Source: a virus
IMG/VR virus record: IMGVR_UViG_3300042893_001701
Coordinates: 5,982-69,981 of that record
Direction: 5' to 3' (one strand)
Length of the DNA: 64,000 bases
This document shows, one piece after another, positions 1 to 64,000 of this stretch. Below the pieces are notes generated by a model. The model saw nothing but the letters and a program-made list of their open reading frames with translations, made no database searches and was not told where the DNA came from. Position 1 is the first letter of the stretch. Each line of letters starts with the position of its first letter. Made by a program: the position numbers and the translations under genes.

Positions 1-184
1 TGTACGTACCAAACAAAGCTTTATGTAATTTTTCAAGATACTCGACCGTTACGTTAGCTTGAAGCTTAAGTGTATTAACAACTTGATTCCATTCTTGGAT
101 CGTTAAACTATTCGCGGCTTGTTTAACTTGTTCAACAATCCCGTTTCTAACTAATGTGGGTTTCTTTTCAAGAAAAACTGCCAT
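1..184 (-). CDS. Partial ORF running off the window (MAVFLEKKPTLVRNG...), probably structural
   Basis: ATG at 184 directly after the stop of 186..653; the frame stays open to position 1. Not in the ORF track. Confidence 0.65.
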   Translation of the reverse strand, partial: MAVFLEKKPTLVRNGIVEQVKQAANSLTIQEWNQVVNTLKLQANVTVEYLEKLHKALFGTY

Positions 185-185
185 G

Positions 186-653
186 TTATTTGTTTACTAC
201 GCCTAACACGTAGCCTTTAGAAAGAAGGTACAGTTCTTTATATTTAAGATGAAACGCATCAAACACACTAGCAACTGCCATGCTTCCAAACAATACAATG
301 ACTGTTTCAAAGTATGATGTAAACGCTACATCAATTGCATTTTCTATTACATACTTAAGTGTAAGACCTAATGTAATTAACACAATAAACAATAATATCT
401 TTGGGCTCGCTTTAACTAAACCTTTAAATAGACTAGGTTCCCATGCGCTAACCCATTGTGGTATATCTGAAGCTAGTTTAATAATTCCTATGGTGCCTAC
501 AATAATCGTTGGCATGACAAGTCTACTGGAAACAGGCGCCTCAGTAAATCCTAACTTAATTGCAAAGTATGCAAAAGGTAAAACATATCCTATTAGAAAT
601 CCAATCCAATAGTAAGTATTCTTTAACTTTGCATAGTTAGGTGTGGTGCTCAT
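186..653 (-). CDS. Membrane protein with about 4 TM helices
   Basis: Four hydrophobic stretches; TAATG coupling with the upstream ORF. Confidence 0.75.
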   Translation of the reverse strand: MSTTPNYAKLKNTYYWIGFLIGYVLPFAYFAIKLGFTEAPVSSRLVMPTIIVGTIGIIKLASDIPQWVSAWEPSLFKGLVKASPKILLFIVLITLGLTLKYVIENAIDVAFTSYFETVIVLFGSMAVASVFDAFHLKYKELYLLSKGYVLGVVNK

Positions 654-1153
654 TACTTCGCTCCTACGTATTTACTTAATAAATCTCCTGCGGCTTTAAC
701 AACAGTTTCAACTGTTTGTGTTACCACTTCTTGACTTACAATTGGTTTAGGTAATGTTGGTGTAACACTTGCACTTCCTTCAGAAACAACAGGTTTAACT
801 GTCATTAACTTAGTAAACTCTTCTTGTAAAGATAGTTTATCTTCAATTGGAAGTTTAGATGCAATGACAATATACGACAATGCCTTGAATGTAGCTAGGT
901 TAACTTGTTCTAAGTAACGATCCTTAGCTTCTAATTCTTGGTGTCGTGCTTCTAAAGCATTGTACTTTTGCGCAATGTCTTTGACTAACTGATTAGAGTT
1001 AGATAATTGACCCGTGCTTTGCATACGTAATGCATTGAACTGCAAGATAGACTTAACTTGCACAACAATAAACGTTAGCAGTGTACCTACAGTCACACCA
1101 CCCGCAATTGACACTCCCCAATACTCTTCTAAAAATTGAATAACTTGTTCCAT
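653..1153 (-). CDS. Membrane-anchored coiled-coil protein (holin-like or virion membrane protein)
   Basis: N-terminal TM segment WGVSIAGGVTVGTLLTFIVVQV followed by a heptad-like region; RBS AAAGGAGG. Confidence 0.7.
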   Translation of the reverse strand: MEQVIQFLEEYWGVSIAGGVTVGTLLTFIVVQVKSILQFNALRMQSTGQLSNSNQLVKDIAQKYNALEARHQELEAKDRYLEQVNLATFKALSYIVIASKLPIEDKLSLQEEFTKLMTVKPVVSEGSASVTPTLPKPIVSQEVVTQTVETVVKAAGDLLSKYVGAK

Positions 1154-1169
1154 AAATTATTCCTCCTTT

Positions 1170-2069
1170 CTATTTAGTCTGATTTTGACCAGTTACCTGG
1201 TTCGACACAGTCGACCATTGTTGAGACGTCCATCGTGTTGGATCATTACCATACAAAGTTGTCATCTGACGGATGGTTTGTTGATAAGCATCACCTGCAT
1301 CAGAGGCAGCCATACCAGCAGCAACTTGACCTCGTTGAGCAGACTGTGCTAAGAAGTCTGTATATGCTTGGTCTTGTGAAGTGTTCATACCAATTTGTGC
1401 TTGTAGTCTTTGATCATTTAACATTTGTGCATTTTGATTTAATGTATTAACATTCGTCATTAGCATCTGCATGTCTTGGTTTGCAATTTGAGATTCACTC
1501 ATACCAGCTCTTAATCGTGCCATACGTTCTGATCTTACTTGGTCTGTAATTTGTTTAACAGTACTTGCTTGTTGTAATGCTGCTTGCTGGAATCCTACAT
1601 CGGCCATTGTAGCAGCTTGCTGTGCTTGGTTAGCATAAGATTGTTCTAGTCGACCTAACATGTCTGCACCAGAAGTTCCAGCATCTAAAGAATAAAGATC
1701 ACGATAGTATTCATTAAAGGCTGATGTTTGGCCTGGTTCACTTTCAGGTGCTGTAAGACCTCTAGATCCTTGTGTTGTAAACCCAAACTTGCTTGGGTTT
1801 TGTGCAATGATACGTTCTTGTGCTTCAATCACATTATCCATTCGGTCGCCTTCAACACCACCACCAACGATACCTAAAGCGTTAATCTGTGTTCTACTTA
1901 AAGGTCCTCCGTTTTCATTAATTTGTGTAATTAATGTTTTAATTTCACCTTCTGTTAAATTAAAATAAGCATTAGTTCCACCCAAAGAAGTACTATACGT
2001 TGTTCCATCTACATCAACAGTAGATGCACCACCAAACTGTTGTAGATTAAGTCTAAATTTTAACTTCAT
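1170..2069 (-). CDS. Putative internal virion/ejection protein with N-terminal Prp-type cleavage motif
   Basis: Gln/Ala/Gly-rich helical composition typical of podovirus ejection proteins; lies downstream of the nozzle gene; starts MKLKFRLNLQQFGG. Confidence 0.6.
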   Translation of the reverse strand: MKLKFRLNLQQFGGASTVDVDGTTYSTSLGGTNAYFNLTEGEIKTLITQINENGGPLSRTQINALGIVGGGVEGDRMDNVIEAQERIIAQNPSKFGFTTQGSRGLTAPESEPGQTSAFNEYYRDLYSLDAGTSGADMLGRLEQSYANQAQQAATMADVGFQQAALQQASTVKQITDQVRSERMARLRAGMSESQIANQDMQMLMTNVNTLNQNAQMLNDQRLQAQIGMNTSQDQAYTDFLAQSAQRGQVAAGMAASDAGDAYQQTIRQMTTLYGNDPTRWTSQQWSTVSNQVTGQNQTK

Positions 2070-2527
2070 ATAATTTCTCCTTTCTCTTCAAGTTCTTTAA
2101 TAAGATTTTTATACATAAGAACTAAATCATTAATAGCTTTTTCGTGTTCAATAATTAAACGGTTGATAGTTTCTTTTAATGTTAATACTTCTAATTCAAG
2201 CGTGTGAATATACTTTTCAAAATCTGGACGAACAGGTTTAGTACCCGTTATCTGGTATTTATTATACGCTAATTCGCCTTGATAAATGTGAACAACTTTT
2301 TCATTATCATCATATAGCTTAACCACAAAAGAAATAACATTGTCAAAAGATTCTGGTAAACTAATTACAATATGGTTTCCTTTATATTGTTTTTCTTTAA
2401 TAAACAAAATAGGATGTAGGTGTTCAGTGTCAGATTCAAAAACATAGTGAATAGAAGTTTCCTTAATTAATTCAGGAACTTTCATAAGCAGAACTTCTAC
2501 TTTTTGATTCGTTAGTTTTAAAATCAT
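2066..2527 (-). CDS. Hypothetical protein with C-terminal coiled coil
   Basis: ORF with 4-bp overlaps to both neighbours. Confidence 0.7.
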   Translation of the reverse strand: MILKLTNQKVEVLLMKVPELIKETSIHYVFESDTEHLHPILFIKEKQYKGNHIVISLPESFDNVISFVVKLYDDNEKVVHIYQGELAYNKYQITGTKPVRPDFEKYIHTLELEVLTLKETINRLIIEHEKAINDLVLMYKNLIKELEEKGEII

Positions 2528-5500
2528 ACTCTTCTCTCCTTATAAATAATACCAAAGTTTTGCAGTTTATATAAACCTTTTGATATAAATTGAAGTTTAA
2601 GTCTAAATACTTTACCTAATCCTAGTATACTTGTTCGATGTGTAAGTAGTTTGCTAGATGAATAGTCTGAAAAATCCATCAATATATTATTGTTTTCAAA
2701 AAGATTATTAGTTAAGGAATATTTAATAACATCAGTAGCTGTGTTTGAAATCATATTAACATCAACAAGTTCAATTAAATCTTTATTATCAGCTTTAGAA
2801 ACTGTAACATAGTACGAAATATTATTTGAATCAATAACTTCTAGTTGTTGGTTATAAAAAGGTTTAGCAACAATTTCATCGATCATTGTTTCAAGATTAA
2901 ATAATACATTGCTTGCATTAAGATTTTTAAAAGTAACATGTAAGTCGCGGAATCGTTTAAAAAGATGGTTGTTTAAATTCATATTACCTGTATCAATTAA
3001 ACAGTTAATACCTTCTTTTTTAAAATTATTAGTAAATGTCATATCAACGTGGTTGTCTCTAATGTTTGGTTCTACGTAAGGCATTGTAAAATAAAGATTG
3101 TTATTTTGCTTTGTAATAAATAAATCTCCGCTTTGAATAAACCATTTATCAAATATTTCTGTAAACGTTAAAGTATCATAAGTAGTATAGCGATTATTAA
3201 TAACATCATAAATCAACATGTAAGTAATAACGCCTGGTACATAGTATAAAATTTTAATAAAGTTAATAGACACTAAAGCTTTAATTTTAACTTCTTCTTT
3301 TGTAATACGCATAGCACTTCCATAAGAAGCTAAACGTTCGTTTATATAATTATGATAGTTTTTAAGAATATCATTGGCTGCTTTATTTAAAAATTGAATA
3401 CTAAAACGAGTTTCGCTGTCAATAGTATTACTTGGACGTATCATAAATAATTGTCCATCTTCAGAATAAAATAAAACCATTTGATTAAATATTTGAATAA
3501 CATCTGCATAGTCAATATTAACAAGAAGATTATATAAAACAATTTGTTTAAGCCAGGCTGAACCAGTTACATTTTGTTCAATTTGATTTGTAGCTGTGTT
3601 AAGTTGCGTACTAAGTGTTTCAACACGATACACGGCGTAAAGATGTTGTATTGTAAATACAAGAATAATTGTTTTGTACTGTAATACTTTTACAATTTTT
3701 TCTCCAAACTCAATACGGTTACGTTCTTTAAACCAATAAAACTTACCTTCTTCAGAAATATATAAAACATTATCTTTCCATAACAGTAATCGACTGTTTT
3801 CAAAAACAGTCATTGTATTACTTGATTGTATCTTTCCTGGAATAGTATCTAGTTCTTTATCAATATACGTAACACTTAAAGCATCGTATCCATAAGTGAC
3901 ATTAAATGATTGTGTAAAAGAAGCAGCTCCCCACGCTACTTTAATTGTTTCAAGTTCTTCAAAATCTTTATCAGTAATTTCAGATTCTTCATAAGGACGT
4001 ATGTAAAAAATTCCACTAACATTTTTATCAAAAAATCCTAATGATTTGAGATTAGGTTTATTTAAACTTATAGGTGTCATATACCCTGTGTACCCTGTGC
4101 TGTTATTCCACTTATAAAAAAATCCAGTACGTGTATCTTTATATAAAGAATTTTGTATAAAAGAAGTTGCAGGAGGTGTTCCTGAACTATTTATTGCTAC
4201 CCATGTATTCCCTGAAGGAGAAGTAGTTTGCCTATAAATAGGACTAACTGTTGTACCTCCTATTACAACCGAAGGTGTTTGGATCACAGTATTAAAAGCA
4301 GCAGTAACAACTCCGTTAGGATTTGTAGCGTAATAATAAGGCGGCTGTTGCGTTCCGTAACTGTGAAACAAAGCTGAACTTGTAAAATCTATTGTAGTAG
4401 ATAATGTTGTACTTTCTAAAGTATTTAAATCTGTTTTTAGAACATACTCAAGTTTACTCCAGTCGTATTCAAAAAAACCTTCGCTATTATTAGACACGCC
4501 GTTATATACGTTAATATAATCAACATAAGGATTTACAGTAACATCAGTATCACTTGGTTTCCAATAATTTAATTCATTAAATACCCAACGGTAAGTAAAT
4601 TTTTGTGAATTAGGAACAGTAGTTACAGGTGTCATTCTCCCTGTTTTGCCTGTAGCAGCTTCCCACAAATAATATTTTTCTGTACGTGTATCATAATAAT
4701 AATTTCCAGTAATAAAATTAGTAGTAGTTGCTACACCTGTACCTTGACTAATCCAAGCAGCTCCTGATGTGTGTTTAAATACAGTATAAGGACTATTACT
4801 ATGTTGTATAATTGTTCCTAAAACTCTACCTTCTGTTGTTGCAGGCATTGTCGCAGCAAACTCAGGCGTTTCATCGCCAAACAAACTACTACTTGCAAAG
4901 TTAACAACTGTATTTGTTTCTAATCTAGTGTCATTAGAACCAAACGGTAGTAATTTAAAAACAATATCTTTATTATCTACATTAAAAATACCTTCGTTTT
5001 TAATACGCGTAATTAATTCTTCATCGTTTAAAAAAATATTATACAAATCGCCAGCAGTTTCTTTTTCTATAATATGCGTTTCTACTTGATAGTTGCTTGA
5101 ACCATTCATAGATTCATCAAATGTTTGATAAATATCACTTGAAGGACTTGCTTGTATATCATACAAATAAAATAAAGCATTATTACCTAAAGTTGTAATA
5201 GTTTCGATTAATGTTTTTATATCTTTAATTTTATTAATTTCAGTAATCCAGTTGTTTTGACGGTTAATTAAATCATTGTAGCTAAGAAAAAAAGGAGCGG
5301 ATGCAATTGGATCAAAGTCTCCATCTTGATTTGTTCTAGGAAAAGTTTCTGTTACAACACCATCAGTTTTTACAAGTGAACTTACACTAGGCACTAAATC
5401 TCTAGGCATAACAAAAATAGTATAACGTGCACCTTTATAGTGTCTAAGTTGTCTATTAGATGCTGTTAAAGAAATAACACTGTTTCTATTACCTTTTGGA

Positions 5501-6558
5501 AATACTTCAATAGGTCTAGAAAATTTATCGCTGTATTTCATCCAAGGCGATTTAAACAAAGTTGCTTTGTCTTTAGAAGATATATCAACACTACTATTAA
5601 ATATTTCAAACTTATAAGCCCATTTATCTGTTGAACCTGGTTCATTATTAAGATCAACATAAGCAGGATTTAAAGTAAAAAATGGTTTAATATTGTAATT
5701 AATATTTTTAAAAATAAGATTATTAACATATTCTTCTTGATCATTGTAAATATAAATAAAATTACCTAGACTACTAATATGCCCATCAGGTCTAGTTGCT
5801 TGAGTATACAATGTTTGAAATGTACTAGGAATAATAGACTTAGCTACTGCAATATTACGTTCGCTTGGAGCAAGTGTAGGATGCTCAAACATATAAGGAA
5901 GTCCTTCAATAATAAGTGTGTCTGCTGCGTAGGGTCCTATTGCAGTTTGACGGTAACGAAGTTGGATAATAAAATTAAAAGCTGTTTGTCCATTAACACC
6001 AGTATCTAATGTAACTTTTACTAAAGCCCGACTAATTCCATTTTCATCATAAATGTGTTCTATTTTTGTATCAGGTATAGGTTTAATAGATGTAATAAAT
6101 TGTGTAATTGTTGCTGCTAATGTTGTGGTATTTTTATAAGCAGCGACATAACTTACTTGTGGAATTAACACTTGCGTAAATAAATCATCCCAGTGCTTAT
6201 TAGCAATTACAGATTTAATAGGTAAATAATATGCTTCATCTTTACCTACATTGTATGCTGATACATCTGCTATGTATGCTGCATTACTAAATATGTCAAA
6301 CAATATATAATCACCTAAAGTATTATCTTTATAAATAATAGTTTTATCACTTAATGAAATATGATTAGCATTTTTTAATATTGTAGTTAAAAAACCATCA
6401 CGTGGTTCTACGGATTGTCCTGTGTCAGACACATCAAAGTTTACCATGTGTTTAAACAGTCCTTCGTTTAAAGGATCCGTAGTTGCAACAATTCCTAGGT
6501 ATCTAGTGTTATCGTAATATGATTTTTCAGGGTACCCCTGTACAGCTTTTCTAGCCAT
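2524..6558 (-). CDS. Putative tail nozzle / tail tubular protein B-like, with inserted repeats
   Basis: 1344 aa, beta-rich, directly after the adaptor. N-terminal 'MVNFDVSDTGQSVEPRDG' and C-terminal 'GKVFRLKL' resemble the P22 gp10/T7 gp12-type layout (positional inference). Confidence 0.6.
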   Translation of the reverse strand: MARKAVQGYPEKSYYDNTRYLGIVATTDPLNEGLFKHMVNFDVSDTGQSVEPRDGFLTTILKNANHISLSDKTIIYKDNTLGDYILFDIFSNAAYIADVSAYNVGKDEAYYLPIKSVIANKHWDDLFTQVLIPQVSYVAAYKNTTTLAATITQFITSIKPIPDTKIEHIYDENGISRALVKVTLDTGVNGQTAFNFIIQLRYRQTAIGPYAADTLIIEGLPYMFEHPTLAPSERNIAVAKSIIPSTFQTLYTQATRPDGHISSLGNFIYIYNDQEEYVNNLIFKNINYNIKPFFTLNPAYVDLNNEPGSTDKWAYKFEIFNSSVDISSKDKATLFKSPWMKYSDKFSRPIEVFPKGNRNSVISLTASNRQLRHYKGARYTIFVMPRDLVPSVSSLVKTDGVVTETFPRTNQDGDFDPIASAPFFLSYNDLINRQNNWITEINKIKDIKTLIETITTLGNNALFYLYDIQASPSSDIYQTFDESMNGSSNYQVETHIIEKETAGDLYNIFLNDEELITRIKNEGIFNVDNKDIVFKLLPFGSNDTRLETNTVVNFASSSLFGDETPEFAATMPATTEGRVLGTIIQHSNSPYTVFKHTSGAAWISQGTGVATTTNFITGNYYYDTRTEKYYLWEAATGKTGRMTPVTTVPNSQKFTYRWVFNELNYWKPSDTDVTVNPYVDYINVYNGVSNNSEGFFEYDWSKLEYVLKTDLNTLESTTLSTTIDFTSSALFHSYGTQQPPYYYATNPNGVVTAAFNTVIQTPSVVIGGTTVSPIYRQTTSPSGNTWVAINSSGTPPATSFIQNSLYKDTRTGFFYKWNNSTGYTGYMTPISLNKPNLKSLGFFDKNVSGIFYIRPYEESEITDKDFEELETIKVAWGAASFTQSFNVTYGYDALSVTYIDKELDTIPGKIQSSNTMTVFENSRLLLWKDNVLYISEEGKFYWFKERNRIEFGEKIVKVLQYKTIILVFTIQHLYAVYRVETLSTQLNTATNQIEQNVTGSAWLKQIVLYNLLVNIDYADVIQIFNQMVLFYSEDGQLFMIRPSNTIDSETRFSIQFLNKAANDILKNYHNYINERLASYGSAMRITKEEVKIKALVSINFIKILYYVPGVITYMLIYDVINNRYTTYDTLTFTEIFDKWFIQSGDLFITKQNNNLYFTMPYVEPNIRDNHVDMTFTNNFKKEGINCLIDTGNMNLNNHLFKRFRDLHVTFKNLNASNVLFNLETMIDEIVAKPFYNQQLEVIDSNNISYYVTVSKADNKDLIELVDVNMISNTATDVIKYSLTNNLFENNNILMDFSDYSSSKLLTHRTSILGLGKVFRLKLQFISKGLYKLQNFGIIYKERRV

Positions 6559-8086
6559 TATAACCCCATAAAATTTCTACATTATAACTAGTATCTGAAG
6601 TGTTACCTGCAACATTTTTAGCATACCATCCTGTAAATGTCATTAATGTTCCTGTAGCATTTGCAGTAGCATTATTACTAATTTGAATAGTTGTTGAACC
6701 TACAGCTGTAACAACCGTATTAGCAGGTATATTAGTACCTGTAATATTTTGACCAACACTTATGCCGGCTGTAACATTTGCTGAAGACGAAGCAGTAAGA
6801 GTATTACTACCTGATGTTGTATTGTAATTTTGTGTTAATGGATTCGCTGGCACAGTAGCCCAACCTGCTGGTTTGTTAATTTCTAACACACGTGTTTTAA
6901 TAACAAGTCGTTTTCCAAGTTTAACTGGAAACGCATTTCCTTCAATAGTTACTACTGAGTCAGGTATTACAATTTCAAATAATGCCGGTGTATCAGCAAA
7001 AGCATTAGCTCTTATTGTTTGCAATCCTTGATTTAATGAAATTGTATGTCCTTTAAAACCATTAAAAGCATTTGCTTGAAGTTCTAAAATACTCTTAGGT
7101 AAATAAATACCTTGTGTTAATAAATCTGTAGCTGGCGGTGCTGGGTCATTAATAAAATTACTTCTAATTGTTTTAGCTATAATGCTTCCAATAGTTTCTG
7201 GAATAATTAAATTTATAAGGTTAGGACGTGCAGCTGATGAAATATTAACTAATCCTAAATTTGTAATTTCTAAAGTTCTAATGAAACTCCAAAAAGCATA
7301 CAGACTAAGATCAGCACGCATAATAATTGTTACGCCTGCTGTAAGTTGGTTAACTGTATAACCATTTGCTGCAGTAACACCGATTTCATTAAGAACTTTT
7401 TGTTGCCTAGTCCAACCATTAAATGTGTATATAAATTGACCATCAATAGAAGCAAATACATTATTGGGTGCTTGAGGAAATAAAAGTACAGCTGGTTTTT
7501 CATACAAATATACATTAAGATCTTTCGTAAAAGAATTACCTTCAGGTATATAAAGGTTGTTATTGTCTGGATAATAGTTAATTCTAAATTGAAATGTAGG
7601 AATATTTAAATTACGTTCATTATGTTGGATAAGACCTTGTGCTGTATCTAACCCAAAAAATACGCCTTGGTCTGAGTTTTGTCTAAATTCAACAGGAACA
7701 CTATTAAATTCTTTTTGGAACATATCAAACAAACCTTCTTGCATTTCAAGTAAGTACTTATTATAAATAGTAGTAAACTCTTCATCTCTTGCTAATATTT
7801 CTGAAGCAATGTAAGGAATAATTACGCTGTGAAAAAACTCTTCTTTTATAATTTCAAAGTCTTCTATTCTAGTTATATTTCCAGCTGCATCTTTTTCAGT
7901 TCGAGGAATACTATAAGTATCATTTGGTGATTTCATAGTAGTTGAAAGCTTTGGATACTTTGTACCCAAAAAACTATTAATTTTATTAATCGCTTTGTCC
8001 GCATCGTACTTAACATCAAACCAAGTAAGGTTGTACCTTAAGGTTAACTGATTAAGACGTAACAGCAATTCTTCTTGTGTTAACAT
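6551..8086 (-). CDS. Putative head-tail adaptor fused to InlB B-repeat and BspA-type LRR domains
   Basis: N-terminal helical adaptor-like region (DKAINKIN...IIPYIASEIL); YTFNGW...LYAFW repeat; LRR_5 units (LPKSILELQANAF, LNQGLQTIRANAF, IPDSVVTIEGNAF). Confidence 0.6.
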   Translation of the reverse strand: MLTQEELLLRLNQLTLRYNLTWFDVKYDADKAINKINSFLGTKYPKLSTTMKSPNDTYSIPRTEKDAAGNITRIEDFEIIKEEFFHSVIIPYIASEILARDEEFTTIYNKYLLEMQEGLFDMFQKEFNSVPVEFRQNSDQGVFFGLDTAQGLIQHNERNLNIPTFQFRINYYPDNNNLYIPEGNSFTKDLNVYLYEKPAVLLFPQAPNNVFASIDGQFIYTFNGWTRQQKVLNEIGVTAANGYTVNQLTAGVTIIMRADLSLYAFWSFIRTLEITNLGLVNISSAARPNLINLIIPETIGSIIAKTIRSNFINDPAPPATDLLTQGIYLPKSILELQANAFNGFKGHTISLNQGLQTIRANAFADTPALFEIVIPDSVVTIEGNAFPVKLGKRLVIKTRVLEINKPAGWATVPANPLTQNYNTTSGSNTLTASSSANVTAGISVGQNITGTNIPANTVVTAVGSTTIQISNNATANATGTLMTFTGWYAKNVAGNTSDTSYNVEILWGYNG

Positions 8087-8108
8087 TTCAAAAGATCCTC
8101 ACATTTTG

Positions 8109-8117
8109 ATTATAGCA
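8109..8117 (-). promoter_or_regulatory. Extended -10 promoter (TGCTATAAT)
   Basis: Perfect TGnTATAAT between a terminator and the adaptor start. Confidence 0.6.
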
Positions 8118-8147
8118 CAAAAGTTTTTAAACAATAGTTCAATTAGT

Positions 8148-8170
8148 AAAAACACACCCGAAGGTGTGTC
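8148..8170 (-). terminator. Intrinsic terminator
   Basis: ACACACC-TTCG-GGTGTGT followed by a T-run on the minus strand, just after the 8178 stop. Confidence 0.8.
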
Positions 8171-8177
8171 TTTAGTT

Positions 8178-9077
8178 TTATTTCTTACGATTACTTGCTT
8201 CAGTCAGTAAGTCTGATAACGATACGCCGTTGTTATTAATAGGTTTAGGTTGTGTGCTTTGTGCTGGGTTAGCGACTGGAACTTTAGTTTGTCTTGCACG
8301 TTCTTCTTCCCACTTACCTTTAGCTTGTGTAACAGCGGTATCAATTTGTTGTTTTAATAACTTGTCACGATAAACAAGGATATAAAGATCTTGTAGGTCT
8401 CCGCCTTGAGCTAACCATTGATACGGGTTTTTCTTGACAGACATCGCATCTTTGAAGAAGTTATTAACGTCCGCACCTTTAATATTCATATTTTGTTGAA
8501 GATTATTAAGGGCACGGTCCATGGTAATTTGAAGTCTTTGCTTTTGAATTTCAACTTTTTCTCTATCAATACGTTCAATTTCAGCTTGGACTTCAGGAGT
8601 AATGCCTTTGGCTTCTGCTTTGACAACGGTATCTGATTTATCCATTGCAGCAGCCATCGCGTCATAATCCATTTTACCTTCCTTCATGAATTCTTTTAAT
8701 TTAAATTCATAAGTACCAGCAGTATAACGTTGTACAAGTGCTTCAATTCTTTCTTTACTAGCTTTTTCAGTGGCGTACTTATCCCGAATTTCTTTCATCG
8801 GGTTAACTTTGCCATCTTTCTTTTCTTCTGGTTTAGCTTCAGCAGCTGGTTTAACATCAACTGGTTTGGTTTCAGCTGGTTTAACTTCAGCAGTTGTCGG
8901 CGCTGGCGTAGGTTCAGCTAATTTAGCTTGAACTAATTGATCAGCAGCTTTGTCAGTAACAGTTGCAACATCTGCTTTTGGTTGTTCAGTTGGAGTTGGA
9001 GCTGGAGTAGGTGTTGGAGTAGGTGCATTACCTGCTGCTTGACTTAAAGCTTCACCTAACGAAATTTTGTCTGCCAT
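8178..9077 (-). CDS. Putative capsid scaffolding protein
   Basis: Pro/Thr/Ala/Glu-rich disordered N-terminus, charged helical core, strong RBS GGAGGT and its own terminator. Confidence 0.55.
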   Translation of the reverse strand: MADKISLGEALSQAAGNAPTPTPTPAPTPTEQPKADVATVTDKAADQLVQAKLAEPTPAPTTAEVKPAETKPVDVKPAAEAKPEEKKDGKVNPMKEIRDKYATEKASKERIEALVQRYTAGTYEFKLKEFMKEGKMDYDAMAAAMDKSDTVVKAEAKGITPEVQAEIERIDREKVEIQKQRLQITMDRALNNLQQNMNIKGADVNNFFKDAMSVKKNPYQWLAQGGDLQDLYILVYRDKLLKQQIDTAVTQAKGKWEEERARQTKVPVANPAQSTQPKPINNNGVSLSDLLTEASNRKK

Positions 9078-9079
9078 AA

Positions 9080-9232
9080 TTATTTACCTCCTTCAGGTTT
9101 TTTTGGCTCTTGTGCATTAAGAGTTTCTACAATCGTTTCAATAAACTTAGCAACTTGATCATATGGTAATCTAGCTAACGAGTTTAGAATAACTTTAACT
9201 TCTTCGACGGTGAATTCAAATTTATATTTCAT
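9080..9232 (-). CDS. Small hypothetical protein, 50 aa (MKYKFEFTVEEVKVILNSLARLPYDQV...)
   Basis: Translated by hand; RBS AAAGGAGG; fills the gap between neighbours. Confidence 0.7.
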   Translation of the reverse strand: MKYKFEFTVEEVKVILNSLARLPYDQVAKFIETIVETLNAQEPKKPEGGK

Positions 9233-9234
9233 GT

Positions 9235-9588
9235 TTATTTTCCTCCTTTAAACATTTTTAATAAATCGATATATAGTTTGGCGTGTACAATGGATTTGTT
9301 TATTTTATTTTTAATAAACTTTTCAACTTCTTCTTGTGATGCTATAACAGGATTATCCCTAATAATGGTTTCAATATCTTGGATAGTTGCCAGGTTTACA
9401 TCAATGCTTTGATCAACTATAGTAGTAGACTTTGGTATATGTATATCAGGAACTTTTTTACCTAAAGATAGTTTTGATACATAAGATGCTGAGACTCCAT
9501 ATTTTTTTGCAGCATCTTTGTTTAACATACCTAACCCCACGTCAGCTAAGATTTGCATATCAATATCTGCGCTAATTCGTTTTGGCAT
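9235..9588 (-). CDS. HTH DNA-binding protein
   Basis: NKDAAKKYGVSASYVSKL helix-turn-helix pattern. Confidence 0.7.
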   Translation of the reverse strand: MPKRISADIDMQILADVGLGMLNKDAAKKYGVSASYVSKLSLGKKVPDIHIPKSTTIVDQSIDVNLATIQDIETIIRDNPVIASQEEVEKFIKNKINKSIVHAKLYIDLLKMFKGGK

Positions 9589-10783
9589 TAGTTACTCCTT
9601 TCTTTATCTCAGCCAGATATAACAACCCAATTGATCGACGACTAATCAGGTTTGTCATTAACTGTGTATCCATAAAGACATTACTATAGTCTATTGCTAA
9701 AGGTACTTGTAATAGTAGAGGTGCAATTTTAGACACAGCGTTAATGATTATCCAGAAAGGATCTTGTTGGTAAGAAGAAACTGCTGTGACTGTAATAAGA
9801 ATTGCAAACAAGAATGTATTCACAACTGTCCAAAGAACTTTAGTACCTGCATCACGTACAACTCGACGTTCGTTACTATTAATAAGAGAGTAACTATCTA
9901 CACTTACACCTTCATTGTCACTTCCGTTATAAACAAACATAGGACTTATGTATTTAAAATATTTAACATAACCATCAATAACGTACTCAACAATGTAATC
10001 ATCTTCTAGTAGTTGTAGTAGTCTTTCTTTTTTTCTTAAGTAACTCCATTCTTTCCATGAAAGTTTTCCTAAGTTTTTAAGAACAACAGATGCTTCGTCT
10101 TTATTAACTTTAAGTTTATCAAAGTATGGTTTAAGTTTTTTTCGTATATGATAGTTTGCTTTGCGTTCTATTTTGTCAATTTTAAATTTAACATTAATTT
10201 TATGTTGTTGTATTTTACGGAAGCGATTAAAGATATCATGTATCCACGGTTCAAACGTAACTGGGTCTAAATGTTTTTCTGTCATCTCATCTACTTCTTT
10301 ACTTAAGTCAACAAACTTTTTGTACTTTTCTTTTGATAATGTCACAAGATAGTTAAATAAACTATAAAATAATATAATTGCGGAACCTAATGAAATTGTT
10401 GTTGTAATGTACCAGAATGGATACTCAAAGAAAAACTTAGTGTTGACTTGAACTTTAAAGTTAGCAGGAATTTCTACTTCAAACGGATTTGTTCCAGGGT
10501 TTACAATAACGTAGTTAGCAACGTATAAGTTAATTGCCTGTTCTGAATACCACGTAATACGGTAGTTAACGTTTTCTTCTTTCATTGTAAGGTATTCACC
10601 ATACGTTGTATCAACAGCTCCGACTGTATACTGTGCTTGACCTTCAATAACAGGAAGCACACCGTTAATGCCTAGAACAACAAGTAATGAAAGTAATAGA
10701 AAAATAACGCTACGTGACTTTTTATTTGTAAGTACGTTGCTTGTACGTTCTATTAAAGCTTCAATCTTTGTTTGTTCTGGCAT
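9572..10783 (-). CDS. Multi-pass membrane protein with large basic soluble loop
   Basis: About 4 hydrophobic segments flanking a Lys-rich region. Confidence 0.75.
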   Translation of the reverse strand: MPEQTKIEALIERTSNVLTNKKSRSVIFLLLSLLVVLGINGVLPVIEGQAQYTVGAVDTTYGEYLTMKEENVNYRITWYSEQAINLYVANYVIVNPGTNPFEVEIPANFKVQVNTKFFFEYPFWYITTTISLGSAIILFYSLFNYLVTLSKEKYKKFVDLSKEVDEMTEKHLDPVTFEPWIHDIFNRFRKIQQHKINVKFKIDKIERKANYHIRKKLKPYFDKLKVNKDEASVVLKNLGKLSWKEWSYLRKKERLLQLLEDDYIVEYVIDGYVKYFKYISPMFVYNGSDNEGVSVDSYSLINSNERRVVRDAGTKVLWTVVNTFLFAILITVTAVSSYQQDPFWIIINAVSKIAPLLLQVPLAIDYSNVFMDTQLMTNLISRRSIGLLYLAEIKKGVTNAKTN

Positions 10784-10784
10784 A

Positions 10785-11018
10785 TTAAATATCCGTTAAA
10801 GTAAACGTTACCTTTTTAATTAATGCGTATTGTTCGTCGCGTTCTTTTAAATCAGTATACGTAGCAGTAATTGGTTCGCGAACATCTGCTAACCAAACTG
10901 TTAAAGCAAATGCTTCAGGTGTTTGCAGTGTAGCAGGAATTGTAATCTTACCAAACGCTACAACAGACCTACTATCAATTGCGACATCTTTTAATTCAAC
11001 GAATCTAATTTGTTCCAT
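10785..11018 (-). CDS. Hypothetical protein
   Basis: RBS GGAGGT; tightly packed with neighbours. Confidence 0.7.
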   Translation of the reverse strand: MEQIRFVELKDVAIDSRSVVAFGKITIPATLQTPEAFALTVWLADVREPITATYTDLKERDEQYALIKKVTFTLTDI

Positions 11019-11031
11019 ATTTATTTACCTC

Positions 11032-11466
11032 CTAAATGTGGATGACATATTCTATTTGAACGTCTTTACTTTTTATAACTTTAGCTTTAATAAATTTAGC
11101 TAGTGTTTGCATTCGTTTATTTTCTAAGTGGACAACAAAGTGTATAGGTCGCATGTACATTTTTAACTGAATAATCATTTCCAGTAATACAGGCAGTGAT
11201 CCTAAGCGATGTTTCGGGTCTACATACATTTCAGTAATAAATAATTCACTGTCATTATTTAAATCAAAACTTGTAAACCCAATTAGTTTTCCTTCTTCAT
11301 TAAGAAGCATAACGCATTGCCCTTTAATAACTTTATAATGTAAGTTTGTTAATTTTACAAAGAATTGTTCGTTATCAAAGAATAAGAATTTTTTATCTTC
11401 TTGAGACATTTGATTAAACATTTCTATAACTTTATATAAGTCAGGGTGACTACTATAATATATCAT
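11032..11466 (-). CDS. GNAT-family acetyltransferase
   Basis: GKLIGF...LFITEMYVDPKHR (motif A) and VHLENKRM (motif B Asn). Confidence 0.75.
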   Translation of the reverse strand: MIYYSSHPDLYKVIEMFNQMSQEDKKFLFFDNEQFFVKLTNLHYKVIKGQCVMLLNEEGKLIGFTSFDLNNDSELFITEMYVDPKHRLGSLPVLLEMIIQLKMYMRPIHFVVHLENKRMQTLAKFIKAKVIKSKDVQIEYVIHI

Positions 11467-11777
11467 CCGATGCTAGGGTCCCATCCACCATCATCATCCT
11501 CGTAAGGATTTTCAGGTTCTTGTACTTCGTATGAATCATCGTCTTCTACATTACCGAATTCATCTATGTTTATTTCTTTAATGTTATTAACTTCAACATC
11601 TCTCATCGTTACTACAGTTTTACCTGTTTGACATTTCCGACAGAAATAAATATCAATAACTTTATTTAAACCCTGTATGTTACTATTTAGTAATGTTAGC
11701 GACGTGTTGCCACACTTGTCACATTTTAAGGGTTCCATCATCTTTAAGAGGTACCTCCTCTCTAACTTCTTTAGCAA
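11463..11777 (-). CDS. Zn-ribbon protein with acidic tail (start may be downstream at MMEPLK)
   Basis: CDKC...CRKC pair; D/E-rich C-terminus. Confidence 0.65.
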   Translation of the reverse strand: MLKKLERRYLLKMMEPLKCDKCGNTSLTLLNSNIQGLNKVIDIYFCRKCQTGKTVVTMRDVEVNNIKEINIDEFGNVEDDDSYEVQEPENPYEDDDGGWDPSIG

Positions 11778-12207
11778 TATCTTCGATAAAGCGTTTGTGG
11801 TCTGCTACTTCTTCAGGTTTCATTTCTGTAACTGTAGTTTGTTGGTATTTAATTGCTTCTCCAATAAACTCAACATCAGGAAATAAATCTTTTAATGTGT
11901 TGTTAAATACATCTGCAACAGCTTGATAGACTGCTTTGCGTGTAACATATAACGCATTATCATTTTTTTCATCTTTAAAAATATATACTTTAGCTTCAAC
12001 TTCAGCTTTTGTTGCAGGTCGCAGTACAGGCAAGTCAGCTAAGATTGCAGTCAATCCAACTTTGACACTGCTAAGCATGACGTTTAAATAAGGTTTAATA
12101 TCTGTCATCACACCACGTTTTTGTTTGGGAACAATACGTGCTTCTAATTCACCTTTAACCATGTCTGCAGTAAACGAGAGTTTAATTACGTCTGTCTTTT
12201 TTGGCAT
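11719..12207 (-). CDS. Hypothetical protein
   Basis: RBS AAGGAGG with an upstream extended -10. Confidence 0.75.
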   Translation of the reverse strand: MPKKTDVIKLSFTADMVKGELEARIVPKQKRGVMTDIKPYLNVMLSSVKVGLTAILADLPVLRPATKAEVEAKVYIFKDEKNDNALYVTRKAVYQAVADVFNNTLKDLFPDVEFIGEAIKYQQTTVTEMKPEEVADHKRFIEDIAKEVREEVPLKDDGTLKM

Positions 12208-12228
12208 AAAGCCTCCTTGGTTTTCTTA

Positions 12229-12237
12229 AGTATATCA
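12229..12237 (-). promoter_or_regulatory. Extended -10 promoter (TGATATACT)
   Basis: Lies between the portal terminator and the next RBS. Confidence 0.5.
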
Positions 12238-12245
12238 TACCATAT

Positions 12246-12276
12246 AAAAAACACAAGATGTGTATATCTTGTGTTC
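12246..12276 (-). terminator. Intrinsic terminator after portal
   Basis: ACACAAGAT/ATCTTGTGT 9-bp stem followed by a T6 run on the minus strand. Confidence 0.7.
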
Positions 12277-12299
12277 TTTGTGTAAACTTTTACAATTGT

Positions 12300-14036
12300 C
12301 TACTTAAAGCCTTGTCCCATTTGTGGGTCTTGCTGGATAGCATTCTTTTCTTCAATTAAAATTGTAATAGCTTGTTGAGCTGCTTGTTCTTCCGATAATC
12401 CTTGTGATAGCAATCTACTAAAGATAGAGGCGAAGTTTGTAAGATCAGCAACTAATGTTTCTGCTGTACTATCTTGAGCTTCTTTTTCTAAGCGTTGTAA
12501 GAATAAGTCTTTTTGTGGGAAGTCCGAGTATTTAAGCAAATCTTGTGGAGTAATAATTTGTGGTTTAATTTGATACTGTGCTTGCATTTCGTACAAAGCT
12601 TTAGCTGAATCAAACAAGTTAGCTTGGTTCATTGGCAGTAATGTAGAAGCAGCAATATTATAATCAAACTTCATGCCACGCTCACGCAATACATCGAATT
12701 GAATTTTACGTTGCTCAATTATTTTATTAGTTCCAGTAGCAGATAACTTTGGCACAGTATATGTTTTATCGCCACCATATGCAAAGTAATATTCAAGTAC
12801 TAGCTTAGTTAAATCTTCACAAAATTCTTCAAGTAAAGTAATACGTGAGTTATCTGTTAGCATTGTTACACGCGCTTGGAAAGCTTGAGTAGCACCAGTA
12901 GTTTGAATACTATTTGTCATACGACCTTTATAGTAAGGATCTACACCAGTAACTTGAAAAATAGAATTTTCTAAACGTTGTTTAATGTTGCTAAGATCTG
13001 GAATAACAGGAACATCTACGTAGTAAACTAAATTACGTGGGTCACCTTTTGTTTCAAACGAAGCTCCAGGTGTACCACCGTAGTCAGCAAACGAGCGCAT
13101 ATTAATTCGGCCGTCAGTATTAACAAAGCGTACGCGATTAAGTACACGGTACGGTTGTGTAGCTTCCATTGAGTCAAGCATGTTAAGAGCAACAACTGTG
13201 TTAAGAATCTTAGTTAACTTAGAGTTTCCATAGGGATTACCGTCTGGGCGTTGTGGAGTAAACACAACGACAGGAAAACGTTTAAGCGGAATGTTTATAT
13301 TTTCATAAATAATTGTATCTTCATTCAACATAAATATTTGATCAATACTGCCGTTTTCATTACGCATAAAACATTCGACTAAAGACACAGTGCGATTGTT
13401 AGTAATGGTATAATTTTCATAACCAGCAATACGATTGTTAGCAGTTTTATCACTCATAACGCCTTTATACTTTTCCATAAACTCTTTAACCCCATCTTTA
13501 AAGTCAGGGTTGTTGACTAAAGTATCAATGTTAACGGCACGTTCAATAAAAATTGCTTCACCTTCTTTATAAGAATCAACACTAGGATCAAAGTAAAGTT
13601 CTTGGGGAGATACTGCTTTTAATTTAATATGTCCTTTAGCACTGTCCCAGTCAACACGCATAGCACCGACGTTATATAACTCAGCGTTTTCGCCGACGTG
13701 TAAGAATTTATTTTTCATTCCCCACTTACTCCAGTTGTAAGCAATAAACGCATTAAGATCTTGCACTGTTTTTTCATCTTGAATATATCGTGGAGTTAAC
13801 GTACCAATAAATGAACCACTATAAATAGAGTTCATATAACCTTGAACAACATATTCAAAGTAGTTCCAGTCTGGTGTAATACTGTATTCTTTTAAATTCT
13901 TTTTAAAGTATGCCCAAAATTCGCCTTTGTATAATGAGCGAATTAAACGCCACTCGCGTAGTTGTCCTTGTTTATATGAACGAAACTCATCAAACTTTTG
14001 TTTAATCTTATAAATGTCGTAGGTAAACTTAGGCAT
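12300..14036 (-). CDS. Portal protein (podovirus/P22-like)
   Basis: 578 aa, two genes downstream of TerL; 'VSPQELYFDP', 'RFPVV...GNPYGNS' and 'QVTGV...GR...TTGA' patterns; Gln-rich C-terminus. Confidence 0.8.
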   Translation of the reverse strand: MPKFTYDIYKIKQKFDEFRSYKQGQLREWRLIRSLYKGEFWAYFKKNLKEYSITPDWNYFEYVVQGYMNSIYSGSFIGTLTPRYIQDEKTVQDLNAFIAYNWSKWGMKNKFLHVGENAELYNVGAMRVDWDSAKGHIKLKAVSPQELYFDPSVDSYKEGEAIFIERAVNIDTLVNNPDFKDGVKEFMEKYKGVMSDKTANNRIAGYENYTITNNRTVSLVECFMRNENGSIDQIFMLNEDTIIYENINIPLKRFPVVVFTPQRPDGNPYGNSKLTKILNTVVALNMLDSMEATQPYRVLNRVRFVNTDGRINMRSFADYGGTPGASFETKGDPRNLVYYVDVPVIPDLSNIKQRLENSIFQVTGVDPYYKGRMTNSIQTTGATQAFQARVTMLTDNSRITLLEEFCEDLTKLVLEYYFAYGGDKTYTVPKLSATGTNKIIEQRKIQFDVLRERGMKFDYNIAASTLLPMNQANLFDSAKALYEMQAQYQIKPQIITPQDLLKYSDFPQKDLFLQRLEKEAQDSTAETLVADLTNFASIFSRLLSQGLSEEQAAQQAITILIEEKNAIQQDPQMGQGFK

Positions 14037-14467
14037 TATTGTTTACCTTCTTTCTTTTTAGGTGGCTCTGGCATAACCGGACCATCCATAATATCTTCAA
14101 AGGTTTTAGCAATTGCTTCATTTTGACGTTGTGTGCTTTGGATAATTGCTTCTTCAATTTGTTTTTGACGAATGCGTTCTTTTTTAGCAATGTCTTCTTT
14201 TTGTTGTTCACTTAATTCTTCTTGTTCTGTTTCAGGATTATCTCCTAAAGTATTATGTTTAGCAGCGTCAATGATTGCTTGAATAGGTGCAGTGATGTCT
14301 CCGTCATTGTCTAATTCTTTACTTCGGGAGCCACGCACCGAGCGGTTTGTTGAAGTTATCTTCTTCACTGGACGTTTCATCAGTTTCATCAAATACACTA
14401 CTTGCAAAGACAACACGATCGTTACCAGTATAAGTGAGATTGTTACCATAGCTATCAGAATTTCCAT
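14036..14467 (-). CDS. Membrane-anchored charged protein
   Basis: N-terminal TM helix; RBS AAAGGAG; overlaps the TerL 3' end by 149 bp. Confidence 0.65.
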   Translation of the reverse strand: MEILIAMVTISLILVTIVLSLQVVYLMKLMKRPVKKITSTNRSVRGSRSKELDNDGDITAPIQAIIDAAKHNTLGDNPETEQEELSEQQKEDIAKKERIRQKQIEEAIIQSTQRQNEAIAKTFEDIMDGPVMPEPPKKKEGKQ

Positions 14468-16187
14468 TAGTTGTATTCTCCTTTAATGGGTCATAATAAG
14501 TCGGGGTCTTTTTAATTATAACATTTTTTTGTTTATCATGAACGAAACTTTTTCCACTAGGTAAATATACATTAAGTTTTAATTCTTGTAAATTGTGTGG
14601 AAGTTCTACAACAATAAACTCTAATGCAGTAATACCGTGGTCTCGTCCGTCTTCTGGTTTACCAGTAGGTGCTCCGCTTTTATCTAATTGAAATTTATAG
14701 TTGAGTGCTTCATCAATTAAAAACTCACAAGTAGAATAAACTTCTATTTGACTGTGGTTAAGTAACGAATTCATTTTAATAATACGTGCGTCATGGGTAG
14801 CAAACGAAGGTTCAAAATATAAACCTTCATCTTCAAACATACTTCCGATCGTCACAAGATTACTTTCACGCTTACTGTAACTACGTCCGTCAAACTTAGG
14901 CATCATAAGTAGTCCATCTAGGTCAGTTCCGTTAATTTTTGTGGCTTTTCGGTACTCTTTAGCCAGGGTTTTGATGTCAGAATTATTAACCCGGAGCTCA
15001 TCATATACGTACAATTTTTTGGTTTCTGTGGAAAAAGCACCATAAACTATGTGAGTCGGGTCGTTTATTCCATAGTCTACACCTATAACGTAGTACAAAA
15101 CCCGCTTACCACTTTCATCGAAAGCTCTTGGCAACGGATGTGGTGCTACAATACACACCCCAAAGTTAGGAAAGACTAGATTACTTGAGAAGTTAAACGA
15201 ACCTTTATAAAACTGTTGGATATAAGCTTTAGATTTTCCACGCGTTTGTTCTTCTTCATAGGTTGCAGGTAAAAATGGGTTAGCACTTGTAGAAATAATC
15301 TGTGTATATTTTTGTGGATCTCGTTCTTTGTTAAACTTATAGCCTTCGTTATAAGCGTCTCCATAAAATTCTACCGTTGCAGAATCTAAAAGAAACTTTG
15401 ACTTAACCCAACCTGAGTCTGGATTTGTTTCAAGATTAATGTGGCGTGTATCAACACGGTACTTAGGTTTATAAACTTGTTGGTTTGGATCCCACTGCAT
15501 TTGTGGCTGTCCGTCTGCGTTTACTTCTGGAATCATCGCTGCTGTATTACGGATACGAGATTGTAACATGGTAAATGCACCGTACTGTACATCTGATGAT
15601 TCAACAATAACTGCCATCGTTAAGTTAATTGATTTAAGTTTTGTTTCATCATCGAAAGAACGAAACAATATTTCAGAACCATTAGTAAGTTGTAGTTCGT
15701 GCTTTTGATCGTTCTTACGTCGAACAAGTTTTGTAGGAAAAATACTATAAAACTCTTTAACAAACGTAGCTTCTAACGCTGGGTATGTTCGTGCAGTCAC
15801 TGCAACACGTGCTCCAGGTATTAACAGAATGTGTTTAATGACATCTTCAATATTAGCACGAGACTTACCTGAACCGTAACCACCTGCTGTCATCTTATAA
15901 CGTTCGCGTCTACGAAGAAACATGGCTTGATATGCTGTAGGTTTAAATGTATTAATAAGCGTTCCACATTGTGGACATTCTTTAAAGCTCAAACTTTCAC
16001 TGCCGTTAATTGCTTTAGCTGCAACTAAAGGTTTGTTACAACGTGGACAGTGTTGAATATTATCAACACGAATAATTTGTGGCTTAGCTTCTTCTACTGA
16101 CGGAACAATCGCAGGCTGAACAACATCAAACACTTCGCCAGTGTCTTGATCAATAAATCGTTGCGTATCAAGAATTGACTTTGGCAT
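14319..16187 (-). CDS. terL: Terminase large subunit
   Basis: Q-motif PTAYQ, Walker A GGYGSGKS, 'LETNP' coupling motif, RNase H-like nuclease GVDYG...DH; extra N-terminal CPRC/CPQC. Confidence 0.9.
   Translation of the reverse strand: MPKSILDTQRFIDQDTGEVFDVVQPAIVPSVEEAKPQIIRVDNIQHCPRCNKPLVAAKAINGSESLSFKECPQCGTLINTFKPTAYQAMFLRRRERYKMTAGGYGSGKSRANIEDVIKHILLIPGARVAVTARTYPALEATFVKEFYSIFPTKLVRRKNDQKHELQLTNGSEILFRSFDDETKLKSINLTMAVIVESSDVQYGAFTMLQSRIRNTAAMIPEVNADGQPQMQWDPNQQVYKPKYRVDTRHINLETNPDSGWVKSKFLLDSATVEFYGDAYNEGYKFNKERDPQKYTQIISTSANPFLPATYEEEQTRGKSKAYIQQFYKGSFNFSSNLVFPNFGVCIVAPHPLPRAFDESGKRVLYYVIGVDYGINDPTHIVYGAFSTETKKLYVYDELRVNNSDIKTLAKEYRKATKINGTDLDGLLMMPKFDGRSYSKRESNLVTIGSMFEDEGLYFEPSFATHDARIIKMNSLLNHSQIEVYSTCEFLIDEALNYKFQLDKSGAPTGKPEDGRDHGITALEFIVVELPHNLQELKLNVYLPSGKSFVHDKQKNVIIKKTPTYYDPLKENTTNGNSDSYGNNLTYTGNDRVVFASSVFDETDETSSEEDNFNKPLGAWLPK
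14515..14523 (-). promoter_or_regulatory. Possible extended -10 promoter (TGTTATAAT) inside the TerL 3' end
   Basis: About 48 nt upstream of the 14467 start and the portal unit. Confidence 0.4.
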
Positions 16188-16188
16188 A

Positions 16189-16623
16189 TTATAATCCTGG
16201 CTTTTTATTTTCTGGAACGTTAGGTAAAAATTCTGCTTCTTCAGAAGTTAAAGGCGTTTGAATATAAATGTATTGCACAGGCGTAGCAAAACTAGGACGG
16301 TGATCATCACGGTATTTAATCGCCGCGTTTAGTTTAGTAGCATCCGCCATTCCAACATGCACACCGTCTTTCATATACTTATTCACAATAATCCCTGCTT
16401 GAGTATAAATAATACGGTCGATGTAATCTTGAACACGGCTGTCTGCTAAAAACATTTGCCAGTCATGATACGTTGTATTTTGTCCAATAACGGTAGCAAG
16501 TTCGTGTGGATCAGAAACAAAAAGTTTATCATACGCCATCGGTACACTTTCAGCAAAGTTCCATAAGTTTACTAAGTGAATTAATTTAACTTCAGTTTTT
16601 GTAAATTGTTCTAACGCTATCAT
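16189..16623 (-). CDS. Possible terminase small subunit
   Basis: 144 aa, immediately upstream of TerL (positional only). Confidence 0.45.
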   Translation of the reverse strand: MIALEQFTKTEVKLIHLVNLWNFAESVPMAYDKLFVSDPHELATVIGQNTTYHDWQMFLADSRVQDYIDRIIYTQAGIIVNKYMKDGVHVGMADATKLNAAIKYRDDHRPSFATPVQYIYIQTPLTSEEAEFLPNVPENKKPGL

Positions 16624-17231
16624 AGTTTACCTTTCAAGTGGGGTAGGTTGATTGACATTCCCCTACGATTGGTTTCCAAAATTAAAGGAACCCTTTGTTT
16701 ATAGTATACACCTTTTGTTTTGCTCATACGATATAGTGTAAAATTTTCTATTGGATAGAATCTAGTTAGATTAATAACTTCTTGTCTAGCTTCAGCAAGA
16801 GTTGTAAAATATAATTCATGCGTACGCGCACCTTGTTTTTGAATAAGTAAAGCACCATTAAGTGTACCTTCTTTATAATTAATACCTGTAACTCCTTTTA
16901 AATTATTGAGACCAGTATGTTTTTCTAAATCAGTTATATTTTTTAGATTAACAAAAAGGTGTTGAAACGTTGATCTTAAAAAAATTAATGTATACTTTTT
17001 AAATTCATCAATAAGCCAACGATATCCATCTTCTGTTAAATAAAGTTTGTAGTTGTCATAAATACTAATATCATTATTATCCAAAGTAAAAGGCAACTTA
17101 CTGTGTAGTGCATAAGCTTTAAGCACAGCAGCAACGTTGCCTGATCTTAGTGGGTATTTTCGAATCTGCTCAGGAGTTAAGATACCAATAATTATACATT
17201 GGTCTATATACTTATCGACTAACTCTTTCAT
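16620..17231 (-). CDS. Hypothetical basic protein
   Basis: ORF coupled to both neighbours. Confidence 0.7.
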   Translation of the reverse strand: MKELVDKYIDQCIIIGILTPEQIRKYPLRSGNVAAVLKAYALHSKLPFTLDNNDISIYDNYKLYLTEDGYRWLIDEFKKYTLIFLRSTFQHLFVNLKNITDLEKHTGLNNLKGVTGINYKEGTLNGALLIQKQGARTHELYFTTLAEARQEVINLTRFYPIENFTLYRMSKTKGVYYKQRVPLILETNRRGMSINLPHLKGKL

Positions 17232-17521
17232 TACATGCCAGACATTGCTTCGTCTAAGGCTGCCATTTGGTCTGCATCTTCTTCAGTGTTTTCTTCTGCA
17301 ACAGGTTCAACGGCTGGTTCAGGAGTCATACCTGAGGAAACTACCATGGTTGTGTCTGTTAGTTCAGTAACAGTCATACCCATAGAGTTAACCATGTTTA
17401 AAACTTCAATCAATTGCATTTTATCCATTTGGCCTACTTCAACAGAAAGCATACCTTGTTCAGGCATCTCTTCGTATCCGATATCCATTCCTTGTAATGC
17501 ACTAATAATTTCTTCAAACAT
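17231..17521 (-). CDS. Acidic Met-rich protein (paralog A)
   Basis: RBS GGAGGT; very D/E- and M-rich. Confidence 0.75.
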   Translation of the reverse strand: MFEEIISALQGMDIGYEEMPEQGMLSVEVGQMDKMQLIEVLNMVNSMGMTVTELTDTTMVVSSGMTPEPAVEPVAEENTEEDADQMAALDEAMSGM

Positions 17522-17522
17522 T

Positions 17523-17999
17523 TTATTTACCTCCTTTTTCTATCATGTTATGTAGGATCGTCCTATAAGGTTCCGCCACCATTTCCATATCTTGCATATG
17601 AACATCATAGTGACCATTTTTAATTAACTCAGCGTGATACATAAACTTACCGAACGCGTCATCGTACTCTGGAATAAACTTACGAGCAAACAATTCGATT
17701 TCTAATCCTAAGGTTTCATTACCTTTGGGTTGTTCTTCTGGGTATGGCATTTCAATTGCCATTGCTATTTCAACAGGCGCTTCCATTTCAGTACCCATTG
17801 TTTCAGGGTAGACATATAAATATTTTTCATCTACAGAATATTGAACTTGCTTTTCTTCTAGGTGGTCCATCATGGATAACATTAACATTTGATCAACGTC
17901 AGTTAAATCAACGACGATTTTTTCTGGCCATTGTTCATACATTACATTCATGTCATCTAACATCATCATGAATTCATTACAGTTACTATCGTAGTGCAT
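17523..17999 (-). CDS. Acidic Met-rich protein (paralog B)
   Basis: RBS GGAGG; N-terminal half aligns by eye with 17231..17521. Confidence 0.75.
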   Translation of the reverse strand: MHYDSNCNEFMMMLDDMNVMYEQWPEKIVVDLTDVDQMLMLSMMDHLEEKQVQYSVDEKYLYVYPETMGTEMEAPVEIAMAIEMPYPEEQPKGNETLGLEIELFARKFIPEYDDAFGKFMYHAELIKNGHYDVHMQDMEMVAEPYRTILHNMIEKGGK

Positions 18000-18020
18000 C
18001 CGTTATCCTCCACATTTTTA

Positions 18021-18029
18021 AGTATATCA
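18021..18029 (-). promoter_or_regulatory. Extended -10 promoter (TGATATACT)
   Basis: Directly upstream of the RBS of the 17999 ORF. Confidence 0.5.
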
Positions 18030-18380
18030 TAAATCTTCTTTTAAAAGATTACGTTCTACTTCAATTAGTATACTACCAATTTTTATAAACTTGTCACATA
18101 TTTTTTTAACATGGTCAAGTTCATCATCATTGGTTACTAAAAAGTATCGATGTGGATTTGAACCCATCAAGTATTCTTTCCACCATGCTTGTAGTGGTGC
18201 TAGGTCGTAATAACTGGTACCTTTGAACTCAACATAAATAGTACCGCCGCCTTTAGGCAGTTGGAGAAAACGATCTGGAAAACCTTTCGAGGTCATCACA
18301 GGACCTTTGATAGCAACAATCTCTTTGGACTGGCACCATCTTACAAAGTCTGCTTCAAGTCGTTTTTCAACTGTGCTCAC
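18027..18380 (-). CDS. VRR-NUC domain nuclease (Holliday junction resolvase-like)
   Basis: EKRLE...GFPDR...YVEFKG...LAPLQ PD-(D/E)XK pattern; GTG start. Confidence 0.8.
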   Translation of the reverse strand: MSTVEKRLEADFVRWCQSKEIVAIKGPVMTSKGFPDRFLQLPKGGGTIYVEFKGTSYYDLAPLQAWWKEYLMGSNPHRYFLVTNDDELDHVKKICDKFIKIGSILIEVERNLLKEDL

Positions 18381-18832
18381 TACTCAATAATACCATTTTT
18401 TCGTAAGGTATCAATTGTGCCTTTATATAAGTCACGTTGTTCTTGTAGATGAGCGTTATCAGTTTTAAGTTCTCGGATTTGTTTACTGGCGTTATTAAGA
18501 ACAGCAAACATCATTAAGAACAAGTCACGTGTGATGACATGTGCGCGTTCACCTGCGCTATTAATAAACTGGTTGCCATAATTTGCACGGGTACCCTTTT
18601 CAACAATGCAGTACCGACGCTTGTTACTGTTGGCAACTGAGGTTTCGCATTCCATTAATTGAAATGTGGTAGCATCAAGGTTTACTTTTTCTGTACCTGG
18701 CTTAGAAACAACCATCCCAACTGTAGCATGACCAACAGGTTGTTCAGGATTGACTGCTGTATTATCTAATGTTGCGTTACGTTTTTCTTCTGTAAGCTGT
18801 TTGATACGTGCATTAATATCATTGAATGGCAT
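18380..18832 (-). CDS. Hypothetical coiled-coil protein (probable start MPFNDIN at 18832)
   Basis: ORF; start reassigned to avoid overlap with MazG. Confidence 0.65.
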   Translation of the reverse strand: MPFNDINARIKQLTEEKRNATLDNTAVNPEQPVGHATVGMVVSKPGTEKVNLDATTFQLMECETSVANSNKRRYCIVEKGTRANYGNQFINSAGERAHVITRDLFLMMFAVLNNASKQIRELKTDNAHLQEQRDLYKGTIDTLRKNGIIE

Positions 18833-18833
18833 A

Positions 18834-19160
18834 TTATAATTTCTTTCCGTGTTTATATGGACGGGTAATATTGTACTGGTGTTTTTCAATCACAGCTTTT
18901 TCCATGTCGATACCAAAGTATTCGCAGAGATCTAAGACACGAATGATTACATCCGCTAATTCAGCTGGTACGCCTTCTGGCTTGCCGTCTTCTTGGTAGT
19001 AGGCGTAGGTCGGTGCATAACCTTTACGAACTTCTTCTAAGGCTTCGGACAGTTCACTATGTACGAGAGCAATCAATTCTGGAAGCTCTCTATGTTTTTC
19101 CCACCAGCCATGTTCTTTGGCATTGTGGTGAATCATTTCTTGGAGTTGTTTAAGGTTCAT
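18834..19160 (-). CDS. MazG-like NTP pyrophosphohydrolase
   Basis: HSELSEALE...ELADVIIR...RPYKHGK. Confidence 0.85.
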   Translation of the reverse strand: MNLKQLQEMIHHNAKEHGWWEKHRELPELIALVHSELSEALEEVRKGYAPTYAYYQEDGKPEGVPAELADVIIRVLDLCEYFGIDMEKAVIEKHQYNITRPYKHGKKL

Positions 19161-19162
19161 AT

Positions 19163-19369
19163 TTAATCCTTCTTTTCTACGTAACAGACTTCATAGCCCA
19201 TTAACGTGTTTTTAGTTTTTCTAAACTTGTTGTTAAGCGCCAGTGAGACCATTGGTCTCGACACAGTTATGTAAATGGCAACTTCTTCTTGTGTGTGAAA
19301 GATCTTCCATGTATCTTCATCTAGTTTACGCACACCGATTAAACCACGACGATGTTTACGTTTAGTCAT
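19163..19369 (-). CDS. Small NUMOD1-like HTH protein
   Basis: IFHTQEEVA...VSRPMVSLAL...GYEV pattern. Confidence 0.55.
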   Translation of the reverse strand: MTKRKHRRGLIGVRKLDEDTWKIFHTQEEVAIYITVSRPMVSLALNNKFRKTKNTLMGYEVCYVEKKD

Positions 19370-19556
19370 TGTCTACCTCTGTTAGTTGATGCTCTTCGAA
19401 CGTCCAGCCTTCTGGTACTACAGGTAATGCGACAAGGTAGTTGTTACCTTCTAGGATTTGTAAAACCTTGCCGACCATCCCTGGGTTAATCTCTTTGTGA
19501 ATATCCCTGAGATAAATTTTTTTAACTACAACTTTAGTTCCAACCTTAAATGCCAT
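19362..19556 (-). CDS. Small SH3/KOW-like protein
   Basis: FKVGTKVVV...GMVGKV...FEEHQL; RBS AAGGAG. Confidence 0.6.
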   Translation of the reverse strand: MAFKVGTKVVVKKIYLRDIHKEINPGMVGKVLQILEGNNYLVALPVVPEGWTFEEHQLTEVDND

Positions 19557-19566
19557 ATAGTCTCCT

Positions 19567-19749
19567 TTATCTTTTACGACGAAGCTTTTCTTTTGCTTCC
19601 TTCTTTAATTGTAACTCAACTTCTAGGTACCCAAGTTTATGTTCTAACTGTGTACGAATCTTTGGATTAGATTCCATCCTAATGGTAATCTTTAAAAACC
19701 GAATGGCTGCTTCTGGTGTTTCGAATGTTCTGCCTAAGACTTTAATCAT
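19567..19749 (-). CDS. Small basic hypothetical protein
   Basis: RBS AAGGAG; packed in the operon. Confidence 0.6.
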   Translation of the reverse strand: MIKVLGRTFETPEAAIRFLKITIRMESNPKIRTQLEHKLGYLEVELQLKKEAKEKLRRKR

Positions 19750-20132
19750 ACTTCTCCTTTTGATACCGCCGGATATACTCGGACAAGATCCTTAAGTGTT
19801 CCAGGTCGGTTTGCGTAGATACGTTTAGATAACAGTTCTTTAGTTAACAAGTATGTCGGATTGTTTTCATTGAAGATAATGTAGTAGTAGAACTCTGTAC
19901 CGTGTCGGCATATATACTTATCATAATACAAATACTGTCCTGCGATTTGGAAGAAATCTTTAATTAATAATCGTCCGTCGGTTTCGAATACGTTGTGTTT
20001 ATAGATTTGATACAAGGTTGTTGCTTTAACTAACACGGCGTTGTCTCGCATACTGTTTAGCTCTTCAACATTGTGTTCGATCTTATGGCAATCAGGGCTA
20101 ATGAACTTTACGAAGAAGTCTAGGGTTTTCAT
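19746..20132 (-). CDS. Hypothetical protein
   Basis: ORF with 4-bp overlaps. Confidence 0.65.
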   Translation of the reverse strand: MKTLDFFVKFISPDCHKIEHNVEELNSMRDNAVLVKATTLYQIYKHNVFETDGRLLIKDFFQIAGQYLYYDKYICRHGTEFYYYIIFNENNPTYLLTKELLSKRIYANRPGTLKDLVRVYPAVSKGEV

Positions 20133-20305
20133 AAGTTACCCCCTACTAAATCTTCAAGGTCTTTAATAGACACAACTTTTTCACCTTGCTTTGTCATTAT
20201 CACAATTTGATTGTCAACTATCTTGATCTTAAGTCCTGTCTCTTGGTTGAGGTAGGTTCCGTCTGGTCCTTTAACGAAACCTAGGTTAAGCAGATGTACA
20301 TGCAT
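20129..20305 (-). CDS. Small hypothetical protein, 58 aa (MHVHLLNLGFVKGPDG...)
   Basis: Translated by hand; TAATG coupling to the helicase and ATGA overlap downstream. Confidence 0.6.
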   Translation of the reverse strand: MHVHLLNLGFVKGPDGTYLNQETGLKIKIVDNQIVIMTKQGEKVVSIKDLEDLVGGNL

Positions 20306-21891
20306 TATAGATTAAACTTACTGATTTCATTATCGAAGAATACTGTTCGCTTGACGCCTTGCACATAATAGGACCCGTTCTTATGTACAATCGTAGCTTT
20401 GGCTAAGTATCCTTCGACTAGATTTTGGAACCCGTTCGTTCCTTTGTTTCGTATCGGCTTACGTCCGTTGGCTTTGCAGTACTGTTCATACATCCGATAC
20501 AGTTCACTACGTAGCATTTCATCTTTTGGATTGGCAGTCACTTGTAGACATTCGTTCCAGTACATCCCGATGATGTCAGAGTCTTGTCGATACTGATTAA
20601 ACTTTTGTTCGATGCCTGCTGGTTTTGGTACTTGTTTAAGTTTGATTCCCTTGTGCTTGAAGTAATTCAGATACAACCAAGCTTGGATTTTAGGGTACTC
20701 TTGTGCCAGCTTATTAAGAAGGTGGGGGTCTTCATGGGTAATCTTGAAATCAAATGGAACTAAGATAAGTCTTTTAAAGATTGGATCTAACGCTGACCAG
20801 TCACCGAAGTTAACTAAGCTGTTGGCAATCACAACTGGTGTTCCACAGACGTTAACTTCATAGTTACGACTATAAGCCGGTCTTACTACGGTCATGATTT
20901 TATTACCGAACTCATCACGTCCACCTTCGGTTAAGTCTTTAATGTTTTGTGTGGATGCGATCATACGTTCGTCGACTTCGTTAAACAGTAACAAGCTTCT
21001 ACCTTCAGTCGCTGCAAGGGCGTCATCTTTCTTGAACGAAGATTGTGGTTGTGAGTTAAGCAACTCAGAGTTCATACGGATGGCATGGGGTCCAAGAATA
21101 TCTTGTAGCACTTTGATCACGGTTGACTTACCATTACGTCCTGACTCACCAAGAAAATAAATCATCACTTGGTTGTAGTTGTAGGGGCTCATCAAGTATG
21201 CTAGTACTTTATGGAAGTATTCGACTTTGTCTTTATCACCTAACATGTATTGTTCAATCAGCTGCAACCATAAGGTTGGCTCTTCGTCTGTCGTGTTGAT
21301 TGGCACAGGACTGATGTGCATCAAGTGTAAGTCTTGGGTATCTTTAAAGGCAACCGTTCTAAGATTGAACTGTGGTTGACTCATGTCTAGTAAGGCACGC
21401 TTCCCGTCTACGGTGTTGAAGTATCTGAGTTGCTCTGTCGCATTGATAATGTCTGCACTCTTATGTATGGTGAATACAATGGCAGTCTTGATCCGTGCGG
21501 CTAAGCTGTTCAGTCTACCTGGAACAAAGAACGACTTTGCGTATCGGTAGAAGATACTGTCCTTCGCTGCGTCAGCTTCTTCGGCAACGATACTAAAAAA
21601 GTCAGTGAGCATATTTCTTAGTTTCGTTTCATCTTGTTCGAACGCCCATAGTCCACTCGTGTTGTCATAGAACAGCATTTGTTCTTTGTCTTCCACGTAC
21701 TTGAAGTATGAACCTAACCACTGGAACGTCTCTTGCGGAATCGGGATCGCACTGTCGCTGGTTAGTTCAGCAACGAACGCTTTGATCTCTGGCTCCGTCA
21801 CACCTGTTCTGTCTTGGAATTGAAAAACTTCCTTAACATGTTTACGCAAGTGCGCTTTGTAACTCGTCAAATAGTTATTAAAACCCGCCAT
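20305..21891 (-). CDS. D5/P4-like superfamily 3 helicase
   Basis: Walker A GESGRNGKST, Walker B LLLFNEVD, motif C IANS, Arg finger FKRLILVPF, C-terminal winged helix ELYRMYEQYC. No primase motifs seen. Confidence 0.85.
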   Translation of the reverse strand: MAGFNNYLTSYKAHLRKHVKEVFQFQDRTGVTEPEIKAFVAELTSDSAIPIPQETFQWLGSYFKYVEDKEQMLFYDNTSGLWAFEQDETKLRNMLTDFFSIVAEEADAAKDSIFYRYAKSFFVPGRLNSLAARIKTAIVFTIHKSADIINATEQLRYFNTVDGKRALLDMSQPQFNLRTVAFKDTQDLHLMHISPVPINTTDEEPTLWLQLIEQYMLGDKDKVEYFHKVLAYLMSPYNYNQVMIYFLGESGRNGKSTVIKVLQDILGPHAIRMNSELLNSQPQSSFKKDDALAATEGRSLLLFNEVDERMIASTQNIKDLTEGGRDEFGNKIMTVVRPAYSRNYEVNVCGTPVVIANSLVNFGDWSALDPIFKRLILVPFDFKITHEDPHLLNKLAQEYPKIQAWLYLNYFKHKGIKLKQVPKPAGIEQKFNQYRQDSDIIGMYWNECLQVTANPKDEMLRSELYRMYEQYCKANGRKPIRNKGTNGFQNLVEGYLAKATIVHKNGSYYVQGVKRTVFFDNEISKFNL

Positions 21892-21952
21892 GTCTTTCTC
21901 TCCTATCTTGGAATTTCTCCGTCACCATCGGAGTTTTTCCTGCTATGATACA

Positions 21953-21981
21953 AGTATACCATAGCAGTTTTTATTTGTCAA
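21953..21981 (-). promoter_or_regulatory. Consensus sigma70/sigmaA promoter
   Basis: TTGACA-17 bp-TATACT with TG extension, upstream of the helicase operon. Confidence 0.8.
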
Positions 21982-22014
21982 CACATACGACACAGAAAAT
22001 ACACAGACTGTAAA

Positions 22015-22683
22015 TTACTTCTTGACAAGTATGTCGGCTTCGTATAGGAAGTCATCGGTGTCTTCGGTGACCCAAGCATGTTCTTGCTCGCAACTATATT
22101 CTTGCGTGTTGATCTTCCACGGTTTACCTTCATACTTCTTTGTCACGAAACTTGGTTCGTACCATTTCAAGATCCGATTGTTAGGCTGTAGGGCAAACTG
22201 TCCTGTCTCCAACATGATGAAGTGATGGGACTTATGTTCTTGCGGATCTTCGGATAACGTGAAGTCCATCCCGTTGTTCTCGTTAGCTCCCCACTGGATC
22301 GTGTACAGGTAAGTACCTTCGAGCGTTGTCCGGTTTTTCATCCTGACATCGACACTAGCATTATACACATAGTTCAGGGTTACTAAGCTGAATACTTTAG
22401 AGAAGCAGTCCCATAACTGTAGACTATGGAACGGGTAAGTCTCCCAGACCTTTTCGTCTTCTGGTATCTTCCATGCCAAGGCAGAGATCGGTAATTTGTC
22501 CCGCATCATGCCATACTCGGTCAATACTTGGAACAAAGCGGCAGACCCTTCGTTACATCGGATCGAGATCAAGATCGCCTTGGTATACTTGCCTCGGTAA
22601 ATAGGATTCTCAGGATCATCGAAGAAGAACCCATCTCGTACGAACACCTTCATTGGCGGCAAACTGGCTTCAATGTATGGCAT
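22015..22683 (-). CDS. Conserved phage protein of unknown function
   Basis: DKLPISA / LQLWDCFS / EHKSHH / QPNNRI blocks, recalled from a widespread phage hypothetical family. Confidence 0.65.
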   Translation of the reverse strand: MPYIEASLPPMKVFVRDGFFFDDPENPIYRGKYTKAILISIRCNEGSAALFQVLTEYGMMRDKLPISALAWKIPEDEKVWETYPFHSLQLWDCFSKVFSLVTLNYVYNASVDVRMKNRTTLEGTYLYTIQWGANENNGMDFTLSEDPQEHKSHHFIMLETGQFALQPNNRILKWYEPSFVTKKYEGKPWKINTQEYSCEQEHAWVTEDTDDFLYEADILVKK

Positions 22684-22703
22684 GTTTAAAACCTCTTGGT
22701 CTT

Positions 22704-22712
22704 AGTATAACA
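22704..22712 (-). promoter_or_regulatory. Extended -10 promoter (TGTTATACT)
   Basis: Just upstream of the RBS of the first leftward gene. Confidence 0.5.
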
Positions 22713-22849
22713 CACCCTGCACTGTTTGTGCACCTGCTTCTGGTAAGACAAGCGGTTGCGACTTCACGTCCTACGAAGTCTTAGCTTTAAGGTGCCATCT
22801 CTAAATGAGGCATTCGGCGATTCTTGACGGATATCGTGCGGTATTTGAC

Positions 22850-23145
22850 GGTTAAGTAGTGTAGGTAGTATAAGTGAGGGTATCCCTTAGAGTATCCTAT
22901 GGATGGCTATATGATATATATATATATAAGGAGATAGAGTACTGGTAGTAAATACTTTATATATACTACATATACTACTTATACTACTTCCTTCGTCTGT
23001 GACGCACAGGTTTCTTATAGGGTTATGCTATTGTTATACTACCATTGGGAAATTGGTTGCTAATATATATTTATATATATTATACCCCCCACATCAAATC
23101 TCATTTAAGAACCACCCCCCCCCTATACCCCTATAGGTCACCTCT
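22850..23145. repeat. Low-complexity control region with TATACTAC repeats, (TA)n tracts and C-runs
   Basis: TATACTAC x3 near 22962-22988, inverted copies near 22853-22873, (TA)n near 22915-22928 and 23063-23083, C-runs at 23085-23131. Confidence 0.6.
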
Positions 23146-23549
23146 CTCTACACACACCACATATTAAATAACATATGTACTACAACAATAGGTACACGTA
23201 AAAACGTCATACCGCAAGGTATCTACCTTTTCCGCGCGACAGAGCCACAATAACCCGCAGGGCACAGTAAACTTCCAGTTTACGATTAGTGCATCGTAGA
23301 TGTTATTAGGCTCCACACGTGTTAATACCCTTGGATTCATAAGTTTTTCGAGTACCTCTATTTGTCACTACATATACTATGTATATGCACTCTTTCCATT
23401 AACCCTTTATTACTTTTTATACTCCTATCCCACACACCAAAGTTCCCCGCCCTGCGTCACTGCCGTTCCGACCGAGCCCAGCAAGGATTGCTTTAAGACT
23501 TCGTCCACGTCATTAATTCTAGCCACATACCCAAAAGGAGGGAAAAATT

Positions 23550-23789
23550 ATGGCAAAAGTTGTTGATAAACGTGACTTCTGTGAACTCAGTGAAGTTCGC
23601 GCCCGCGAAGGGTACAATACCAAGACCGGTAAGAATACCGGCAAGGTATCTTCTCTTGTTTCCCGTAGGGGAAACCCAGTTACTGCCCTTTATGATATAA
23701 AGGACTTAGGAAAACGAGTTGCTGACGCAACCGTTATCTCCTACCTTGAAACTTTTTTCAAGGAAGGTTCTGAACCCTCGGACAAGTAA
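23550..23789 (+). CDS. First rightward (early) gene, hypothetical
   Basis: Strong RBS AAAAGGAGGG. Confidence 0.75.
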   Translation: MAKVVDKRDFCELSEVRAREGYNTKTGKNTGKVSSLVSRRGNPVTALYDIKDLGKRVADATVISYLETFFKEGSEPSDK

Positions 23790-23999
23790 GTCCGAGGCGT
23801 TCGCCTCTTACAGGCCAAGCCTGATCTCGACTATATAACATAGTAACTATTCAATAGTTATGTAATCAAATGTGGGATGTTCCCACTTAGGTTTTAGTAC
23901 TTTCCACATAAAAAAGTACATTATGAACTAACAGGGTAACTCCCTTAACAGTTCACCAATAGGGTAATGACCTACCATTACGCTTACCTAGGAGGGTAT

Positions 24000-24263
24000 A
24001 TGCAACAATTAATGATCTTATCTGTCTACCATGTTCCTACATTAGAAAAACTTTATATTAAAGTTGTTAATGTAGATGGTCCACGTTATGTTTTAAATCT
24101 TGTCATGGATAAACAAAACGCTTCTGTGTTTAACCATACTCAAGCCTCAGAACTATTAGAAGATTTTCGTTCACATAACAAAGACCAAGCTTACTTCTCT
24201 GATGAATCTCTTCATACCGAAATGAAACAAGGTTTGATTGAATTTCATAAGGAAATACTATGA
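24000..24263 (+). CDS. Hypothetical early protein (start MQQLMIL)
   Basis: RBS AGGAGGG before the ATG at 24000. Confidence 0.65.
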   Translation: MQQLMILSVYHVPTLEKLYIKVVNVDGPRYVLNLVMDKQNASVFNHTQASELLEDFRSHNKDQAYFSDESLHTEMKQGLIEFHKEIL

Positions 24264-24445
24264 CCTTCGAAGAATTCTGTAAACAAGCTGAAGCATCTCC
24301 CTTTACCTGGGAGATCTTCGGCGAAATGAATACACTTCTTCACGAAGGATATTCAGAACAACAAGCTTATAGAGAAGCACTACAATTAGGATATGACTTG
24401 GAACAAGAAGCATTACGTTTTGAAAAAATATTTACTGGGAGGTAA
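24260..24445 (+). CDS. Small acidic hypothetical protein
   Basis: ATGA overlap with the upstream gene. Confidence 0.65.
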   Translation: MTFEEFCKQAEASPFTWEIFGEMNTLLHEGYSEQQAYREALQLGYDLEQEALRFEKIFTGR

Positions 24446-24452
24446 ATTAAAT

Positions 24453-24644
24453 ATGGAAAATATTCAAGCCCAACAAATTTTACTTACTGTAGACGACCTT
24501 ATTCGTATTGACCAAATTCAAAAAGAATTAAGTGCAATCGAAGAAGGCTATACTGACATGTTAGACGGAAATGAAACCGTCACAGATAGAGCCCTTAGAC
24601 TTGCATACGAACTTCTTAATATTATTAATGGAGGTATAAGATAA
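24453..24644 (+). CDS. Small acidic hypothetical protein (start MENIQ)
   Basis: RBS GGAGGT. Confidence 0.65.
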   Translation: MENIQAQQILLTVDDLIRIDQIQKELSAIEEGYTDMLDGNETVTDRALRLAYELLNIINGGIR

Positions 24645-24820
24645 TGAAAAAACTTCAAACTAAATACGCCCAACGTACTGAGCCCGATTACGTACTGTTC
24701 GAAGTGCTCCAAGCACTTCTTACAGCGCGTAGTAAAATCCGTAGTAAAGATGTCAAACGCTATGAAGATAAACTACAAGTAATCATCGATCAGCTATATG
24801 CTGAACTGAAAGGAATGTAA
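24644..24820 (+). CDS. Small hypothetical protein, 58 aa (MKKLQTKYAQ...)
   Basis: Translated by hand; RBS GGAGGT; TAATG coupling. Confidence 0.6.
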   Translation: MKKLQTKYAQRTEPDYVLFEVLQALLTARSKIRSKDVKRYEDKLQVIIDQLYAELKGM

Positions 24821-24822
24821 AC

Positions 24823-25599
24823 ATGGCAATCAAAGGTAAAGATATTTTGGTTTACTTAACCATCAAATATCAAGGCGATTGGAACCAAGTCTATCAAGCA
24901 ATTAAAAATAAAGAACTTGTTGATGAAGTAACTGTATCTGAAACACTTAACAAGTGTGAAGGAAAATACGTTACCATTATCGACGATAACTATCCGGAAA
25001 AACTTAAAAAAATATACAAGCCACCGTTTGTATTATTTTATAAAGGTGATCTAAACCTTATCAACGGTACGAATGTTTCTATCGCAGGATCAGACGACTC
25101 AAGTACTTATACTTATGAATTACTAAACAAAGTATTAAAGAAAACATTAAGTAAGTATAAAGAAATTACAATTGCGTCTCTTGTATCTGGTGCCTATGAT
25201 AACGAAATCTATTCAATCTATGGAAAGAATAGAATTTTAGTGTTTAACAGAGGCATTGAACAATTCGATAAAAACGCAGACCTTATCATCTCTGAATACC
25301 CAAGTCAATCAAACAATAAAAAAGAACATACACCTTGGGCATACCGTATCTTAGTAGGCATTTCAAATGCTTTACTTATTCCAGAAGCCAAGCGTAAAGA
25401 AGATACACTTATTGCTGCAGGCTATGGACTCTATCTTGGTAAACCACTTGGTGTGTTCGCACAACAAGAAGTTAAAACAGATGGAACCACACAGCTAGCT
25501 AAAGATGGAGCATTACTTATCAGCACTGCTGAAGAGTTAGCTAAACTTACTCAAGTTACACCGCAAACAAGCGGTAATGTACCATCTGAAATGCAATAA
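24823..25599 (+). CDS. dprA: DprA/Smf-like DNA processing protein, degenerate core
   Basis: YVTIIDDNYPEKLKKIYKPPFVLFYKGDLNL hallmark, IISEYP, and LAKDGA..I...EE. Confidence 0.8.
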   Translation: MAIKGKDILVYLTIKYQGDWNQVYQAIKNKELVDEVTVSETLNKCEGKYVTIIDDNYPEKLKKIYKPPFVLFYKGDLNLINGTNVSIAGSDDSSTYTYELLNKVLKKTLSKYKEITIASLVSGAYDNEIYSIYGKNRILVFNRGIEQFDKNADLIISEYPSQSNNKKEHTPWAYRILVGISNALLIPEAKRKEDTLIAAGYGLYLGKPLGVFAQQEVKTDGTTQLAKDGALLISTAEELAKLTQVTPQTSGNVPSEMQ

Positions 25600-25715
25600 A
25601 TAATATGTGGTTGTGCATAAGCACCACGTAAAAGACTTAACGTACCCTTTCCCCCTAGAAATAACGGTAAGTCTTTCCACACAATTTTCCATTTAATCCA
25701 AAGGAGGATATAAAC

Positions 25716-25985
25716 ATGGGAAGAAAAGTTATTGATAAAGTTTTCGACACTATCGTACGTATGGATGTAACCATTCGTGTTCATGCAAACAGTAAAGATG
25801 AAGCAGCTGCTTGGATTAATGAACGCTTTGTTAGCTCATTAACACTAGGTCATGGTCACATTGCTAATACTTCAGAATTTATTCCTCTTGAAATGTTACC
25901 TACAATTCAAGAAACAATTATTAAAAAAGTTAAACGTCCACGCCGTGTTAAATTAACTTCAGTTCAAGTAACCACAGGAGAATAA
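25716..25985 (+). CDS. Hypothetical protein
   Basis: RBS AAAGGAGG. Confidence 0.7.
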   Translation: MGRKVIDKVFDTIVRMDVTIRVHANSKDEAAAWINERFVSSLTLGHGHIANTSEFIPLEMLPTIQETIIKKVKRPRRVKLTSVQVTTGE

Positions 25986-25987
25986 CT

Positions 25988-26440
25988 ATGGGTCTTGATA
26001 TGTATTTATTATCTAGTAAACGTGGTGAAGTTATGACTTGGCGTAAAGCTAATCATATCCATGGATGGTTTGAACGTAAACTAAAAGGTGTTGATAATCA
26101 AGCACAACATGCAGTAACTTATGATGCACTTGAAGATCTATTAATGGATTGCATCAGTGTCAAAGATTCTCTTATTGCAAGTGGTACAGAATTAAAAGAC
26201 ACTGTTATTGAAGAAGGATTTAAAGACGGTCAACCATATAGAAAAATTGAACCACGTCCTCACTTTAAAAATACTAAAGTTGCATTAAAATTACTACCAC
26301 CTACCCAAGGATTCTTCTTTGGTAACTATGATATAGACGAATGGTATCTTAAAGATATCGAAGATACTATTGAAAAATTAAGTACTGTACTTTCAACAAA
26401 AGAAAAAGGAGAACGGTTTTACTACCATGCTTGGTGGTAA
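25988..26440 (+). CDS. Conserved phage hypothetical protein (MGLDMYL...WRKANHIHGWF...GFFFG...AWW)
   Basis: Motif set recalled from a widespread phage family. Confidence 0.75.
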   Translation: MGLDMYLLSSKRGEVMTWRKANHIHGWFERKLKGVDNQAQHAVTYDALEDLLMDCISVKDSLIASGTELKDTVIEEGFKDGQPYRKIEPRPHFKNTKVALKLLPPTQGFFFGNYDIDEWYLKDIEDTIEKLSTVLSTKEKGERFYYHAWW

Positions 26441-26445
26441 GACTA

Positions 26446-26591
26446 TTGCACTGACTGGTTTATTACTTTCGCTTCGGGACAAGCTCAAAGTTAACTATGA
26501 TTACTAAACTCTAGGAGTTTATAAAATTTTTAACAACGACAGGTTCCCACCAACCGAAACATCTTGGGTTCGATTCCCTTGTAGTGCAACC
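26446..26591 (+). ncRNA. Putative tRNA-like structured RNA
   Basis: Terminal stem TTGCACTG/TAGTGCAA, T-loop GGG-TTCGATT-CCC, and internal stems. Confidence 0.4.
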
Positions 26592-26598
26592 TAATCTT

Positions 26599-26757
26599 AT
26601 GGAAAAAAGAATTATGTATCAATATCTCAAACGATTCATAACAACATATCGTACTCGTAAGAGCTATGATCCTATGATGTTACGAATCTTTGAGATACTA
26701 CTAGCCGAGATTGAATCAGAAATTATATCTAATTATATGAAAGGTAAACAAAAATGA
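26599..26757 (+). CDS. Small hypothetical protein, 52 aa
   Basis: Translated by hand (MEKRIMYQYLKRF...); ATGA overlap with the next ORF. Confidence 0.45.
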   Translation: MEKRIMYQYLKRFITTYRTRKSYDPMMLRIFEILLAEIESEIISNYMKGKQK

Positions 26758-26957
26758 AACACCATCTTATTGGTAAATTAATTGTCATCGTCTATATGGA
26801 CGGTGAACCACATTACAATGGACGACAAGGTATTGTTAATCACGTTGATGACATCGGTCAACTTCATGGTACATGGGGTGGACTCGCAATCAATCCACAA
26901 GTTGATAAATATATTGTTGTTAATCAACAAGAAGAAAGAGGTCCAGCTTATGACTAA
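26754..26957 (+). CDS. DUF4314-like small protein
   Basis: G.V.HVDDIGQLHGTWGGLA...D pattern. Confidence 0.65.
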   Translation: MKHHLIGKLIVIVYMDGEPHYNGRQGIVNHVDDIGQLHGTWGGLAINPQVDKYIVVNQQEERGPAYD

Positions 26958-27111
26958 AAGTAAATTGTATGCACTCATTGCAAATCTAATTCAAGAACTT
27001 CTTGACTTAGGATATGAGTACAAAAATTTAGTATGGATGTTAAAGCAATACGGTATGTCTGAACAAGACATGAAAGATTGGTATGGTATTCCTTATGACG
27101 AAAACGACTAA
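26950..27111 (+). CDS. Small hypothetical protein (start MTKSKLY)
   Basis: RBS AGAGGT; 3' part of track ORF 26782..27111. Confidence 0.6.
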   Translation: MTKSKLYALIANLIQELLDLGYEYKNLVWMLKQYGMSEQDMKDWYGIPYDEND

Positions 27112-27313
27112 ACGTTTAGAAACTTTATCTAAAAATATTATTAAAATCATTCGTGAATTTAATGATATTCCTACTGAAAATTTAAGTATTCTTTCTAAAA
27201 GACTTGGCCTATTAAAAGAATTATCAAATGCCTTACCTGTAATTAATGAATTAATTAATCAATTAGAACTTGATGAACAAAACTTTAGTGTCGGTATGAC
27301 AACGGAGGATTAA
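27095..27313 (+). CDS. Small hypothetical protein
   Basis: ORF packed in the operon. Confidence 0.55.
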   Translation: MTKTTKRLETLSKNIIKIIREFNDIPTENLSILSKRLGLLKELSNALPVINELINQLELDEQNFSVGMTTED

Positions 27314-27314
27314 C

Positions 27315-28208
27315 ATGACAACACAAGATATTATTGTTCGCATGCGCGACGATATTGCTAAAGGTATTGTTAAAGTTGTATCAAGTGATGGGTATAGATA
27401 CTATACAGACACACTTACAGAACAACTCATCGTTCCTATTACAACACCAGATGAAACGGCACAGTTGTACGAACGTATAATTATAAACGCAAGCCAAGCA
27501 AGACAAGAAGCTAACAAAGATTTGTTTAGTACAATGCCACGCGTGTCTATGTTCGTAGGTCAACCAGATACTGGTAAGACATATCGAGCAGAAGAAATTG
27601 CTAAGCAATGTGGTATTACACCACTCTTTAAAATGTGTAGAGATAATTTAAATCTCGAAACATTATTAGAAGACTTCAAATTAATCGATGGTAAACCAGT
27701 GTTCGATGAATCATTAGCTATTAAATATATGACAGATAATGATCGACACATTATTATCTTTGACGAATTCAATACACTATTAACTGGTGTTATGAAAACG
27801 ATGCAACCATTATTTGATGACACTTCAACCACATTCGAATACCGTGGTAAAGTGTATAAGAAAAATATGAATTGCAAATTTATTGTTACACTTAACGATA
27901 AAGATAAAGGTATTAGTGTCGTGCCTGACGCAATTTTATCACGTGTTGAACTTACATTTTTTGATCCTGTTACAACCAATGTGATTTCTAAATGGACAAG
28001 TGTACCTATTGAATGGATTAATAATCTATTTAATATTTATAAAGTGTTAGGCATCACCAACATTTTTGGTACAAGACAAATTAAAATCTTGTCAGGTAAA
28101 ACAATTGAGAGAATTAAAAATCACCTCTATGGTTTATGCAAAATGACAAAGACAGACGATAAGTTACTTGATACATTACAAGTCCAACAACTCATTAACA
28201 AATTATAA
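27315..28208 (+). CDS. MoxR/dynein-related AAA+ ATPase
   Basis: Walker A GQPDTGKT, Walker B IIFDEFN, sensor I VTLN, Arg finger DAILSR, sensor II GTRQ. Confidence 0.85.
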   Translation: MTTQDIIVRMRDDIAKGIVKVVSSDGYRYYTDTLTEQLIVPITTPDETAQLYERIIINASQARQEANKDLFSTMPRVSMFVGQPDTGKTYRAEEIAKQCGITPLFKMCRDNLNLETLLEDFKLIDGKPVFDESLAIKYMTDNDRHIIIFDEFNTLLTGVMKTMQPLFDDTSTTFEYRGKVYKKNMNCKFIVTLNDKDKGISVVPDAILSRVELTFFDPVTTNVISKWTSVPIEWINNLFNIYKVLGITNIFGTRQIKILSGKTIERIKNHLYGLCKMTKTDDKLLDTLQVQQLINKL

Positions 28209-28220
28209 AGGAGGTTAATC

Positions 28221-28475
28221 ATGGACTACGAAGATTTCTTTCCCATCACAGAAGAACAACTCGTTCGTATACAACAAGATGGAATTAAAGGTATAAAAAG
28301 ATACGAAACAGAACGTCCAATGCAACGACAAGAATTAAATAATCTTAAATTAATTTACACTGTCGGTGGAATAGATGAAACTATTTACTATCGTGGCTAT
28401 GTAGATAAGTATGATATCTGGGAATCAGATGGCAACTTATATCTACGCCATCGTGTCCATGATTCAACGGACTAA
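28221..28475 (+). CDS. Hypothetical protein between AAA and VWA genes
   Basis: RBS AAAGGAGG. Confidence 0.7.
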   Translation: MDYEDFFPITEEQLVRIQQDGIKGIKRYETERPMQRQELNNLKLIYTVGGIDETIYYRGYVDKYDIWESDGNLYLRHRVHDSTD

Positions 28476-28476
28476 C

Positions 28477-30111
28477 ATGGAACAAGAAGAAATTAAAAAG
28501 CTTGATCCAATCAAGCAAGCATACGCTAATGTCTTGCAGTTTATTACAAACAATTTTTATACACAACCAGGAGAAGAAATTACTATTCAAATAGATGAAA
28601 CATCTATCGAAAATAATTTCTACAATGGTAAAAAAATTGTACTTAGTGGACAATTATTAGACGCGTTTGGTAAATTAAATCTTCCAAGATTCTTAGTATA
28701 CTACCATGAACTTGGTCATCATTTGTACAGCAAAGGCATGTTCAATCTTATTGACACATGGCAAAAGCAAACAAGTGGACCACTTGAATGGAAAACAAAT
28801 TATCATCACTTAATTAATTGGGTTGAAGATTATTATATCGAAGCCCGATTAAAACGTGAACATACTTATCTTACGGATGTTATCGATTGCATTCGTAAGA
28901 TGCCTCCTGAGTATGACATTAGTCAAATACAATACGCATTCAACTACTATTATGTACATGAAGCACCGACTCCATCGCTAGTATACCTAGATCAAATTAT
29001 TTTTAAAAAATATCTCGACAAACTATTACAGTTAAGAGACAGTAACAAAACAAGATTTGGATATGGTATTCTTACAACACTTTCTATTAAGAAAAGTAAT
29101 GAAACATTATTTGCAGAAACCATTATTGAATTTTATAACTGGTGCGTAAGCAAAAATATTTTTAGTGATGAACGCATGCTTCCACCATTACGTAATCCTA
29201 ATCAACATCTTGAACCAGGTAAAGGTCAAACACCTAAAGATTTTTTACAAAGCATACAAAATATGTTTGATGATAAAAATCATATTAAAGATACCGGACC
29301 TAAAACAAATTCAACTGATGGTACATACAGCGACCATAGTAAAAATATAGGTAAGATAAACATTAGTGGTTACAAAGAAATGTCACACATCAAACAATCA
29401 ACAGATATGTTACAAGAACATTTAGTTCAAGAAAAAACTTTAATTGATAAAGAAATGTTAGACATGTCTGTTCGTCCTGAAACACAACGTCACACACTCG
29501 ATGGATTGTTTACTCCTAACTATGTTGAGTCAATGATCATACAACCTAAAGTTAACGTTGTTAATTTCTTTAATCCTAATCGTATTGTCGACCAACGTTT
29601 GTTCCTTGAAAGAGGACACACGTATATGAACGTCGCTATCTACCGAGATATATCTGGTAGTACATCAGGACTAACTCATTATCTTATGAGTCAAGTAACT
29701 GAAAAGTTATTTGAAAATATTCCTGTAGATATTACTTACTACTTGTATGCAAGTGGTAAGGTAAGCATTGTCGAAGTTCCTTATGTTAAATGGGAAAATG
29801 ATAATGATAAACCTAAAGAGTACACAAGCAATCCTTTGTTTGAACAACTCGGAGGTGGTACTAATAGCGATGCAATTGCTGACGTCATGACACAACAACT
29901 TAGTGATAAGTGGTTGAACATCATCATCACAGATGGTGACTTAAATAGTTTAATGGGACGAGATAACATCAATGCCCTACTTAAAAACGTATTCGCTATC
30001 GCAGTACATGGCACCCTTGATAAAGGTGTTAATGGCATTGAAATCAAAGACGCAACTAAAATCAATGACATAGTTAACGCGATGCAAACGTTGAATATAT
30101 CTGGAAGTTAG
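28477..30111 (+). CDS. VWA-domain protein with N-terminal HExxH metallopeptidase-like domain
   Basis: YHELGHH and NWVEDYYIE; MIDAS DISGS, GGGTN, ITDGD; likely start MEQEEI. Confidence 0.8.
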   Translation: MEQEEIKKLDPIKQAYANVLQFITNNFYTQPGEEITIQIDETSIENNFYNGKKIVLSGQLLDAFGKLNLPRFLVYYHELGHHLYSKGMFNLIDTWQKQTSGPLEWKTNYHHLINWVEDYYIEARLKREHTYLTDVIDCIRKMPPEYDISQIQYAFNYYYVHEAPTPSLVYLDQIIFKKYLDKLLQLRDSNKTRFGYGILTTLSIKKSNETLFAETIIEFYNWCVSKNIFSDERMLPPLRNPNQHLEPGKGQTPKDFLQSIQNMFDDKNHIKDTGPKTNSTDGTYSDHSKNIGKINISGYKEMSHIKQSTDMLQEHLVQEKTLIDKEMLDMSVRPETQRHTLDGLFTPNYVESMIIQPKVNVVNFFNPNRIVDQRLFLERGHTYMNVAIYRDISGSTSGLTHYLMSQVTEKLFENIPVDITYYLYASGKVSIVEVPYVKWENDNDKPKEYTSNPLFEQLGGGTNSDAIADVMTQQLSDKWLNIIITDGDLNSLMGRDNINALLKNVFAIAVHGTLDKGVNGIEIKDATKINDIVNAMQTLNISGS

Positions 30112-30137
30112 ACTCAGAAAGGAGTATAATTATATAG

Positions 30138-31076
30138 ATGAATATTTATCAACTCGTCTTCGGTGTTGACTCTGGACAAGTCAACTGTGTCTTTCATGAT
30201 GATACCAAACCTAGTGCTGGTATAAGTCATGAAGGGCAATACAATTGTCTAACATGTAACGCTAAAGCGCACAATGAAATTGGATTTATATCCAAGTACT
30301 TTAGTGTCAGTCAAAGATATGCAGCTACAATACAAGCAGCTTTAATTAAAGCAGAAGAGTATAAGTATAACAAGAATCCCATTAGTGAAGAACAAAACAA
30401 CTACCTTAAAGGCATAGGCTTAAGCGATGCAATCATAAAAGATAATTTCTTTATGGCATCCACAGGTAAGTTAATGTACGAACACAAATGGAATGGTGTT
30501 AGAATAGGTACAACTTGGTTTAACAATCCAGGTTTATCTAATCACAATGCTACTGCTGCTAAGTACAAGTATGGTCCAGGAGTATTCGCAGGAATGCTTA
30601 CACCATATGATGTAGTTCAAGCCAACACAACTTTAATTATTTGTGAAGGCGAAAAAGATATGCTGACTGCGCGATCCCAAGGTATCACCAATGCAGTCGC
30701 TAAACTAGGTGGTGCCAAGTCTTATATCATCGGAGGTAAAAATTTAGAAAACAAAAACGTTGTCTTAATTTATGACTGCGATGAAGCAGGTAGAGCTGGT
30801 GCAAAACAAGATGCGCAAATTCTTACGGAACGTTTTAAATGCAAAGTTAAAGTTATTGATCTAGGTTTAGGCGATGCCGAAGACCTCAATGACTTCTTTG
30901 TTAAACATAAAAAGACACCGCAAGATTTGTATAATCTGTTTAAGACCACACCTATTTACATAGCCGAGGTAGAAACGGCACAATCTAAATTACAAAAGCT
31001 TGTATCTAAACTCACACCTGATGAGATAGATCAACTCGTAGTTATACTGAAAGAAAAACAAGGAGAAAAACAATGA
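30138..31076 (+). CDS. DNA primase (Zn finger plus Toprim)
   Basis: CVFHDD...CLTC; ICEGEKD; YDCDEAG; DLNDF. Confidence 0.85.
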   Translation: MNIYQLVFGVDSGQVNCVFHDDTKPSAGISHEGQYNCLTCNAKAHNEIGFISKYFSVSQRYAATIQAALIKAEEYKYNKNPISEEQNNYLKGIGLSDAIIKDNFFMASTGKLMYEHKWNGVRIGTTWFNNPGLSNHNATAAKYKYGPGVFAGMLTPYDVVQANTTLIICEGEKDMLTARSQGITNAVAKLGGAKSYIIGGKNLENKNVVLIYDCDEAGRAGAKQDAQILTERFKCKVKVIDLGLGDAEDLNDFFVKHKKTPQDLYNLFKTTPIYIAEVETAQSKLQKLVSKLTPDEIDQLVVILKEKQGEKQ

Positions 31077-31525
31077 ACAAACCTTCATTAAAAGACATTC
31101 TTATTAAGGATGCAAACACAGCCAAGACTCAAGGAGGTATCGTTAACGAAGTGTTACCACCAGGAACTTACTTAGCTAAGGTCTTAGGTTTCACCGAAGA
31201 AGAAGCATACCAATTTGTTTCAGTTGAAATCAACAAGAAGAAATTTAATTTCTTTTACAACTATTACTTACGTAATACAACTGACTTAGACGCAAGCTTA
31301 ATCAACTGGATTAAAGCATTAGCTACTATCCCTGTTAAAGAAACAACTTCATTATTAGAAATTGCTAACAGTGCTATTGGTTCTACATTCAAAGTTACGA
31401 TCTATAACTACGTCTCTAAGACTGGTAAGAACGCTGGTAAAACTCAACACGCTATCTCATTCAAAGATAAGCCAGTGTTAGAAACAACCACGATCGAAAC
31501 AGAACAAGTCGAACTACCATTCTAA
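31073..31525 (+). CDS. Putative ssDNA-binding protein
   Basis: LPPGTY near the N-terminus; acidic tail ending ELPF; lies in the replication module. Confidence 0.6.
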   Translation: MNKPSLKDILIKDANTAKTQGGIVNEVLPPGTYLAKVLGFTEEEAYQFVSVEINKKKFNFFYNYYLRNTTDLDASLINWIKALATIPVKETTSLLEIANSAIGSTFKVTIYNYVSKTGKNAGKTQHAISFKDKPVLETTTIETEQVELPF

Positions 31526-31580
31526 TCAAACACCTGGCAGTGTATAGGTTAACTGCCACTTCTAAAGAAAGGGAAGCTAT

Positions 31581-32903
31581 ATGAAACACGCCTATCTGTT
31601 ATACACAGGTTACGGTAAAACTAAAATGTGTTTAGATAAAATTATGGCTGCTCCTACCAAACCAAGAACGTTACTTATTAGTACTAAAAACGTCATTGAA
31701 TCCTCATGGATAGGTGAAATAGATAAGTGGTATAAAGATAAAATTAGTTATGGTTACATAACCGGTAAGATTAAAGAAGAAGATAGAATCAATATTGCTA
31801 CACAGCAATTCGATATCTTCGGAATGAATACCGAAATGATCGACTGGTACATCAGTCATACCACAAACGTTAAACGTAAAACCTATAACAAACATGGTGT
31901 TAAACTACACTATGACGAACAAGATCTATTAGATCGATTCGACTTGCTTATCATTGATGAAGTAAGTTTGTTTAAGAACTACCGTTCACAACGCTTTAAA
32001 CTTATTAAGAAGTGGGCACATCAAATCAAAAACGTTATGATTTTGTCAGCCACACCAACACCTAAAAACATCGAAGATATATGGGCACCTATATTTTTAC
32101 TAGACGGTGGACAAAGATTGGGTCGTACCATCACTGAGTTCAGAACAAACTATGCTATACCTGTACCATTAATGAATGGGCAGAATCGTTATCAATATTC
32201 TATTGAAGCAACGAATCATATTCTTAATCTTATTAAGGATGTTTCAACTAGCATACCTGAACCAGCACAAGCGTTGTTCCCCGAACCAATTATCAAAAAG
32301 ATTATTATTAAACCAGATCCTACGACTGAACAATTGCTTAAACAATTTAAGCAAGACTTTATAGTTAAGTTAAGTAATGGATCTAATCTTATTGCCTTTA
32401 GTAAAACACAATTGATTAATAAAATTAATCAGATCGCAAGTGGTAATGTTTACAATCAAAATCAAACAGTCCATCTTAACGATATTAAAATACGTGTATT
32501 ACAACAACGTATTGCCACCATTCAAACACCAATCCTCGTAGCTTATACGTATGTGTTCGATAAAGAACAACTACTTAAACTACCTGGTGCAAGGATACTA
32601 TCCAGTAAAGAAGACTTTGAAGACTGGAATGCCAACAAAATTAAACTAGGTATCCTTAGTCCATTCAGTGCAGCACACGGTCTCAATTTACAATACAGTG
32701 ATTGCCAAGATATCTTTTGGTTTAGCCCAATATGGGATACTGAAAAGTGGATACAAACCAATGCTCGCATTTGTCGACGTGGACAAACAAGACAAGTCAC
32801 AGTCAATGTCTTACTGCTTAAAGAAAGCTATGACGATTACGCATTCGATTTATGCCAAGAAAAATTTAAAGCACAATATAGTAATTTAGTAAAACTAAAA
32901 TAA
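31581..32903 (+). CDS. SNF2-like SF2 helicase
   Basis: TGYGKT, IIDEVS, LSATP, AHGLNLQ, QTNARICRRGQ. Confidence 0.85.
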   Translation: MKHAYLLYTGYGKTKMCLDKIMAAPTKPRTLLISTKNVIESSWIGEIDKWYKDKISYGYITGKIKEEDRINIATQQFDIFGMNTEMIDWYISHTTNVKRKTYNKHGVKLHYDEQDLLDRFDLLIIDEVSLFKNYRSQRFKLIKKWAHQIKNVMILSATPTPKNIEDIWAPIFLLDGGQRLGRTITEFRTNYAIPVPLMNGQNRYQYSIEATNHILNLIKDVSTSIPEPAQALFPEPIIKKIIIKPDPTTEQLLKQFKQDFIVKLSNGSNLIAFSKTQLINKINQIASGNVYNQNQTVHLNDIKIRVLQQRIATIQTPILVAYTYVFDKEQLLKLPGARILSSKEDFEDWNANKIKLGILSPFSAAHGLNLQYSDCQDIFWFSPIWDTEKWIQTNARICRRGQTRQVTVNVLLLKESYDDYAFDLCQEKFKAQYSNLVKLK

Positions 32904-32916
32904 AGGAGAGACTTGT

Positions 32917-34902
32917 ATGATTAAATATTTAGTATATGATACTGAGACTACAGGTCTCAATATTATTTCAGACAAACCGTTTATGTTTCAATATGGATTA
33001 GTCGATCACAACCTGCAGCTTGTATCAAGCGATTGGTTTCACGTGAAAGATAAAGCCAAGATGGATGTGTTTAAACAACACTTACTATCTCTCAATACAA
33101 TCGTCGGTCATAACATTAAGTTTGACGTACACATGGCAATCAATGCAGGCTTCGATAAAGAAATCTTTATGAATAAAAACTTTATTGATACGTCTGTATT
33201 AGCACGACTTGTCGTAGACCATGATACACAAACGGATAAAACATTTTCTGCCGGTCTTAAAACACTTGGTGTCAGATACTTAGGTATCGATTCCAACACA
33301 GAAGAACGTGCATTGAAGATGGAACTAAGCCGACTAGTATCAGAACACAAAGAAAAGATGAAAGCTTACTTTGTAGCACAAAGTGTATGGGATAGCAAGC
33401 TAACACAAACAAATCAAACCAAGTTAATTAATGACATTTATCTTAACTGGAATAAAGTGTTTCACTTATACCCACAATATACACAACACCGTAAAGCATT
33501 CCTACAATCTAATCCTGAACCTACCTATGAACAATGTTCTAACGTTGTTACGTATGGTATGACAGATATTAAATTGACCCATGGTTTACTTAAACTATGG
33601 TTTCCAAAAGCAGTACAACTACAACAAGTTGATACGCTTAAACGAATTAGTAATGCTACCTATCCATTAGTCATTATGGAACGTCAAGGTCTAGCCGTTG
33701 ATGTCCAACAAGTTCTTAAAGATAGAGCAAAAATTGTCGACGAACTTAGTAAGACAACCATTGTTGATCCAAGAACCAATACAACATTGTCAATTGGTCA
33801 ACATGCAAAGCTTAAAGAACTATACGAATTTGAATCAGGTGAACAGCTAGAAAGTTCGGATAAAGAAACACGTGCTGAAATTGAAAGTATATCTCCAGCA
33901 GCTAAGGCAGCAAATTATATTGCTAAATTAGATAAGTATTTGAATACTTATGTACGATCTATACTCGATAAACTAACACTCGTTGGTAAAGAGTACCGTG
34001 TATTTACCCAGTATAACTTAGCAGGTACCATTACAGGACGCTTGTCGTCTGACTTTCAACAGTTCCCAAAGGATGCAATTACATTAGCCGATGGAACTGA
34101 AATCAATATACGGAGCTGGTTCGTTGTACCTAAGCAAGATAAGTACATGTTCTACTTTGACTATAGTCAAATGGAACTACGCCTTCAATGCGAATGGACT
34201 AACATTGTTAACGGTCACCCAGACATTAACATGGTGCGAGCATTCTCACCATACAAATGTATAGAAAAAGACGGTAAGTATTTTTTAGAAGAAGATCCAA
34301 CTAAAGAGTGGAAAGCTACCGATCTCCACGCACTAACCGCTAAGAACGCTTTTCCAAACATAGACGAAACACACCCAGATTGGAAACAATATAGAAACCT
34401 TGGTAAACGTACCAACTTTGCAGTTAACTATGGTGCAGCCGCACCTAAAATACAACAAGCTTTAAAGGTAGATTTTCCTACTGCACAAGCTTTAGTACAA
34501 GGTTACCGTAAAGCATTTGCAGGTGTCGTCGCATTTGGTAAGTGGATTAGCAATCGAGTTTATGTCACAGACAATATACCTAACCTATTACTACGTAGAT
34601 ATTACTCACGTAATAAACATCAGTTACAAAACTGGTTAGTACAAGGTAGTGGTGCTGACATTCTATTACTAAAGCTTAGAGAAATATTTGAGTATATTAA
34701 AACTAAACCACACTGGAAGTTCATGATCACCGTTCACGATGAATTGGGATTCGTATGCTCAGACATACCACAAGAACAACTTAAGCGTGAAGTAAAAGAT
34801 ATACAAAAGCTAATGACACATAGCATGTCTGCTGTTGATATCATTAGTGATGTAGAATATACAACGACCAAGTGGTCAGAAAAGGACGAATGGACAGAAT
34901 GA
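32917..34902 (+). CDS. polA: DNA polymerase family A with 3'-5' exonuclease
   Basis: YDTETTG, GHNIKFD; TGRLSS; motif A DYSQMELR; motif B KRTNFAVNYG; motif C VHDE. Confidence 0.92.
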   Translation: MIKYLVYDTETTGLNIISDKPFMFQYGLVDHNLQLVSSDWFHVKDKAKMDVFKQHLLSLNTIVGHNIKFDVHMAINAGFDKEIFMNKNFIDTSVLARLVVDHDTQTDKTFSAGLKTLGVRYLGIDSNTEERALKMELSRLVSEHKEKMKAYFVAQSVWDSKLTQTNQTKLINDIYLNWNKVFHLYPQYTQHRKAFLQSNPEPTYEQCSNVVTYGMTDIKLTHGLLKLWFPKAVQLQQVDTLKRISNATYPLVIMERQGLAVDVQQVLKDRAKIVDELSKTTIVDPRTNTTLSIGQHAKLKELYEFESGEQLESSDKETRAEIESISPAAKAANYIAKLDKYLNTYVRSILDKLTLVGKEYRVFTQYNLAGTITGRLSSDFQQFPKDAITLADGTEINIRSWFVVPKQDKYMFYFDYSQMELRLQCEWTNIVNGHPDINMVRAFSPYKCIEKDGKYFLEEDPTKEWKATDLHALTAKNAFPNIDETHPDWKQYRNLGKRTNFAVNYGAAAPKIQQALKVDFPTAQALVQGYRKAFAGVVAFGKWISNRVYVTDNIPNLLLRRYYSRNKHQLQNWLVQGSGADILLLKLREIFEYIKTKPHWKFMITVHDELGFVCSDIPQEQLKREVKDIQKLMTHSMSAVDIISDVEYTTTKWSEKDEWTE

Positions 34903-35810
34903 AATTCGACGAACAGAAACATGAGTACGAACGTAATGGTATCGTTTATACTAGCGTCACCCAACTCTTAAAAAAGTATGGGTTGTCTGCTAACTATGAC
35001 GGTATCCCACAAGACGTACTAACTAAAGCGGCTAATAAAGGTAAGAACATTCATAAGAATTTAGAACTTTATATTAATGGCGACAAGTCTATGCTAGGTA
35101 CAGTCAATGAAGTAGATATGTTTGATAACTACGTTAAGACAAGAGGCATTGATTTAGCAATGACTAAGTCTGAACAAATGGTTTATGATGACAACTATAA
35201 AATTGCAGGTACCGTAGACATTCAATACGCAGATGGGTCAGACAGCATTGTTGCTGACTTTAAAACTACATCTAGTTTACACGTTGATGCAGTTGCTTGG
35301 CAGTTAAGTATTTATAATTACCTTTTATCTAAAGGTGATGTGATGACTTATTACTTTAATAAACTTAAAGTATTTCATTACACAGGTACTAAGCTGTATG
35401 TCAAAGATGTTTATCTTGTAGACTTTGATGCGGTTAAACAATTACTAGATGCTAACCTACGTGGTGATGCAACATTTAACTATGTCAAATCAACCAACGT
35501 TGTAGCAGGATCAGATGAACAACTCATCGGTCAAATACTTAGTGAACTTAATTCACATAAAGAAGTTGTTGATAGACTTCAAAGTGAACTTGATGTGTTG
35601 TTAACTAAAGTAAAAGAAAAGATGGTTCTTAATAAAGACTATCAATTTAGTAATGATAATTACATGATTAACTATGTACATCCACAAACAAGATTATCTT
35701 TAGATCAAACTAAAGTGAAGACTTACCTTGAAAGTAAAGGTGAAAAAGTAGAAGACTACATGAAGACTACCACTACTAAAGATGGTGTTAAAGCTGTAGT
35801 CAAACGTTAA
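34899..35810 (+). CDS. PD-(D/E)XK (Cas4/YqaJ-like) exonuclease
   Basis: SVTQLL, AGTVD...DFKT, WQLSIY; likely start MKFDEQ. Confidence 0.8.
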   Translation: MKFDEQKHEYERNGIVYTSVTQLLKKYGLSANYDGIPQDVLTKAANKGKNIHKNLELYINGDKSMLGTVNEVDMFDNYVKTRGIDLAMTKSEQMVYDDNYKIAGTVDIQYADGSDSIVADFKTTSSLHVDAVAWQLSIYNYLLSKGDVMTYYFNKLKVFHYTGTKLYVKDVYLVDFDAVKQLLDANLRGDATFNYVKSTNVVAGSDEQLIGQILSELNSHKEVVDRLQSELDVLLTKVKEKMVLNKDYQFSNDNYMINYVHPQTRLSLDQTKVKTYLESKGEKVEDYMKTTTTKDGVKAVVKR

Positions 35811-35867
35811 ATCAAATTGGGAGGGCTAACTACCCTCCCTTGATTATAGGCATAAGGAGGAAAACAC

Positions 35868-36779
35868 ATGCCAATAGTATTACAAGCAGCCGTTAAGACG
35901 CTTAAGCCATTGAAGGTACTGTCCTATGGACCTACCTATAGTGGCAAAACGCTTAGCTCATTGTACCTTGCAGTCGGTCTTGTTATGAAGATCCGTAAGT
36001 GTACTGAAGCAGATGCGTACAAACACATAGTCATGATCGACACAGAGTTCGGTCGTGGCGCACTCTACAATAAGATCGGATTATATAACTATATCCGTAT
36101 CGATCCACCGTACTATACCGAAAAACTAGTTGATATCATCCATGAACTTAATGGTATGGAACAAGTCGACGTGATTATCACCGACTCACTTACCCATTTC
36201 TGGGTTAAAGAAGGTGGTATCCTAGACCAAAAAGCAGCTAAAGATAAGCTAGGTGGTAACTCATATACCAACTGGCAAGACTTTACTACCAAGTTTAACA
36301 AGATGATTGACACCATTTTAGCATCACCTAAGCATATCTTTTCCACAGCTCGTGCGAAAACAGATACTGCATTAGTCACAGGTGACAATGGTAAAGCAAC
36401 CCCAAGATCTTATGGTCTCAAGCCTGAGCTACGTGATAACGTTGAGTATGACTTTGATATTGTTTTCAATATTGATAAGTTATCCCACAACTTAATTGTA
36501 GACAAAGGTGTCCCTGGTCTTAAGCCAGTCTATGATATCGCTACTGTTAAAGTAGGTCAAGAAATCTATGACTTGTTTAGTGCTGATGCAGTGGTACCTG
36601 TACGCACTAAAGATGACGTTGCGAATAGCATCCGTAAAGTTGCTAAAGATAACGGCATGATTCCATTTGTTCAACTAGAATTACGTGGACGTAAGATTGA
36701 AGAACTTACTGAAACAGAACTAAAGACAATGGAAACCATGTTGCTTAACAACCTAAAGAAATCGCAAATCAAAAACTAA
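35868..36779 (+). CDS. AAA_24 / Sak4-like ATPase
   Basis: GPTYSGKT, IDTE, ITDSLTHFW, EYDFD. Confidence 0.8.
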   Translation: MPIVLQAAVKTLKPLKVLSYGPTYSGKTLSSLYLAVGLVMKIRKCTEADAYKHIVMIDTEFGRGALYNKIGLYNYIRIDPPYYTEKLVDIIHELNGMEQVDVIITDSLTHFWVKEGGILDQKAAKDKLGGNSYTNWQDFTTKFNKMIDTILASPKHIFSTARAKTDTALVTGDNGKATPRSYGLKPELRDNVEYDFDIVFNIDKLSHNLIVDKGVPGLKPVYDIATVKVGQEIYDLFSADAVVPVRTKDDVANSIRKVAKDNGMIPFVQLELRGRKIEELTETELKTMETMLLNNLKKSQIKN

Positions 36780-36793
36780 TTGTACACAGCGCT

Positions 36794-36820
36794 AGCATAC
36801 CGCATATAGTATGCTTTTTT
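36794..36820 (+). terminator. Intrinsic terminator
   Basis: AGCATAC/GTATGCT stem followed by a T-run. Confidence 0.65.
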
Positions 36821-36852
36821 ATTTAGCTACGTTAATTTAGCGAAGGAGATAA

Positions 36853-37116
36853 ATGAATGTAAAAGAATTTATAGATAAGTTGTATTTTGATGCTAGTAAA
36901 CCCATTGTATTTATTATTAATAATATGTCTTATAGTTATTTTGAAGTTGTTTCTGATCCTATTCTATTAAATAAACCAATAAATAAAATAGAAATAGAAG
37001 GAAACTTATATGAACTTAATGAAAAAGACATCATTAAATTAAACGGAAATAATATAGATGATATATTAATACCTGATAATGCCCATTACTATTTGATAAA
37101 AATAAAGATTAAATGA
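36853..37116 (+). CDS. Hypothetical protein
   Basis: RBS AAGGAG. Confidence 0.65.
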   Translation: MNVKEFIDKLYFDASKPIVFIINNMSYSYFEVVSDPILLNKPINKIEIEGNLYELNEKDIIKLNGNNIDDILIPDNAHYYLIKIKIK

Positions 37117-37133
37117 AATAAAAGGAGATACAT

Positions 37134-37409
37134 ATGTATTCATACACATTTAATGGACAAGTTTATTCTGCTAAAACATTGCCTGAATTACAAGTAATTT
37201 TAGAAGGACAAGGATTTAAAGGAGATGTTATTAAAATCTTTAATGACTTTGCTTTAGAAGCTTTACAAAAAGAAGAACAATTAAGTAATGAAAACCTTAA
37301 CCAAGATTCAGAATTACCTAATGAAAAACCTGACCCATCATCAGATGAATTGTTAGAAGAAGAATTAGCATTAGATTATATGAGCGATGGTTTAGATCAA
37401 CTAAACTAA
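37134..37409 (+). CDS. Acidic hypothetical protein
   Basis: RBS AAAGGAG; D/E-rich C-terminus. Confidence 0.65.
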   Translation: MYSYTFNGQVYSAKTLPELQVILEGQGFKGDVIKIFNDFALEALQKEEQLSNENLNQDSELPNEKPDPSSDELLEEELALDYMSDGLDQLN

Positions 37410-37456
37410 TATTAAGACTAGCCCACTTTACGGGCTTTCTAACTAAACTTTTTATT

Positions 37457-37535
37457 GGGGTAGTCGGGTAAGACAATCTATAAACCTTATGGGCTAAAGA
37501 TTGTAACGTGGGTTCAACTCCCACCTACTCCACCA
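37457..37535 (+). ncRNA. Non-canonical tRNA-like RNA resembling the tmRNA tRNA-like domain
   Basis: Acceptor GGGGTAG/CTACTCC with G3:U70, discriminator A, encoded CCA, T-arm GTGGG-TTCAACT-CCCAC; no good D stem or anticodon arm. Confidence 0.7.
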
Positions 37536-37614
37536 AAAAGTTTAGTTAGGTTAACTCGTGTTGTACCAACAAGTTAATACATCTCCCTCCCTTTCTAAAC
37601 GGTACTAAATAATG

Positions 37615-37650
37615 CCAGGAATATAAGCTGATTACTTATATCCTGGTTTA
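37615..37650. terminator. Probable bidirectional terminator between converging arms
   Basis: CCAGGA(A)TATAAG...CTTATATCCTGG hairpin next to the giant-gene stop. Confidence 0.55.
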
Positions 37651-37651
37651 T

Positions 37652-40600
37652 TTATTTTAATATCATAGCTTGTGATTGTCTGTAACGCACGTACTGTCTC
37701 CATTGAATGTTCTTAACTAAACGATATGGATTAGTAGTAGGTCTACGCATACGACCATATTTATTAAACCAATCTCTATAAATATTTTCATATTTTGCAT
37801 ACCTACCATTACGTCCGTAACGATAACGTCGTGGTGTATACTTTTCATAGTTTACAATATCATAAGCAAAACCTCTAAGGGTTCTTCCTAAAGTTGCTTG
37901 TCTTGTATCCAGCATTTCACGCAATACAGGAATTCTAGCAGCTTGTTCTCTTAACTTAGTGCCTGCTGCCAAATCACTTGCACCTGTTACAGTGTTAGCA
38001 ATTCTACCAATTAAACCTAAACTAGCAAGTTGATTTAAAGATTCAAAAACATTTCTTTTTTCTACAAGTGTTTTAACAGCGCGTAAAATAGGAGATATTC
38101 TACCTTCAAATGCTTCTTGTGTATTGTATAAAATATTCATTATATCTAAGGCACCATTGCCAATACGTAAACCAAAATTTTTACTTAATGGTATCCAACC
38201 ATTACGCATTTGGTATTTCATAAAGTCATCATATTCTTTTTCTTCTTCATCAATATATTGTCCATACCAACCATCAAAAAAGTCAGACATAAATCTCCAC
38301 CATCTAGGATTATTTAAACGGTCAATCCAGTTTTGTATTGAACGTACAGGGAATGATACGAATGGAATATCAGCAAGTAAACGTTGTTCTAAAGGTGATC
38401 TTAATCCATAATTAAACCAACTACGTAAAGAAGCAGTAACAGACTCATCAAAAGTTTTATTGTATATCATTAAATTATATAAGAAGTTTGTTATACGAGC
38501 ACTGTTTTCAATCTTAGTATTAATGTCATCATATAAATTAATTAAAGCGCTTGATAAAGTTTTAAAAGGAAAGAAACCTTTTCTATCTCTTCTAATTTTT
38601 CTAGCATCTGTAATCATTTTTTTAATTTCTTCATAAGTATTTGTACTTGTATCGTTGTCATCATACCCACGATATCTTTCAAAAACTTCTGGAAGAAGTT
38701 CAAAATTATCTTTACGTAAATAATCTGATGTAGCTGATGTGTACATAAAAGCACTTAATTGTTTTAGTATATCTTTTTTCCATTTATTATCTTCACCACT
38801 AATAAGTTTAGATAATGAAGGCGCATTTGTACGCACGTTATTATTTTCGTCCCGTGAATCAATTCTTAAACCAGCAATCATCTTGCCATTTATTTCACGG
38901 TTATCATATAGTTCAATATATTCACCGAATTTAATATTAGATATTAAAGTAACAACATCGTACAATGTTTCTTTATATTTATCTACATTTTTAAAATTGA
39001 TTTGTTTTATAATTCTTATTAAACGCTCAACTTTATTTAAATTAAATTTAACGCGTGGGTTATCTATTGTTCTACCAATAGTATAATAACTTTCTAAAAT
39101 TTCTTTCATCAAGTTAATATTTTTTTCGATAACTTTAGCATCAGGTACAGGCATTTTTAATTGATTTAAAATATCTTCATAATATAAACCAGCACTAACA
39201 ATTGTTGCTGTATGTTCGTCGCTATATTTTTCATAAAGATTATATAGTTCTAATGATGTCATTGTCATATGCGTAAAATCTTTAGAGTCAACTACCTTAG
39301 GAAGTATTTGCGCGTTACTAAATAATTGATACACAGTATCGTTTAAGTTTCTGAACAAGAAAGCTGCACTAAACTTAGAAACATTCTTAGAAAAAATTTG
39401 TAACTTCCATGCAAACTTTTCAAGTCCATTAGGAATTATTGTAGACTTATATGTATTCTCCATTGTTTGCATCCAAGTATCCAAATCAATAAAACCAATA
39501 ATAGGTCTTACACCTTGGTCATTGTTGCCTCTAGCAACTTCATAAATTTCTTTTAGTTCACTTAAACTTCTAATAGGTATTTCTTTATACGTAGGAGTTA
39601 AAGCTCTATTGTTTTCTAGTATAATTTTAGGATCAATTTTTTCATAGACCTGACCATTAAAAACAATTTTTCCTCCATCTGTTTGCCACTTTTTAAGTTC
39701 TTCCATATTATTAAACTTCAAAGATTTAAATTCTTCTTCTGTAAACTTAGTAAATAGTTTAGTCTTTGTATCCTTATTAGGATCAAACTTTCTTATTTGA
39801 TCAACAATAGAACGGTAAGCACCTTCATCTTCATAAGGAGGTTTTACAATAACTAAACGGAAATCACCTTGACGTTCTTTCATGAAGTTATAAATAATTT
39901 TAAAACTTAAATCTAAATTATTAGAATCAATCATGTTAGTTAACAAGGTAACATTGTTAGTCATTTCTAATGTAGATCTTTCACGATTTTTATTTAAATC
40001 TTCTTGAGTTAAATACCGTGGTTTACCAACACTACTATCGCCCATTCCATATCCATCAACAGTTCTTAATAATAAAATACCACCACCAATATTATTTAAT
40101 ACTGCATTTTGTAACGCGTTTGTTTTAATTTCTTCTTTGTCTTTTTCTAATTGTTTATTTTCTTCTTCTAATTTAGCAATAGGATTTTTGTTTTCTGCAT
40201 ACCAAGCTTTAATTCTTTCAATATTTTGAACAGCTGTTTTTAATTTGCTTTGTTCTTTTTCTTGCAACTTAATTTTATTTTCAGTTTCTTTAATAAGCTG
40301 CTCGTTACTTGATTTTTTATTTTGAAGCTCTTCTAATTTAGCATATTGCTTTGCATTAGCAGTGTCGCGAATAGCATTACGTACACGTCTTGTGCTTAAT
40401 TCATTTTGTGCAGTAGTTTTTAAATTAAGTTTCTTTATAATTTTTTTAGTATTTTTTATTTGTTCTTCAATATTATCTGTTGAAGTTAAAATTAAATCTA
40501 TTTCAGTTCTAAAATTATTAATAACGTCATCAATCTTTTCTATTTCAGAATTAAAAGTAGAGTACTTTAAACGATCTGTTATATCTTTAGATACTTCAGG

Positions 40601-43600
40601 CATTGTAGCTTCTAATAATTCATCAGATGTTTTTGAAATAATAGGACCGTTATTACTACCAGCAACGCTTACACTTAAGTGTACGTCGTTGTGTTCACTA
40701 ATAGCTTCTTTAATATCCTCATCTAATAAATCATCTTCTGGTGTAAATACAGTACGATTACCTTCTTCATCAACAATAAACCAACCTTCAGTCATATCAT
40801 TTACGTTTTGGAAAAAGTTATAAATAATAGTTTCTTTACCATAACGATTTTTAAAAACTTCCATAAAGTTAGGATCTCTTAAACGATACATTAAAGATAA
40901 AATGTTACGGGTATTTTTTACTAAGTTAACTTTATTTATATCAAGTTTATATTTACTTACAAACCGTTCACTTACTACATTAGCAATTGATAAAACATCT
41001 CGTAAAAATGTAGATAGTTTATAGAAAGGAATATTCATTGATTCAAAAAATCTAATACTATTTATTAAATCATTTGAATATTGCATATAATTAACAGGAT
41101 TTATTAATGCATTATTTAATTGAATAACTTTATTAAACATTGTAGTAACAAAAGTATCAGGCATAAATAAATTTCCTAATAAAAATAACTTAGCACGTTC
41201 AACAATTAAAGCATTAATATCATTTAGTGCTGGCTTTTCTTCTGTGTAATTTTCTTTAAGAGATACATGACTATCAGGATTTTGTTCAAAGTATTCTTGG
41301 TTAATACTTCCTGATCCAATTTTATCTAGTTTTAAATCAATACGCTCACGCATATTTCTATCTGTATTAATAGCCATACCAAATAAACTTTCAATATTAT
41401 TACTACCTAATATAATTTTTCTAATACTTTTTTTAGTGGTAATTTCATCAACAGCTTGTCTATTTAATAATGAACGTTGGTTAGGATTTGTATCAATACC
41501 ATCATGTTTATTCATAGATATATCTTTTTGAATTAATCGAGACATATTATTCAACGCTACACGTTCAATAACAAACTGATTTAAATAACCACTCATTAGT
41601 TCTTCTATACTTTCTCTACCATTTAAAAAACCATTAAGTGTTTTAGGATTATTAAAGTAAAACATTAATAATTCTTTAACAAAGCTATTAGATATTGTTT
41701 CTTCGGGATTATATTTACTCAGTTGTTTAATGTAGTTAGCAATAACAGGATCATTAGTTTTACTAGAAGACTGCAAGAACGTTATATATTCTCTATAAGT
41801 AACAGTGTCTTGGTTAACTAAATCAGAAAGATTTTCCAGCTCAACAAATCCTTGTTTGTATTCTTCTACAAGTCTAATTAAATCATTAATAATTAAAGGC
41901 ACATCTTTAACAAAGAAACGCATGCTACCTTTAGGATTATTAATAGCACTGTTACCTGTCTTACCCGTTTGTTTAATAGTTGTTAATAAATTTAAAATTT
42001 CGTCAGGACTTAAATCAGTAACATCTTTACCTATGATAGCTTTTAATAATGAAGCGATAGTAACTTCGCCTTCTTGGTTAGCTGCAGCTCCAATAGATTT
42101 CCAAAACTCACCTGTTTTTGATAAGTTAATACGTGGATATATTGAAAGGAACGAGGATATAAATTGATCTTTACGTTTATTACCTGTGTAATTAACACCA
42201 TTTTTAGAAGCACGACCACGGCTTGTAGTAAATTGTTCAATCTTTTTAGTTAAAACAAAACGAACAAATCGTTTATAAAGACGTGCAAATTCAGGATCTT
42301 TATCATTTGTAATAATATTTTGTTCTTCTTCTGTAAAGTATTTTAAATAGACATCAGTAAGATCTTTATTAAGTTTTACATCGTTACCAAACATTACTTT
42401 ATTTTGTGTTAAAGCAGCTTCTAAAGTATAAAGTAAATCAATGTTTTCTTTATTAGTATTGTAATATTCTAATACCTTTTTATTGTCTTGGTAATCATTA
42501 ATTGTTTTAATAACACCAGCAAAGTCATTGCCTTGATTAGTCATTCTAATATGCGCATTTACGTATACTTTTAAATTAGCAGTATTAGAAGTATCTAATT
42601 CAATAATAGTATTCTTAACTGTTTCCCCAAGTTGAGCTAGTATATCTGGTTCAATTAAAACATACTCTTCGATTTCTAGATATTCTTTATTAGGTCTTAC
42701 ATCTTTATTAAATGTATTTTTACCTGTTTGGTTACGAGTAAATTTATAACTAATTAAATCAACGTTACCAACTTTATGTTCGTTTTTAATTAAATCTAGT
42801 TCTTCTTTTCCAAACATTTCTTCATTAGATTTTTCAAGATAGCTCACAAGATTAATTACATTACCTTTACTATCTTTCTTAACTTCTTCATCATAAGTGT
42901 AGTAATTTAAGTCAGTAGAAAGCAAATTTTTTAACGGAGCATCAGGACCTTCTACATCATTTATTTTTAACAAAGCCATACCTAAAGCATCACCGTCGTT
43001 ATCAGCACCCATCATGTTATATGCATAAACGTTTATATTAGCAGCGTAGGATTTACTATAACCTATAGCTTTAAAGACAGGCACAGCTGCATAATCTTGA
43101 ACTGGTGAACGAGCAGCTAGTAAATATGTATACGTTTGTTTTATAATTAGTGCACTAAGTTTGTTTACATCTGTTACATTCGCTTTTAATTCTTTATATA
43201 AAGCTTCGTTTTCTTTTGCAAAAATACCACGAGAGTTTAAATACTCTTCACGTTCTTCATCTGTTTTATAAGTTAAAGCAGTTTCAATGTACTCTTTAAT
43301 TTTTTGTTTGTTTGTTAACTCTTCAGTTTTAATTAACGTACCACCATCACGTTGGTTACGTTCTTCAATAGCTTTCCAAGCAGATTCAGATAAATTAATT
43401 TCACCGGCGTCAAGAGTAACATCAGCAAGATACTGTTGTCGTATACCTTCCCAACGTTTAAACGTAGATTTATAATAAGCACTTTGTTTACCGTCATACA
43501 TTTTTTGTAAGACGTTACTTTCTGTATTAGTAACTAGCTTTTCAACTTCCTTTTGATAACCTATTGTACTGTTATTAGAAGTATGGATAAGCAATAATAG

Positions 43601-46600
43601 TTGTAAGTATTTAATACCTTGGTTTCTTACATACTCATGTATTTTTTTATTCTGAAAAGCTTTTGATAATAAACTTATATATTTTTCAAAAGCTTCTTCA
43701 CTATTTACGTCTTCTTCTTTTTCAAGATTAATCGCTTCTTTAATAACAGTTTTAAATCCTAAAGCACGTACATCACTTAATAAGTTTAAGTTACTGTAGT
43801 CAGGGTTAAATACTTTAAAGAAGTTATCTTTACCAATTTTTGTAAATATTTGATTCATTACTGTAGGTGATAAAGACTGACCTTTAATTGGGTTATTATT
43901 ACCATCTACAATAGTTCTAATTAACTTACCAACTGCATTAACTTTAGTGATTGTTTGCAACGCTTGTGCAGTATTTTCATGGTCTGCATAAACGTATAAC
44001 AAACCTCTGACATATTTGCTTTCTGTTAAGTTGCTAATAATATAACGACGTTCATGTAGTTTATTTTGATCTGTGTCAGTGTCTAAATCTTTCTGATTAA
44101 AAATAGCAGGTTTAACAATTGTAGGTGTAACAACTTGTATACCTTTTAAATCGGTGATATCTTTTTCTTTATAATCTCTCAATAAAAGAACTTGATATAA
44201 TTTTTCTTTACTTATACCTGTAAATTCTGGCAGGTTCCCTAACTTACTTTGAATAACATCTGATAATTCTTCAAATATTTCGTAAGTTGTTTTACCGTCA
44301 ATTAACATAATATTATCTTTACCAGACTTAGTAATTAAAGGTAAAAATACTTTTCGTAAGTGTTCGTCAATAAGTTTAAAGTAACTTTCAGTGCGTTCAG
44401 GTACAACACTGTTACCACGATTATCAGTTTCTTTAATTAAATAAGCACGGATATAGTTAAATAACATTTCAGCATAAGCACCAGCAGTACCACGACTAAA
44501 GACTGAATCAGCAGATGCAGCAAAGTATGCACCATATGTCTTGTATAAGTTTGGTATATATCTTACAGCTCCTTTAAAGCCGTAGTGCAATCCTAACCAA
44601 GTCTTATTACCTTGCCCCCAGTTAGTTGCTCTAGCCCAATCAGCATCAATTGCGATAACGTCTAAAGGAATTCGTGGGTCTTTAACAAAAGCTACAGGTA
44701 CTGTGACCCCAAATTGGTGCACCATTGAATCTTTTTTATATTCATTGTATAAACTTTCAGACATAATATTAGGCATAAAAATTTGAGTATTAGACGTTTT
44801 AGTCTTTCGTATGAACTGATCGCTTATTGTTTTATTATTTAAATATTTAATAGGGTCTGCTAAAAATGTTTCTAATAACTTTTTACCAGGCGCTTGTTTT
44901 TCTTTAATATCTCCATAAATATTATTAAGAAATCCTACTGTAGTATACTTAGCTAAAAGATGTTTAGCACTTAGCATTGTACGAATAGAGTTTGTCATTA
45001 ATGTAAATGGAAAATTAAAATCATACTTAGTTTTATATTTAAGCACAGCACCCATGCTACCGTCAGAGTTTAATCCAAGATCTATTTTTTCTTCTTCTAA
45101 AAATTTAGCATCAAAACTGTCTAAGTTATAGTCATAACTGTAATCAGAATTTATTTGATTGATTAAGGATCCAGGTTCTAGTGCTTTGTACTTAGCTGTA
45201 ATACGGTTATAAATACCTGAATATATTTCTTTTATATTAATTGCTGTTAACTTTTGATTAGATTGATATAAAGAAAGTTCTGCAAAAAATTGATTTTTAA
45301 TAATTTTAGATATGTTAATAACTTGTAAATAATTATAGTTACCTGCAAACTTTTCATGGGTCAAAGTACTGTCATATAATTCTTTAATAATTTTAAGCTT
45401 ATCGTCTACTTGTGCTTTAGTATCATCTTTTTTAAAGTTAACAAACTTGTCTTCACTTTTAATAATCCATTCAATTAGTACTTTAATTGCATCTTTGCTA
45501 GAATCTTTACCCTCTGAAAAATGTAATTCATCTTGTTTTAAGTTAGGAATAATAACAAGTTTTTTATCACTCTTAGTATCTTGCCAATAGAAGTGTTTGT
45601 TTTCATTAATAAATTCTTTTAATTCATTAACAGTAAATTGATAACCTTTTTTATTTTTAGGGTTTAACGCTACTTCTATTTTCTTTTCTTGTATTTGAAA
45701 ACCTTTACTAGTACCACCAGAATATTTTAAATGTGCAGGAATGTAACCGTATTTTAAATTAATAGTTAAAGTATTTGATTTTGCATTGTATACAACATTA
45801 TTTGCTTCATTGTATTCTTGATCTAGTACCGTAAAAATATAAGTATTATTAGTTTCGTCAGTAGCATCTTTAATAACTTTACTTAATACTGTATTTGAAA
45901 CTGTTCTTAAAACTTTAATATCATTTCCTTTAGTAGGATCGTCATACATTACTTTAACGCCTTCTTTTTTTAGAAGTTTGTCTTGGTCTATTTCTTCTTG
46001 TGGTAAAATACGTGATGCTACATCTTCATATTGTTCATCAGTCATTCTATCAGATGGTATTTCACCCGTAATTAAAGTTAATATTGATTCATTTTTAATA
46101 CGTTCAAGATTATCTTGAATACCAGTTAATGTATGAAGGACATCTTTGTATACTAAAAGAACAGCATCAGTTGACTTTTCTTCTAAGGTACGATCACCTT
46201 TATAGTTTTCTAAAAATGTTTTTGTTTGTAGTAAAGCTGTATAACGATCGTTTACTAAAGCTTTAAACACTTCAAACTCATTGCTAAAATTATCTTTTAG
46301 TAAGTCGTCAAATTTAATACTTGTATACTTTAAACTTTCTTCATAGGTGTTTAAAAGTCTTGTTACATTTGTAACAATAGCTGTGTTAGATTCAAAGAAT
46401 TTTTGATTATTATCAGTAGCTTCAGTAATAACATTATAAATAGTTTTAATTGTTTTATAATCAGCTACTTTATTATTAAATAAAATCTCACCATCTTTAA
46501 CTGAAACCCCTTTGTAATCTCTAATATTTAAAAGATTCTTTAAAGATTCAATAAGTTCTGTTTTAGTTTGTTTTAAAATAATCGTATGATCTTTTATAAA

Positions 46601-49600
46601 CTCTTCATAAACTATTTTAAGTAAAGCAACAACACCGGTGTCTTTAATATTTTCTTCAGCTTTATTAAGAATACTTAGTTCTTTATTAATTTGTTCTAAA
46701 GCATCTTCTGGTTTTAATGTACCATCTAATACTTGAACTAATCTAGAATCTATTGTTTTTTCAAGCGTCTTTTTTAATTTATCTTCGCTAAGATCTTTGC
46801 TACTCAACATTGTGCTTAAGTTTAATAAAGCTTGTACTTTATTTTGAAGATTATTAAAAGCTACCTTTTGTTGATTTTCAAACAACGCCAATGATTTAGG
46901 ACCTGTAGAACTACCTATGTTTGCGGTAATATTATTTAAAGCAATACCAATAGTTTTAGCATAACCAAAACTATTGTTGTTAATTTTACGTGCAACATCT
47001 AGTATCTTTAATAAAATTTCTTCATTAGAAACTTTTAAAGTAGCTTGTTCTTGCTGTAAACGTACAATTAATTTTTGACCTTCTTCAATAGTTTTATTTA
47101 TTTTATCTAGTTCTTCTTGACGTGCAAGTACAATTTCATCTGATGTAGCACCTAACTTTAAAGCTTCTATTAAATTATTATTAGCTAATATTGCAACATC
47201 AATTAATTCTAAACGTTTGTTAACATCTAAAGCATCACCTTCTTCATACAACTTAATGCCTGTTTGACTAATTGCTTCTAATGTAATCTCTGTTTTAACT
47301 GTTGTTCCTGCTTTAGTTGCACCGTAATCAATTTTTAGTGCACCACTTAAATACTGGTTATATGTGTTTGTTACATCAACAATTAATTTTTCTACATACT
47401 CAATAATAATTTTTTGAATAGCAGGGTTTCTATTATTTAAACTAATACCTTCCATAAATTTAAGTATTAAATCTTCTTTAATACTGTTTTGTTCTATAAT
47501 ATCTTTTGAATTAATATGCTTTAATAAAGAATCGTTAATGTATTTAATTGAACCTGTAGATACATCCATAATTTGTTTACGAATATTATCATTAATAATA
47601 TAGCCAACTTGTTCAGATGCATATCTTACACGTTGTTTTATTTTTAACTCTGCTGTTTTTCTATTAATTAAATTTAAACGTTTCTTAAAAATATCTGCTT
47701 CTTGTGAGGTCAACAAAGGTAAACGTTCATTTAATTGTTTAATTGTATCAGCATATTCTTTTTGCAAAGCAACTAAATATTCTTTAGTAATTTCATCATC
47801 ATTTAAATCAGTTTTATCTATGTTGTCAAATATTTTTTTAACATCTGTTTCTTCTCTTAAGTTACGATAGTATTCGTTTACAATTAAATTTTCTCCAACA
47901 CGTGAAACAAAATCTTTAATTAAACTAAAATCAAAACGATAACCGTTATGTGCTACGATATCTACACTTTGATCACCAATAAGTTGTAAGAAAGTATTAA
48001 TAAAGTTATCATTGTTTTTGACATTTCTTACACGTGTAATTAACAAGTCCATTTTTTCTTTTGCTTTAATTTCAAAATTTTCTTCTGTTAAGTTTTCGTT
48101 TTTCCATTGTTCTTTCCATATAGATTTTTGTTGTTCATAAAACTTAAGCATGTTTTCTTTATAAGATCCATCATCATTTAAACCATCAAAGAATAAAGCA
48201 CTGTTAATAAATACATCGTTAATAATAACTTCATCATTCTTTTCGTAAATCATTGTCATTTGATAAGGTTTGAATTGTCCGTCTTGTTTGTAAGTTTCTA
48301 AGTCAACCACTACAAAGTTTTTAGCATTTGGTTTTTGATGTATGTAATTTAAAAACGTAATTAAAGAGTCTACAATAGAGTTGTGTAAAGCGTAATCACC
48401 GCGTGACATAATTTGTTTTTTAATAACATCTACATTAAAGTTCTTATAACGTGACTTTAATGTTGATAAAACAATATCAATAACATCAGATTCTTCTTCA
48501 TCTTCTTTAATTTTATAATAGTGTTTAAATACGTCAATGTTAGATAGTTTATCTCCAGCAACTTCAAGTTCTTTTTTGTATAACATTTCACGTTCAGCTC
48601 TTATTTTTAATAAAGCTTCTCGTTTTTCTTGAAGTAAAACTTTTAAGTCAGCTATATTTTTTTGAACTTTAGGCACATTTAGTAATTCATCTTTTACTTG
48701 AGCAATATCATTTATTTGACCGACAATAGCATTTTTATTTTCATTAGCTTGTTTTAATTGACCGCTAGATTTATTATTAGCAACAAAACGAATTAATGAT
48801 TCTAATGTAGCATTGTTAATATCTAAAGTAGGGCCACCTAGTGCAGCATATAAACTATTAAATAATTTTTTATTATTATCTGAGTCATTAATAGTAGGTA
48901 CTTTTTTTACACGTTTTAATATGTCATCTTCTAATAAAAGATCTTTAGTTGTAAGCTCCCATTGCTTAATTAATTTTTCATTGTTTAAAATAATTTCATC
49001 AATATTGTTATTATATAAGTTATTAATTTTATTATTAACAATTGATAGCAAAGATTCTGCGTGTTTTAATTGATCTATTGTTAAACCTGATAAATTAATA
49101 TTTATATTTTTACTTCCGAAATCAGACTTAATAGGCCTATAACTTTCTTTCTTTTGAGCAACACTCATTAAAAGATTGTAAGCTACTAAAGGATCTGTAA
49201 TATTTTCAAACAAACGTTCTGTGTCTTCTGTTATACGTTTTACTTCTTGATTAGTTAATAGCCCGCCTAATTGTAATTCACGTTTTACAAGTTGTAATTC
49301 TAAAACAGTATTAAAGTATAAGTTAATTTTAAATTCATTCTCACCTTTTAATTCTGTTAATGTAATAGCTTCTGTAATATTAATTAACTTTTTAGATTTA
49401 AGATTTTCAAGATGCGTTTTTAATATAGCTGTTTCATTTTCAATAGCTTTAATTAAAACAAAAGGCTTAATAAGCGTATCTTCTGTAATTTTACCAAGGT
49501 CTTTACTGTCTGCTCTACCATATGAAATATTAAAAGCACGTACTAACATGTACGCTTTTTTAAGGTATTTCATTTTTTCGTTAAATTGTTTATTGTGTCT

Positions 49601-52600
49601 GGCTTGAATTAAATCTTTTGCAGTTTCTGTTAATTCTTTAAAGTTATCTTTACGATCAATAGTATCAAAAGTTCTGGTTAAATCAATTTTACCTTCTTTT
49701 TTAAAGTCAGTTATAAGTTCTGTTAATGCGTTTAAAGCAAAGTCAATTTGATCTACATCGCCCAGACGTATATTGTCTCTTTGTTCTTTTAAGCTTAAAA
49801 TCTTTTCATCAATAATAACACGTTTATCTTTGTAAGAAACATAAGTAAATTTTTTACTTGTTATTTTTAAACCTTTACCACGAGCATCTCTTTGATCTCT
49901 TAAAGCATTTAGTTTATCTATAATCTTTTTATTGTTAATATCTTTATAAATATTAAATAAATCTTTAACATTATTAACTTCGTACACTGCTAGTTCATCT
50001 TTGTAAAAATCAAACAACGTATCAAAAATAACATTAGCAGGTGTGTTTGTTTTTATAAAGTATTCAAATTCTTCATTTAATAATTTGTATATTTTAAATT
50101 CTTTAGTAGCTTCAATAGCTTTAACTTCAAGATCATCTTTTAAATAAGCTTCGTATTCTTTAACAATTTTTGATTCATATTCATTTTTAAGTTTGTCTAA
50201 TCTAAGTTGTTGTTTACCTAATTCAAGATTAATTTTATTTTCTGCACGGTCTAAAAAGAAGTTTCTTAAACCAGGATAAAGTTTAAATAAGTTATTAATT
50301 AATTCAAGTTTCTTTTCTTTAATAATTTTTTCTTCTTCTTTTACTTTTTGATCTGCTTCCACTAATTTTTCTTGTAAAATAAATGTAGCTAAGTCAGCTT
50401 GATCATTAATATCTTGTGGTATATTTAAAGGTCTAACAGCATCATAAACATAATGACTTGGTGCATCTTTAATAGTAAACAGTGTATTTTGCCTATCTAA
50501 TCTTCTGGCATTTGCTGTACTTGTATCTAAAGAACTTTGCATTTTAATAACAGTTTTATCTAAAGCATCTATTTCTAATTCTTCATTTGCTTCATCTTGC
50601 ATTTTTATTGTAGTTGCTGCACCAATTCTATTTTTCTTACCATAAGCAACATCAAATGTGTCATACCATTGTTTTGGATTATAAAAGTTTTCGGAAGCAT
50701 TAATAAAGTTATTAATCTTTAAACCTGTTTCAATGATTGATTTTTGTTCAACACTTAATTGATCAAATGTTTTACCTTGTAATTTAGCCAACTCTTCTTT
50801 TTTTTCAAGATTAGTTTTATCACTTTTAATGATACGATATATAACACTTGTAATAGTTTTAAACTTATAGTTTTTATACTGAAGATCAGTCTTAAGTTGA
50901 TCTTTAATACTTGCAGCTAATTTATTTTGAATTTCAGGTATGTCTTTACTGTCTACAAAACGGGCAGTAAAAATATATCCTATAACAGCTTTAATATTAC
51001 TGTCATTAAATTCAACAATCTTATTGTTATTATCAGATATACTAATAATTTGTTTAACACGTTTAGCTAACTCTGCATCAAATTCATCTGCCAATACATC
51101 AGGACTTTTTTTAGAACTTGAATTATTAACGATGTATTCTTTTTTAGCTTCTGATACTAAATAGTTATACTGTTCAATAAAGTAATTAACAGCACTCTTT
51201 TCTTTTAAAAATAAACCAACTGCAGTTGCCACGTCTCGTACTCTTATAAACTCGTAAGGTTTAAAGTCTTTTTTAATAAATGCTAAAACATCAGTAAAGT
51301 TGTTTCTTATTGAATTATATAAAACGTTTGAACTTCCTACATCTTTTGTTTTAGATGAGTTTTCTGCCATCATATCTAAAACAAAGTCTTTACGCATCAA
51401 CATAAGTTCATACATACGTCCACCAACAAAACCGGCTTCACCTTCTCTAAATAAAGGTTCGTATAATGTGCGTTGAGTTTCTGTAGCTACTGTTTTAATA
51501 TTATTTTCTTTATAAATAATCCCATGACGCGTGCCAGTGTACTCATCATTATCTTTTAAATTAGTGCCATCAAGTATAATACGTTGTAAACGATCGTTTA
51601 AAAAAGTTACTCTTGAGTTTATTTTTCTTAAAGTAACAAATCCTTTATTAAAGTAAAAGTTAATACTATTAGTAATAGCATTACCGTCACCTAAAACATC
51701 ATTCATGTTAATTGTTTTATAATTTAAGAAATTATTTTTATCTCTTAATTTTTCATAGTATAAAACTTGTTTAATTTTATCTGCATCTAAACCATAATCT
51801 TTTATATTTAATTTATTTTCAATAAATTGTTGTTTATGATAATTAATAAACAACATTAAAACAGTAGCTTTTGTGTAGTCTTCTGTAGACAACTTATCTT
51901 TTTTAGCAGTTTCTATATTTTTTACATGCGCGTTAATAAAGTGAGAGATATCTTCATACTCACCTTCTAATATAGAAAACACTTCACTTCTAGTGATGCC
52001 GAACTTATTCATAACCTTAACAATTTCTTCGGTATCAGTATCGTCACTATAGTTTCTAATAACATCTTTAAAATAATCTAAGAACTTTTTACTGTTTTCT
52101 AATAAGTCTAATGTATGAACTTCATAAATTTCTTTATAACTTAGTTCAACTTTTTTAATTTTATAAGTACCTTTTTTTATAGCAGATACTTCATTTATAA
52201 ATAAATTAATTGTTTCTTTAGTTAAGTCATCGCTATCAGTTAACATTTTTTTATATTCACTTGTGTCTGTAATAATACGTCCAGTAGATATATTAGCGTT
52301 TCCAACGTCAAACATTACTCTTATTTGAGCTTCTGTAAAACCTTTAGCAATCATTTCTTTTTTAAGGGTATCTGTTTTATTAATTGTTTTTTCAAGTGTA
52401 CCTAACTCTGATACATAACGTTTAGTTTCTTTAGTTTCTTTAGAATATAAGTATTCTGTTGCAGTTAAAATAACATCACTTGCTAAATCTGTTAACGATA
52501 AACGATCAGCATTATCTAAAGAATACCCAAATTTCTTTAAAACATATTGACTAATATATTCATCAATTTTAATGTTTTCAACTGGATCTAATTTATTTTC

Positions 52601-55600
52601 TGCTAATTGCTTTTTAACTTTCTCGGCATCAGGTGCTTCGTAACTAAACATTTTTGATGTATCATTACCTTTATAAATTAAATGCTCGTTGTTATAGGTA
52701 TATCTTACAGCGTTGTCTTTAATTATATTAGAAGCTTTTAATCGGGCTCTTATTTCTTTTAAAAGAATAGTTTCCTGTGCTGTAATACTATTATCTTTTT
52801 CTTTAATTCTTAATAAACTTTCGTTATGAGTTAATAAATTAAGATAATCAACATTATTATAACCATCTAATTCGTTAGTAATGTTTCTATCCATGAATTG
52901 TTTAATAGACACTAAGTAAGATTTAATAATATAACCATATATTAAATGATCAGCAATACGTTCAGCGCTTGTATAACCATCTTTTTTATTTTTTTCTTGC
53001 TCATATATTTTTGTAGCAACAGCATAAATAGACTCTTTTACTTTTTCTGGTACAACAAAAAGTTCTTTTAATTTCTTGTAAAGAGTTTCACTATTGATGT
53101 TACGATTATTAAAATCTCTGAATAGTGTTCTAATACTTGTAAAATTTAAATAGTTAATACTATTGTTTTTATACTTTTTATGTAATACATAATGTCTTCT
53201 TTTAGCAGCATTTACTAAATCATGTAGTGTTTTTAAATAATACTGCTGTGCGTTTAATACACTTAAACCCTGTAAGCCGGCGTAAATATTATTTTTTACA
53301 CCATCAAATAGTTTAACTGGGTCGTATTCTTTTTTATAAGGATCTTTAAATGCAGTATCTAAAACACTGTAAAATACCTGATTTACTTCATTGTATAGTA
53401 CATTAAATGTTTTTATATTAGAAGAAGATACTTCATCACTTAAAGATGTTTGTATATGCTTTTCAATAATAGGTACAATTTTTTGATAAGCCGTGTTGTT
53501 TGTTCTTTCAATGTATTTAACAATACCGTAAATAGAATTTTTAAGTTTTAATAATTCTGAAATGCTATCAGGAGTTAAGATATTAAAGTAATTTAATTTA
53601 TTTAATAAAGGACTTCTTCCATATTCATTTTGTAGATACTGTAAAGCATTAACAATCTTATTAAATAAACCTCTACTTTTTAAACGTTGTACTAATTGTG
53701 CGTTTAAATCTGTTTCAATATTATTTAAATTATAGTCTGCATTAATAAACTTACTGTTAAAAAAGTTAACACCAATTGTATGAATATCATAATCTTCTTC
53801 TCCGATTAAATTATAAAAGTCAAAAAATATAGTATTTAACTTTGCACTTTCTACAAGTTTTTGAAATGGTTGTGTATTAAATAAGTTAACACCGTTACCA
53901 TAAGCTTTTAAAATAGGTACAAATCCTTGTAGATTTTTTTTACTATAACGTAAAGCATAAAATTCACTTAACTTTTTAAGTACTTCAAAGGCAGAGGTTT
54001 TATTGCTTGTGTCTAAACTTTCTTTAAATACTAAATTAATATCGTCTAACCAGTAATCTACAATAACTTTGTTACCTTGTACGTTAATGATATCGGGTAT
54101 AGGTACAATGTTATCGTCATCTATTTTATGTATATCAATAGTAGGTACATCAGATTGTTTAAGCTTTCCTAACTCTTGTATTTCAGCGTATTTACTTTCA
54201 GATAATACGTAAACTTCAATAACATCTCTTTCTCCAGTTTCATAATTGTTATTCATTACTCGTTTTAAAACGGTTGAAATAGATTTAGTATTATCAAAAC
54301 TCCAGTTTTTATCAGGAACAACTACAACCGCACTGCCATCATCTGTTACAATACGTACGTCAACATTTTTTACTTGTTCATTTTTTGCAACACGATCTTG
54401 CATTAAGGATAATAAGTTAGAATCATTATTTTTTAAAGCTTTAATTAATAAAACGTTAAGCGTAGGAATACCTTTACCATCATTTCTATCTTTGTAATCA
54501 GGTATATCTTTAGTACGGTAAAGTTTAGGTTCTCCTGCTTTGTTATATGCTAAAGCAAAATCATCACCATCTGTATTTACTACGTTATTAAAATAACGTT
54601 CAGCTACTTCTGGATCTTTAATCATATCTTCTAAAATAACATCAAACTTATTAAAAGGATCTACTGTAATTTTACTATTAATTTCTTTATAAAATTTAAT
54701 TAAATCATTATAGTTTTGTTTTCGTATCTTATACATATTAACAGTACGTTTATATATAACAGATCCTTTATCAATACCTTCTCTACTTTGGTATTCTTTT
54801 AGGTCTTCATTTAATTCTTTAACAAACTTTTCGAGTCTAACAATATTAGTATTTTGTGCTTTACCTTTAACAGCTTTAGAATCTTTAAAAAATATATCTT
54901 TAATAATAGTTTTAATAGCTTCGGGTTTAATAAATACTTGTTGACGTATACCATCATCTGGACGTTTAATACTGTATCCTTTAAATTCATCAGCATTTAA
55001 CTGTGTTAACTGAAGTAAAGTTAATAGCAGTAAAGTGTTTTTATTTCTAAGACTACCATTTTTATTGGTAAGACTTATTGCAAACATTTCTTTTTTATTA
55101 TCATCTTTATCGTAGGCATAAAATACAAATTTAGGATTTACAGGTTTACCACTTGTTAGATCATCGTTGTATTTAACAAGTGCATTATCAATATATAAAC
55201 TGTAACTGCGATAGCGGTTATCATAATACATATTAAAATCTATTTGATTTGTATTTAAATCTTGTTCAAAAATATTATTTACTAAACGTAAACGTTGTCT
55301 TAGTTCGGTTACACCAGGATCTGTAAATAACTTATAAATTTCTTCTGTAGCTCCTTCTTGTTTCATAAATACTTCTTTACTGATGCTAAAAGCATTATTA
55401 GTTAACAGGCTGCCATACTCTTCAATCAACATATCGTAGCTTGCTAACGCAGCTGCGATAAGATCTTTAACTTGATTAGATGTTTTAGATGCAGCTGTTC
55501 TTAACCCAACAGTTTCTACAAAACGGTTAAAGTCAGTTCTTGAAAGACCGTGAATAAATATCATGTCAAACACAGAGTATTGTACAACTTTATTGTTAAC

Positions 55601-58600
55601 CTTAAAATTAAAGTATATTTCATTATCTTTTAATTCTAAAGATTCAAAACCATCGAAACTTTTTAAAATAATTTTTGTAGCATAATCTTCTGTATAGTAG
55701 TCTTTAACTACGTGCAAAATTTTAAAAAATATATGACTATATTCATTTGGATTTTTATCTGCTTTAGCAGTAGCTAAGTCTTTAAAGAGTTCTTGAATTT
55801 CTTTTGATTTAAGAATAGCTTGTATTCTAATTGAAGGACTGGCTTCAGCGGTATATTTGTCAATACTTGTTTTTAAACTAAGCTCAAGATCTCTTAAATC
55901 CACAATAGCATCAGTTAAAGTACTAAACATTATAATACTTTTTTTATTGCGATTTAATATACCGTGTAATTGAGAGTTTGTTTTAGAAATTAAATTTTTA
56001 AGAACATCATCTTTGTTTTGATCTGTAGCTGCGTCTAGCAACCAGTTTTTAATATCAGCAGTAGAAGCGCCTTTGCCTAAGTAAGAACCAACTTGTTTAA
56101 ATAAAAGCGTTTTAAATAATTTTGTATACTGTACTTGTTTTTTAAATTTATCTTCCATTTTAATCTGAACATCAACATTACCGTCTTTTAAATATGCAGC
56201 AGTAATACGTTTAGCTATGTCTTCAACATTTCCACTTGTATCTATGTCTTTAAATTTAATAATTTCAGGATACTTTATAAATAACCACGCTAGCTTATAA
56301 CTAAAAGCACCAACAGCTTCTTCGTACTCTACAGTGCTACGATTGTTTTCTTTTAAATATTCATAAATGTTTACATCTTTTTTGCCACGAAGAAACAAAG
56401 ACATATTTAAACGTATTTGTAAATAATCAGGCAAAATAATATAATTTCTATTATTCACTAAACCTTCAACTAATTTTGATCTAGCAAAACGACCGGTTCC
56501 TTTACCTTTAGTAGCAGGCAAACTTACAATGTCTAAAGATAACTGAGTCCTAACTTCAGTAGGACCGTATTTATCTTGCATAATTTTTTCTAATATTTTA
56601 TTTCTTTTTTCTTCTGGACTTAAACGTGCGTCATCTTTAGCAGCTTCATCTGTTACAGACTTAACTTCTTTTTCTTCTAACTCATGTATAATACGTTCAT
56701 CTTCTGCTTTGTTAAATCTTTGTATTACTTTGTCTTTTAACCTAGATTCTTCTTCAGTTAAAACAGCGTTCACATTCATTTTAAATCTAACAATAGAAGC
56801 TTCTCTTAAACTTTTTAAATCTAACGGATTTAATAAGGTTCTAGTAAAGTCAGATTCTAAAAAATTATTAACAATATTATTAGCAATTCTTTCATTTTTT
56901 ACTGCTTTTTGTATATCATAGTCTTCAATGTTATCGGGAAGTATTTCACTAATCGTTGATCGTTTAAATAAAGTTAACTTATTTTTATCGTGTTGTAAGT
57001 AGTTGTATAAAAATGATTTAACATACCGGTAGATAGGTGTGTATTTTAAAGAAGTTTCAAATCTTCCTTGAAGTTCTTCTAAGGTAGCTTGGGTAAACTC
57101 ATCTATTTTACCTGTAGTTTTTGCAACTTGATCGTCTAAATTTTTAATAATTTCTGCAGCTTTAACAAATGCTTGTATAATTGGATTTTTATTTTCCTTT
57201 GGATCAGCACCATCTTTATATAACTTCATCTGTTCTTGCATTACATAACGGTATAAAAGATCACTAGATATTTGACTAGAAGCATAAAATGTTGTAGAAC
57301 CTACTTTAGTTCTAGCTATAGTTTCCATTGTTACAATAGCTTTACGTAACGTCTTATCTTCTAATAGTTTGTCTTTATCTTCCTGTTTAAGATTAGATTC
57401 ATTAATATACGCAACGATTGTTTTAACTTTATTTTGTGGTGTAAGATCTTTAAACGTTTTTAAATCTAAATTAAAATGTTTGTGATTATAATTTAATAAA
57501 TCTTCAAATACATTTTTACCTAATAAAGTATTTAATAACTTGTTAATTTGTAACTCAAAATTATCTTTTAAAACTACACCTACTTCTTTAATTTCATTAC
57601 CTGTTTCATACACTTTAATAAAGTATGCCTGAGTAATTTTTTCATTTACGTTTTCTTTTGTTTCATTTCCGTCTTTATCTTTAACTGTAATTTGAAATTG
57701 AATCCCATTTAATAAATTAACACGTTGTAATTCATTTAAAGTTTTAACTGTTAATTCAAATTTAACAGGATCAAAACCTTTAATAAGACTAACAGGATCT
57801 TTTTTACCGTTTCTAATTAACTTTTGCAAATCAGCAAGTTCTTTTTTATTAACATCAATCTTTTTATTTACTTCATCTTCAGATGTTTTTAATGCAGCTA
57901 TTCTTGTTTGAGTGTCATTAACACGTTTGATTAAAGCTTGATAGTCAACATCTGTTTTTAAAAAATCTGCTTTATATTGTTTTTCAAACTCTTGTTTCTT
58001 TAAAAGTAAACCATTCTTTTTATTATTTAAAATATCTTCTTCATCTTCTAAATCTTTTTTAACTTTGGTTAATCTAGCATCAAGTCTATTAAATTCATTT
58101 TTAAGATTGTCTGTAGCTTTTTGAGGGACTAATGTATTAAAGTATGCTTTGAATGCAAACAAACTTTGAAGTACGTTTAAAGTATAATCATCTGCTCTAA
58201 TAGAAGCTAAGTTTAAAACATTAAGAACTGCTTGGTAATGCTCTACATATTTTTGATATATTTCAACATTATTAATAGCCATTTCATAATCAACAAATGC
58301 AGCACTTAAAGCAGTTCTTTCTTGTGATTCATCTTTTGTAGGATTAGGTAATGCTCTTAAATCTTGTAATCTTTTATACTTTTCACTGTAGTTACTATTA
58401 TCAATAGTTATCGTACTATTGTTTATTTTATAATCAATAGTTCTAAATGCATACTTACTTCTATTGTCTTCCAATGCTTGTAATTGTTTTTTAACTTGGT
58501 CAGTAAGCCTGGTAAAATATTCTTGTTGTGCGTCAAAATTGTTTTTAATATTTTGAAGTTCTTTATCGTTTTTAAGATTTTCTTTAATGTCTTCTATTAA

Positions 58601-61240
58601 TAATTCTTCTGAACGTGTAAGCTTTCTATTAGGTGCAATAATGTTTTTAATAATAGTTTCTTCATCAGTTTCGTCTCCTACAAGTTTTTTTAAAGCATCA
58701 TAGGTAGGTACGTTTTGTAAATTTTTTTTAACTTCTTTAATTGTTTCTAAAGTAACCATACGATTTTTAATCGTGTTCATATCTTTACGAGTACTTTCAT
58801 TAAACCAACGCAAAAATCTACCTTCACCCATTTGAATTAAACGACCAATAGGATTTAAAACAAATATTAAACTAGCGTTTAATTTATCTGTTAAGTCCAT
58901 ATAATTTGAAAATGCATCAGATGCATCGTAATATTTTTGTATTTGATTTACGTCAGGTTTTACTTTTAAATCATTAATCATTTTCTTACCGACAATATCC
59001 ATGTCATAAGAACCGTAACGACTCCCAATTAAACCGATAAACTTTTGCATTTTATCAATTTCTTGTTTTTTAATACCTGCAGGCATCTTACCTGTTGTTT
59101 CATATTCAACTAAAGTAGCGTGTTGTTTTTTAGCTTGTTGAATTAAACTACGACCAGTAACACCATTAATAGTTAAAGGACTTACGTATGTACCATCAAT
59201 AACACTGTCTATTAAAGTTTTAACTACATCAACTTGTTTAGTAATCTGCGCGTTAATATCTCCTACTTTAATACCTTTATAAGTTTGTATACTTTGTTCC
59301 GTGAGATATTTAGTTAAGGCTTTTTTTCCACCTTGAAAGTAAGCATTAACAGCTCCAATAATTAAACCACGAGTTTTAGGTGTATGTGTATCTCTAAAAA
59401 TACCACGTTGTTTTGAATCAACAAGCATTCCTACATTTCCAGGTACACTTACTATTTTATTTTCAGATAACTTACCTATTTCTACACGTTGTAATTCTTT
59501 TTCTATAAATCTACTTACAACTTCAGTTCGTTTTTGTTTTACTTTTCCTTGAACCATTTCATCAAAGTTCCGGGGATCTAAAACAATTTCACCTACAACA
59601 CCTAGTACAGATTTAACAATAGAAGGTGCATCTTTTAAAATATCTGTTTTTTCAACAATATCTGCAGCAGTTAAAACATAAGCTGGTTTTTCACTGTATC
59701 CCCATGCACGTGCTAACGCGTCACGTTTAGCGTTAGGATCGTTATCAGCTAATCCTAAAAGAATTGATTTAGTTCTTGTTGCTCCGTAAAGATTATCTTG
59801 TAAATCTCCATACAATGAAATAGCTGCTACAAAATCTGAACCTTCTGGATCATATGTTGGTAACAACTCATCTACTTTTCTAAATACCGGCGCAATACTT
59901 TGTGATATAAACATAGTTAAACCAGCGCGGACTTGATTACCAATTACATTATTTCCTAAAAAAGAAGGTATACCGTATAACAAACGGTTACCTAGTGAAC
60001 TTCTTTTATTTAATAACCCATCAATAAACTTAGGTTGGTATTTAGCACCAACACGACCAATAATATATGGAATGGCTATTTGTGCTGTCAAAGCTGCAAG
60101 AGTAGAAACAGGGCGTGCTGCAATATTAGCGCCTACATTTTGTGCAAATAATGCTTGAGCTTGTAAACCAGATGGACTTAATGAACGTCCAATAGATTCA
60201 CCTATAGAAAAACCAACACGCATTGCACTTACACCAGTTGAAACAAGTGCACCTATCGCAGATACAGCTGTACCAATTCCAAGGACTTGTAATGGTGTAT
60301 ATTCTAAAACGTTACCAACAACAGCTGTAAGATCACCAAGTGTTTCTACACCAGATAAAACTGTATTACCTACATCACCTGCTTTAATATCTTGTATAAG
60401 ACCTGTCGCTGATATTCCTAAAGAAGCAACGTCTGCAGCCATACCTAAATAAGGAGCAATACCTGCTGCTTTACGACCTATAGATGTACCAGCTTCAACA
60501 ACATTATCAGCTAAAGTAATACCAACTTTGCTAAGTTTTTCTGCAGCTTCTTTACCGGCAATTCTAGTAGCATTGCTAACACTTTGTACATTGTCTAAAG
60601 TTTTAATAACATTATCTACATTTTTTTGTGCAACATCTTTAGCTTTCTTAGCTGCTTTTTTAGCTGCATCTTTATCAGGTTTAAATTTAACTTTGTTCCA
60701 ATCATCAATACTTTTGTTTAATATTTCTTCTGCTGCTTTTTTAGCATCACTAGCTGTGTTTAAATTTTTAACTGATTCAGCTACCTTTACTGCTTGCGTA
60801 TTATATTCAGTTATGTTTTTAATTTGTAAAGGAGTATAACGTCTAAATCCAACAAGACTTTGTGCTTGTCTTCTACTAGTTGATAATGGAACACCTCTAG
60901 TTCCTAAAAATAAACCACCTTGTATAGCAGCAGTAGTACCTGCTCCAACGACTCCACCAATAACGCCTAATGTATTTTGTAGTTGTTTATCACTAAATCC
61001 ATAACGTTCACGGATCATATCCATATAGCTTTCACTATTTACTGCAAATGGTGTTGTTGCAAAGCTTCGTAACGTGTCTTCAAAAGACTGTGTTGATGTT
61101 CTACGTGCTTGACCAAAGCCTCTTACTCCACTGTAATAAGGAGCCAGAGCAGGTCTGCTGTATATATTTGCTACTCTAAGCTGTCCTCTGTTAAAGATAG
61201 CTGGTTTTCTTGGAAATAATAATGCCATGTTCAAAAACAA
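37652..61240 (-). CDS. Giant (7,862 aa) putative virion protein containing a fused two-barrel RNA polymerase core and a DnaQ-like domain
   Basis: Beta-like motifs (VAFV...LDVI; GNK...GFKG; VFSRGTAG; GLLYVYADH) followed by beta'-like motifs (KRWEGIR; ARSP; GADNDGD). DLE and AHNGYRFD exonuclease motifs. Likely ATG at 61228. Confidence 0.85.
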   Translation of the reverse strand: MFLNMALLFPRKPAIFNRGQLRVANIYSRPALAPYYSGVRGFGQARRTSTQSFEDTLRSFATTPFAVNSESYMDMIRERYGFSDKQLQNTLGVIGGVVGAGTTAAIQGGLFLGTRGVPLSTSRRQAQSLVGFRRYTPLQIKNITEYNTQAVKVAESVKNLNTASDAKKAAEEILNKSIDDWNKVKFKPDKDAAKKAAKKAKDVAQKNVDNVIKTLDNVQSVSNATRIAGKEAAEKLSKVGITLADNVVEAGTSIGRKAAGIAPYLGMAADVASLGISATGLIQDIKAGDVGNTVLSGVETLGDLTAVVGNVLEYTPLQVLGIGTAVSAIGALVSTGVSAMRVGFSIGESIGRSLSPSGLQAQALFAQNVGANIAARPVSTLAALTAQIAIPYIIGRVGAKYQPKFIDGLLNKRSSLGNRLLYGIPSFLGNNVIGNQVRAGLTMFISQSIAPVFRKVDELLPTYDPEGSDFVAAISLYGDLQDNLYGATRTKSILLGLADNDPNAKRDALARAWGYSEKPAYVLTAADIVEKTDILKDAPSIVKSVLGVVGEIVLDPRNFDEMVQGKVKQKRTEVVSRFIEKELQRVEIGKLSENKIVSVPGNVGMLVDSKQRGIFRDTHTPKTRGLIIGAVNAYFQGGKKALTKYLTEQSIQTYKGIKVGDINAQITKQVDVVKTLIDSVIDGTYVSPLTINGVTGRSLIQQAKKQHATLVEYETTGKMPAGIKKQEIDKMQKFIGLIGSRYGSYDMDIVGKKMINDLKVKPDVNQIQKYYDASDAFSNYMDLTDKLNASLIFVLNPIGRLIQMGEGRFLRWFNESTRKDMNTIKNRMVTLETIKEVKKNLQNVPTYDALKKLVGDETDEETIIKNIIAPNRKLTRSEELLIEDIKENLKNDKELQNIKNNFDAQQEYFTRLTDQVKKQLQALEDNRSKYAFRTIDYKINNSTITIDNSNYSEKYKRLQDLRALPNPTKDESQERTALSAAFVDYEMAINNVEIYQKYVEHYQAVLNVLNLASIRADDYTLNVLQSLFAFKAYFNTLVPQKATDNLKNEFNRLDARLTKVKKDLEDEEDILNNKKNGLLLKKQEFEKQYKADFLKTDVDYQALIKRVNDTQTRIAALKTSEDEVNKKIDVNKKELADLQKLIRNGKKDPVSLIKGFDPVKFELTVKTLNELQRVNLLNGIQFQITVKDKDGNETKENVNEKITQAYFIKVYETGNEIKEVGVVLKDNFELQINKLLNTLLGKNVFEDLLNYNHKHFNLDLKTFKDLTPQNKVKTIVAYINESNLKQEDKDKLLEDKTLRKAIVTMETIARTKVGSTTFYASSQISSDLLYRYVMQEQMKLYKDGADPKENKNPIIQAFVKAAEIIKNLDDQVAKTTGKIDEFTQATLEELQGRFETSLKYTPIYRYVKSFLYNYLQHDKNKLTLFKRSTISEILPDNIEDYDIQKAVKNERIANNIVNNFLESDFTRTLLNPLDLKSLREASIVRFKMNVNAVLTEEESRLKDKVIQRFNKAEDERIIHELEEKEVKSVTDEAAKDDARLSPEEKRNKILEKIMQDKYGPTEVRTQLSLDIVSLPATKGKGTGRFARSKLVEGLVNNRNYIILPDYLQIRLNMSLFLRGKKDVNIYEYLKENNRSTVEYEEAVGAFSYKLAWLFIKYPEIIKFKDIDTSGNVEDIAKRITAAYLKDGNVDVQIKMEDKFKKQVQYTKLFKTLLFKQVGSYLGKGASTADIKNWLLDAATDQNKDDVLKNLISKTNSQLHGILNRNKKSIIMFSTLTDAIVDLRDLELSLKTSIDKYTAEASPSIRIQAILKSKEIQELFKDLATAKADKNPNEYSHIFFKILHVVKDYYTEDYATKIILKSFDGFESLELKDNEIYFNFKVNNKVVQYSVFDMIFIHGLSRTDFNRFVETVGLRTAASKTSNQVKDLIAAALASYDMLIEEYGSLLTNNAFSISKEVFMKQEGATEEIYKLFTDPGVTELRQRLRLVNNIFEQDLNTNQIDFNMYYDNRYRSYSLYIDNALVKYNDDLTSGKPVNPKFVFYAYDKDDNKKEMFAISLTNKNGSLRNKNTLLLLTLLQLTQLNADEFKGYSIKRPDDGIRQQVFIKPEAIKTIIKDIFFKDSKAVKGKAQNTNIVRLEKFVKELNEDLKEYQSREGIDKGSVIYKRTVNMYKIRKQNYNDLIKFYKEINSKITVDPFNKFDVILEDMIKDPEVAERYFNNVVNTDGDDFALAYNKAGEPKLYRTKDIPDYKDRNDGKGIPTLNVLLIKALKNNDSNLLSLMQDRVAKNEQVKNVDVRIVTDDGSAVVVVPDKNWSFDNTKSISTVLKRVMNNNYETGERDVIEVYVLSESKYAEIQELGKLKQSDVPTIDIHKIDDDNIVPIPDIINVQGNKVIVDYWLDDINLVFKESLDTSNKTSAFEVLKKLSEFYALRYSKKNLQGFVPILKAYGNGVNLFNTQPFQKLVESAKLNTIFFDFYNLIGEEDYDIHTIGVNFFNSKFINADYNLNNIETDLNAQLVQRLKSRGLFNKIVNALQYLQNEYGRSPLLNKLNYFNILTPDSISELLKLKNSIYGIVKYIERTNNTAYQKIVPIIEKHIQTSLSDEVSSSNIKTFNVLYNEVNQVFYSVLDTAFKDPYKKEYDPVKLFDGVKNNIYAGLQGLSVLNAQQYYLKTLHDLVNAAKRRHYVLHKKYKNNSINYLNFTSIRTLFRDFNNRNINSETLYKKLKELFVVPEKVKESIYAVATKIYEQEKNKKDGYTSAERIADHLIYGYIIKSYLVSIKQFMDRNITNELDGYNNVDYLNLLTHNESLLRIKEKDNSITAQETILLKEIRARLKASNIIKDNAVRYTYNNEHLIYKGNDTSKMFSYEAPDAEKVKKQLAENKLDPVENIKIDEYISQYVLKKFGYSLDNADRLSLTDLASDVILTATEYLYSKETKETKRYVSELGTLEKTINKTDTLKKEMIAKGFTEAQIRVMFDVGNANISTGRIITDTSEYKKMLTDSDDLTKETINLFINEVSAIKKGTYKIKKVELSYKEIYEVHTLDLLENSKKFLDYFKDVIRNYSDDTDTEEIVKVMNKFGITRSEVFSILEGEYEDISHFINAHVKNIETAKKDKLSTEDYTKATVLMLFINYHKQQFIENKLNIKDYGLDADKIKQVLYYEKLRDKNNFLNYKTINMNDVLGDGNAITNSINFYFNKGFVTLRKINSRVTFLNDRLQRIILDGTNLKDNDEYTGTRHGIIYKENNIKTVATETQRTLYEPLFREGEAGFVGGRMYELMLMRKDFVLDMMAENSSKTKDVGSSNVLYNSIRNNFTDVLAFIKKDFKPYEFIRVRDVATAVGLFLKEKSAVNYFIEQYNYLVSEAKKEYIVNNSSSKKSPDVLADEFDAELAKRVKQIISISDNNNKIVEFNDSNIKAVIGYIFTARFVDSKDIPEIQNKLAASIKDQLKTDLQYKNYKFKTITSVIYRIIKSDKTNLEKKEELAKLQGKTFDQLSVEQKSIIETGLKINNFINASENFYNPKQWYDTFDVAYGKKNRIGAATTIKMQDEANEELEIDALDKTVIKMQSSLDTSTANARRLDRQNTLFTIKDAPSHYVYDAVRPLNIPQDINDQADLATFILQEKLVEADQKVKEEEKIIKEKKLELINNLFKLYPGLRNFFLDRAENKINLELGKQQLRLDKLKNEYESKIVKEYEAYLKDDLEVKAIEATKEFKIYKLLNEEFEYFIKTNTPANVIFDTLFDFYKDELAVYEVNNVKDLFNIYKDINNKKIIDKLNALRDQRDARGKGLKITSKKFTYVSYKDKRVIIDEKILSLKEQRDNIRLGDVDQIDFALNALTELITDFKKEGKIDLTRTFDTIDRKDNFKELTETAKDLIQARHNKQFNEKMKYLKKAYMLVRAFNISYGRADSKDLGKITEDTLIKPFVLIKAIENETAILKTHLENLKSKKLINITEAITLTELKGENEFKINLYFNTVLELQLVKRELQLGGLLTNQEVKRITEDTERLFENITDPLVAYNLLMSVAQKKESYRPIKSDFGSKNININLSGLTIDQLKHAESLLSIVNNKINNLYNNNIDEIILNNEKLIKQWELTTKDLLLEDDILKRVKKVPTINDSDNNKKLFNSLYAALGGPTLDINNATLESLIRFVANNKSSGQLKQANENKNAIVGQINDIAQVKDELLNVPKVQKNIADLKVLLQEKREALLKIRAEREMLYKKELEVAGDKLSNIDVFKHYYKIKEDEEESDVIDIVLSTLKSRYKNFNVDVIKKQIMSRGDYALHNSIVDSLITFLNYIHQKPNAKNFVVVDLETYKQDGQFKPYQMTMIYEKNDEVIINDVFINSALFFDGLNDDGSYKENMLKFYEQQKSIWKEQWKNENLTEENFEIKAKEKMDLLITRVRNVKNNDNFINTFLQLIGDQSVDIVAHNGYRFDFSLIKDFVSRVGENLIVNEYYRNLREETDVKKIFDNIDKTDLNDDEITKEYLVALQKEYADTIKQLNERLPLLTSQEADIFKKRLNLINRKTAELKIKQRVRYASEQVGYIINDNIRKQIMDVSTGSIKYINDSLLKHINSKDIIEQNSIKEDLILKFMEGISLNNRNPAIQKIIIEYVEKLIVDVTNTYNQYLSGALKIDYGATKAGTTVKTEITLEAISQTGIKLYEEGDALDVNKRLELIDVAILANNNLIEALKLGATSDEIVLARQEELDKINKTIEEGQKLIVRLQQEQATLKVSNEEILLKILDVARKINNNSFGYAKTIGIALNNITANIGSSTGPKSLALFENQQKVAFNNLQNKVQALLNLSTMLSSKDLSEDKLKKTLEKTIDSRLVQVLDGTLKPEDALEQINKELSILNKAEENIKDTGVVALLKIVYEEFIKDHTIILKQTKTELIESLKNLLNIRDYKGVSVKDGEILFNNKVADYKTIKTIYNVITEATDNNQKFFESNTAIVTNVTRLLNTYEESLKYTSIKFDDLLKDNFSNEFEVFKALVNDRYTALLQTKTFLENYKGDRTLEEKSTDAVLLVYKDVLHTLTGIQDNLERIKNESILTLITGEIPSDRMTDEQYEDVASRILPQEEIDQDKLLKKEGVKVMYDDPTKGNDIKVLRTVSNTVLSKVIKDATDETNNTYIFTVLDQEYNEANNVVYNAKSNTLTINLKYGYIPAHLKYSGGTSKGFQIQEKKIEVALNPKNKKGYQFTVNELKEFINENKHFYWQDTKSDKKLVIIPNLKQDELHFSEGKDSSKDAIKVLIEWIIKSEDKFVNFKKDDTKAQVDDKLKIIKELYDSTLTHEKFAGNYNYLQVINISKIIKNQFFAELSLYQSNQKLTAINIKEIYSGIYNRITAKYKALEPGSLINQINSDYSYDYNLDSFDAKFLEEEKIDLGLNSDGSMGAVLKYKTKYDFNFPFTLMTNSIRTMLSAKHLLAKYTTVGFLNNIYGDIKEKQAPGKKLLETFLADPIKYLNNKTISDQFIRKTKTSNTQIFMPNIMSESLYNEYKKDSMVHQFGVTVPVAFVKDPRIPLDVIAIDADWARATNWGQGNKTWLGLHYGFKGAVRYIPNLYKTYGAYFAASADSVFSRGTAGAYAEMLFNYIRAYLIKETDNRGNSVVPERTESYFKLIDEHLRKVFLPLITKSGKDNIMLIDGKTTYEIFEELSDVIQSKLGNLPEFTGISKEKLYQVLLLRDYKEKDITDLKGIQVVTPTIVKPAIFNQKDLDTDTDQNKLHERRYIISNLTESKYVRGLLYVYADHENTAQALQTITKVNAVGKLIRTIVDGNNNPIKGQSLSPTVMNQIFTKIGKDNFFKVFNPDYSNLNLLSDVRALGFKTVIKEAINLEKEEDVNSEEAFEKYISLLSKAFQNKKIHEYVRNQGIKYLQLLLLIHTSNNSTIGYQKEVEKLVTNTESNVLQKMYDGKQSAYYKSTFKRWEGIRQQYLADVTLDAGEINLSESAWKAIEERNQRDGGTLIKTEELTNKQKIKEYIETALTYKTDEEREEYLNSRGIFAKENEALYKELKANVTDVNKLSALIIKQTYTYLLAARSPVQDYAAVPVFKAIGYSKSYAANINVYAYNMMGADNDGDALGMALLKINDVEGPDAPLKNLLSTDLNYYTYDEEVKKDSKGNVINLVSYLEKSNEEMFGKEELDLIKNEHKVGNVDLISYKFTRNQTGKNTFNKDVRPNKEYLEIEEYVLIEPDILAQLGETVKNTIIELDTSNTANLKVYVNAHIRMTNQGNDFAGVIKTINDYQDNKKVLEYYNTNKENIDLLYTLEAALTQNKVMFGNDVKLNKDLTDVYLKYFTEEEQNIITNDKDPEFARLYKRFVRFVLTKKIEQFTTSRGRASKNGVNYTGNKRKDQFISSFLSIYPRINLSKTGEFWKSIGAAANQEGEVTIASLLKAIIGKDVTDLSPDEILNLLTTIKQTGKTGNSAINNPKGSMRFFVKDVPLIINDLIRLVEEYKQGFVELENLSDLVNQDTVTYREYITFLQSSSKTNDPVIANYIKQLSKYNPEETISNSFVKELLMFYFNNPKTLNGFLNGRESIEELMSGYLNQFVIERVALNNMSRLIQKDISMNKHDGIDTNPNQRSLLNRQAVDEITTKKSIRKIILGSNNIESLFGMAINTDRNMRERIDLKLDKIGSGSINQEYFEQNPDSHVSLKENYTEEKPALNDINALIVERAKLFLLGNLFMPDTFVTTMFNKVIQLNNALINPVNYMQYSNDLINSIRFFESMNIPFYKLSTFLRDVLSIANVVSERFVSKYKLDINKVNLVKNTRNILSLMYRLRDPNFMEVFKNRYGKETIIYNFFQNVNDMTEGWFIVDEEGNRTVFTPEDDLLDEDIKEAISEHNDVHLSVSVAGSNNGPIISKTSDELLEATMPEVSKDITDRLKYSTFNSEIEKIDDVINNFRTEIDLILTSTDNIEEQIKNTKKIIKKLNLKTTAQNELSTRRVRNAIRDTANAKQYAKLEELQNKKSSNEQLIKETENKIKLQEKEQSKLKTAVQNIERIKAWYAENKNPIAKLEEENKQLEKDKEEIKTNALQNAVLNNIGGGILLLRTVDGYGMGDSSVGKPRYLTQEDLNKNRERSTLEMTNNVTLLTNMIDSNNLDLSFKIIYNFMKERQGDFRLVIVKPPYEDEGAYRSIVDQIRKFDPNKDTKTKLFTKFTEEEFKSLKFNNMEELKKWQTDGGKIVFNGQVYEKIDPKIILENNRALTPTYKEIPIRSLSELKEIYEVARGNNDQGVRPIIGFIDLDTWMQTMENTYKSTIIPNGLEKFAWKLQIFSKNVSKFSAAFLFRNLNDTVYQLFSNAQILPKVVDSKDFTHMTMTSLELYNLYEKYSDEHTATIVSAGLYYEDILNQLKMPVPDAKVIEKNINLMKEILESYYTIGRTIDNPRVKFNLNKVERLIRIIKQINFKNVDKYKETLYDVVTLISNIKFGEYIELYDNREINGKMIAGLRIDSRDENNNVRTNAPSLSKLISGEDNKWKKDILKQLSAFMYTSATSDYLRKDNFELLPEVFERYRGYDDNDTSTNTYEEIKKMITDARKIRRDRKGFFPFKTLSSALINLYDDINTKIENSARITNFLYNLMIYNKTFDESVTASLRSWFNYGLRSPLEQRLLADIPFVSFPVRSIQNWIDRLNNPRWWRFMSDFFDGWYGQYIDEEEKEYDDFMKYQMRNGWIPLSKNFGLRIGNGALDIMNILYNTQEAFEGRISPILRAVKTLVEKRNVFESLNQLASLGLIGRIANTVTGASDLAAGTKLREQAARIPVLREMLDTRQATLGRTLRGFAYDIVNYEKYTPRRYRYGRNGRYAKYENIYRDWFNKYGRMRRPTTNPYRLVKNIQWRQYVRYRQSQAMILK

Positions 61241-61248
61241 TTATAGCA
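61240..61248 (-). promoter_or_regulatory. Extended -10 promoter (TGCTATAAT) of the giant gene
   Basis: Perfect TGnTATAAT 11 nt upstream of the ATG at 61228. Confidence 0.6.
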
Positions 61249-61249
61249 T

Positions 61250-61285
61250 AAAAAAACCACCGCAATCAATGCAGTGGTCTTTTTT
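61250..61285 (-). terminator. Intrinsic terminator of the capsid unit
   Basis: ACCACTGCA-loop-TGCGGTGGT followed by a T-run on the minus strand. Confidence 0.75.
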
Positions 61286-61301
61286 ACTATTTGTCTACAA
61301 A

Positions 61302-61640
61302 CTACATCTTTTTAAAGTCGCCAGATGCTTGGGTATCCATGAACTTAGCTGTGGTTTTAGCAATACGGATTTGACGATCAATGTGATGAAGATACTTCAA
61401 CAACGCATTGTAGTGTCCGCGTGATAACGAGAATTCGGTACCATCTGTTGGGAACTTTTTAAAGTTACCATTAAACGCCACAGTAATAGACTCACCAACA
61501 TAACGAGCATATAACGGTGAGATTGAGTATTTAAGATTAGATTCGCGGAATATTTTCATATCGTTATTCCGTGCTTCCATCTCAACACTTTCAACACCTT
61601 TAATAAGACTGGATGTTAGTTCAAATGTGTCTTTAGCCAT
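61302..61640 (-). CDS. Small putative structural protein after MCP
   Basis: RBS AAAGGAGG; position directly after MCP. Confidence 0.7.
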   Translation of the reverse strand: MAKDTFELTSSLIKGVESVEMEARNNDMKIFRESNLKYSISPLYARYVGESITVAFNGNFKKFPTDGTEFSLSRGHYNALLKYLHHIDRQIRIAKTTAKFMDTQASGDFKKM

Positions 61641-61695
61641 TTGAGTGCTGCCTCCTTTCTTTAAGAGATACGGTTAACCTATACACCGTAAGGTT

Positions 61696-61704
61696 ATTAT
61701 AGCA
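61696..61704 (-). promoter_or_regulatory. Extended -10 promoter (TGCTATAAT)
   Basis: Immediately after the MCP stop. Confidence 0.5.
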
Positions 61705-61708
61705 CGAA

Positions 61709-63691
61709 CTACTCTACGTTAGAGCCTTCGTCGTTGCCAGTACCCTTGTTACCAAGAACATCTTGTTCAAGCGTATCGACAAATTCTTTTAAGTATTCAG
61801 CACGGATTGCTTTGAATTTTCCATCAACTGTATCGATTGGTGCGCTTCCAAGAGCGTTGTTTCCAGCAGTGATAGCTTTTTTAAACACAAACGCTTTAAC
61901 TTCAGTTGAGTATTGTGGGGTTGCAAATGAAGTACCGTTTGCTTGCTTTAGTTCAACTGTAATTGGGTGTAACACGACTGCACCTTTTGCATAAGCAAGA
62001 CCCGCTGCATAAAATTTATAAGCATTAACACCTGCGATATTTGGCGATCCAGCCAAACCACCACGGTTAACACCATCTACACGTAACTTACCTGCGCCAT
62101 CAATACCAATTGAATTAGGATTGTTTTGTTCATACGCTTCAGCTTCAGTTAAGAAGTTTGGTGCGTAGTTCTTGTTGATAACTTTTTCAGTTAATGCAGC
62201 AAGTTCAGCATAACGTGGGATTCCGAAAGTTACAACAACAGCTTCAGGACGCTTAATTGCTAATCCAAAACCATCAACTTTGAAACCAATAGATTGACGT
62301 TGGTCGATTGGGTCAGCGACACCAGATGAACCTAACGCTTTAATAATAATTTTTGGCGAGTCAGACACACCTTCCATGGTTAACTTCACTAATGCTTCTG
62401 CACCAAATAAAATACCACGGTGGATTGGGAGTTGCATAAATTCGCCGGCATCAATGTATCCGTTGATTTTTGCTAAATCACCAGATGCACCAGCTTCAAT
62501 AGCACCATACGTCACAACGCCAGTGAGCGCGTTAATCGTACGGGTTTGCTTTTTAAGAACAGCAGTGGCTGCTACTGCTTCATCTGTTGCGGATAACACC
62601 ACAGTTGCAGTGACATCTTGAGCAGCTAATACTAAATTAGTAGCAACTGTACCAGTAGGAATTTCCCACTTAATTAATTCGTCAATAGCCGATCCATCTT
62701 TAAGATACGAAGTACCAGCAAGATTAGACTTAGCTTTAACACCCGTGCTAACAACAAAGTCTTGATGAATGTCTAAGTACCAAATCGTGCTAGTAGGGTT
62801 ACCACTAACTGGAGCAATTGGTTCAACTGCGTATAAACGGATAACTTCAGTACCGTCTGCTTTTTCATAGACACCTGGGAATTCAACATCAGGATACGCA
62901 AATTCATCTAACATCGTTGGGACAAAGGACAATTCAAACATGTCGAATTGTTGACCAGTCGTCCAAAGTTTGCCAGTGGTTTGTTCGATTTCCATATATT
63001 GTTTAACACGTGGGTCATCGATTAATCCATTAATAAATTCTGGTGAGCACACATACATAAATTTACCGCCGACAGGTTTAACCATCATGCGTTTCATACG
63101 TGATACTAAGAAGCGAAGATCATCTAAACGGATTTCATCACCAAAATGTAATTGATTAAAGCCTGTTTTAAAGCCGGCAAAGAATTCATTTGGGGTAGCT
63201 AACCAAGTCTTACGAGCATACAGTTCTTTGGTTTGGTTGGCAACTTCACCATATTGAACTGAACGTTCAGCAAGTACTTCGTTAACAATACTTAAGTCTA
63301 ACTTGTCAGTATATTCTGACCAGCGACCGAACGAGAACACGTTACCAACTTCAATAGTTTCGTAAGCATGTTTGTCTGGAGCAGGTGGAACACCTTCCTT
63401 TAAAGGAGTCAAGGTTGGAGTTAATCCAGCCCAACGACGGAAACGAGCAACAGTGTCGCCTCTGCGAATCGTTAACGTTTCAGCAGCTGCTAAGTGTACG
63501 TAGTTTTCCTCACCGTACTTGAGAGAGTCGATCAAAATTGTGTTGTAAAAAATGTTGGGATCAAACCCAGCACGATACACACCATCTTTGTCGTAGAGCA
63601 TTCCAATAACAGTGTTAACGTTTTGCAAATTATGCAACGGTAACAATGCTTCTTTGGAAGTCTTTATATTTGCGTCTGATAAAATGGCCAT
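61709..63691 (-). CDS. Major capsid protein (HK97 fold, N4-gp56-like family), 660 aa
   Basis: RFRRW...LKEGVPP, FGRWSEYTD, DPIDQRQSIGFK motifs; RBS AAGGAGG before the ATG at 63691. Confidence 0.85.
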   Translation of the reverse strand: MAILSDANIKTSKEALLPLHNLQNVNTVIGMLYDKDGVYRAGFDPNIFYNTILIDSLKYGEENYVHLAAAETLTIRRGDTVARFRRWAGLTPTLTPLKEGVPPAPDKHAYETIEVGNVFSFGRWSEYTDKLDLSIVNEVLAERSVQYGEVANQTKELYARKTWLATPNEFFAGFKTGFNQLHFGDEIRLDDLRFLVSRMKRMMVKPVGGKFMYVCSPEFINGLIDDPRVKQYMEIEQTTGKLWTTGQQFDMFELSFVPTMLDEFAYPDVEFPGVYEKADGTEVIRLYAVEPIAPVSGNPTSTIWYLDIHQDFVVSTGVKAKSNLAGTSYLKDGSAIDELIKWEIPTGTVATNLVLAAQDVTATVVLSATDEAVAATAVLKKQTRTINALTGVVTYGAIEAGASGDLAKINGYIDAGEFMQLPIHRGILFGAEALVKLTMEGVSDSPKIIIKALGSSGVADPIDQRQSIGFKVDGFGLAIKRPEAVVVTFGIPRYAELAALTEKVINKNYAPNFLTEAEAYEQNNPNSIGIDGAGKLRVDGVNRGGLAGSPNIAGVNAYKFYAAGLAYAKGAVVLHPITVELKQANGTSFATPQYSTEVKAFVFKKAITAGNNALGSAPIDTVDGKFKAIRAEYLKEFVDTLEQDVLGNKGTGNDEGSNVE

Positions 63692-63907
63692 ATAAGCCTC
63701 CTTGTTTTTGTTAGATCTCACGTGACAACGTATTGTATGCAGATCCGCTTTTAATAAAAAACGCCAGAAAGATAGCATTAAATAACATAACGAGAAACTG
63801 TTATATTACTTCACTACTCATTCTGGCGTAAGCATCCATGTATAAATTGCCGAGTTTTACACACTTCGATCTGGACACTAAAGTAGTCCGCTACTATCTA
63901 CACGTAT

Positions 63908-63916
63908 AATATAACA
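63908..63916 (-). promoter_or_regulatory. Possible extended -10 promoter (TGTTATATT) for the MCP unit
   Basis: Lies downstream of a hairpin/T-run at about 63938-63995. Confidence 0.4.
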
Positions 63917-64000
63917 CGTAGATTTCTGTGTATAAAAGAAAAACACCGTTTCTTTACAATTCACTCATAATGAAGTGCGATAGAATCGGTGTTTAAGATA

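What the first reader, a model, noticed from the sequence alone, without database searches (positions are those of the whole stretch)
42950..44720. Complete two-barrel RNA polymerase core hidden in a 7,862-aa phage protein: candidate giant virion RNAP
Seen, in order along the protein: FGVTVPVAFVKDPRIPLDVIAID; GNKTWLGLHYGFKGAV (44564-44611); SADSVFSRGTAGAYAEML; YVRGLLYVYADHE; KGQSL; KRWEGIRQ...LDAGEINLS; LAARSP (43103-43111); NMMGADNDGDALG (ADNDGD at 42989-43006, about aa 6079-6084). Known: these match E. coli beta LGQNMRVAF...EDSI, GDKMAGRHGNKGV (NTP-binding lysines), NPLGVPSRMNIGQ, VGYMYMLKLNH and GGQRF, then beta' KRVDYSGR, NRAP and NADFDGD. The Arg-to-first-Asp spacing is 36 residues versus 35 in beta'. 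Inference: beta- and beta'-type barrels are fused in one chain, as in crAss-like phi14:2 gp66 and SPbeta YonO, but inside a much larger protein encoded next to the capsid gene. It is probably packaged and ejected to transcribe the early + strand arm.
Basis: partly seen in the sequence, partly recalled or inferred. Interest (0 to 1): 0.95.

Follow-up and report, generated by a model that had tools for sequence, protein, structure and literature searches.

The report
Giant phage protein hides RNA polymerase
An uncultured phage spends a third of its genome on one 7,862-residue protein that contains a complete, cell-type RNA polymerase core, so the phage probably carries its own transcription enzyme into the host, as a few other phage groups are known to do.

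Summary
Observation confirmed.

Pfam, PHROGs, NCBIfam, PDB sequences and GenBank phages give no significant match to any part of the protein. An AlphaFold2 model of aa 5451-6650 is confident (pLDDT 84.4, pTM 0.80).
- Its best structural match is the single-chain two-barrel polymerase QDE-1, across both barrels (Z 11.2).
- The N-terminal part matches second-largest RNAP subunits (Z 10.3).
- The C-terminal part matches largest subunits (Z about 11) and Thermus phage RNAPs.

The two lysines, the Arg-x-Pro and the DxDGD aspartates are invariant in the 21-22 relatives aligned.

The virion role is inferred, not shown. The gene follows the capsid gene in 6 of 6 genomes. The protein and its 7 full-length relatives have no cysteine at all, like other virion proteins of this phage and phi14:2 gp66.

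It is a new, unannotated family and a new architecture of a known kind (crAss gp66, P23-45 gp96). This scan has noted many giant phage two-barrel RNAPs on other DNA, none similar in sequence to this one.

The parts
37652..61240 (-). Giant ORF, 7,862 aa from TTG 61240 (7,858 aa, about 903 kDa, pI 8.5 from the likelier ATG at 61228); no cysteine
   Evidence: full-length relatives of 7,661-7,998 aa
41330..44815 (-). Two-barrel RNA polymerase module, aa about 5476-6637 (model residues 26-1187)
   Evidence: AF2 pLDDT 84.4; QDE-1 7y7p_A Z 11.2, rmsd 4.4, 314 aligned, model 59..1174; 579 of 978 Foldseek-ranked chains reach Z >= 8, and the 50 rows shown are RNAP largest subunits or QDE-1
43955..44815 (-). 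Beta-like barrel (DPBB-A), aa about 5476-5762, with invariant G5511, D5527, D5532, S5579, R5583, D5753
   Evidence: ASFV RPB2 homologue 8q3b_B Z 10.3, rmsd 3.1, 165 aligned, model 26..312; Pol I A135 4c2m_B Z 9.6; bacterial beta 6j9e_C Z 7.9; invariants
44570..44605 (-). K5546-T-W-L-G...G-F-K5556-G: the two invariant lysines of the beta-like barrel
   Evidence: Both lysines invariant in 21 of 21 sequences that cover the site. This motif was not used to find those sequences.
43463..43867 (-). Helical connector of about 135 residues between the barrels, aa about 5792-5926
   Evidence: Helices at model 342-465. gp66 and QDE-1 have a connector of about 140 residues (passages of bioRxiv 10.1101/2020.03.07.982082). 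Equivalence is inferred.
42803..43462 (-). Beta'-like catalytic barrel (DPBB-B), aa about 5927-6146, including invariant R5934 (GIRQQ)
   Evidence: phiKZ nvRNAP 7ogp_A Z 9.2 (model 476..696), AR9 7s00_d Z 9.9, and isolated DPBB domains (VAT-N, CDC48-N) at Z 6.6-7.9 on model 479-685; P. furiosus 8cro_A Z 10.6 on model 477..696
43094..43111 (-). R6044-S-P6046-V-Q6048-D: Arg-x-Pro strand preceding the catalytic loop
   Evidence: R, P and Q invariant in 22 of 22 sequences. Part of this motif was used as a search pattern for 11 of them.
42989..43003 (-). D6080-N-D6082-G-D6084: metal-binding aspartate loop
   Evidence: Invariant in all 14 relatives that span the site and in 22 of 22. It was a search pattern for the loci.
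42155..42289 (-). 45-residue helix, aa 6318-6362, with invariant T6338, R6341, K6346, G6353, K6357: candidate bridge helix
   Evidence: Helix at model 868-912; invariants. The assignment is inferred, because the tools give no residue-level superposition.
47876..48388 (-). DEDD-exonuclease-like motifs (D4313-x-E4315-T; H4431-N-G-x-x-F-D4437), aa about 4285-4455; third motif not found
   Evidence: Invariant in 7 of 7. The profile against PDB gives only sub-threshold rows at the ExoII motif of family-B DNA polymerases and TREX1 (E 0.036-0.3). No Pfam hit.
60230..60292 (-). The only strongly hydrophobic 19-mer of the chain (aa 317-337), inside a Gly/Ala-rich N-terminal region (G+A 22% in aa 1-500 against 6-11% elsewhere)
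37655..38440 (-). Most conserved part of the chain, aa 7601-7862, ending in an Arg/Tyr/Lys-rich tail; fold not predicted
   Evidence: Conservation 0.5-0.72; many invariant residues; AF2 pLDDT under 50 here
61246..61290 (-). Terminator-like hairpin between the 112-aa ORF downstream of the capsid gene and the giant gene
   Evidence: dG -20.6 kcal/mol, z -7.3, 0 of 200 shuffles fold as well. The consensus terminator scan did not list it.
61709..63778 (-). Major capsid protein gene, directly upstream on the same strand
   Evidence: phrog_1357, E 2.9e-15; same arrangement in 5 of 5 relatives checked

Best explanation
**What it is.** Residues about 5476-6637 of the 7,862-aa protein form a single-chain two-barrel (double-psi beta-barrel) nucleotide polymerase of the QDE-1 / crAss gp66 / P23-45 gp96 kind. 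A beta-like barrel carrying two lysines is followed by a helical connector of about 135 residues. Then comes a beta'-like barrel with Arg-x-Pro and the DNDGD magnesium loop, and then a long basic helix that may be the bridge helix. The catalytic set is intact, so I take it to be an active DNA-dependent RNA polymerase.

**How it most likely works.** These steps are inferred.
1. The gene is expressed late, behind the capsid gene.
2. A few copies of the cysteine-free chain are packed in the head.
3. The chain is threaded, partly unfolded, through the tail ahead of or with the DNA.
4. It refolds in the cell and transcribes the first genes of the replication arm, independently of the host polymerase.

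The rest of the chain may supply the functions that other podophages split among several ejection or cargo proteins. These parts are the Gly/Ala-rich N-terminus, a DEDD-like nuclease motif pair, and a conserved basic C-terminus.

**Sub-confidences.** Two-barrel polymerase fold with intact site: about 0.9. Active RNA polymerase: about 0.8. Virion-delivered early transcriptase: about 0.6.
For: **Fold**
- AF2 with 14 sequences gives pLDDT 84.4 and pTM 0.80.
- All 50 Foldseek rows shown are RNAP largest subunits, although E is only 2.4e-3 or weaker.
- The Foldseek-independent search of 48,161 chains ranks QDE-1 first (Z 11.2, 314 aligned, both barrels).
- That search gives second-largest subunits on model 26-312 (Z 10.3 and 9.6), largest subunits on model 380-1187 (Z 9.6-10.9), P74-26 gp62 at Z 8.7 and P23-45 gp96 at Z 7.6.
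- 579 of 978 re-aligned chains reach Z >= 8.

**Catalytic residues**
- 45 residues are invariant over >= 20 sequences at 21-54% identity. They include D5527, K5546, K5556, R5934, R6044, P6046 and D6080/6082/6084.
- The motif regions are the internal conservation peaks of the chain.

**Virion role (indirect)**
- The capsid gene lies directly upstream on the same strand here and in 5 of 5 relatives.
- There are 0 Cys in 7,862 aa and in each of the 7 other full-length giants, against 40 in 8,847 aa of other window ORFs. The other presumed virion proteins have 5 in 4,123 and the non-structural ones 34 in 4,521 (my sums).
- The known virion RNAP phi14:2 gp66 has 2 Cys in 2,180 aa.

**Precedents in print**
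- gp66 is packaged and transcribes early genes (passages).
- gp96 is a 5,002-aa fusion that transcribes pre-early genes (passages).
- crAss001 cargo proteins are thought to pass the tail partly unfolded (passages).
Against: - No sequence method links the module to any known RNAP. Pfam, PHROGs and NCBIfam give nothing. PDB phmmer and profile searches give nothing. hhalign against gp66 gives probability 0.1%.
- The fold rests on one predicted model from a shallow alignment. No Foldseek row reaches E <= 1e-3. Z of about 11 is only moderately above the 7-8 that the tool reports as typical for unrelated best hits.
- Residue-level equivalence of the lysines and the bridge helix to those of RNAPs could not be checked, because no coordinates are available.
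- The K-to-K spacing is 10 (9 in some relatives), against 8 recalled for E. coli beta.
- There are no virion data, no transcript data and no promoter. No repeated early-promoter motif was found.
- A sigma-70-like site directly upstream of the gene fits either timing.
- YonO shows that a phage two-barrel RNAP can be a non-virion, late-gene enzyme (passages).
- Passage of a 903-kDa chain through a short tail has no precedent. The largest cited are 3,500 aa (N4) and 5,002 aa (P23-45).
Confidence: 0.6

Rival explanations
1. It is a real two-barrel RNA polymerase, but it is not packaged. The giant protein is made in the infected cell and transcribes middle or late genes, as SPbeta YonO and P23-45 gp64 do. 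Alternatively it organises a replication and transcription compartment.
For: - YonO transcribes late genes (passages of PMC5467207).
- P74-26 gp62, a relative of the non-virion gp64, matches the model about as well as the virion enzyme gp96 does (Z 8.7 against 7.6).
- No second phage RNAP was found by the Pfam, PHROGs and NCBIfam scans run here.
- A sigma-70-like promoter site lies just upstream of the gene.
Against: - The gene sits at the end of the capsid gene's transcription unit in 6 of 6 genomes. An enzyme made there comes too late to start its own class of genes.
- The complete absence of cysteine matches this phage's presumed virion proteins, not its replication proteins.
- A 7,862-aa size is hard to explain for an intracellular polymerase. 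YonO and gp64 are recalled as under 1,000 aa.
Confidence: 0.17
2. The two-barrel module is a polymerase of another specificity. It could be RNA-dependent like QDE-1, a primase-like enzyme, or a PolD-like DNA polymerase working with the upstream DEDD-like nuclease. It would serve genome replication, end processing or counter-defence rather than transcription.
For: - The best structural match, QDE-1, has both RNA- and DNA-templated activities (abstract of PMC9508822, listings).
- PolD DP2 (6t8h_B) also matches (Z 6.9, 235 aligned).
- A conserved DxE...HNGxxFD motif pair lies 1,150 residues upstream in the same chain.
Against: - PolD scores well below QDE-1 and the RNAP subunits (6.9 against 9.6-11.2).
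- The phage has its own family-A DNA polymerase, helicase and two primase-like genes.
- The nuclease assignment is itself sub-threshold.
- All characterised phage two-barrel enzymes cited here are DNA-dependent RNA polymerases.
Confidence: 0.1
3. The barrels are a structural relic with no catalysis. The giant protein is only an internal head, ejection or channel protein.
For: The rest of the chain has no enzymatic signature in any library. Related cultured podophages carry a large cysteine-free structural-module protein without any DxDxD motif (API480 gp16, 1,631 aa).
Against: All the catalytic-type residues are invariant at 21-54% identity, and they sit on the conservation peaks of a chain that is otherwise very fast evolving. 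That pattern is what purifying selection on an active site gives.
Confidence: 0.04

Closest known systems
Neurospora crassa QDE-1 (PDB 7y7p, 7y7t; T. terrestris 5fsw): single-chain two-barrel polymerase
   Same: Best structural match over both barrels: Z 11.2, rmsd 4.4, 314 residues, model 59..1174, and Z 11.1 for 5fsw_A and 7y7t_B. It has the same order of beta-like barrel, connector and beta'-like barrel, and a DxDGD-type loop.
   Different: Only 11-12% identity in the structural alignment, and no sequence-level hit. QDE-1 is a eukaryotic RNA-silencing enzyme of about 1,400 aa (length recalled). Here the module is one seventh of a phage protein.
Cellulophaga phage phi14:2 gp66 (crAss-like virion RNAP, PDB 6VR4)
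   Same: A single chain with two DPBB domains and a connector. It is part of a set of giant proteins encoded beside the structural genes, is packaged, and transcribes early genes (passages). It is cysteine-poor (2 in 2,180).
   Different: - hhalign of the family profile against gp66 gives probability 0.1%.
- gp66 did not appear among the 50 rows of the wide structural search, which does not exclude similarity.
- Its motif is DFDID, against DNDGD here.
- It is 2,180 aa and separate from its partner proteins.
- This phage's terminase and capsid genes relate to Paenibacillus and Bacillus podophages, not to Crassvirales.
Thermus phage P23-45 gp96 (tape-measure-fused virion RNAP, PDB 8h2m/8h2n) and gp64 / P74-26 gp62 (non-virion)
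   Same: A two-barrel RNAP hidden in a giant (5,002-aa) virion protein with no sequence similarity to RNAPs beyond the aspartate motif (passages). Structural matches are Z 7.6 (266 aligned) and Z 8.7 (273 aligned), spanning both barrels.
   Different: In gp96 the RNAP is at the N-terminus of a siphovirus tape measure that also carries peptidase and transglycosylase domains. Here it lies in the last third of a chain with no such domains detected. The genome's relatives are podophages.
Coliphage N4 gp50 (about 3,500-aa virion RNAP, Schitoviridae)
   Same: A giant polymerase packaged in a podovirus head and expelled into the host to start transcription (abstracts of PMC13434306 and PMC12633501, listing).
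   Different: The N4 enzyme is T7-like single-subunit (title of reference 36; otherwise recalled), which is an unrelated fold. No T7-like RNAP family hit appears in the giant protein.
Phage 'polyvalent proteins' (Iyer et al. 2017, PMC5512222)
   Same: Very large multidomain proteins thought to be packed in the capsid and delivered with the DNA (passages). [quoted passage not shown]
   Different: Pfam does not detect LPD38 or any other polyvalent-protein domain here. A two-barrel RNAP was not among the passages I read of that paper.

Membership tests
Two-barrel (double-psi beta-barrel) RNA polymerase superfamily | Two DPBB domains forming one catalytic cleft, beta-like then beta'-like | tested here: met
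   On a predicted model (pLDDT 84.4), model 26-312 matches second-largest subunits (Z 10.3, 9.6). Model 476-696 matches beta' barrels and isolated DPBB domains. QDE-1 matches across both (Z 11.2).
Two-barrel (double-psi beta-barrel) RNA polymerase superfamily | Three-aspartate metal loop (DxDGD / DxDxD) in the beta'-like barrel | tested here: met
   DNDGD at aa 6080-6084, between a helix and a strand of the second barrel. It is invariant in all relatives spanning it, with the caveat that it served as a search pattern for part of them.
Two-barrel (double-psi beta-barrel) RNA polymerase superfamily | Two conserved lysines in the beta-like barrel (substrate and RNA 3'-end contacts; their role is recalled) | tested here: met
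   K5546 and K5556 are invariant in 21 of 21 sequences and lie inside the region aligned to second-largest subunits. Residue-by-residue equivalence could not be checked, and the spacing is 10 rather than the recalled 8.
Two-barrel (double-psi beta-barrel) RNA polymerase superfamily | Bridge helix and trigger-loop elements after the catalytic barrel | tested here: inconclusive
   A 45-residue helix (model 868-912) carries invariant R/K/G residues. Alignments to Rpb1 run on to chain residues about 1400-1460. No residue-level mapping is available.
Two-barrel (double-psi beta-barrel) RNA polymerase superfamily | Template-dependent RNA synthesis | not testable with these tools
   Needs biochemistry.
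crAss-like virion RNAP family (phi14:2 gp66 orthologues) | Detectable homology to gp66 | tested here: inconclusive
   hhalign probability 0.1% against the single gp66 sequence. gp66 is absent from the rows shown, which does not exclude a match. BFVD gives only weak rows to pieces of crAss-like proteins (E 0.035-0.13).
crAss-like virion RNAP family (phi14:2 gp66 orthologues) | Crassvirales genome background | tested here: not met
   The best tblastn hits of the terminase and capsid proteins are Paenibacillus phages API480 and SV21 (about 31% identity) and Bacillus Page-like phages.
Tape-measure-fused virion RNAP (P23-45 gp96 type) | RNAP module at the N-terminus of a tail tape measure with peptidase or transglycosylase domains | tested here: not met
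   The module lies at aa 5476-6637 of 7,862. No peptidase, lysozyme or tape-measure family appears in any library. The fold similarity itself is present (Z 7.6).
N4-like virion RNAP (T7-like single-subunit) | T7-like RNA_pol domain (PF00940) | tested here: not met
   No Pfam hit in any segment of the giant protein. The whole-genome family search was uninformative because its controls also rang nowhere.
Virion-packaged (ejected) protein | Presence in purified particles | not testable with these tools
   Only indirect evidence: a late structural-operon position in 6 of 6 genomes and absence of cysteine.
DEDD (DnaQ-like) 3'-5' exonuclease, for the upstream domain | ExoI DxE, ExoII NxxxFD, ExoIII H/YxxxD on an RNase H-like fold | tested here: inconclusive
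   ExoI- and ExoII-like motifs are invariant in 7 of 7. No ExoIII was identified. The profile against PDB gives only sub-threshold ExoII-centred rows (E >= 0.036). No Pfam hit.

The most novel reading that the evidence does not exclude
The 903-kDa chain is an all-in-one ejection machine, possibly among the largest phage proteins. Its Gly/Ala-rich N-terminus leaves the tail first and forms or joins the membrane channel. The cysteine-free body is threaded through unfolded. The DEDD-like nuclease and the two-barrel polymerase refold at the channel exit, so that transcription helps to pull in the genome. The basic C-terminus holds the DNA end. One gene would thus replace the whole set of cargo and RNAP proteins of crAss-like phages. 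One copy each of the five crAss001 cargo proteins sums to about 845 kDa (my sum of the masses quoted). The gene is also exchanged as a 23-kb cassette between otherwise near-identical phages (91% capsid identity against 20-41% in the giant). This suggests that it is a main target of host defence or a host-range determinant.
Probability: 0.2. Interest if true: 0.85.

Novelty: new variant of a known kind. Interest (0 to 1): 0.62.

Why it matters
- **A third background for hidden polymerases.** Injected single-chain two-barrel RNA polymerases are documented experimentally in two phage groups in the papers I read: crAss-like phi14:2 and Thermus P23-45. This finding adds a third, unrelated genomic background. 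These are podophage-like genomes of roughly 70-82 kb whose nearest cultured relatives infect Paenibacillus and Bacillus. It also adds a new sequence family that no annotation library recognises.
- **Wider spread and a larger size.** It supports the view that hidden cell-type polymerases in giant virion proteins are widespread. It raises the known size of such fusions from 5,002 to about 7,900 residues, one third of the genome.
- **Testable side observations.** Total avoidance of cysteine may be a usable sequence signature of proteins that must be threaded through a phage tail. The giant gene is by far the most divergent part of otherwise closely related genomes, which points to strong diversifying pressure or cassette exchange.
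- **Evolution.** The family adds deep-branching sequences to the question of how single-chain two-barrel polymerases relate to QDE-1-type enzymes of eukaryotes.

Tried and rejected
**Sequence searches that found nothing**
- Pfam, PHROGs and NCBIfam on the whole giant protein in three segments gave no meaningful family. Pfam at E up to 10 on four sub-regions gave only noise.
- tblastn against 50,697 GenBank phage records found no match for the RNAP region, the C-terminal 1,212 aa or the N-terminal 800 aa.
- PDB sequence searches with the region gave one chance row. With a 15-sequence profile they gave 0 rows.
- hhalign of the profile against phi14:2 gp66 gave no signal.
- A scan of one genome for each of 185,579 prokaryote species gave 50 pattern matches, none of which encodes a relative. 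No host or prophage was identified.

**C-terminal and N-terminal regions**
- The second AF2 job, on the C-terminal 862 aa, gave a poor model (pLDDT 62.5, pTM 0.40). Its wide structural search returned only generic helical bundles (best Z 7.7, none >= 8). I draw nothing from it.
- The protein atlas on the N-terminal 600 aa gave scores under 0.9 and no family. On the C-terminus it gave an LPD38 lead that Pfam does not confirm.

**Promoters and other polymerases**
- I looked for an early-promoter motif as repeats in 22600-28500. Only short two- or three-copy families turned up, and I treat them as chance. Sigma-70-like sites there are not enriched (20 found against 24.3 +/- 6.0 expected).
- The whole-genome search for a T7-like RNAP family was uninformative, because its controls rang nowhere.

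**Readings rejected**
- A crAss-like phage: the terminase and capsid relatives are Paenibacillus and Bacillus podophages.
- Short stand-alone forms of the polymerase: the 2,051-2,662-aa hits sit on contigs of 7-9 kb and are cut by contig ends.
- An assembly artefact: eight independent full-length ORFs of 7,661-7,998 aa exist.

**Not seen:** supplementary files of the cited papers were not opened. Their domain tables could list related giant proteins.

Full report
**1. The observation**

The window carries a single open frame on the minus strand, 37652..61240, of 7,862 codons. The window is bases 5982-69981 of a 69,981-base linear viral record that CheckV rates 66% complete. The gene therefore takes about a third of the record.

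The coordinates given for GNKTWLG...(44564-44611) and ADNDGD (42989-43006) are exact. The range given for LAARSP covers its RSP core.

By itself D.DGD is not remarkable in so long a chain. It arises in 202 of 2,000 shuffles. With R.P 30-40 residues upstream it arises in 2 of 2,000. What lifts the observation above chance is conservation and fold.

**2. No library recognises the protein**

- Pfam, PHROGs and NCBIfam give no credible family for any of three overlapping segments, nor for four sub-regions at E up to 10.
- tblastn against 50,697 deposited phage records finds nothing for the polymerase region, the C-terminus or the N-terminus.
- phmmer and a family profile against all PDB sequences find nothing.
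- hhalign against phi14:2 gp66 gives probability 0.1%.

**3. The family**

A full HMMER pass over 1.84 billion representative proteins with aa 5451-6650 returns only 19 hits.
- Seven of them are chains of 7,661-7,998 aa, and one is 6,661 aa on a 20.7-kb contig.
- The 2,051-2,662-aa hits lie on contigs of 7-9 kb, so they are truncated.
- Where a source gives a name, it is 'hypothetical protein'.

Pattern scans add 7 IMG/VR loci on contigs of 56-82 kb, all with giant open frames. They also add 14 metagenome loci. They find none in one genome for each of 185,579 prokaryote species.

Along the chain, identity to the other seven large giants (six of 7,661-7,998 aa plus the 6,661-aa one) peaks at aa 5501-5600 (0.66) and 6001-6100 (0.53). 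These are the two motif regions. It also peaks at the two termini and at aa 4201-4500.

**4. Conservation of the catalytic-type residues**

I aligned 22 sequences: 11 and 11 of the 14 loci.
- 45 residues are invariant where at least 20 sequences have a residue, at 21-54% identity to the window protein.
- They include G5511, D5527, D5532, K5546, W5548, K5556, R5583, D5753, R5934, R6044, P6046, Q6048 and D6080/D6082/G6083/D6084.
- They also include T6338, R6341, K6346, G6353 and K6357 on a long helix.
- The aspartate loop and RSPxQD were used as search patterns for part of the set, so their invariance there is partly built in. The lysine motif, R5934 and D5527 were not.
- Of KGQSL, only the glycine is invariant.

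**5. Fold**

AlphaFold2 on aa 5451-6650, with a 14-row alignment, gives mean pLDDT 84.4 and pTM 0.80.

Foldseek against the PDB has no row at E <= 1e-3. Even so, all 50 rows shown are largest subunits of multisubunit RNAPs (Pol I, II, III, ASFV, vaccinia, Thermus), with best E 2.4e-3.

The Foldseek-independent search of 48,161 representative chains gives these matches:

| Chain | Protein | Z | Aligned (rmsd) | Model range |
|---|---|---|---|---|
| 7y7p_A | QDE-1 | 11.2 | 314 (4.4) | 59..1174 |
| 7ob9_A | human Pol I A190 | 10.9 | 287 (5.8) | 385..1175 |
| 8q3b_B | ASFV second-largest subunit | 10.3 | 165 (3.1) | 26..312 |
| 4c2m_B | Pol I A135 | 9.6 | 161 (3.1) | 36..307 |
| 7s00_d | AR9 beta' piece | 9.9 | 183 (6.7) | 418..696 |
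| 7ogp_A | phiKZ beta' piece | 9.2 | 142 (3.2) | 476..696 |
| 8f5m_A | P74-26 gp62 | 8.7 | 273 (4.4) | 57..1170 |
| 8h2m_A | P23-45 gp96 | 7.6 | 266 (5.0) | 39..1153 |
| 6t8h_B | PolD DP2 | 6.9 | 235 (4.6) | 40..713 |

- Isolated DPBB domains (CDC48-N, VAT-N, a designed DPBB) match model 479-685 at Z 6.6-7.9.
- Twenty chains reach Z >= 8.
- Re-aligning Foldseek's top 978 chains gives 579 with Z >= 8, led by Rpb1 and QDE-1 chains at Z 11.0-11.2.
- The viral library gives weak rows to viral RNAP subunits and pieces of crAss-like proteins (best E 5.7e-4).

The tool warns that a best Z of 7-8 is common for unrelated models. Here the top rows are above that and all belong to one superfamily. They also divide the model into a beta-like half and a beta'-like half in the expected order.

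The secondary structure places RSP at the end of a strand (model 584-592) and DNDGD in the loop before strand 635-641. It places the lysines on strands 96-99 and 105-112 of the first barrel. About 135 helical residues lie between the barrels. This is the size of the connector described for gp66 and QDE-1 (passages).

**6. Context**

- The capsid gene (phrog_1357) lies directly upstream on the same strand. It is separated from the giant gene by a 112-aa ORF and a strong hairpin (dG -20.6, z -7.3).
- The replication genes (polymerase, helicase, primase, exonuclease, Sak4-like) are on the opposite strand at 23-37 kb. Terminase and portal lie further along the minus strand.
- In 5 of 5 relatives examined, the capsid gene again sits 0.4-1.6 kb upstream of the inferred start of the giant gene, on the same strand. 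This rests combined with the coordinates; the starts are inferred from ORF ends and lengths.
- The nearest cultured phages by terminase and capsid are Paenibacillus podophages API480 and SV21 (about 31% identity) and Bacillus Page-like phages. API480 has a 1,631-aa protein at the end of its structural module, but without a DxDxD motif.

**7. Indirect evidence for packaging**

The giant protein has no cysteine. None of the other seven full-length giants has one either, and the fragments have 0-6.
- In the same reading frame there are 0 TGT/TGC codons, against 105 and 471 in the other two frames.
- Nineteen other ORFs of the window hold 40 Cys in 8,847 aa.
- Splitting them by my own assignment gives 5 in 4,123 for presumed virion proteins and 34 in 4,521 for terminase and replication proteins (sums).
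- The experimentally packaged phi14:2 gp66 and its neighbour gp67 have 2 in 2,180 and 1 in 1,797.

Cysteine avoidance fits a protein stored in an extracellular particle and threaded, partly unfolded, through a tail, as proposed for crAss001 cargo proteins (passages of PMC10172136). It is a correlation, not proof.

**8. Mechanism proposed**

- Shown on a model and by conservation: a complete two-barrel polymerase core with an intact catalytic set.
- Inferred from the family: DNA-dependent RNA synthesis that is independent of the host RNAP.
- Inferred from gene position, composition and precedent: synthesis late, packaging, ejection and transcription of early genes.
- Speculative: the roles of the N-terminal Gly/Ala-rich region, the DEDD-like motif pair and the conserved basic C-terminus.

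**9. Rivals**

- A non-virion polymerase, as for YonO, which transcribes late genes.
- A polymerase of another specificity, since QDE-1 is dual and PolD matches at Z 6.9.
- A catalytically dead relic.

They are weighed in the Rival explanations section. The main argument against the last is that the catalytic-type residues are invariant in the least conserved gene of the genome.

**10. Novelty**

The kind is known: a single-chain two-barrel RNAP hidden in a giant phage protein and probably injected (gp66; gp96).

New here are the following.
- The sequence family, which no library recognises, whose members are named only 'hypothetical protein', and which has no GenBank phage relative by tblastn.
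- The size, about 7,900 aa.
- The position of the module in the last third of the chain.
- The podophage-like genome background.
- The complete lack of cysteine.

My four literature searches on virion, two-barrel or giant RNAPs in phages listed no paper describing such a protein. I read only listings and passages, and no supplements.

This scan has already logged many giant phage two-barrel RNAP candidates on other DNA (164 notes hold the words), several with exonuclease fusions and one described as cysteine-free. None shares sequence words with this one. I therefore score it as a new variant of a known kind, with interest 0.62.

Noticed in passing
window 37652-61240 (whole giant ORF) and proteins P0002-P0010: Not one cysteine in 7,862 residues, nor in the seven other full-length giants. 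There are 0 TGT/TGC codons in frame against 105 and 471 in the other frames. The other presumed virion proteins of this phage are also Cys-poor (5 in 4,123), unlike its replication proteins (34 in 4,521).
   Followed up: partly
window 37652-61240 against G003 (L013-L016): A collinear relative shares 60-98% protein identity for nearly every ORF (capsid 91%, the 112-aa ORF 94%, DNA polymerase 86%). Its giant protein, however, is only 20-41% identical, and several 500-aa pieces are undetectable. The 23-kb gene is either hyper-divergent or exchanged as a cassette.
   Followed up: partly
window 47876-48388 (aa about 4285-4455): Invariant D-x-E-T and H-N-G-x-x-F-D motifs, like ExoI and ExoII of DEDD exonucleases, lie 1,150 residues before the polymerase. 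No ExoIII was found. PDB profile rows to family-B polymerase exonuclease domains and TREX1 are only sub-threshold.
   Followed up: partly
window 61226-61290, minus strand: A strong hairpin with a U-run (dG -20.6, z -7.3) separates the capsid-side genes from the giant gene. A sigma-70-like TTGATT-18-TATAAT site with an extended -10 ends 11 nt before the ATG at 61228, and no Shine-Dalgarno is evident. This could mean attenuated read-through or a nearly leaderless mRNA.
   Followed up: partly
window 37655-38440 (aa 7601-7862): The C-terminal 260 residues are the most conserved part of the chain and end in an Arg/Tyr/Lys-rich tail. AF2 gives pLDDT under 50 there. The tail might bind nucleic acid or the portal.
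   Followed up: partly
window 61228 against 61240: The mechanical ORF starts at TTG 61240, but relatives align from a methionine that corresponds to the ATG at 61228. The protein is probably 7,858 aa.
   Followed up: partly
window 28411-30111 (+): A 566-aa ORF at the head of the replication arm has no PHROG family. It is 61% identical in the relative G003.
   Followed up: no
window 20305-21891 (-) and 30138-31076 (+): Two separate primase-like genes lie on opposite strands.
   Followed up: no
L003 (Paenibacillus phage API480) 12564-17459: The nearest cultured relative has a 1,631-aa, cysteine-free hypothetical protein at the end of its structural module, with no DxDxD motif. No similarity to the giant protein was found by tblastn of three of its regions.
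   Followed up: partly

Follow-up and report, generated by a model that had tools for sequence, protein, structure and literature searches.

Residues ~4278–4478 of a 7,862-residue giant protein from an uncultured phage probably constitute a highly diverged 3′-5′ exonuclease module of the DnaQ-H (DEDDh) type in which the catalytic elements are circularly permuted, as judged from the pattern of conserved residues and a structural model, and exonuclease activity is predicted for it. The more general assignment of the stretch to the DnaQ-type (DEDD, RNase H-like) exonucleases is very probable. The DnaQ-H family is defined, in passages of PMC2628886, by the five residues DEDHD carried on an RNase H fold.

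The window analysed is a 64,000-nucleotide stretch of a phage record, in which the giant ORF occupies positions 37652–61240 of the minus strand as one open frame, with a TTG as the listed start and an ATG at codon 5. It lies directly downstream of the gene for the major head protein (61709–63778), on the same strand. Its relatives are 7,587–7,998 residues long. Several shorter family members share clusters with giants of 7,587–7,748 residues or sit on contigs of up to 79 kb, and many of these short members are probably fragments or broken gene calls. Both phage records are classed as linear, with estimated completeness of 66% and 79%, and a 1,260-residue open frame is cut at the left end of the record. 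The exonuclease-like domain as modelled (residues 4278–4478, window positions 47807–48409, minus strand) consists of an ExoIII-like helix, strands beta1–beta3, a helical insert, strand beta4 and the ExoII helix. Two 100-residue segments covering residues 4301–4500 contain 30 invariant columns each and are among the best-conserved parts of the giant.

The original prediction had noted DEDD-type ExoI and ExoII motifs between window positions 47900 and 48330, with ExoI at about residue 4313, and both are found there, invariant in all family members that cover them. The ExoI stretch NFVVVDLETYKQ (residues 4308–4319, 48284–48319, minus strand) contains the motif FVVVDLETYK (residues 4309–4318, 48287–48316) on the predicted strand beta1; the ExoI aspartate is exactly residue 4313 (48302–48304), and with E4315 (48296–48298) it forms a D-x-E that spans 48296–48304. 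The ExoII stretch DIVAHNGYRFDFSLI (residues 4427–4441, 47918–47962, minus strand) contains IVAHNGYRFDF (residues 4428–4438, 47927–47959), which comprises strand beta4 and the start of the following helix and reads H4431-N-G-x-x-F-D4437. Among the family sequences covering each site, D4313 and E4315 are present in 21/21, H4431 in 25/25 and D4437 in 26/26; after removal of near-duplicates the counts are 17/17, 17/17, 20/20 and 21/21, respectively. The pairwise identity of the domain core across the family has a median of 34%, with a minimum of 24% and values of up to 76%. The three acidic residues are thus kept family-wide, in line with the original assignment.

The ExoII motif resembles those of the E. 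coli paralogs (AHNAAFD, AHNANFD and AHNASFD), and aligns to the TREX2 segment LVAHNGFDYDF and to the ExoII of archaeal PolB, both of these matches being non-significant. When the giant protein was shuffled 2,000 times, HN...FD arose in 24 of the shuffles, D-x-E followed 80–160 residues later by HN...FD in 4, and this pair together with an H-x4-D located 15–40 residues upstream in none. Histidine accounts for only 0.7% of the residues of the giant.

ExoIII had been thought to be either lost or hidden behind a long helical insert. Instead, the best candidate is located upstream of ExoI, in a helix with the sequence HNSIVDSLITFLNYIHQ (residues 4286–4302, 48335–48385, minus strand), just beyond the interval originally flagged. 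This helix carries H4286 (48383–48385) and D4291 (48368–48370) in an H-x4-D arrangement, 22 residues ahead of ExoI, and both residues are kept in 21/21 covering family sequences. Two more divergent giants (P0151 and P0153), read by eye, keep all five DEDDh positions. The ExoIII segments (19-mers) of the five RNase_T-family paralogs in E. coli were used to make a scoring matrix, which in 8 of 10 giants ranked the upstream helix first among the ~7,800 windows of the whole protein. The loop between this helix and beta1 is 6 to ~27 residues long. A comparison of the upstream helix by itself with the ExoIII columns, using hhalign, gave a score of 9.0 (P 0.38), which many of 34 control blocks equalled or bettered. 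From the sequence, all five DEDDh residues thus appear to be present, with their order permuted.

A template-free AF2 model of residues 4278–4478 (m0a7a97997442; pLDDT 83.2, pTM 0.71) has the topology beta1-beta2-beta3, helices, beta4, and a helix that begins at the ExoII aspartate, so that the RNase H-like beta1-beta2-beta3-alpha-beta4-alpha core sought by structure prediction is indeed predicted. The upstream helix (model residues 11–25) has a pLDDT of ~89–91, with H4286 as its N-terminal cap and D4291 in the first turn. The ExoI D-x-E falls within strand 32–42, and ExoII comprises strand 150–153 followed by helix 161–187. Strands beta3 and beta4 are separated by a helical insert of ~60 residues, and no fifth strand (beta5) of the RNase H-like sheet is predicted in this model. 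The conserved segment NLIVNEYYRNL (residues 4451–4461, 47858–47890, minus strand; N4455 kept in 19/21 and Y4457 in 18/21), which is modelled as an extension of the ExoII helix, may be a remnant of beta5 and the helix that follows it.

In Foldseek searches of the PDB with this model, the best matches were the PolC exonuclease domain (2p1j, E 4e-3, probability 1.00), a DnaQ domain (8h2f, probability 0.97) and TREX2 (probability 0.90), and in a second look DnaQ-type exonucleases were named in 42 of the 50 matches listed. The modelled core superposes on DnaQ-type domains over 103–116 residues at 14–21% identity. In each target the alignment is limited to the stretch between ExoI and ExoII, which would be expected if the last third of the domain is located elsewhere. 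Searches of BFVD returned RNase H-superfamily proteins and phage proteins named 'Exonuclease' (E 1.3e-3 to 4e-2). An earlier model of 456 residues had matched the Hermes transposase first (E 0.014) and the PolC exonuclease domain at E 0.063. It includes a long antiparallel helical hairpin that follows the domain (~residues 4481–4545, 47606–47800, minus strand; model helices 257–285 and 288–321), and since this hairpin swamped the structure searches, residues 4278–4478 were modelled alone. None of the Foldseek matches reached an E-value of 1e-3. In the ESM Atlas, the nearest named clusters belong to the RNase_T and RNase_H_2 families, with a score of 0.91 that, by the tool's own account, 4–10% of shuffled proteins also attain, and a family or clan is common to 10/10 of the best matches.

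Sequence searches did not reach the characterized exonucleases at significant levels. A profile search with RNase_T and DNA_pol_B_exo1 (PF03104), which had been proposed as a check, found nothing in the giant when run on the whole record. Pfam returned no family for the domain at E-values of up to 10, and only sub-threshold noise for four overlapping pieces of the giant. PHROGs contained nothing covering the exonuclease domain, the one match being a weak and unrelated one near the N-terminus of the giant, and a tblastn comparison with 50,697 phage records was empty. A phmmer search of the PDB aligned both motifs to TREX2 (E 2.2), behind alpha-parvin (E 0.064), which matches the helical stretch. 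The family profile, searched against the PDB, ranked coiled-coil proteins best and reached the ExoII region of archaeal family-B polymerases at E ~0.5; against 1.84 billion proteins it gave 20 matches, all to the same family or fragments of it and none to a canonical exonuclease. With hhalign, ExoI and ExoII were correctly placed against the relatives of E. coli epsilon (E 0.081, probability 0.7%) and against the five E. coli paralogs (E 0.02, probability 2.3%), both at non-significant levels; the test against the paralogs is weakened by the ExoIII of dnaQ, which is shifted by four columns in the reference alignment. In IMG/VR no loci were found with the single protein and one with a family alignment, and none of 481 candidate stretches from GTDB genomes matched another family alignment.

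The same residues and fold could belong to a DEDDh-derived domain that no longer cuts, and that serves the giant ejected protein as a module for binding 3′ ends or nucleic acids, or as a folded spacer. We consider this unlikely, because pseudo-enzymes usually lose their catalytic residues, whereas here the five catalytic positions are invariant among sequences of 24–76% pairwise identity, in one of the best-conserved regions of the protein. The similarity scores, all of which lie below the usual thresholds of significance, together with the Atlas score that some shuffled proteins equal, leave room for a chance match of the motifs to an unrelated alpha/beta fold whose conserved residues serve another purpose. 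This explanation is decidedly improbable, given that the three motifs lie in the right secondary-structure elements, that Foldseek assigns probabilities of 0.97–1.00 to DnaQ-type domains and names them in most of the matches listed in the second look, that the Atlas neighbours agree, and that no shuffle reproduced the full pattern. An exonuclease of the DEDDy type (family-B-polymerase or RNase D-like) with its motifs in the normal order is the least probable alternative: its ExoIII would be Y4547-x3-D4551 in GYIIND (residues 4546–4551, 47588–47605, minus strand), which does not vary among the 7 closest sequences and could reach the core because the hairpin just before it brings the chain back near its start, and the only nuclease-type PDB matches of the family profile are to the family-B polymerase ExoII region mentioned above, but family-wide the tyrosine and the aspartate are each kept in just 10/18, the stretch has a pLDDT of <50 in the long model, the structural neighbours are DEDDh enzymes and not polymerase-B exonuclease domains, and the DNA_pol_B_exo1 profile has no match. 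Y4547-x3-D4551 was rejected as ExoIII on these grounds, in agreement with the initial failure to place this motif downstream.

The permuted DEDDh exonuclease is the preferred reading. Like the DEDDh enzymes of the RNase_T family (PF00929; PolC 2p1j, Pol III epsilon, TREX1/TREX2, oligoribonuclease/REXO2, RNase T, Exonuclease I, ExoX and T4 DexA), the giant has a D-x-E on beta1 and an H-N-x-x-x-F-D at beta4 and the next helix. Its H-x4-D helix HNSIVDSLITFLNY can be set beside those of E. coli ExoX (HRALYDCYITAALL) and RNase T (HSALYDTERTAVLF). It differs from these enzymes in the ~60-residue helical insert, in the lack of a predicted beta5 and of a profile-HMM match, and in being embedded at residue ~4,300 of a 7,862-residue chain. 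In canonical DEDDh enzymes the His/Asp helix comes after ExoII, whereas in the giant the helix that would supply the general-base histidine and the fourth acidic residue precedes beta1 and ExoI, its placement in three dimensions being presumed. In the proposed mechanism, the four carboxylates would hold two divalent metal ions, the histidine would activate a water molecule, and nucleotides would be removed singly from a free 3′ end.

The proposal that the exonuclease is fused to an RNA polymerase core holds in so far as the probable DnaQ-type module and an invariant polymerase-type motif share one chain. The motif GADNDGDALGM (residues 6078–6088, 42977–43009, minus strand), of the DxDGD type found in two-barrel RNA polymerases, lies with its GADNDGD 1,767 residues downstream of the exonuclease stretch and is present in 12/12 full-length giants examined, reading GGDNDGD in P0011. 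Beyond this motif, the region has no PDB sequence match and no Pfam RNA_pol_Rpb1_2 (PF00623) match; in the Atlas, a cluster with RNA_pol_Rpb1_2 appears at rank 3 as a weak lead (0.76). By its motif, the giant is a candidate RNA polymerase.

In nidoviruses, the DEDDh exonuclease nsp14 ExoN shares a polyprotein with the RNA polymerase, proofreads RNA-templated replication, and is released with the other domains by proteolysis. If the reading of the giant is correct, the nidovirus and the phage would each encode both functions in one product of ~7,000 residues, although nidoviruses are RNA viruses and homology is not implied. DEDDh exonucleases fused to Cas2 or located at the N-terminus of Staphylococcus aureus DinG have roles in the 3′ trimming of prespacers and in repair. 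Unlike the giant, these fusions (PDB 8fyc and 9ii8, respectively) have the canonical motif order, and their partner domains are unrelated. The polyvalent proteins of phages and conjugative elements, as presented by Iyer et al. 2017 (PMC5512222), offer a similar concept of a very long multidomain chain that a virus deploys at entry, but no domain of the giant matches a Pfam family; a word search of that paper found no occurrence of 'DnaQ' and a single one of 'exonuclease', among its references.

The virion RNA polymerases of phages, namely gp66 of the crAss-like phage phi14:2, the N4-like vRNAP (~3,500 residues) and gp96 of the Thermus phage P23-45, are likewise giants with an RNA-polymerase catalytic motif. 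P23-45 gp96 is a tape-measure-fused two-barrel RNA polymerase of 5,002 residues, and the abstracts describe the comparators as virion-packaged or virion-associated. Our giant is ~1.6 to 3.6 times longer than these proteins and matches none of them at the sequence level. Given its position beside the head gene, it is presumably packaged as well. In the excerpts of the gp66 preprint (10.1101/2020.03.07.982082), double-stranded M13 DNA is not transcribed, single-stranded and denatured DNA are transcribed efficiently, and the native phage genome is transcribed weakly in vitro. This preference for a single-stranded template provides a rationale for a fused nuclease that resects ends. In the searchable main texts of the virion-RNA-polymerase preprints, 'exonuclease' (the gp66 preprint, 10.1101/2020.03.07.982082) and 'nuclease' (the other preprint) have 0 occurrences.

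Since the exonuclease-like domain shares its chain with an RNA-polymerase-type motif and its gene lies beside the head gene, we hypothesize that the giant would be packaged, ejected with the DNA, and active as soon as infection begins. The role that we judge most likely is to trim or resect the 3′ ends of the linear genome as it enters, which would give the polymerase part a single-stranded template; as alternatives, the module may trim RNA 3′ ends or degrade nucleic acids of the host or of its defences. The phage encodes its own PolA, whose N-terminus is weakly matched by the RNase_T profile, perhaps reflecting a 3′-5′ exonuclease part of PolA itself. With its own PolA, and perhaps a 3′-5′ exonuclease belonging to it, the module in the giant need not be a replicative proofreader. 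In its most ambitious form, which we offer as a speculative and rather unlikely scenario, the giant would be ejected as a complete machine that sets off transcription by its own means: its permuted DEDDh domain would chew back a 3′ end of the entering linear genome and so supply the single-stranded template that crAss-type two-barrel virion polymerases need.

If the assignment is correct, it would represent an undescribed circular permutation of a much-studied nuclease fold, with the catalytic helix placed ahead of the domain core instead of at its end; word searches of titles and passages found no permuted DEDDh enzyme. It would also mean that a probable virion RNA polymerase carries a nuclease within its own chain, an association that the searchable parts of the papers do not describe, and would suggest a testable answer to the question of how virion polymerases with a preference for single-stranded DNA come by a template when infection starts. 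A domain missed by Pfam, by PHROGs and by a profile search across 1.84 billion proteins would then still be assignable through its invariant residues and a template-free model, which may be of relevance to giant phage proteins, where thousands of residues lack annotation.

The giant gene (window 37652..61240, minus strand) encodes 7,862 residues and occupies 23.6 kb of a virus record of ~70 kb (69,981 bases, of which the window covers 64 kb). The genes around it (portal, large terminase, primase, DnaB-type helicase and family-A DNA polymerase) are what a tailed phage would carry, and the gene for the major head protein is its immediate upstream neighbour on the same strand. Left of the window, a minus-strand ORF, 1,260 aa long or longer (L011, G000:C1:1-6500), is cut by the left end of the record, which is therefore incomplete there. 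Outside the putative exonuclease module and a DxDGD motif, the 7,862 residues match no Pfam family, and a PHROGs search of the giant returned a single weak match, to a family of unknown function.

Reading of the translated ORF located both DnaQ-type motifs exactly where the original prediction had placed them: ExoI (NFVVVDLETYKQ) at residues 4308-4319 (window 48284-48319, minus strand) and ExoII (DIVAHNGYRFDFSLI) at residues 4427-4441 (window 47918-47962, minus strand). D4313 and E4315 are kept in 21/21 covering sequences, H4431 in 25/25 and D4437 in 26/26, over a domain core with a median pairwise identity of 34% (minimum 24%); the acidic residues proposed for the two motifs (D4313, E4315, D4437) are thus invariant across the covering homologues. 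Among six sequences, the 200-residue stretch that holds the motifs stands out as well conserved, each 100 residues containing 30 invariant columns; within the giant, only the C-terminus and the region of the polymerase motif are comparable. When the protein, of which His makes up 0.7%, was shuffled 2,000 times, HN...FD arose in 24 shuffles, D-x-E followed by HN...FD at the right distance in 4, and the three-motif pattern including an upstream H-x4-D in none. As a sequence-level argument against chance, the conservation of the motifs is more telling than these shuffle statistics.

Six relatives came from a word-indexed search; one has 5,689 residues and the other five have 7,805-7,924. A profile search run exhaustively against 1.84 billion representatives returned 20 proteins, every one either a further giant (6,661-7,998 aa) or a short fragment belonging to this family; a cluster look-up yielded further giants of 7,587, 7,682 and 7,748 residues. 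Since the matches are few and confined to the same family, the family is rare and isolated, but real. Relatives of 7,587-7,998 aa lie on contigs of 72-79 kb. Two true giant relatives, P0151 and P0153, were silently lost to the default bias filter of HMMER and appear with --max at E-values of 7e-27 and 3e-21, respectively; default-filter searches may undercount this lysine- and asparagine-rich family. P0147, a 1,252-aa member from the cluster of another relative (P0013), carries the same three motifs on a 1.42-Mb NCBI contig, and the rest of that cluster consists of 52-231-aa pieces; it may come from a prophage or reflect gene calling that split a giant gene, and is a lead to the host.

Pfam assigned no family to the domain even at an E-value of 10, and the RNase_T and DNA_pol_B_exo1 profiles, of the kind suggested in the original prediction, had no match in the giant. 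PHROGs likewise gave no match covering the exonuclease domain, and a search of a phage collection gave none to it. A PDB sequence search returned TREX2 (E 2.2), with FVFLDLEA and LVAHNGFDYDF aligned to ExoI and ExoII, and archaeal family-B polymerases (E ~0.5) on ExoII. Alignment by hhalign to 121 epsilon sequences, and to five E. coli RNase_T paralogues, placed ExoI and ExoII in register at non-significant scores; in a block test, the ExoI and ExoII blocks scored highest and landed correctly.

A first structural model (residues 4225-4680, 7 sequences, pLDDT 71.6) ran from three strands through helices to a fourth strand and on to a long helical hairpin, which dominated the structure searches, and its DnaQ-type Foldseek matches were weak. 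This antiparallel two-helix hairpin of ~65 residues (window 47606-47800, minus strand, aa ~4481-4545) follows the domain. A second model, of residues 4278-4478, was built without templates from a 23-sequence alignment (pLDDT 83.2, pTM 0.71), and comprises a helix (model residues 11-25), three strands (32-42, 45-57, 60-67), helices, a strand (150-153) and a helix (161-187). The first strand carries ExoI, and the helix after the fourth begins with the ExoII Asp, the same placement as in DnaQ-type enzymes. The segment NLIVNEYYRNL (window 47858-47890, minus strand, aa 4451-4461), helical in the model (pLDDT ~77-81), is conserved nearly as well as the catalytic residues (N4455 in 19/21, Y4457 in 18/21).

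The best Foldseek matches in the PDB, none reaching an E-value of 1e-3, were the exonuclease domain of Thermotoga PolC (E 4e-3, probability 1.00), a DnaQ domain (0.97) and TREX2 (0.90); the 50 rows listed from the 1,000 best chains comprised 42 named as DnaQ-type exonucleases, 6 ambiguous by title and 2 unrelated. BFVD yielded phage 'Exonuclease' proteins (probability 0.98-0.99, E-values of only 6e-3 to 1.4e-2). In the ESM Atlas the nearest clusters were RNase_T/RNase_H_2 (0.91), with the best 10/10 matches sharing family or clan, a proximity that we take as a lead only. All structural alignments were confined to the ExoI-to-ExoII part (for example TREX1 6-144, PolC exo 357-462), leaving the ExoIII third of the known enzymes uncovered. 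Taken together, the module very probably has a DnaQ-type fold.

ExoIII had been left unplaced in the original prediction, in which it might follow a long helical insert or be lost. The sole downstream candidate, Y4547-x3-D4551 (GYIIND) behind the hairpin, is strictly conserved only among the seven closest sequences; family-wide its Tyr and Asp are each kept in 10/18, and we rejected it as ExoIII. Even among those seven sequences, no invariant His occurs between positions 4431 and 5295. Against loss stands a candidate ExoIII, an exact, invariant H-x4-D upstream of ExoI: H4286 and D4291, on the helix LHNSIVDSLITFLNY, which ends six residues before strand beta1, are kept in 21/21 sequences and, by eye, in two further divergent giants with a loop of ~22-27 residues to beta1.

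To score this motif, which had been noticed beforehand, ExoIII 19-mers of E. coli dnaQ, orn, sbcB, rnt and exoX (domains located by Pfam profile) were compared with every window of ten giants, so that the place was not hand-picked. In 8/10 giants no other window along the protein outscored the upstream helix; these eight are relatives rather than independent trials, and in the two most divergent giants the helix did not rank first. In the window giant it scored 9.8 (mean -16.6, sd 6.2). Aligned alone by hhalign, it landed on the columns of ExoIII, pairing H, D and T (score 9.0, P 0.38), no better than many control blocks. With a 15-residue helix, a short loop and an 11-residue strand, the helix would have to run back along beta1, which would place D4291, in the first turn, level with D4313 and E4315. 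The ExoIII helix of canonical enzymes takes the same course, leading away from the active site, where it begins.

The simplest interpretation is a DEDDh module that has been circularly permuted and keeps its full set of five catalytic residues, DEDHD being the family-defining set in the available text of PMC2628886. The upstream helix is likely to be ExoIII, and for the combined proposition, an exonuclease both active and permuted, we lean towards acceptance. A literature survey, partly by title and with supplements and most subscription papers outside its scope, found neither a permuted DEDD/DnaQ exonuclease nor a virion-packaged RNA polymerase together with DnaQ in a phage. In the accessible text of one of the papers retrieved, 'circular permutation' is only a generic term, and the word 'DnaQ' is absent from that of a polyvalent-protein survey (PMC5512222).

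The motif GADNDGD (or GGDNDGD) occurs in 12/12 full-length giants examined, ~1,700-1,850 residues after ExoI (GADNDGDALGM, residues 6078-6088, in the window giant). The proposed union of exonuclease and RNA polymerase in one chain therefore stands as far as the polymerase-type motif goes, which makes the giant a putative RNA polymerase. Because the gene adjoins the head gene and the motif is present in 12/12 giants, it is plausible, by analogy, that the giant is a packaged, ejected, putative polymerase-bearing protein; such packaged proteins are described, in the sources as available, for N4-like phages, crAss-like phages and P23-45.

The family-A DNA polymerase of this phage (window 32917-34902, plus strand; phrog_17, E 6.5e-68) has an N-terminus with weak matches to the RNase_T profile and to a PHROG annotated 'DNA polymerase exonuclease subunit'. 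This polymerase may have its own 3'-5' exonuclease region, so the module of the giant need not be the replicative proofreader. The accessible text on crAss-like gp66 reports that double-stranded M13 DNA is not transcribed, the native phage genome only weakly, and single-stranded or denatured DNA very efficiently (10.1101/2020.03.07.982082). If a 3'-5' exonuclease entered the cell together with the polymerase, it could uncover a single-stranded template at a genome end; as such resection exposes the strand with its 5' end at the terminus, transcription would run towards the end. As equally hypothetical alternatives, the module could trim RNA 3' ends, or destroy host or defence nucleic acids.
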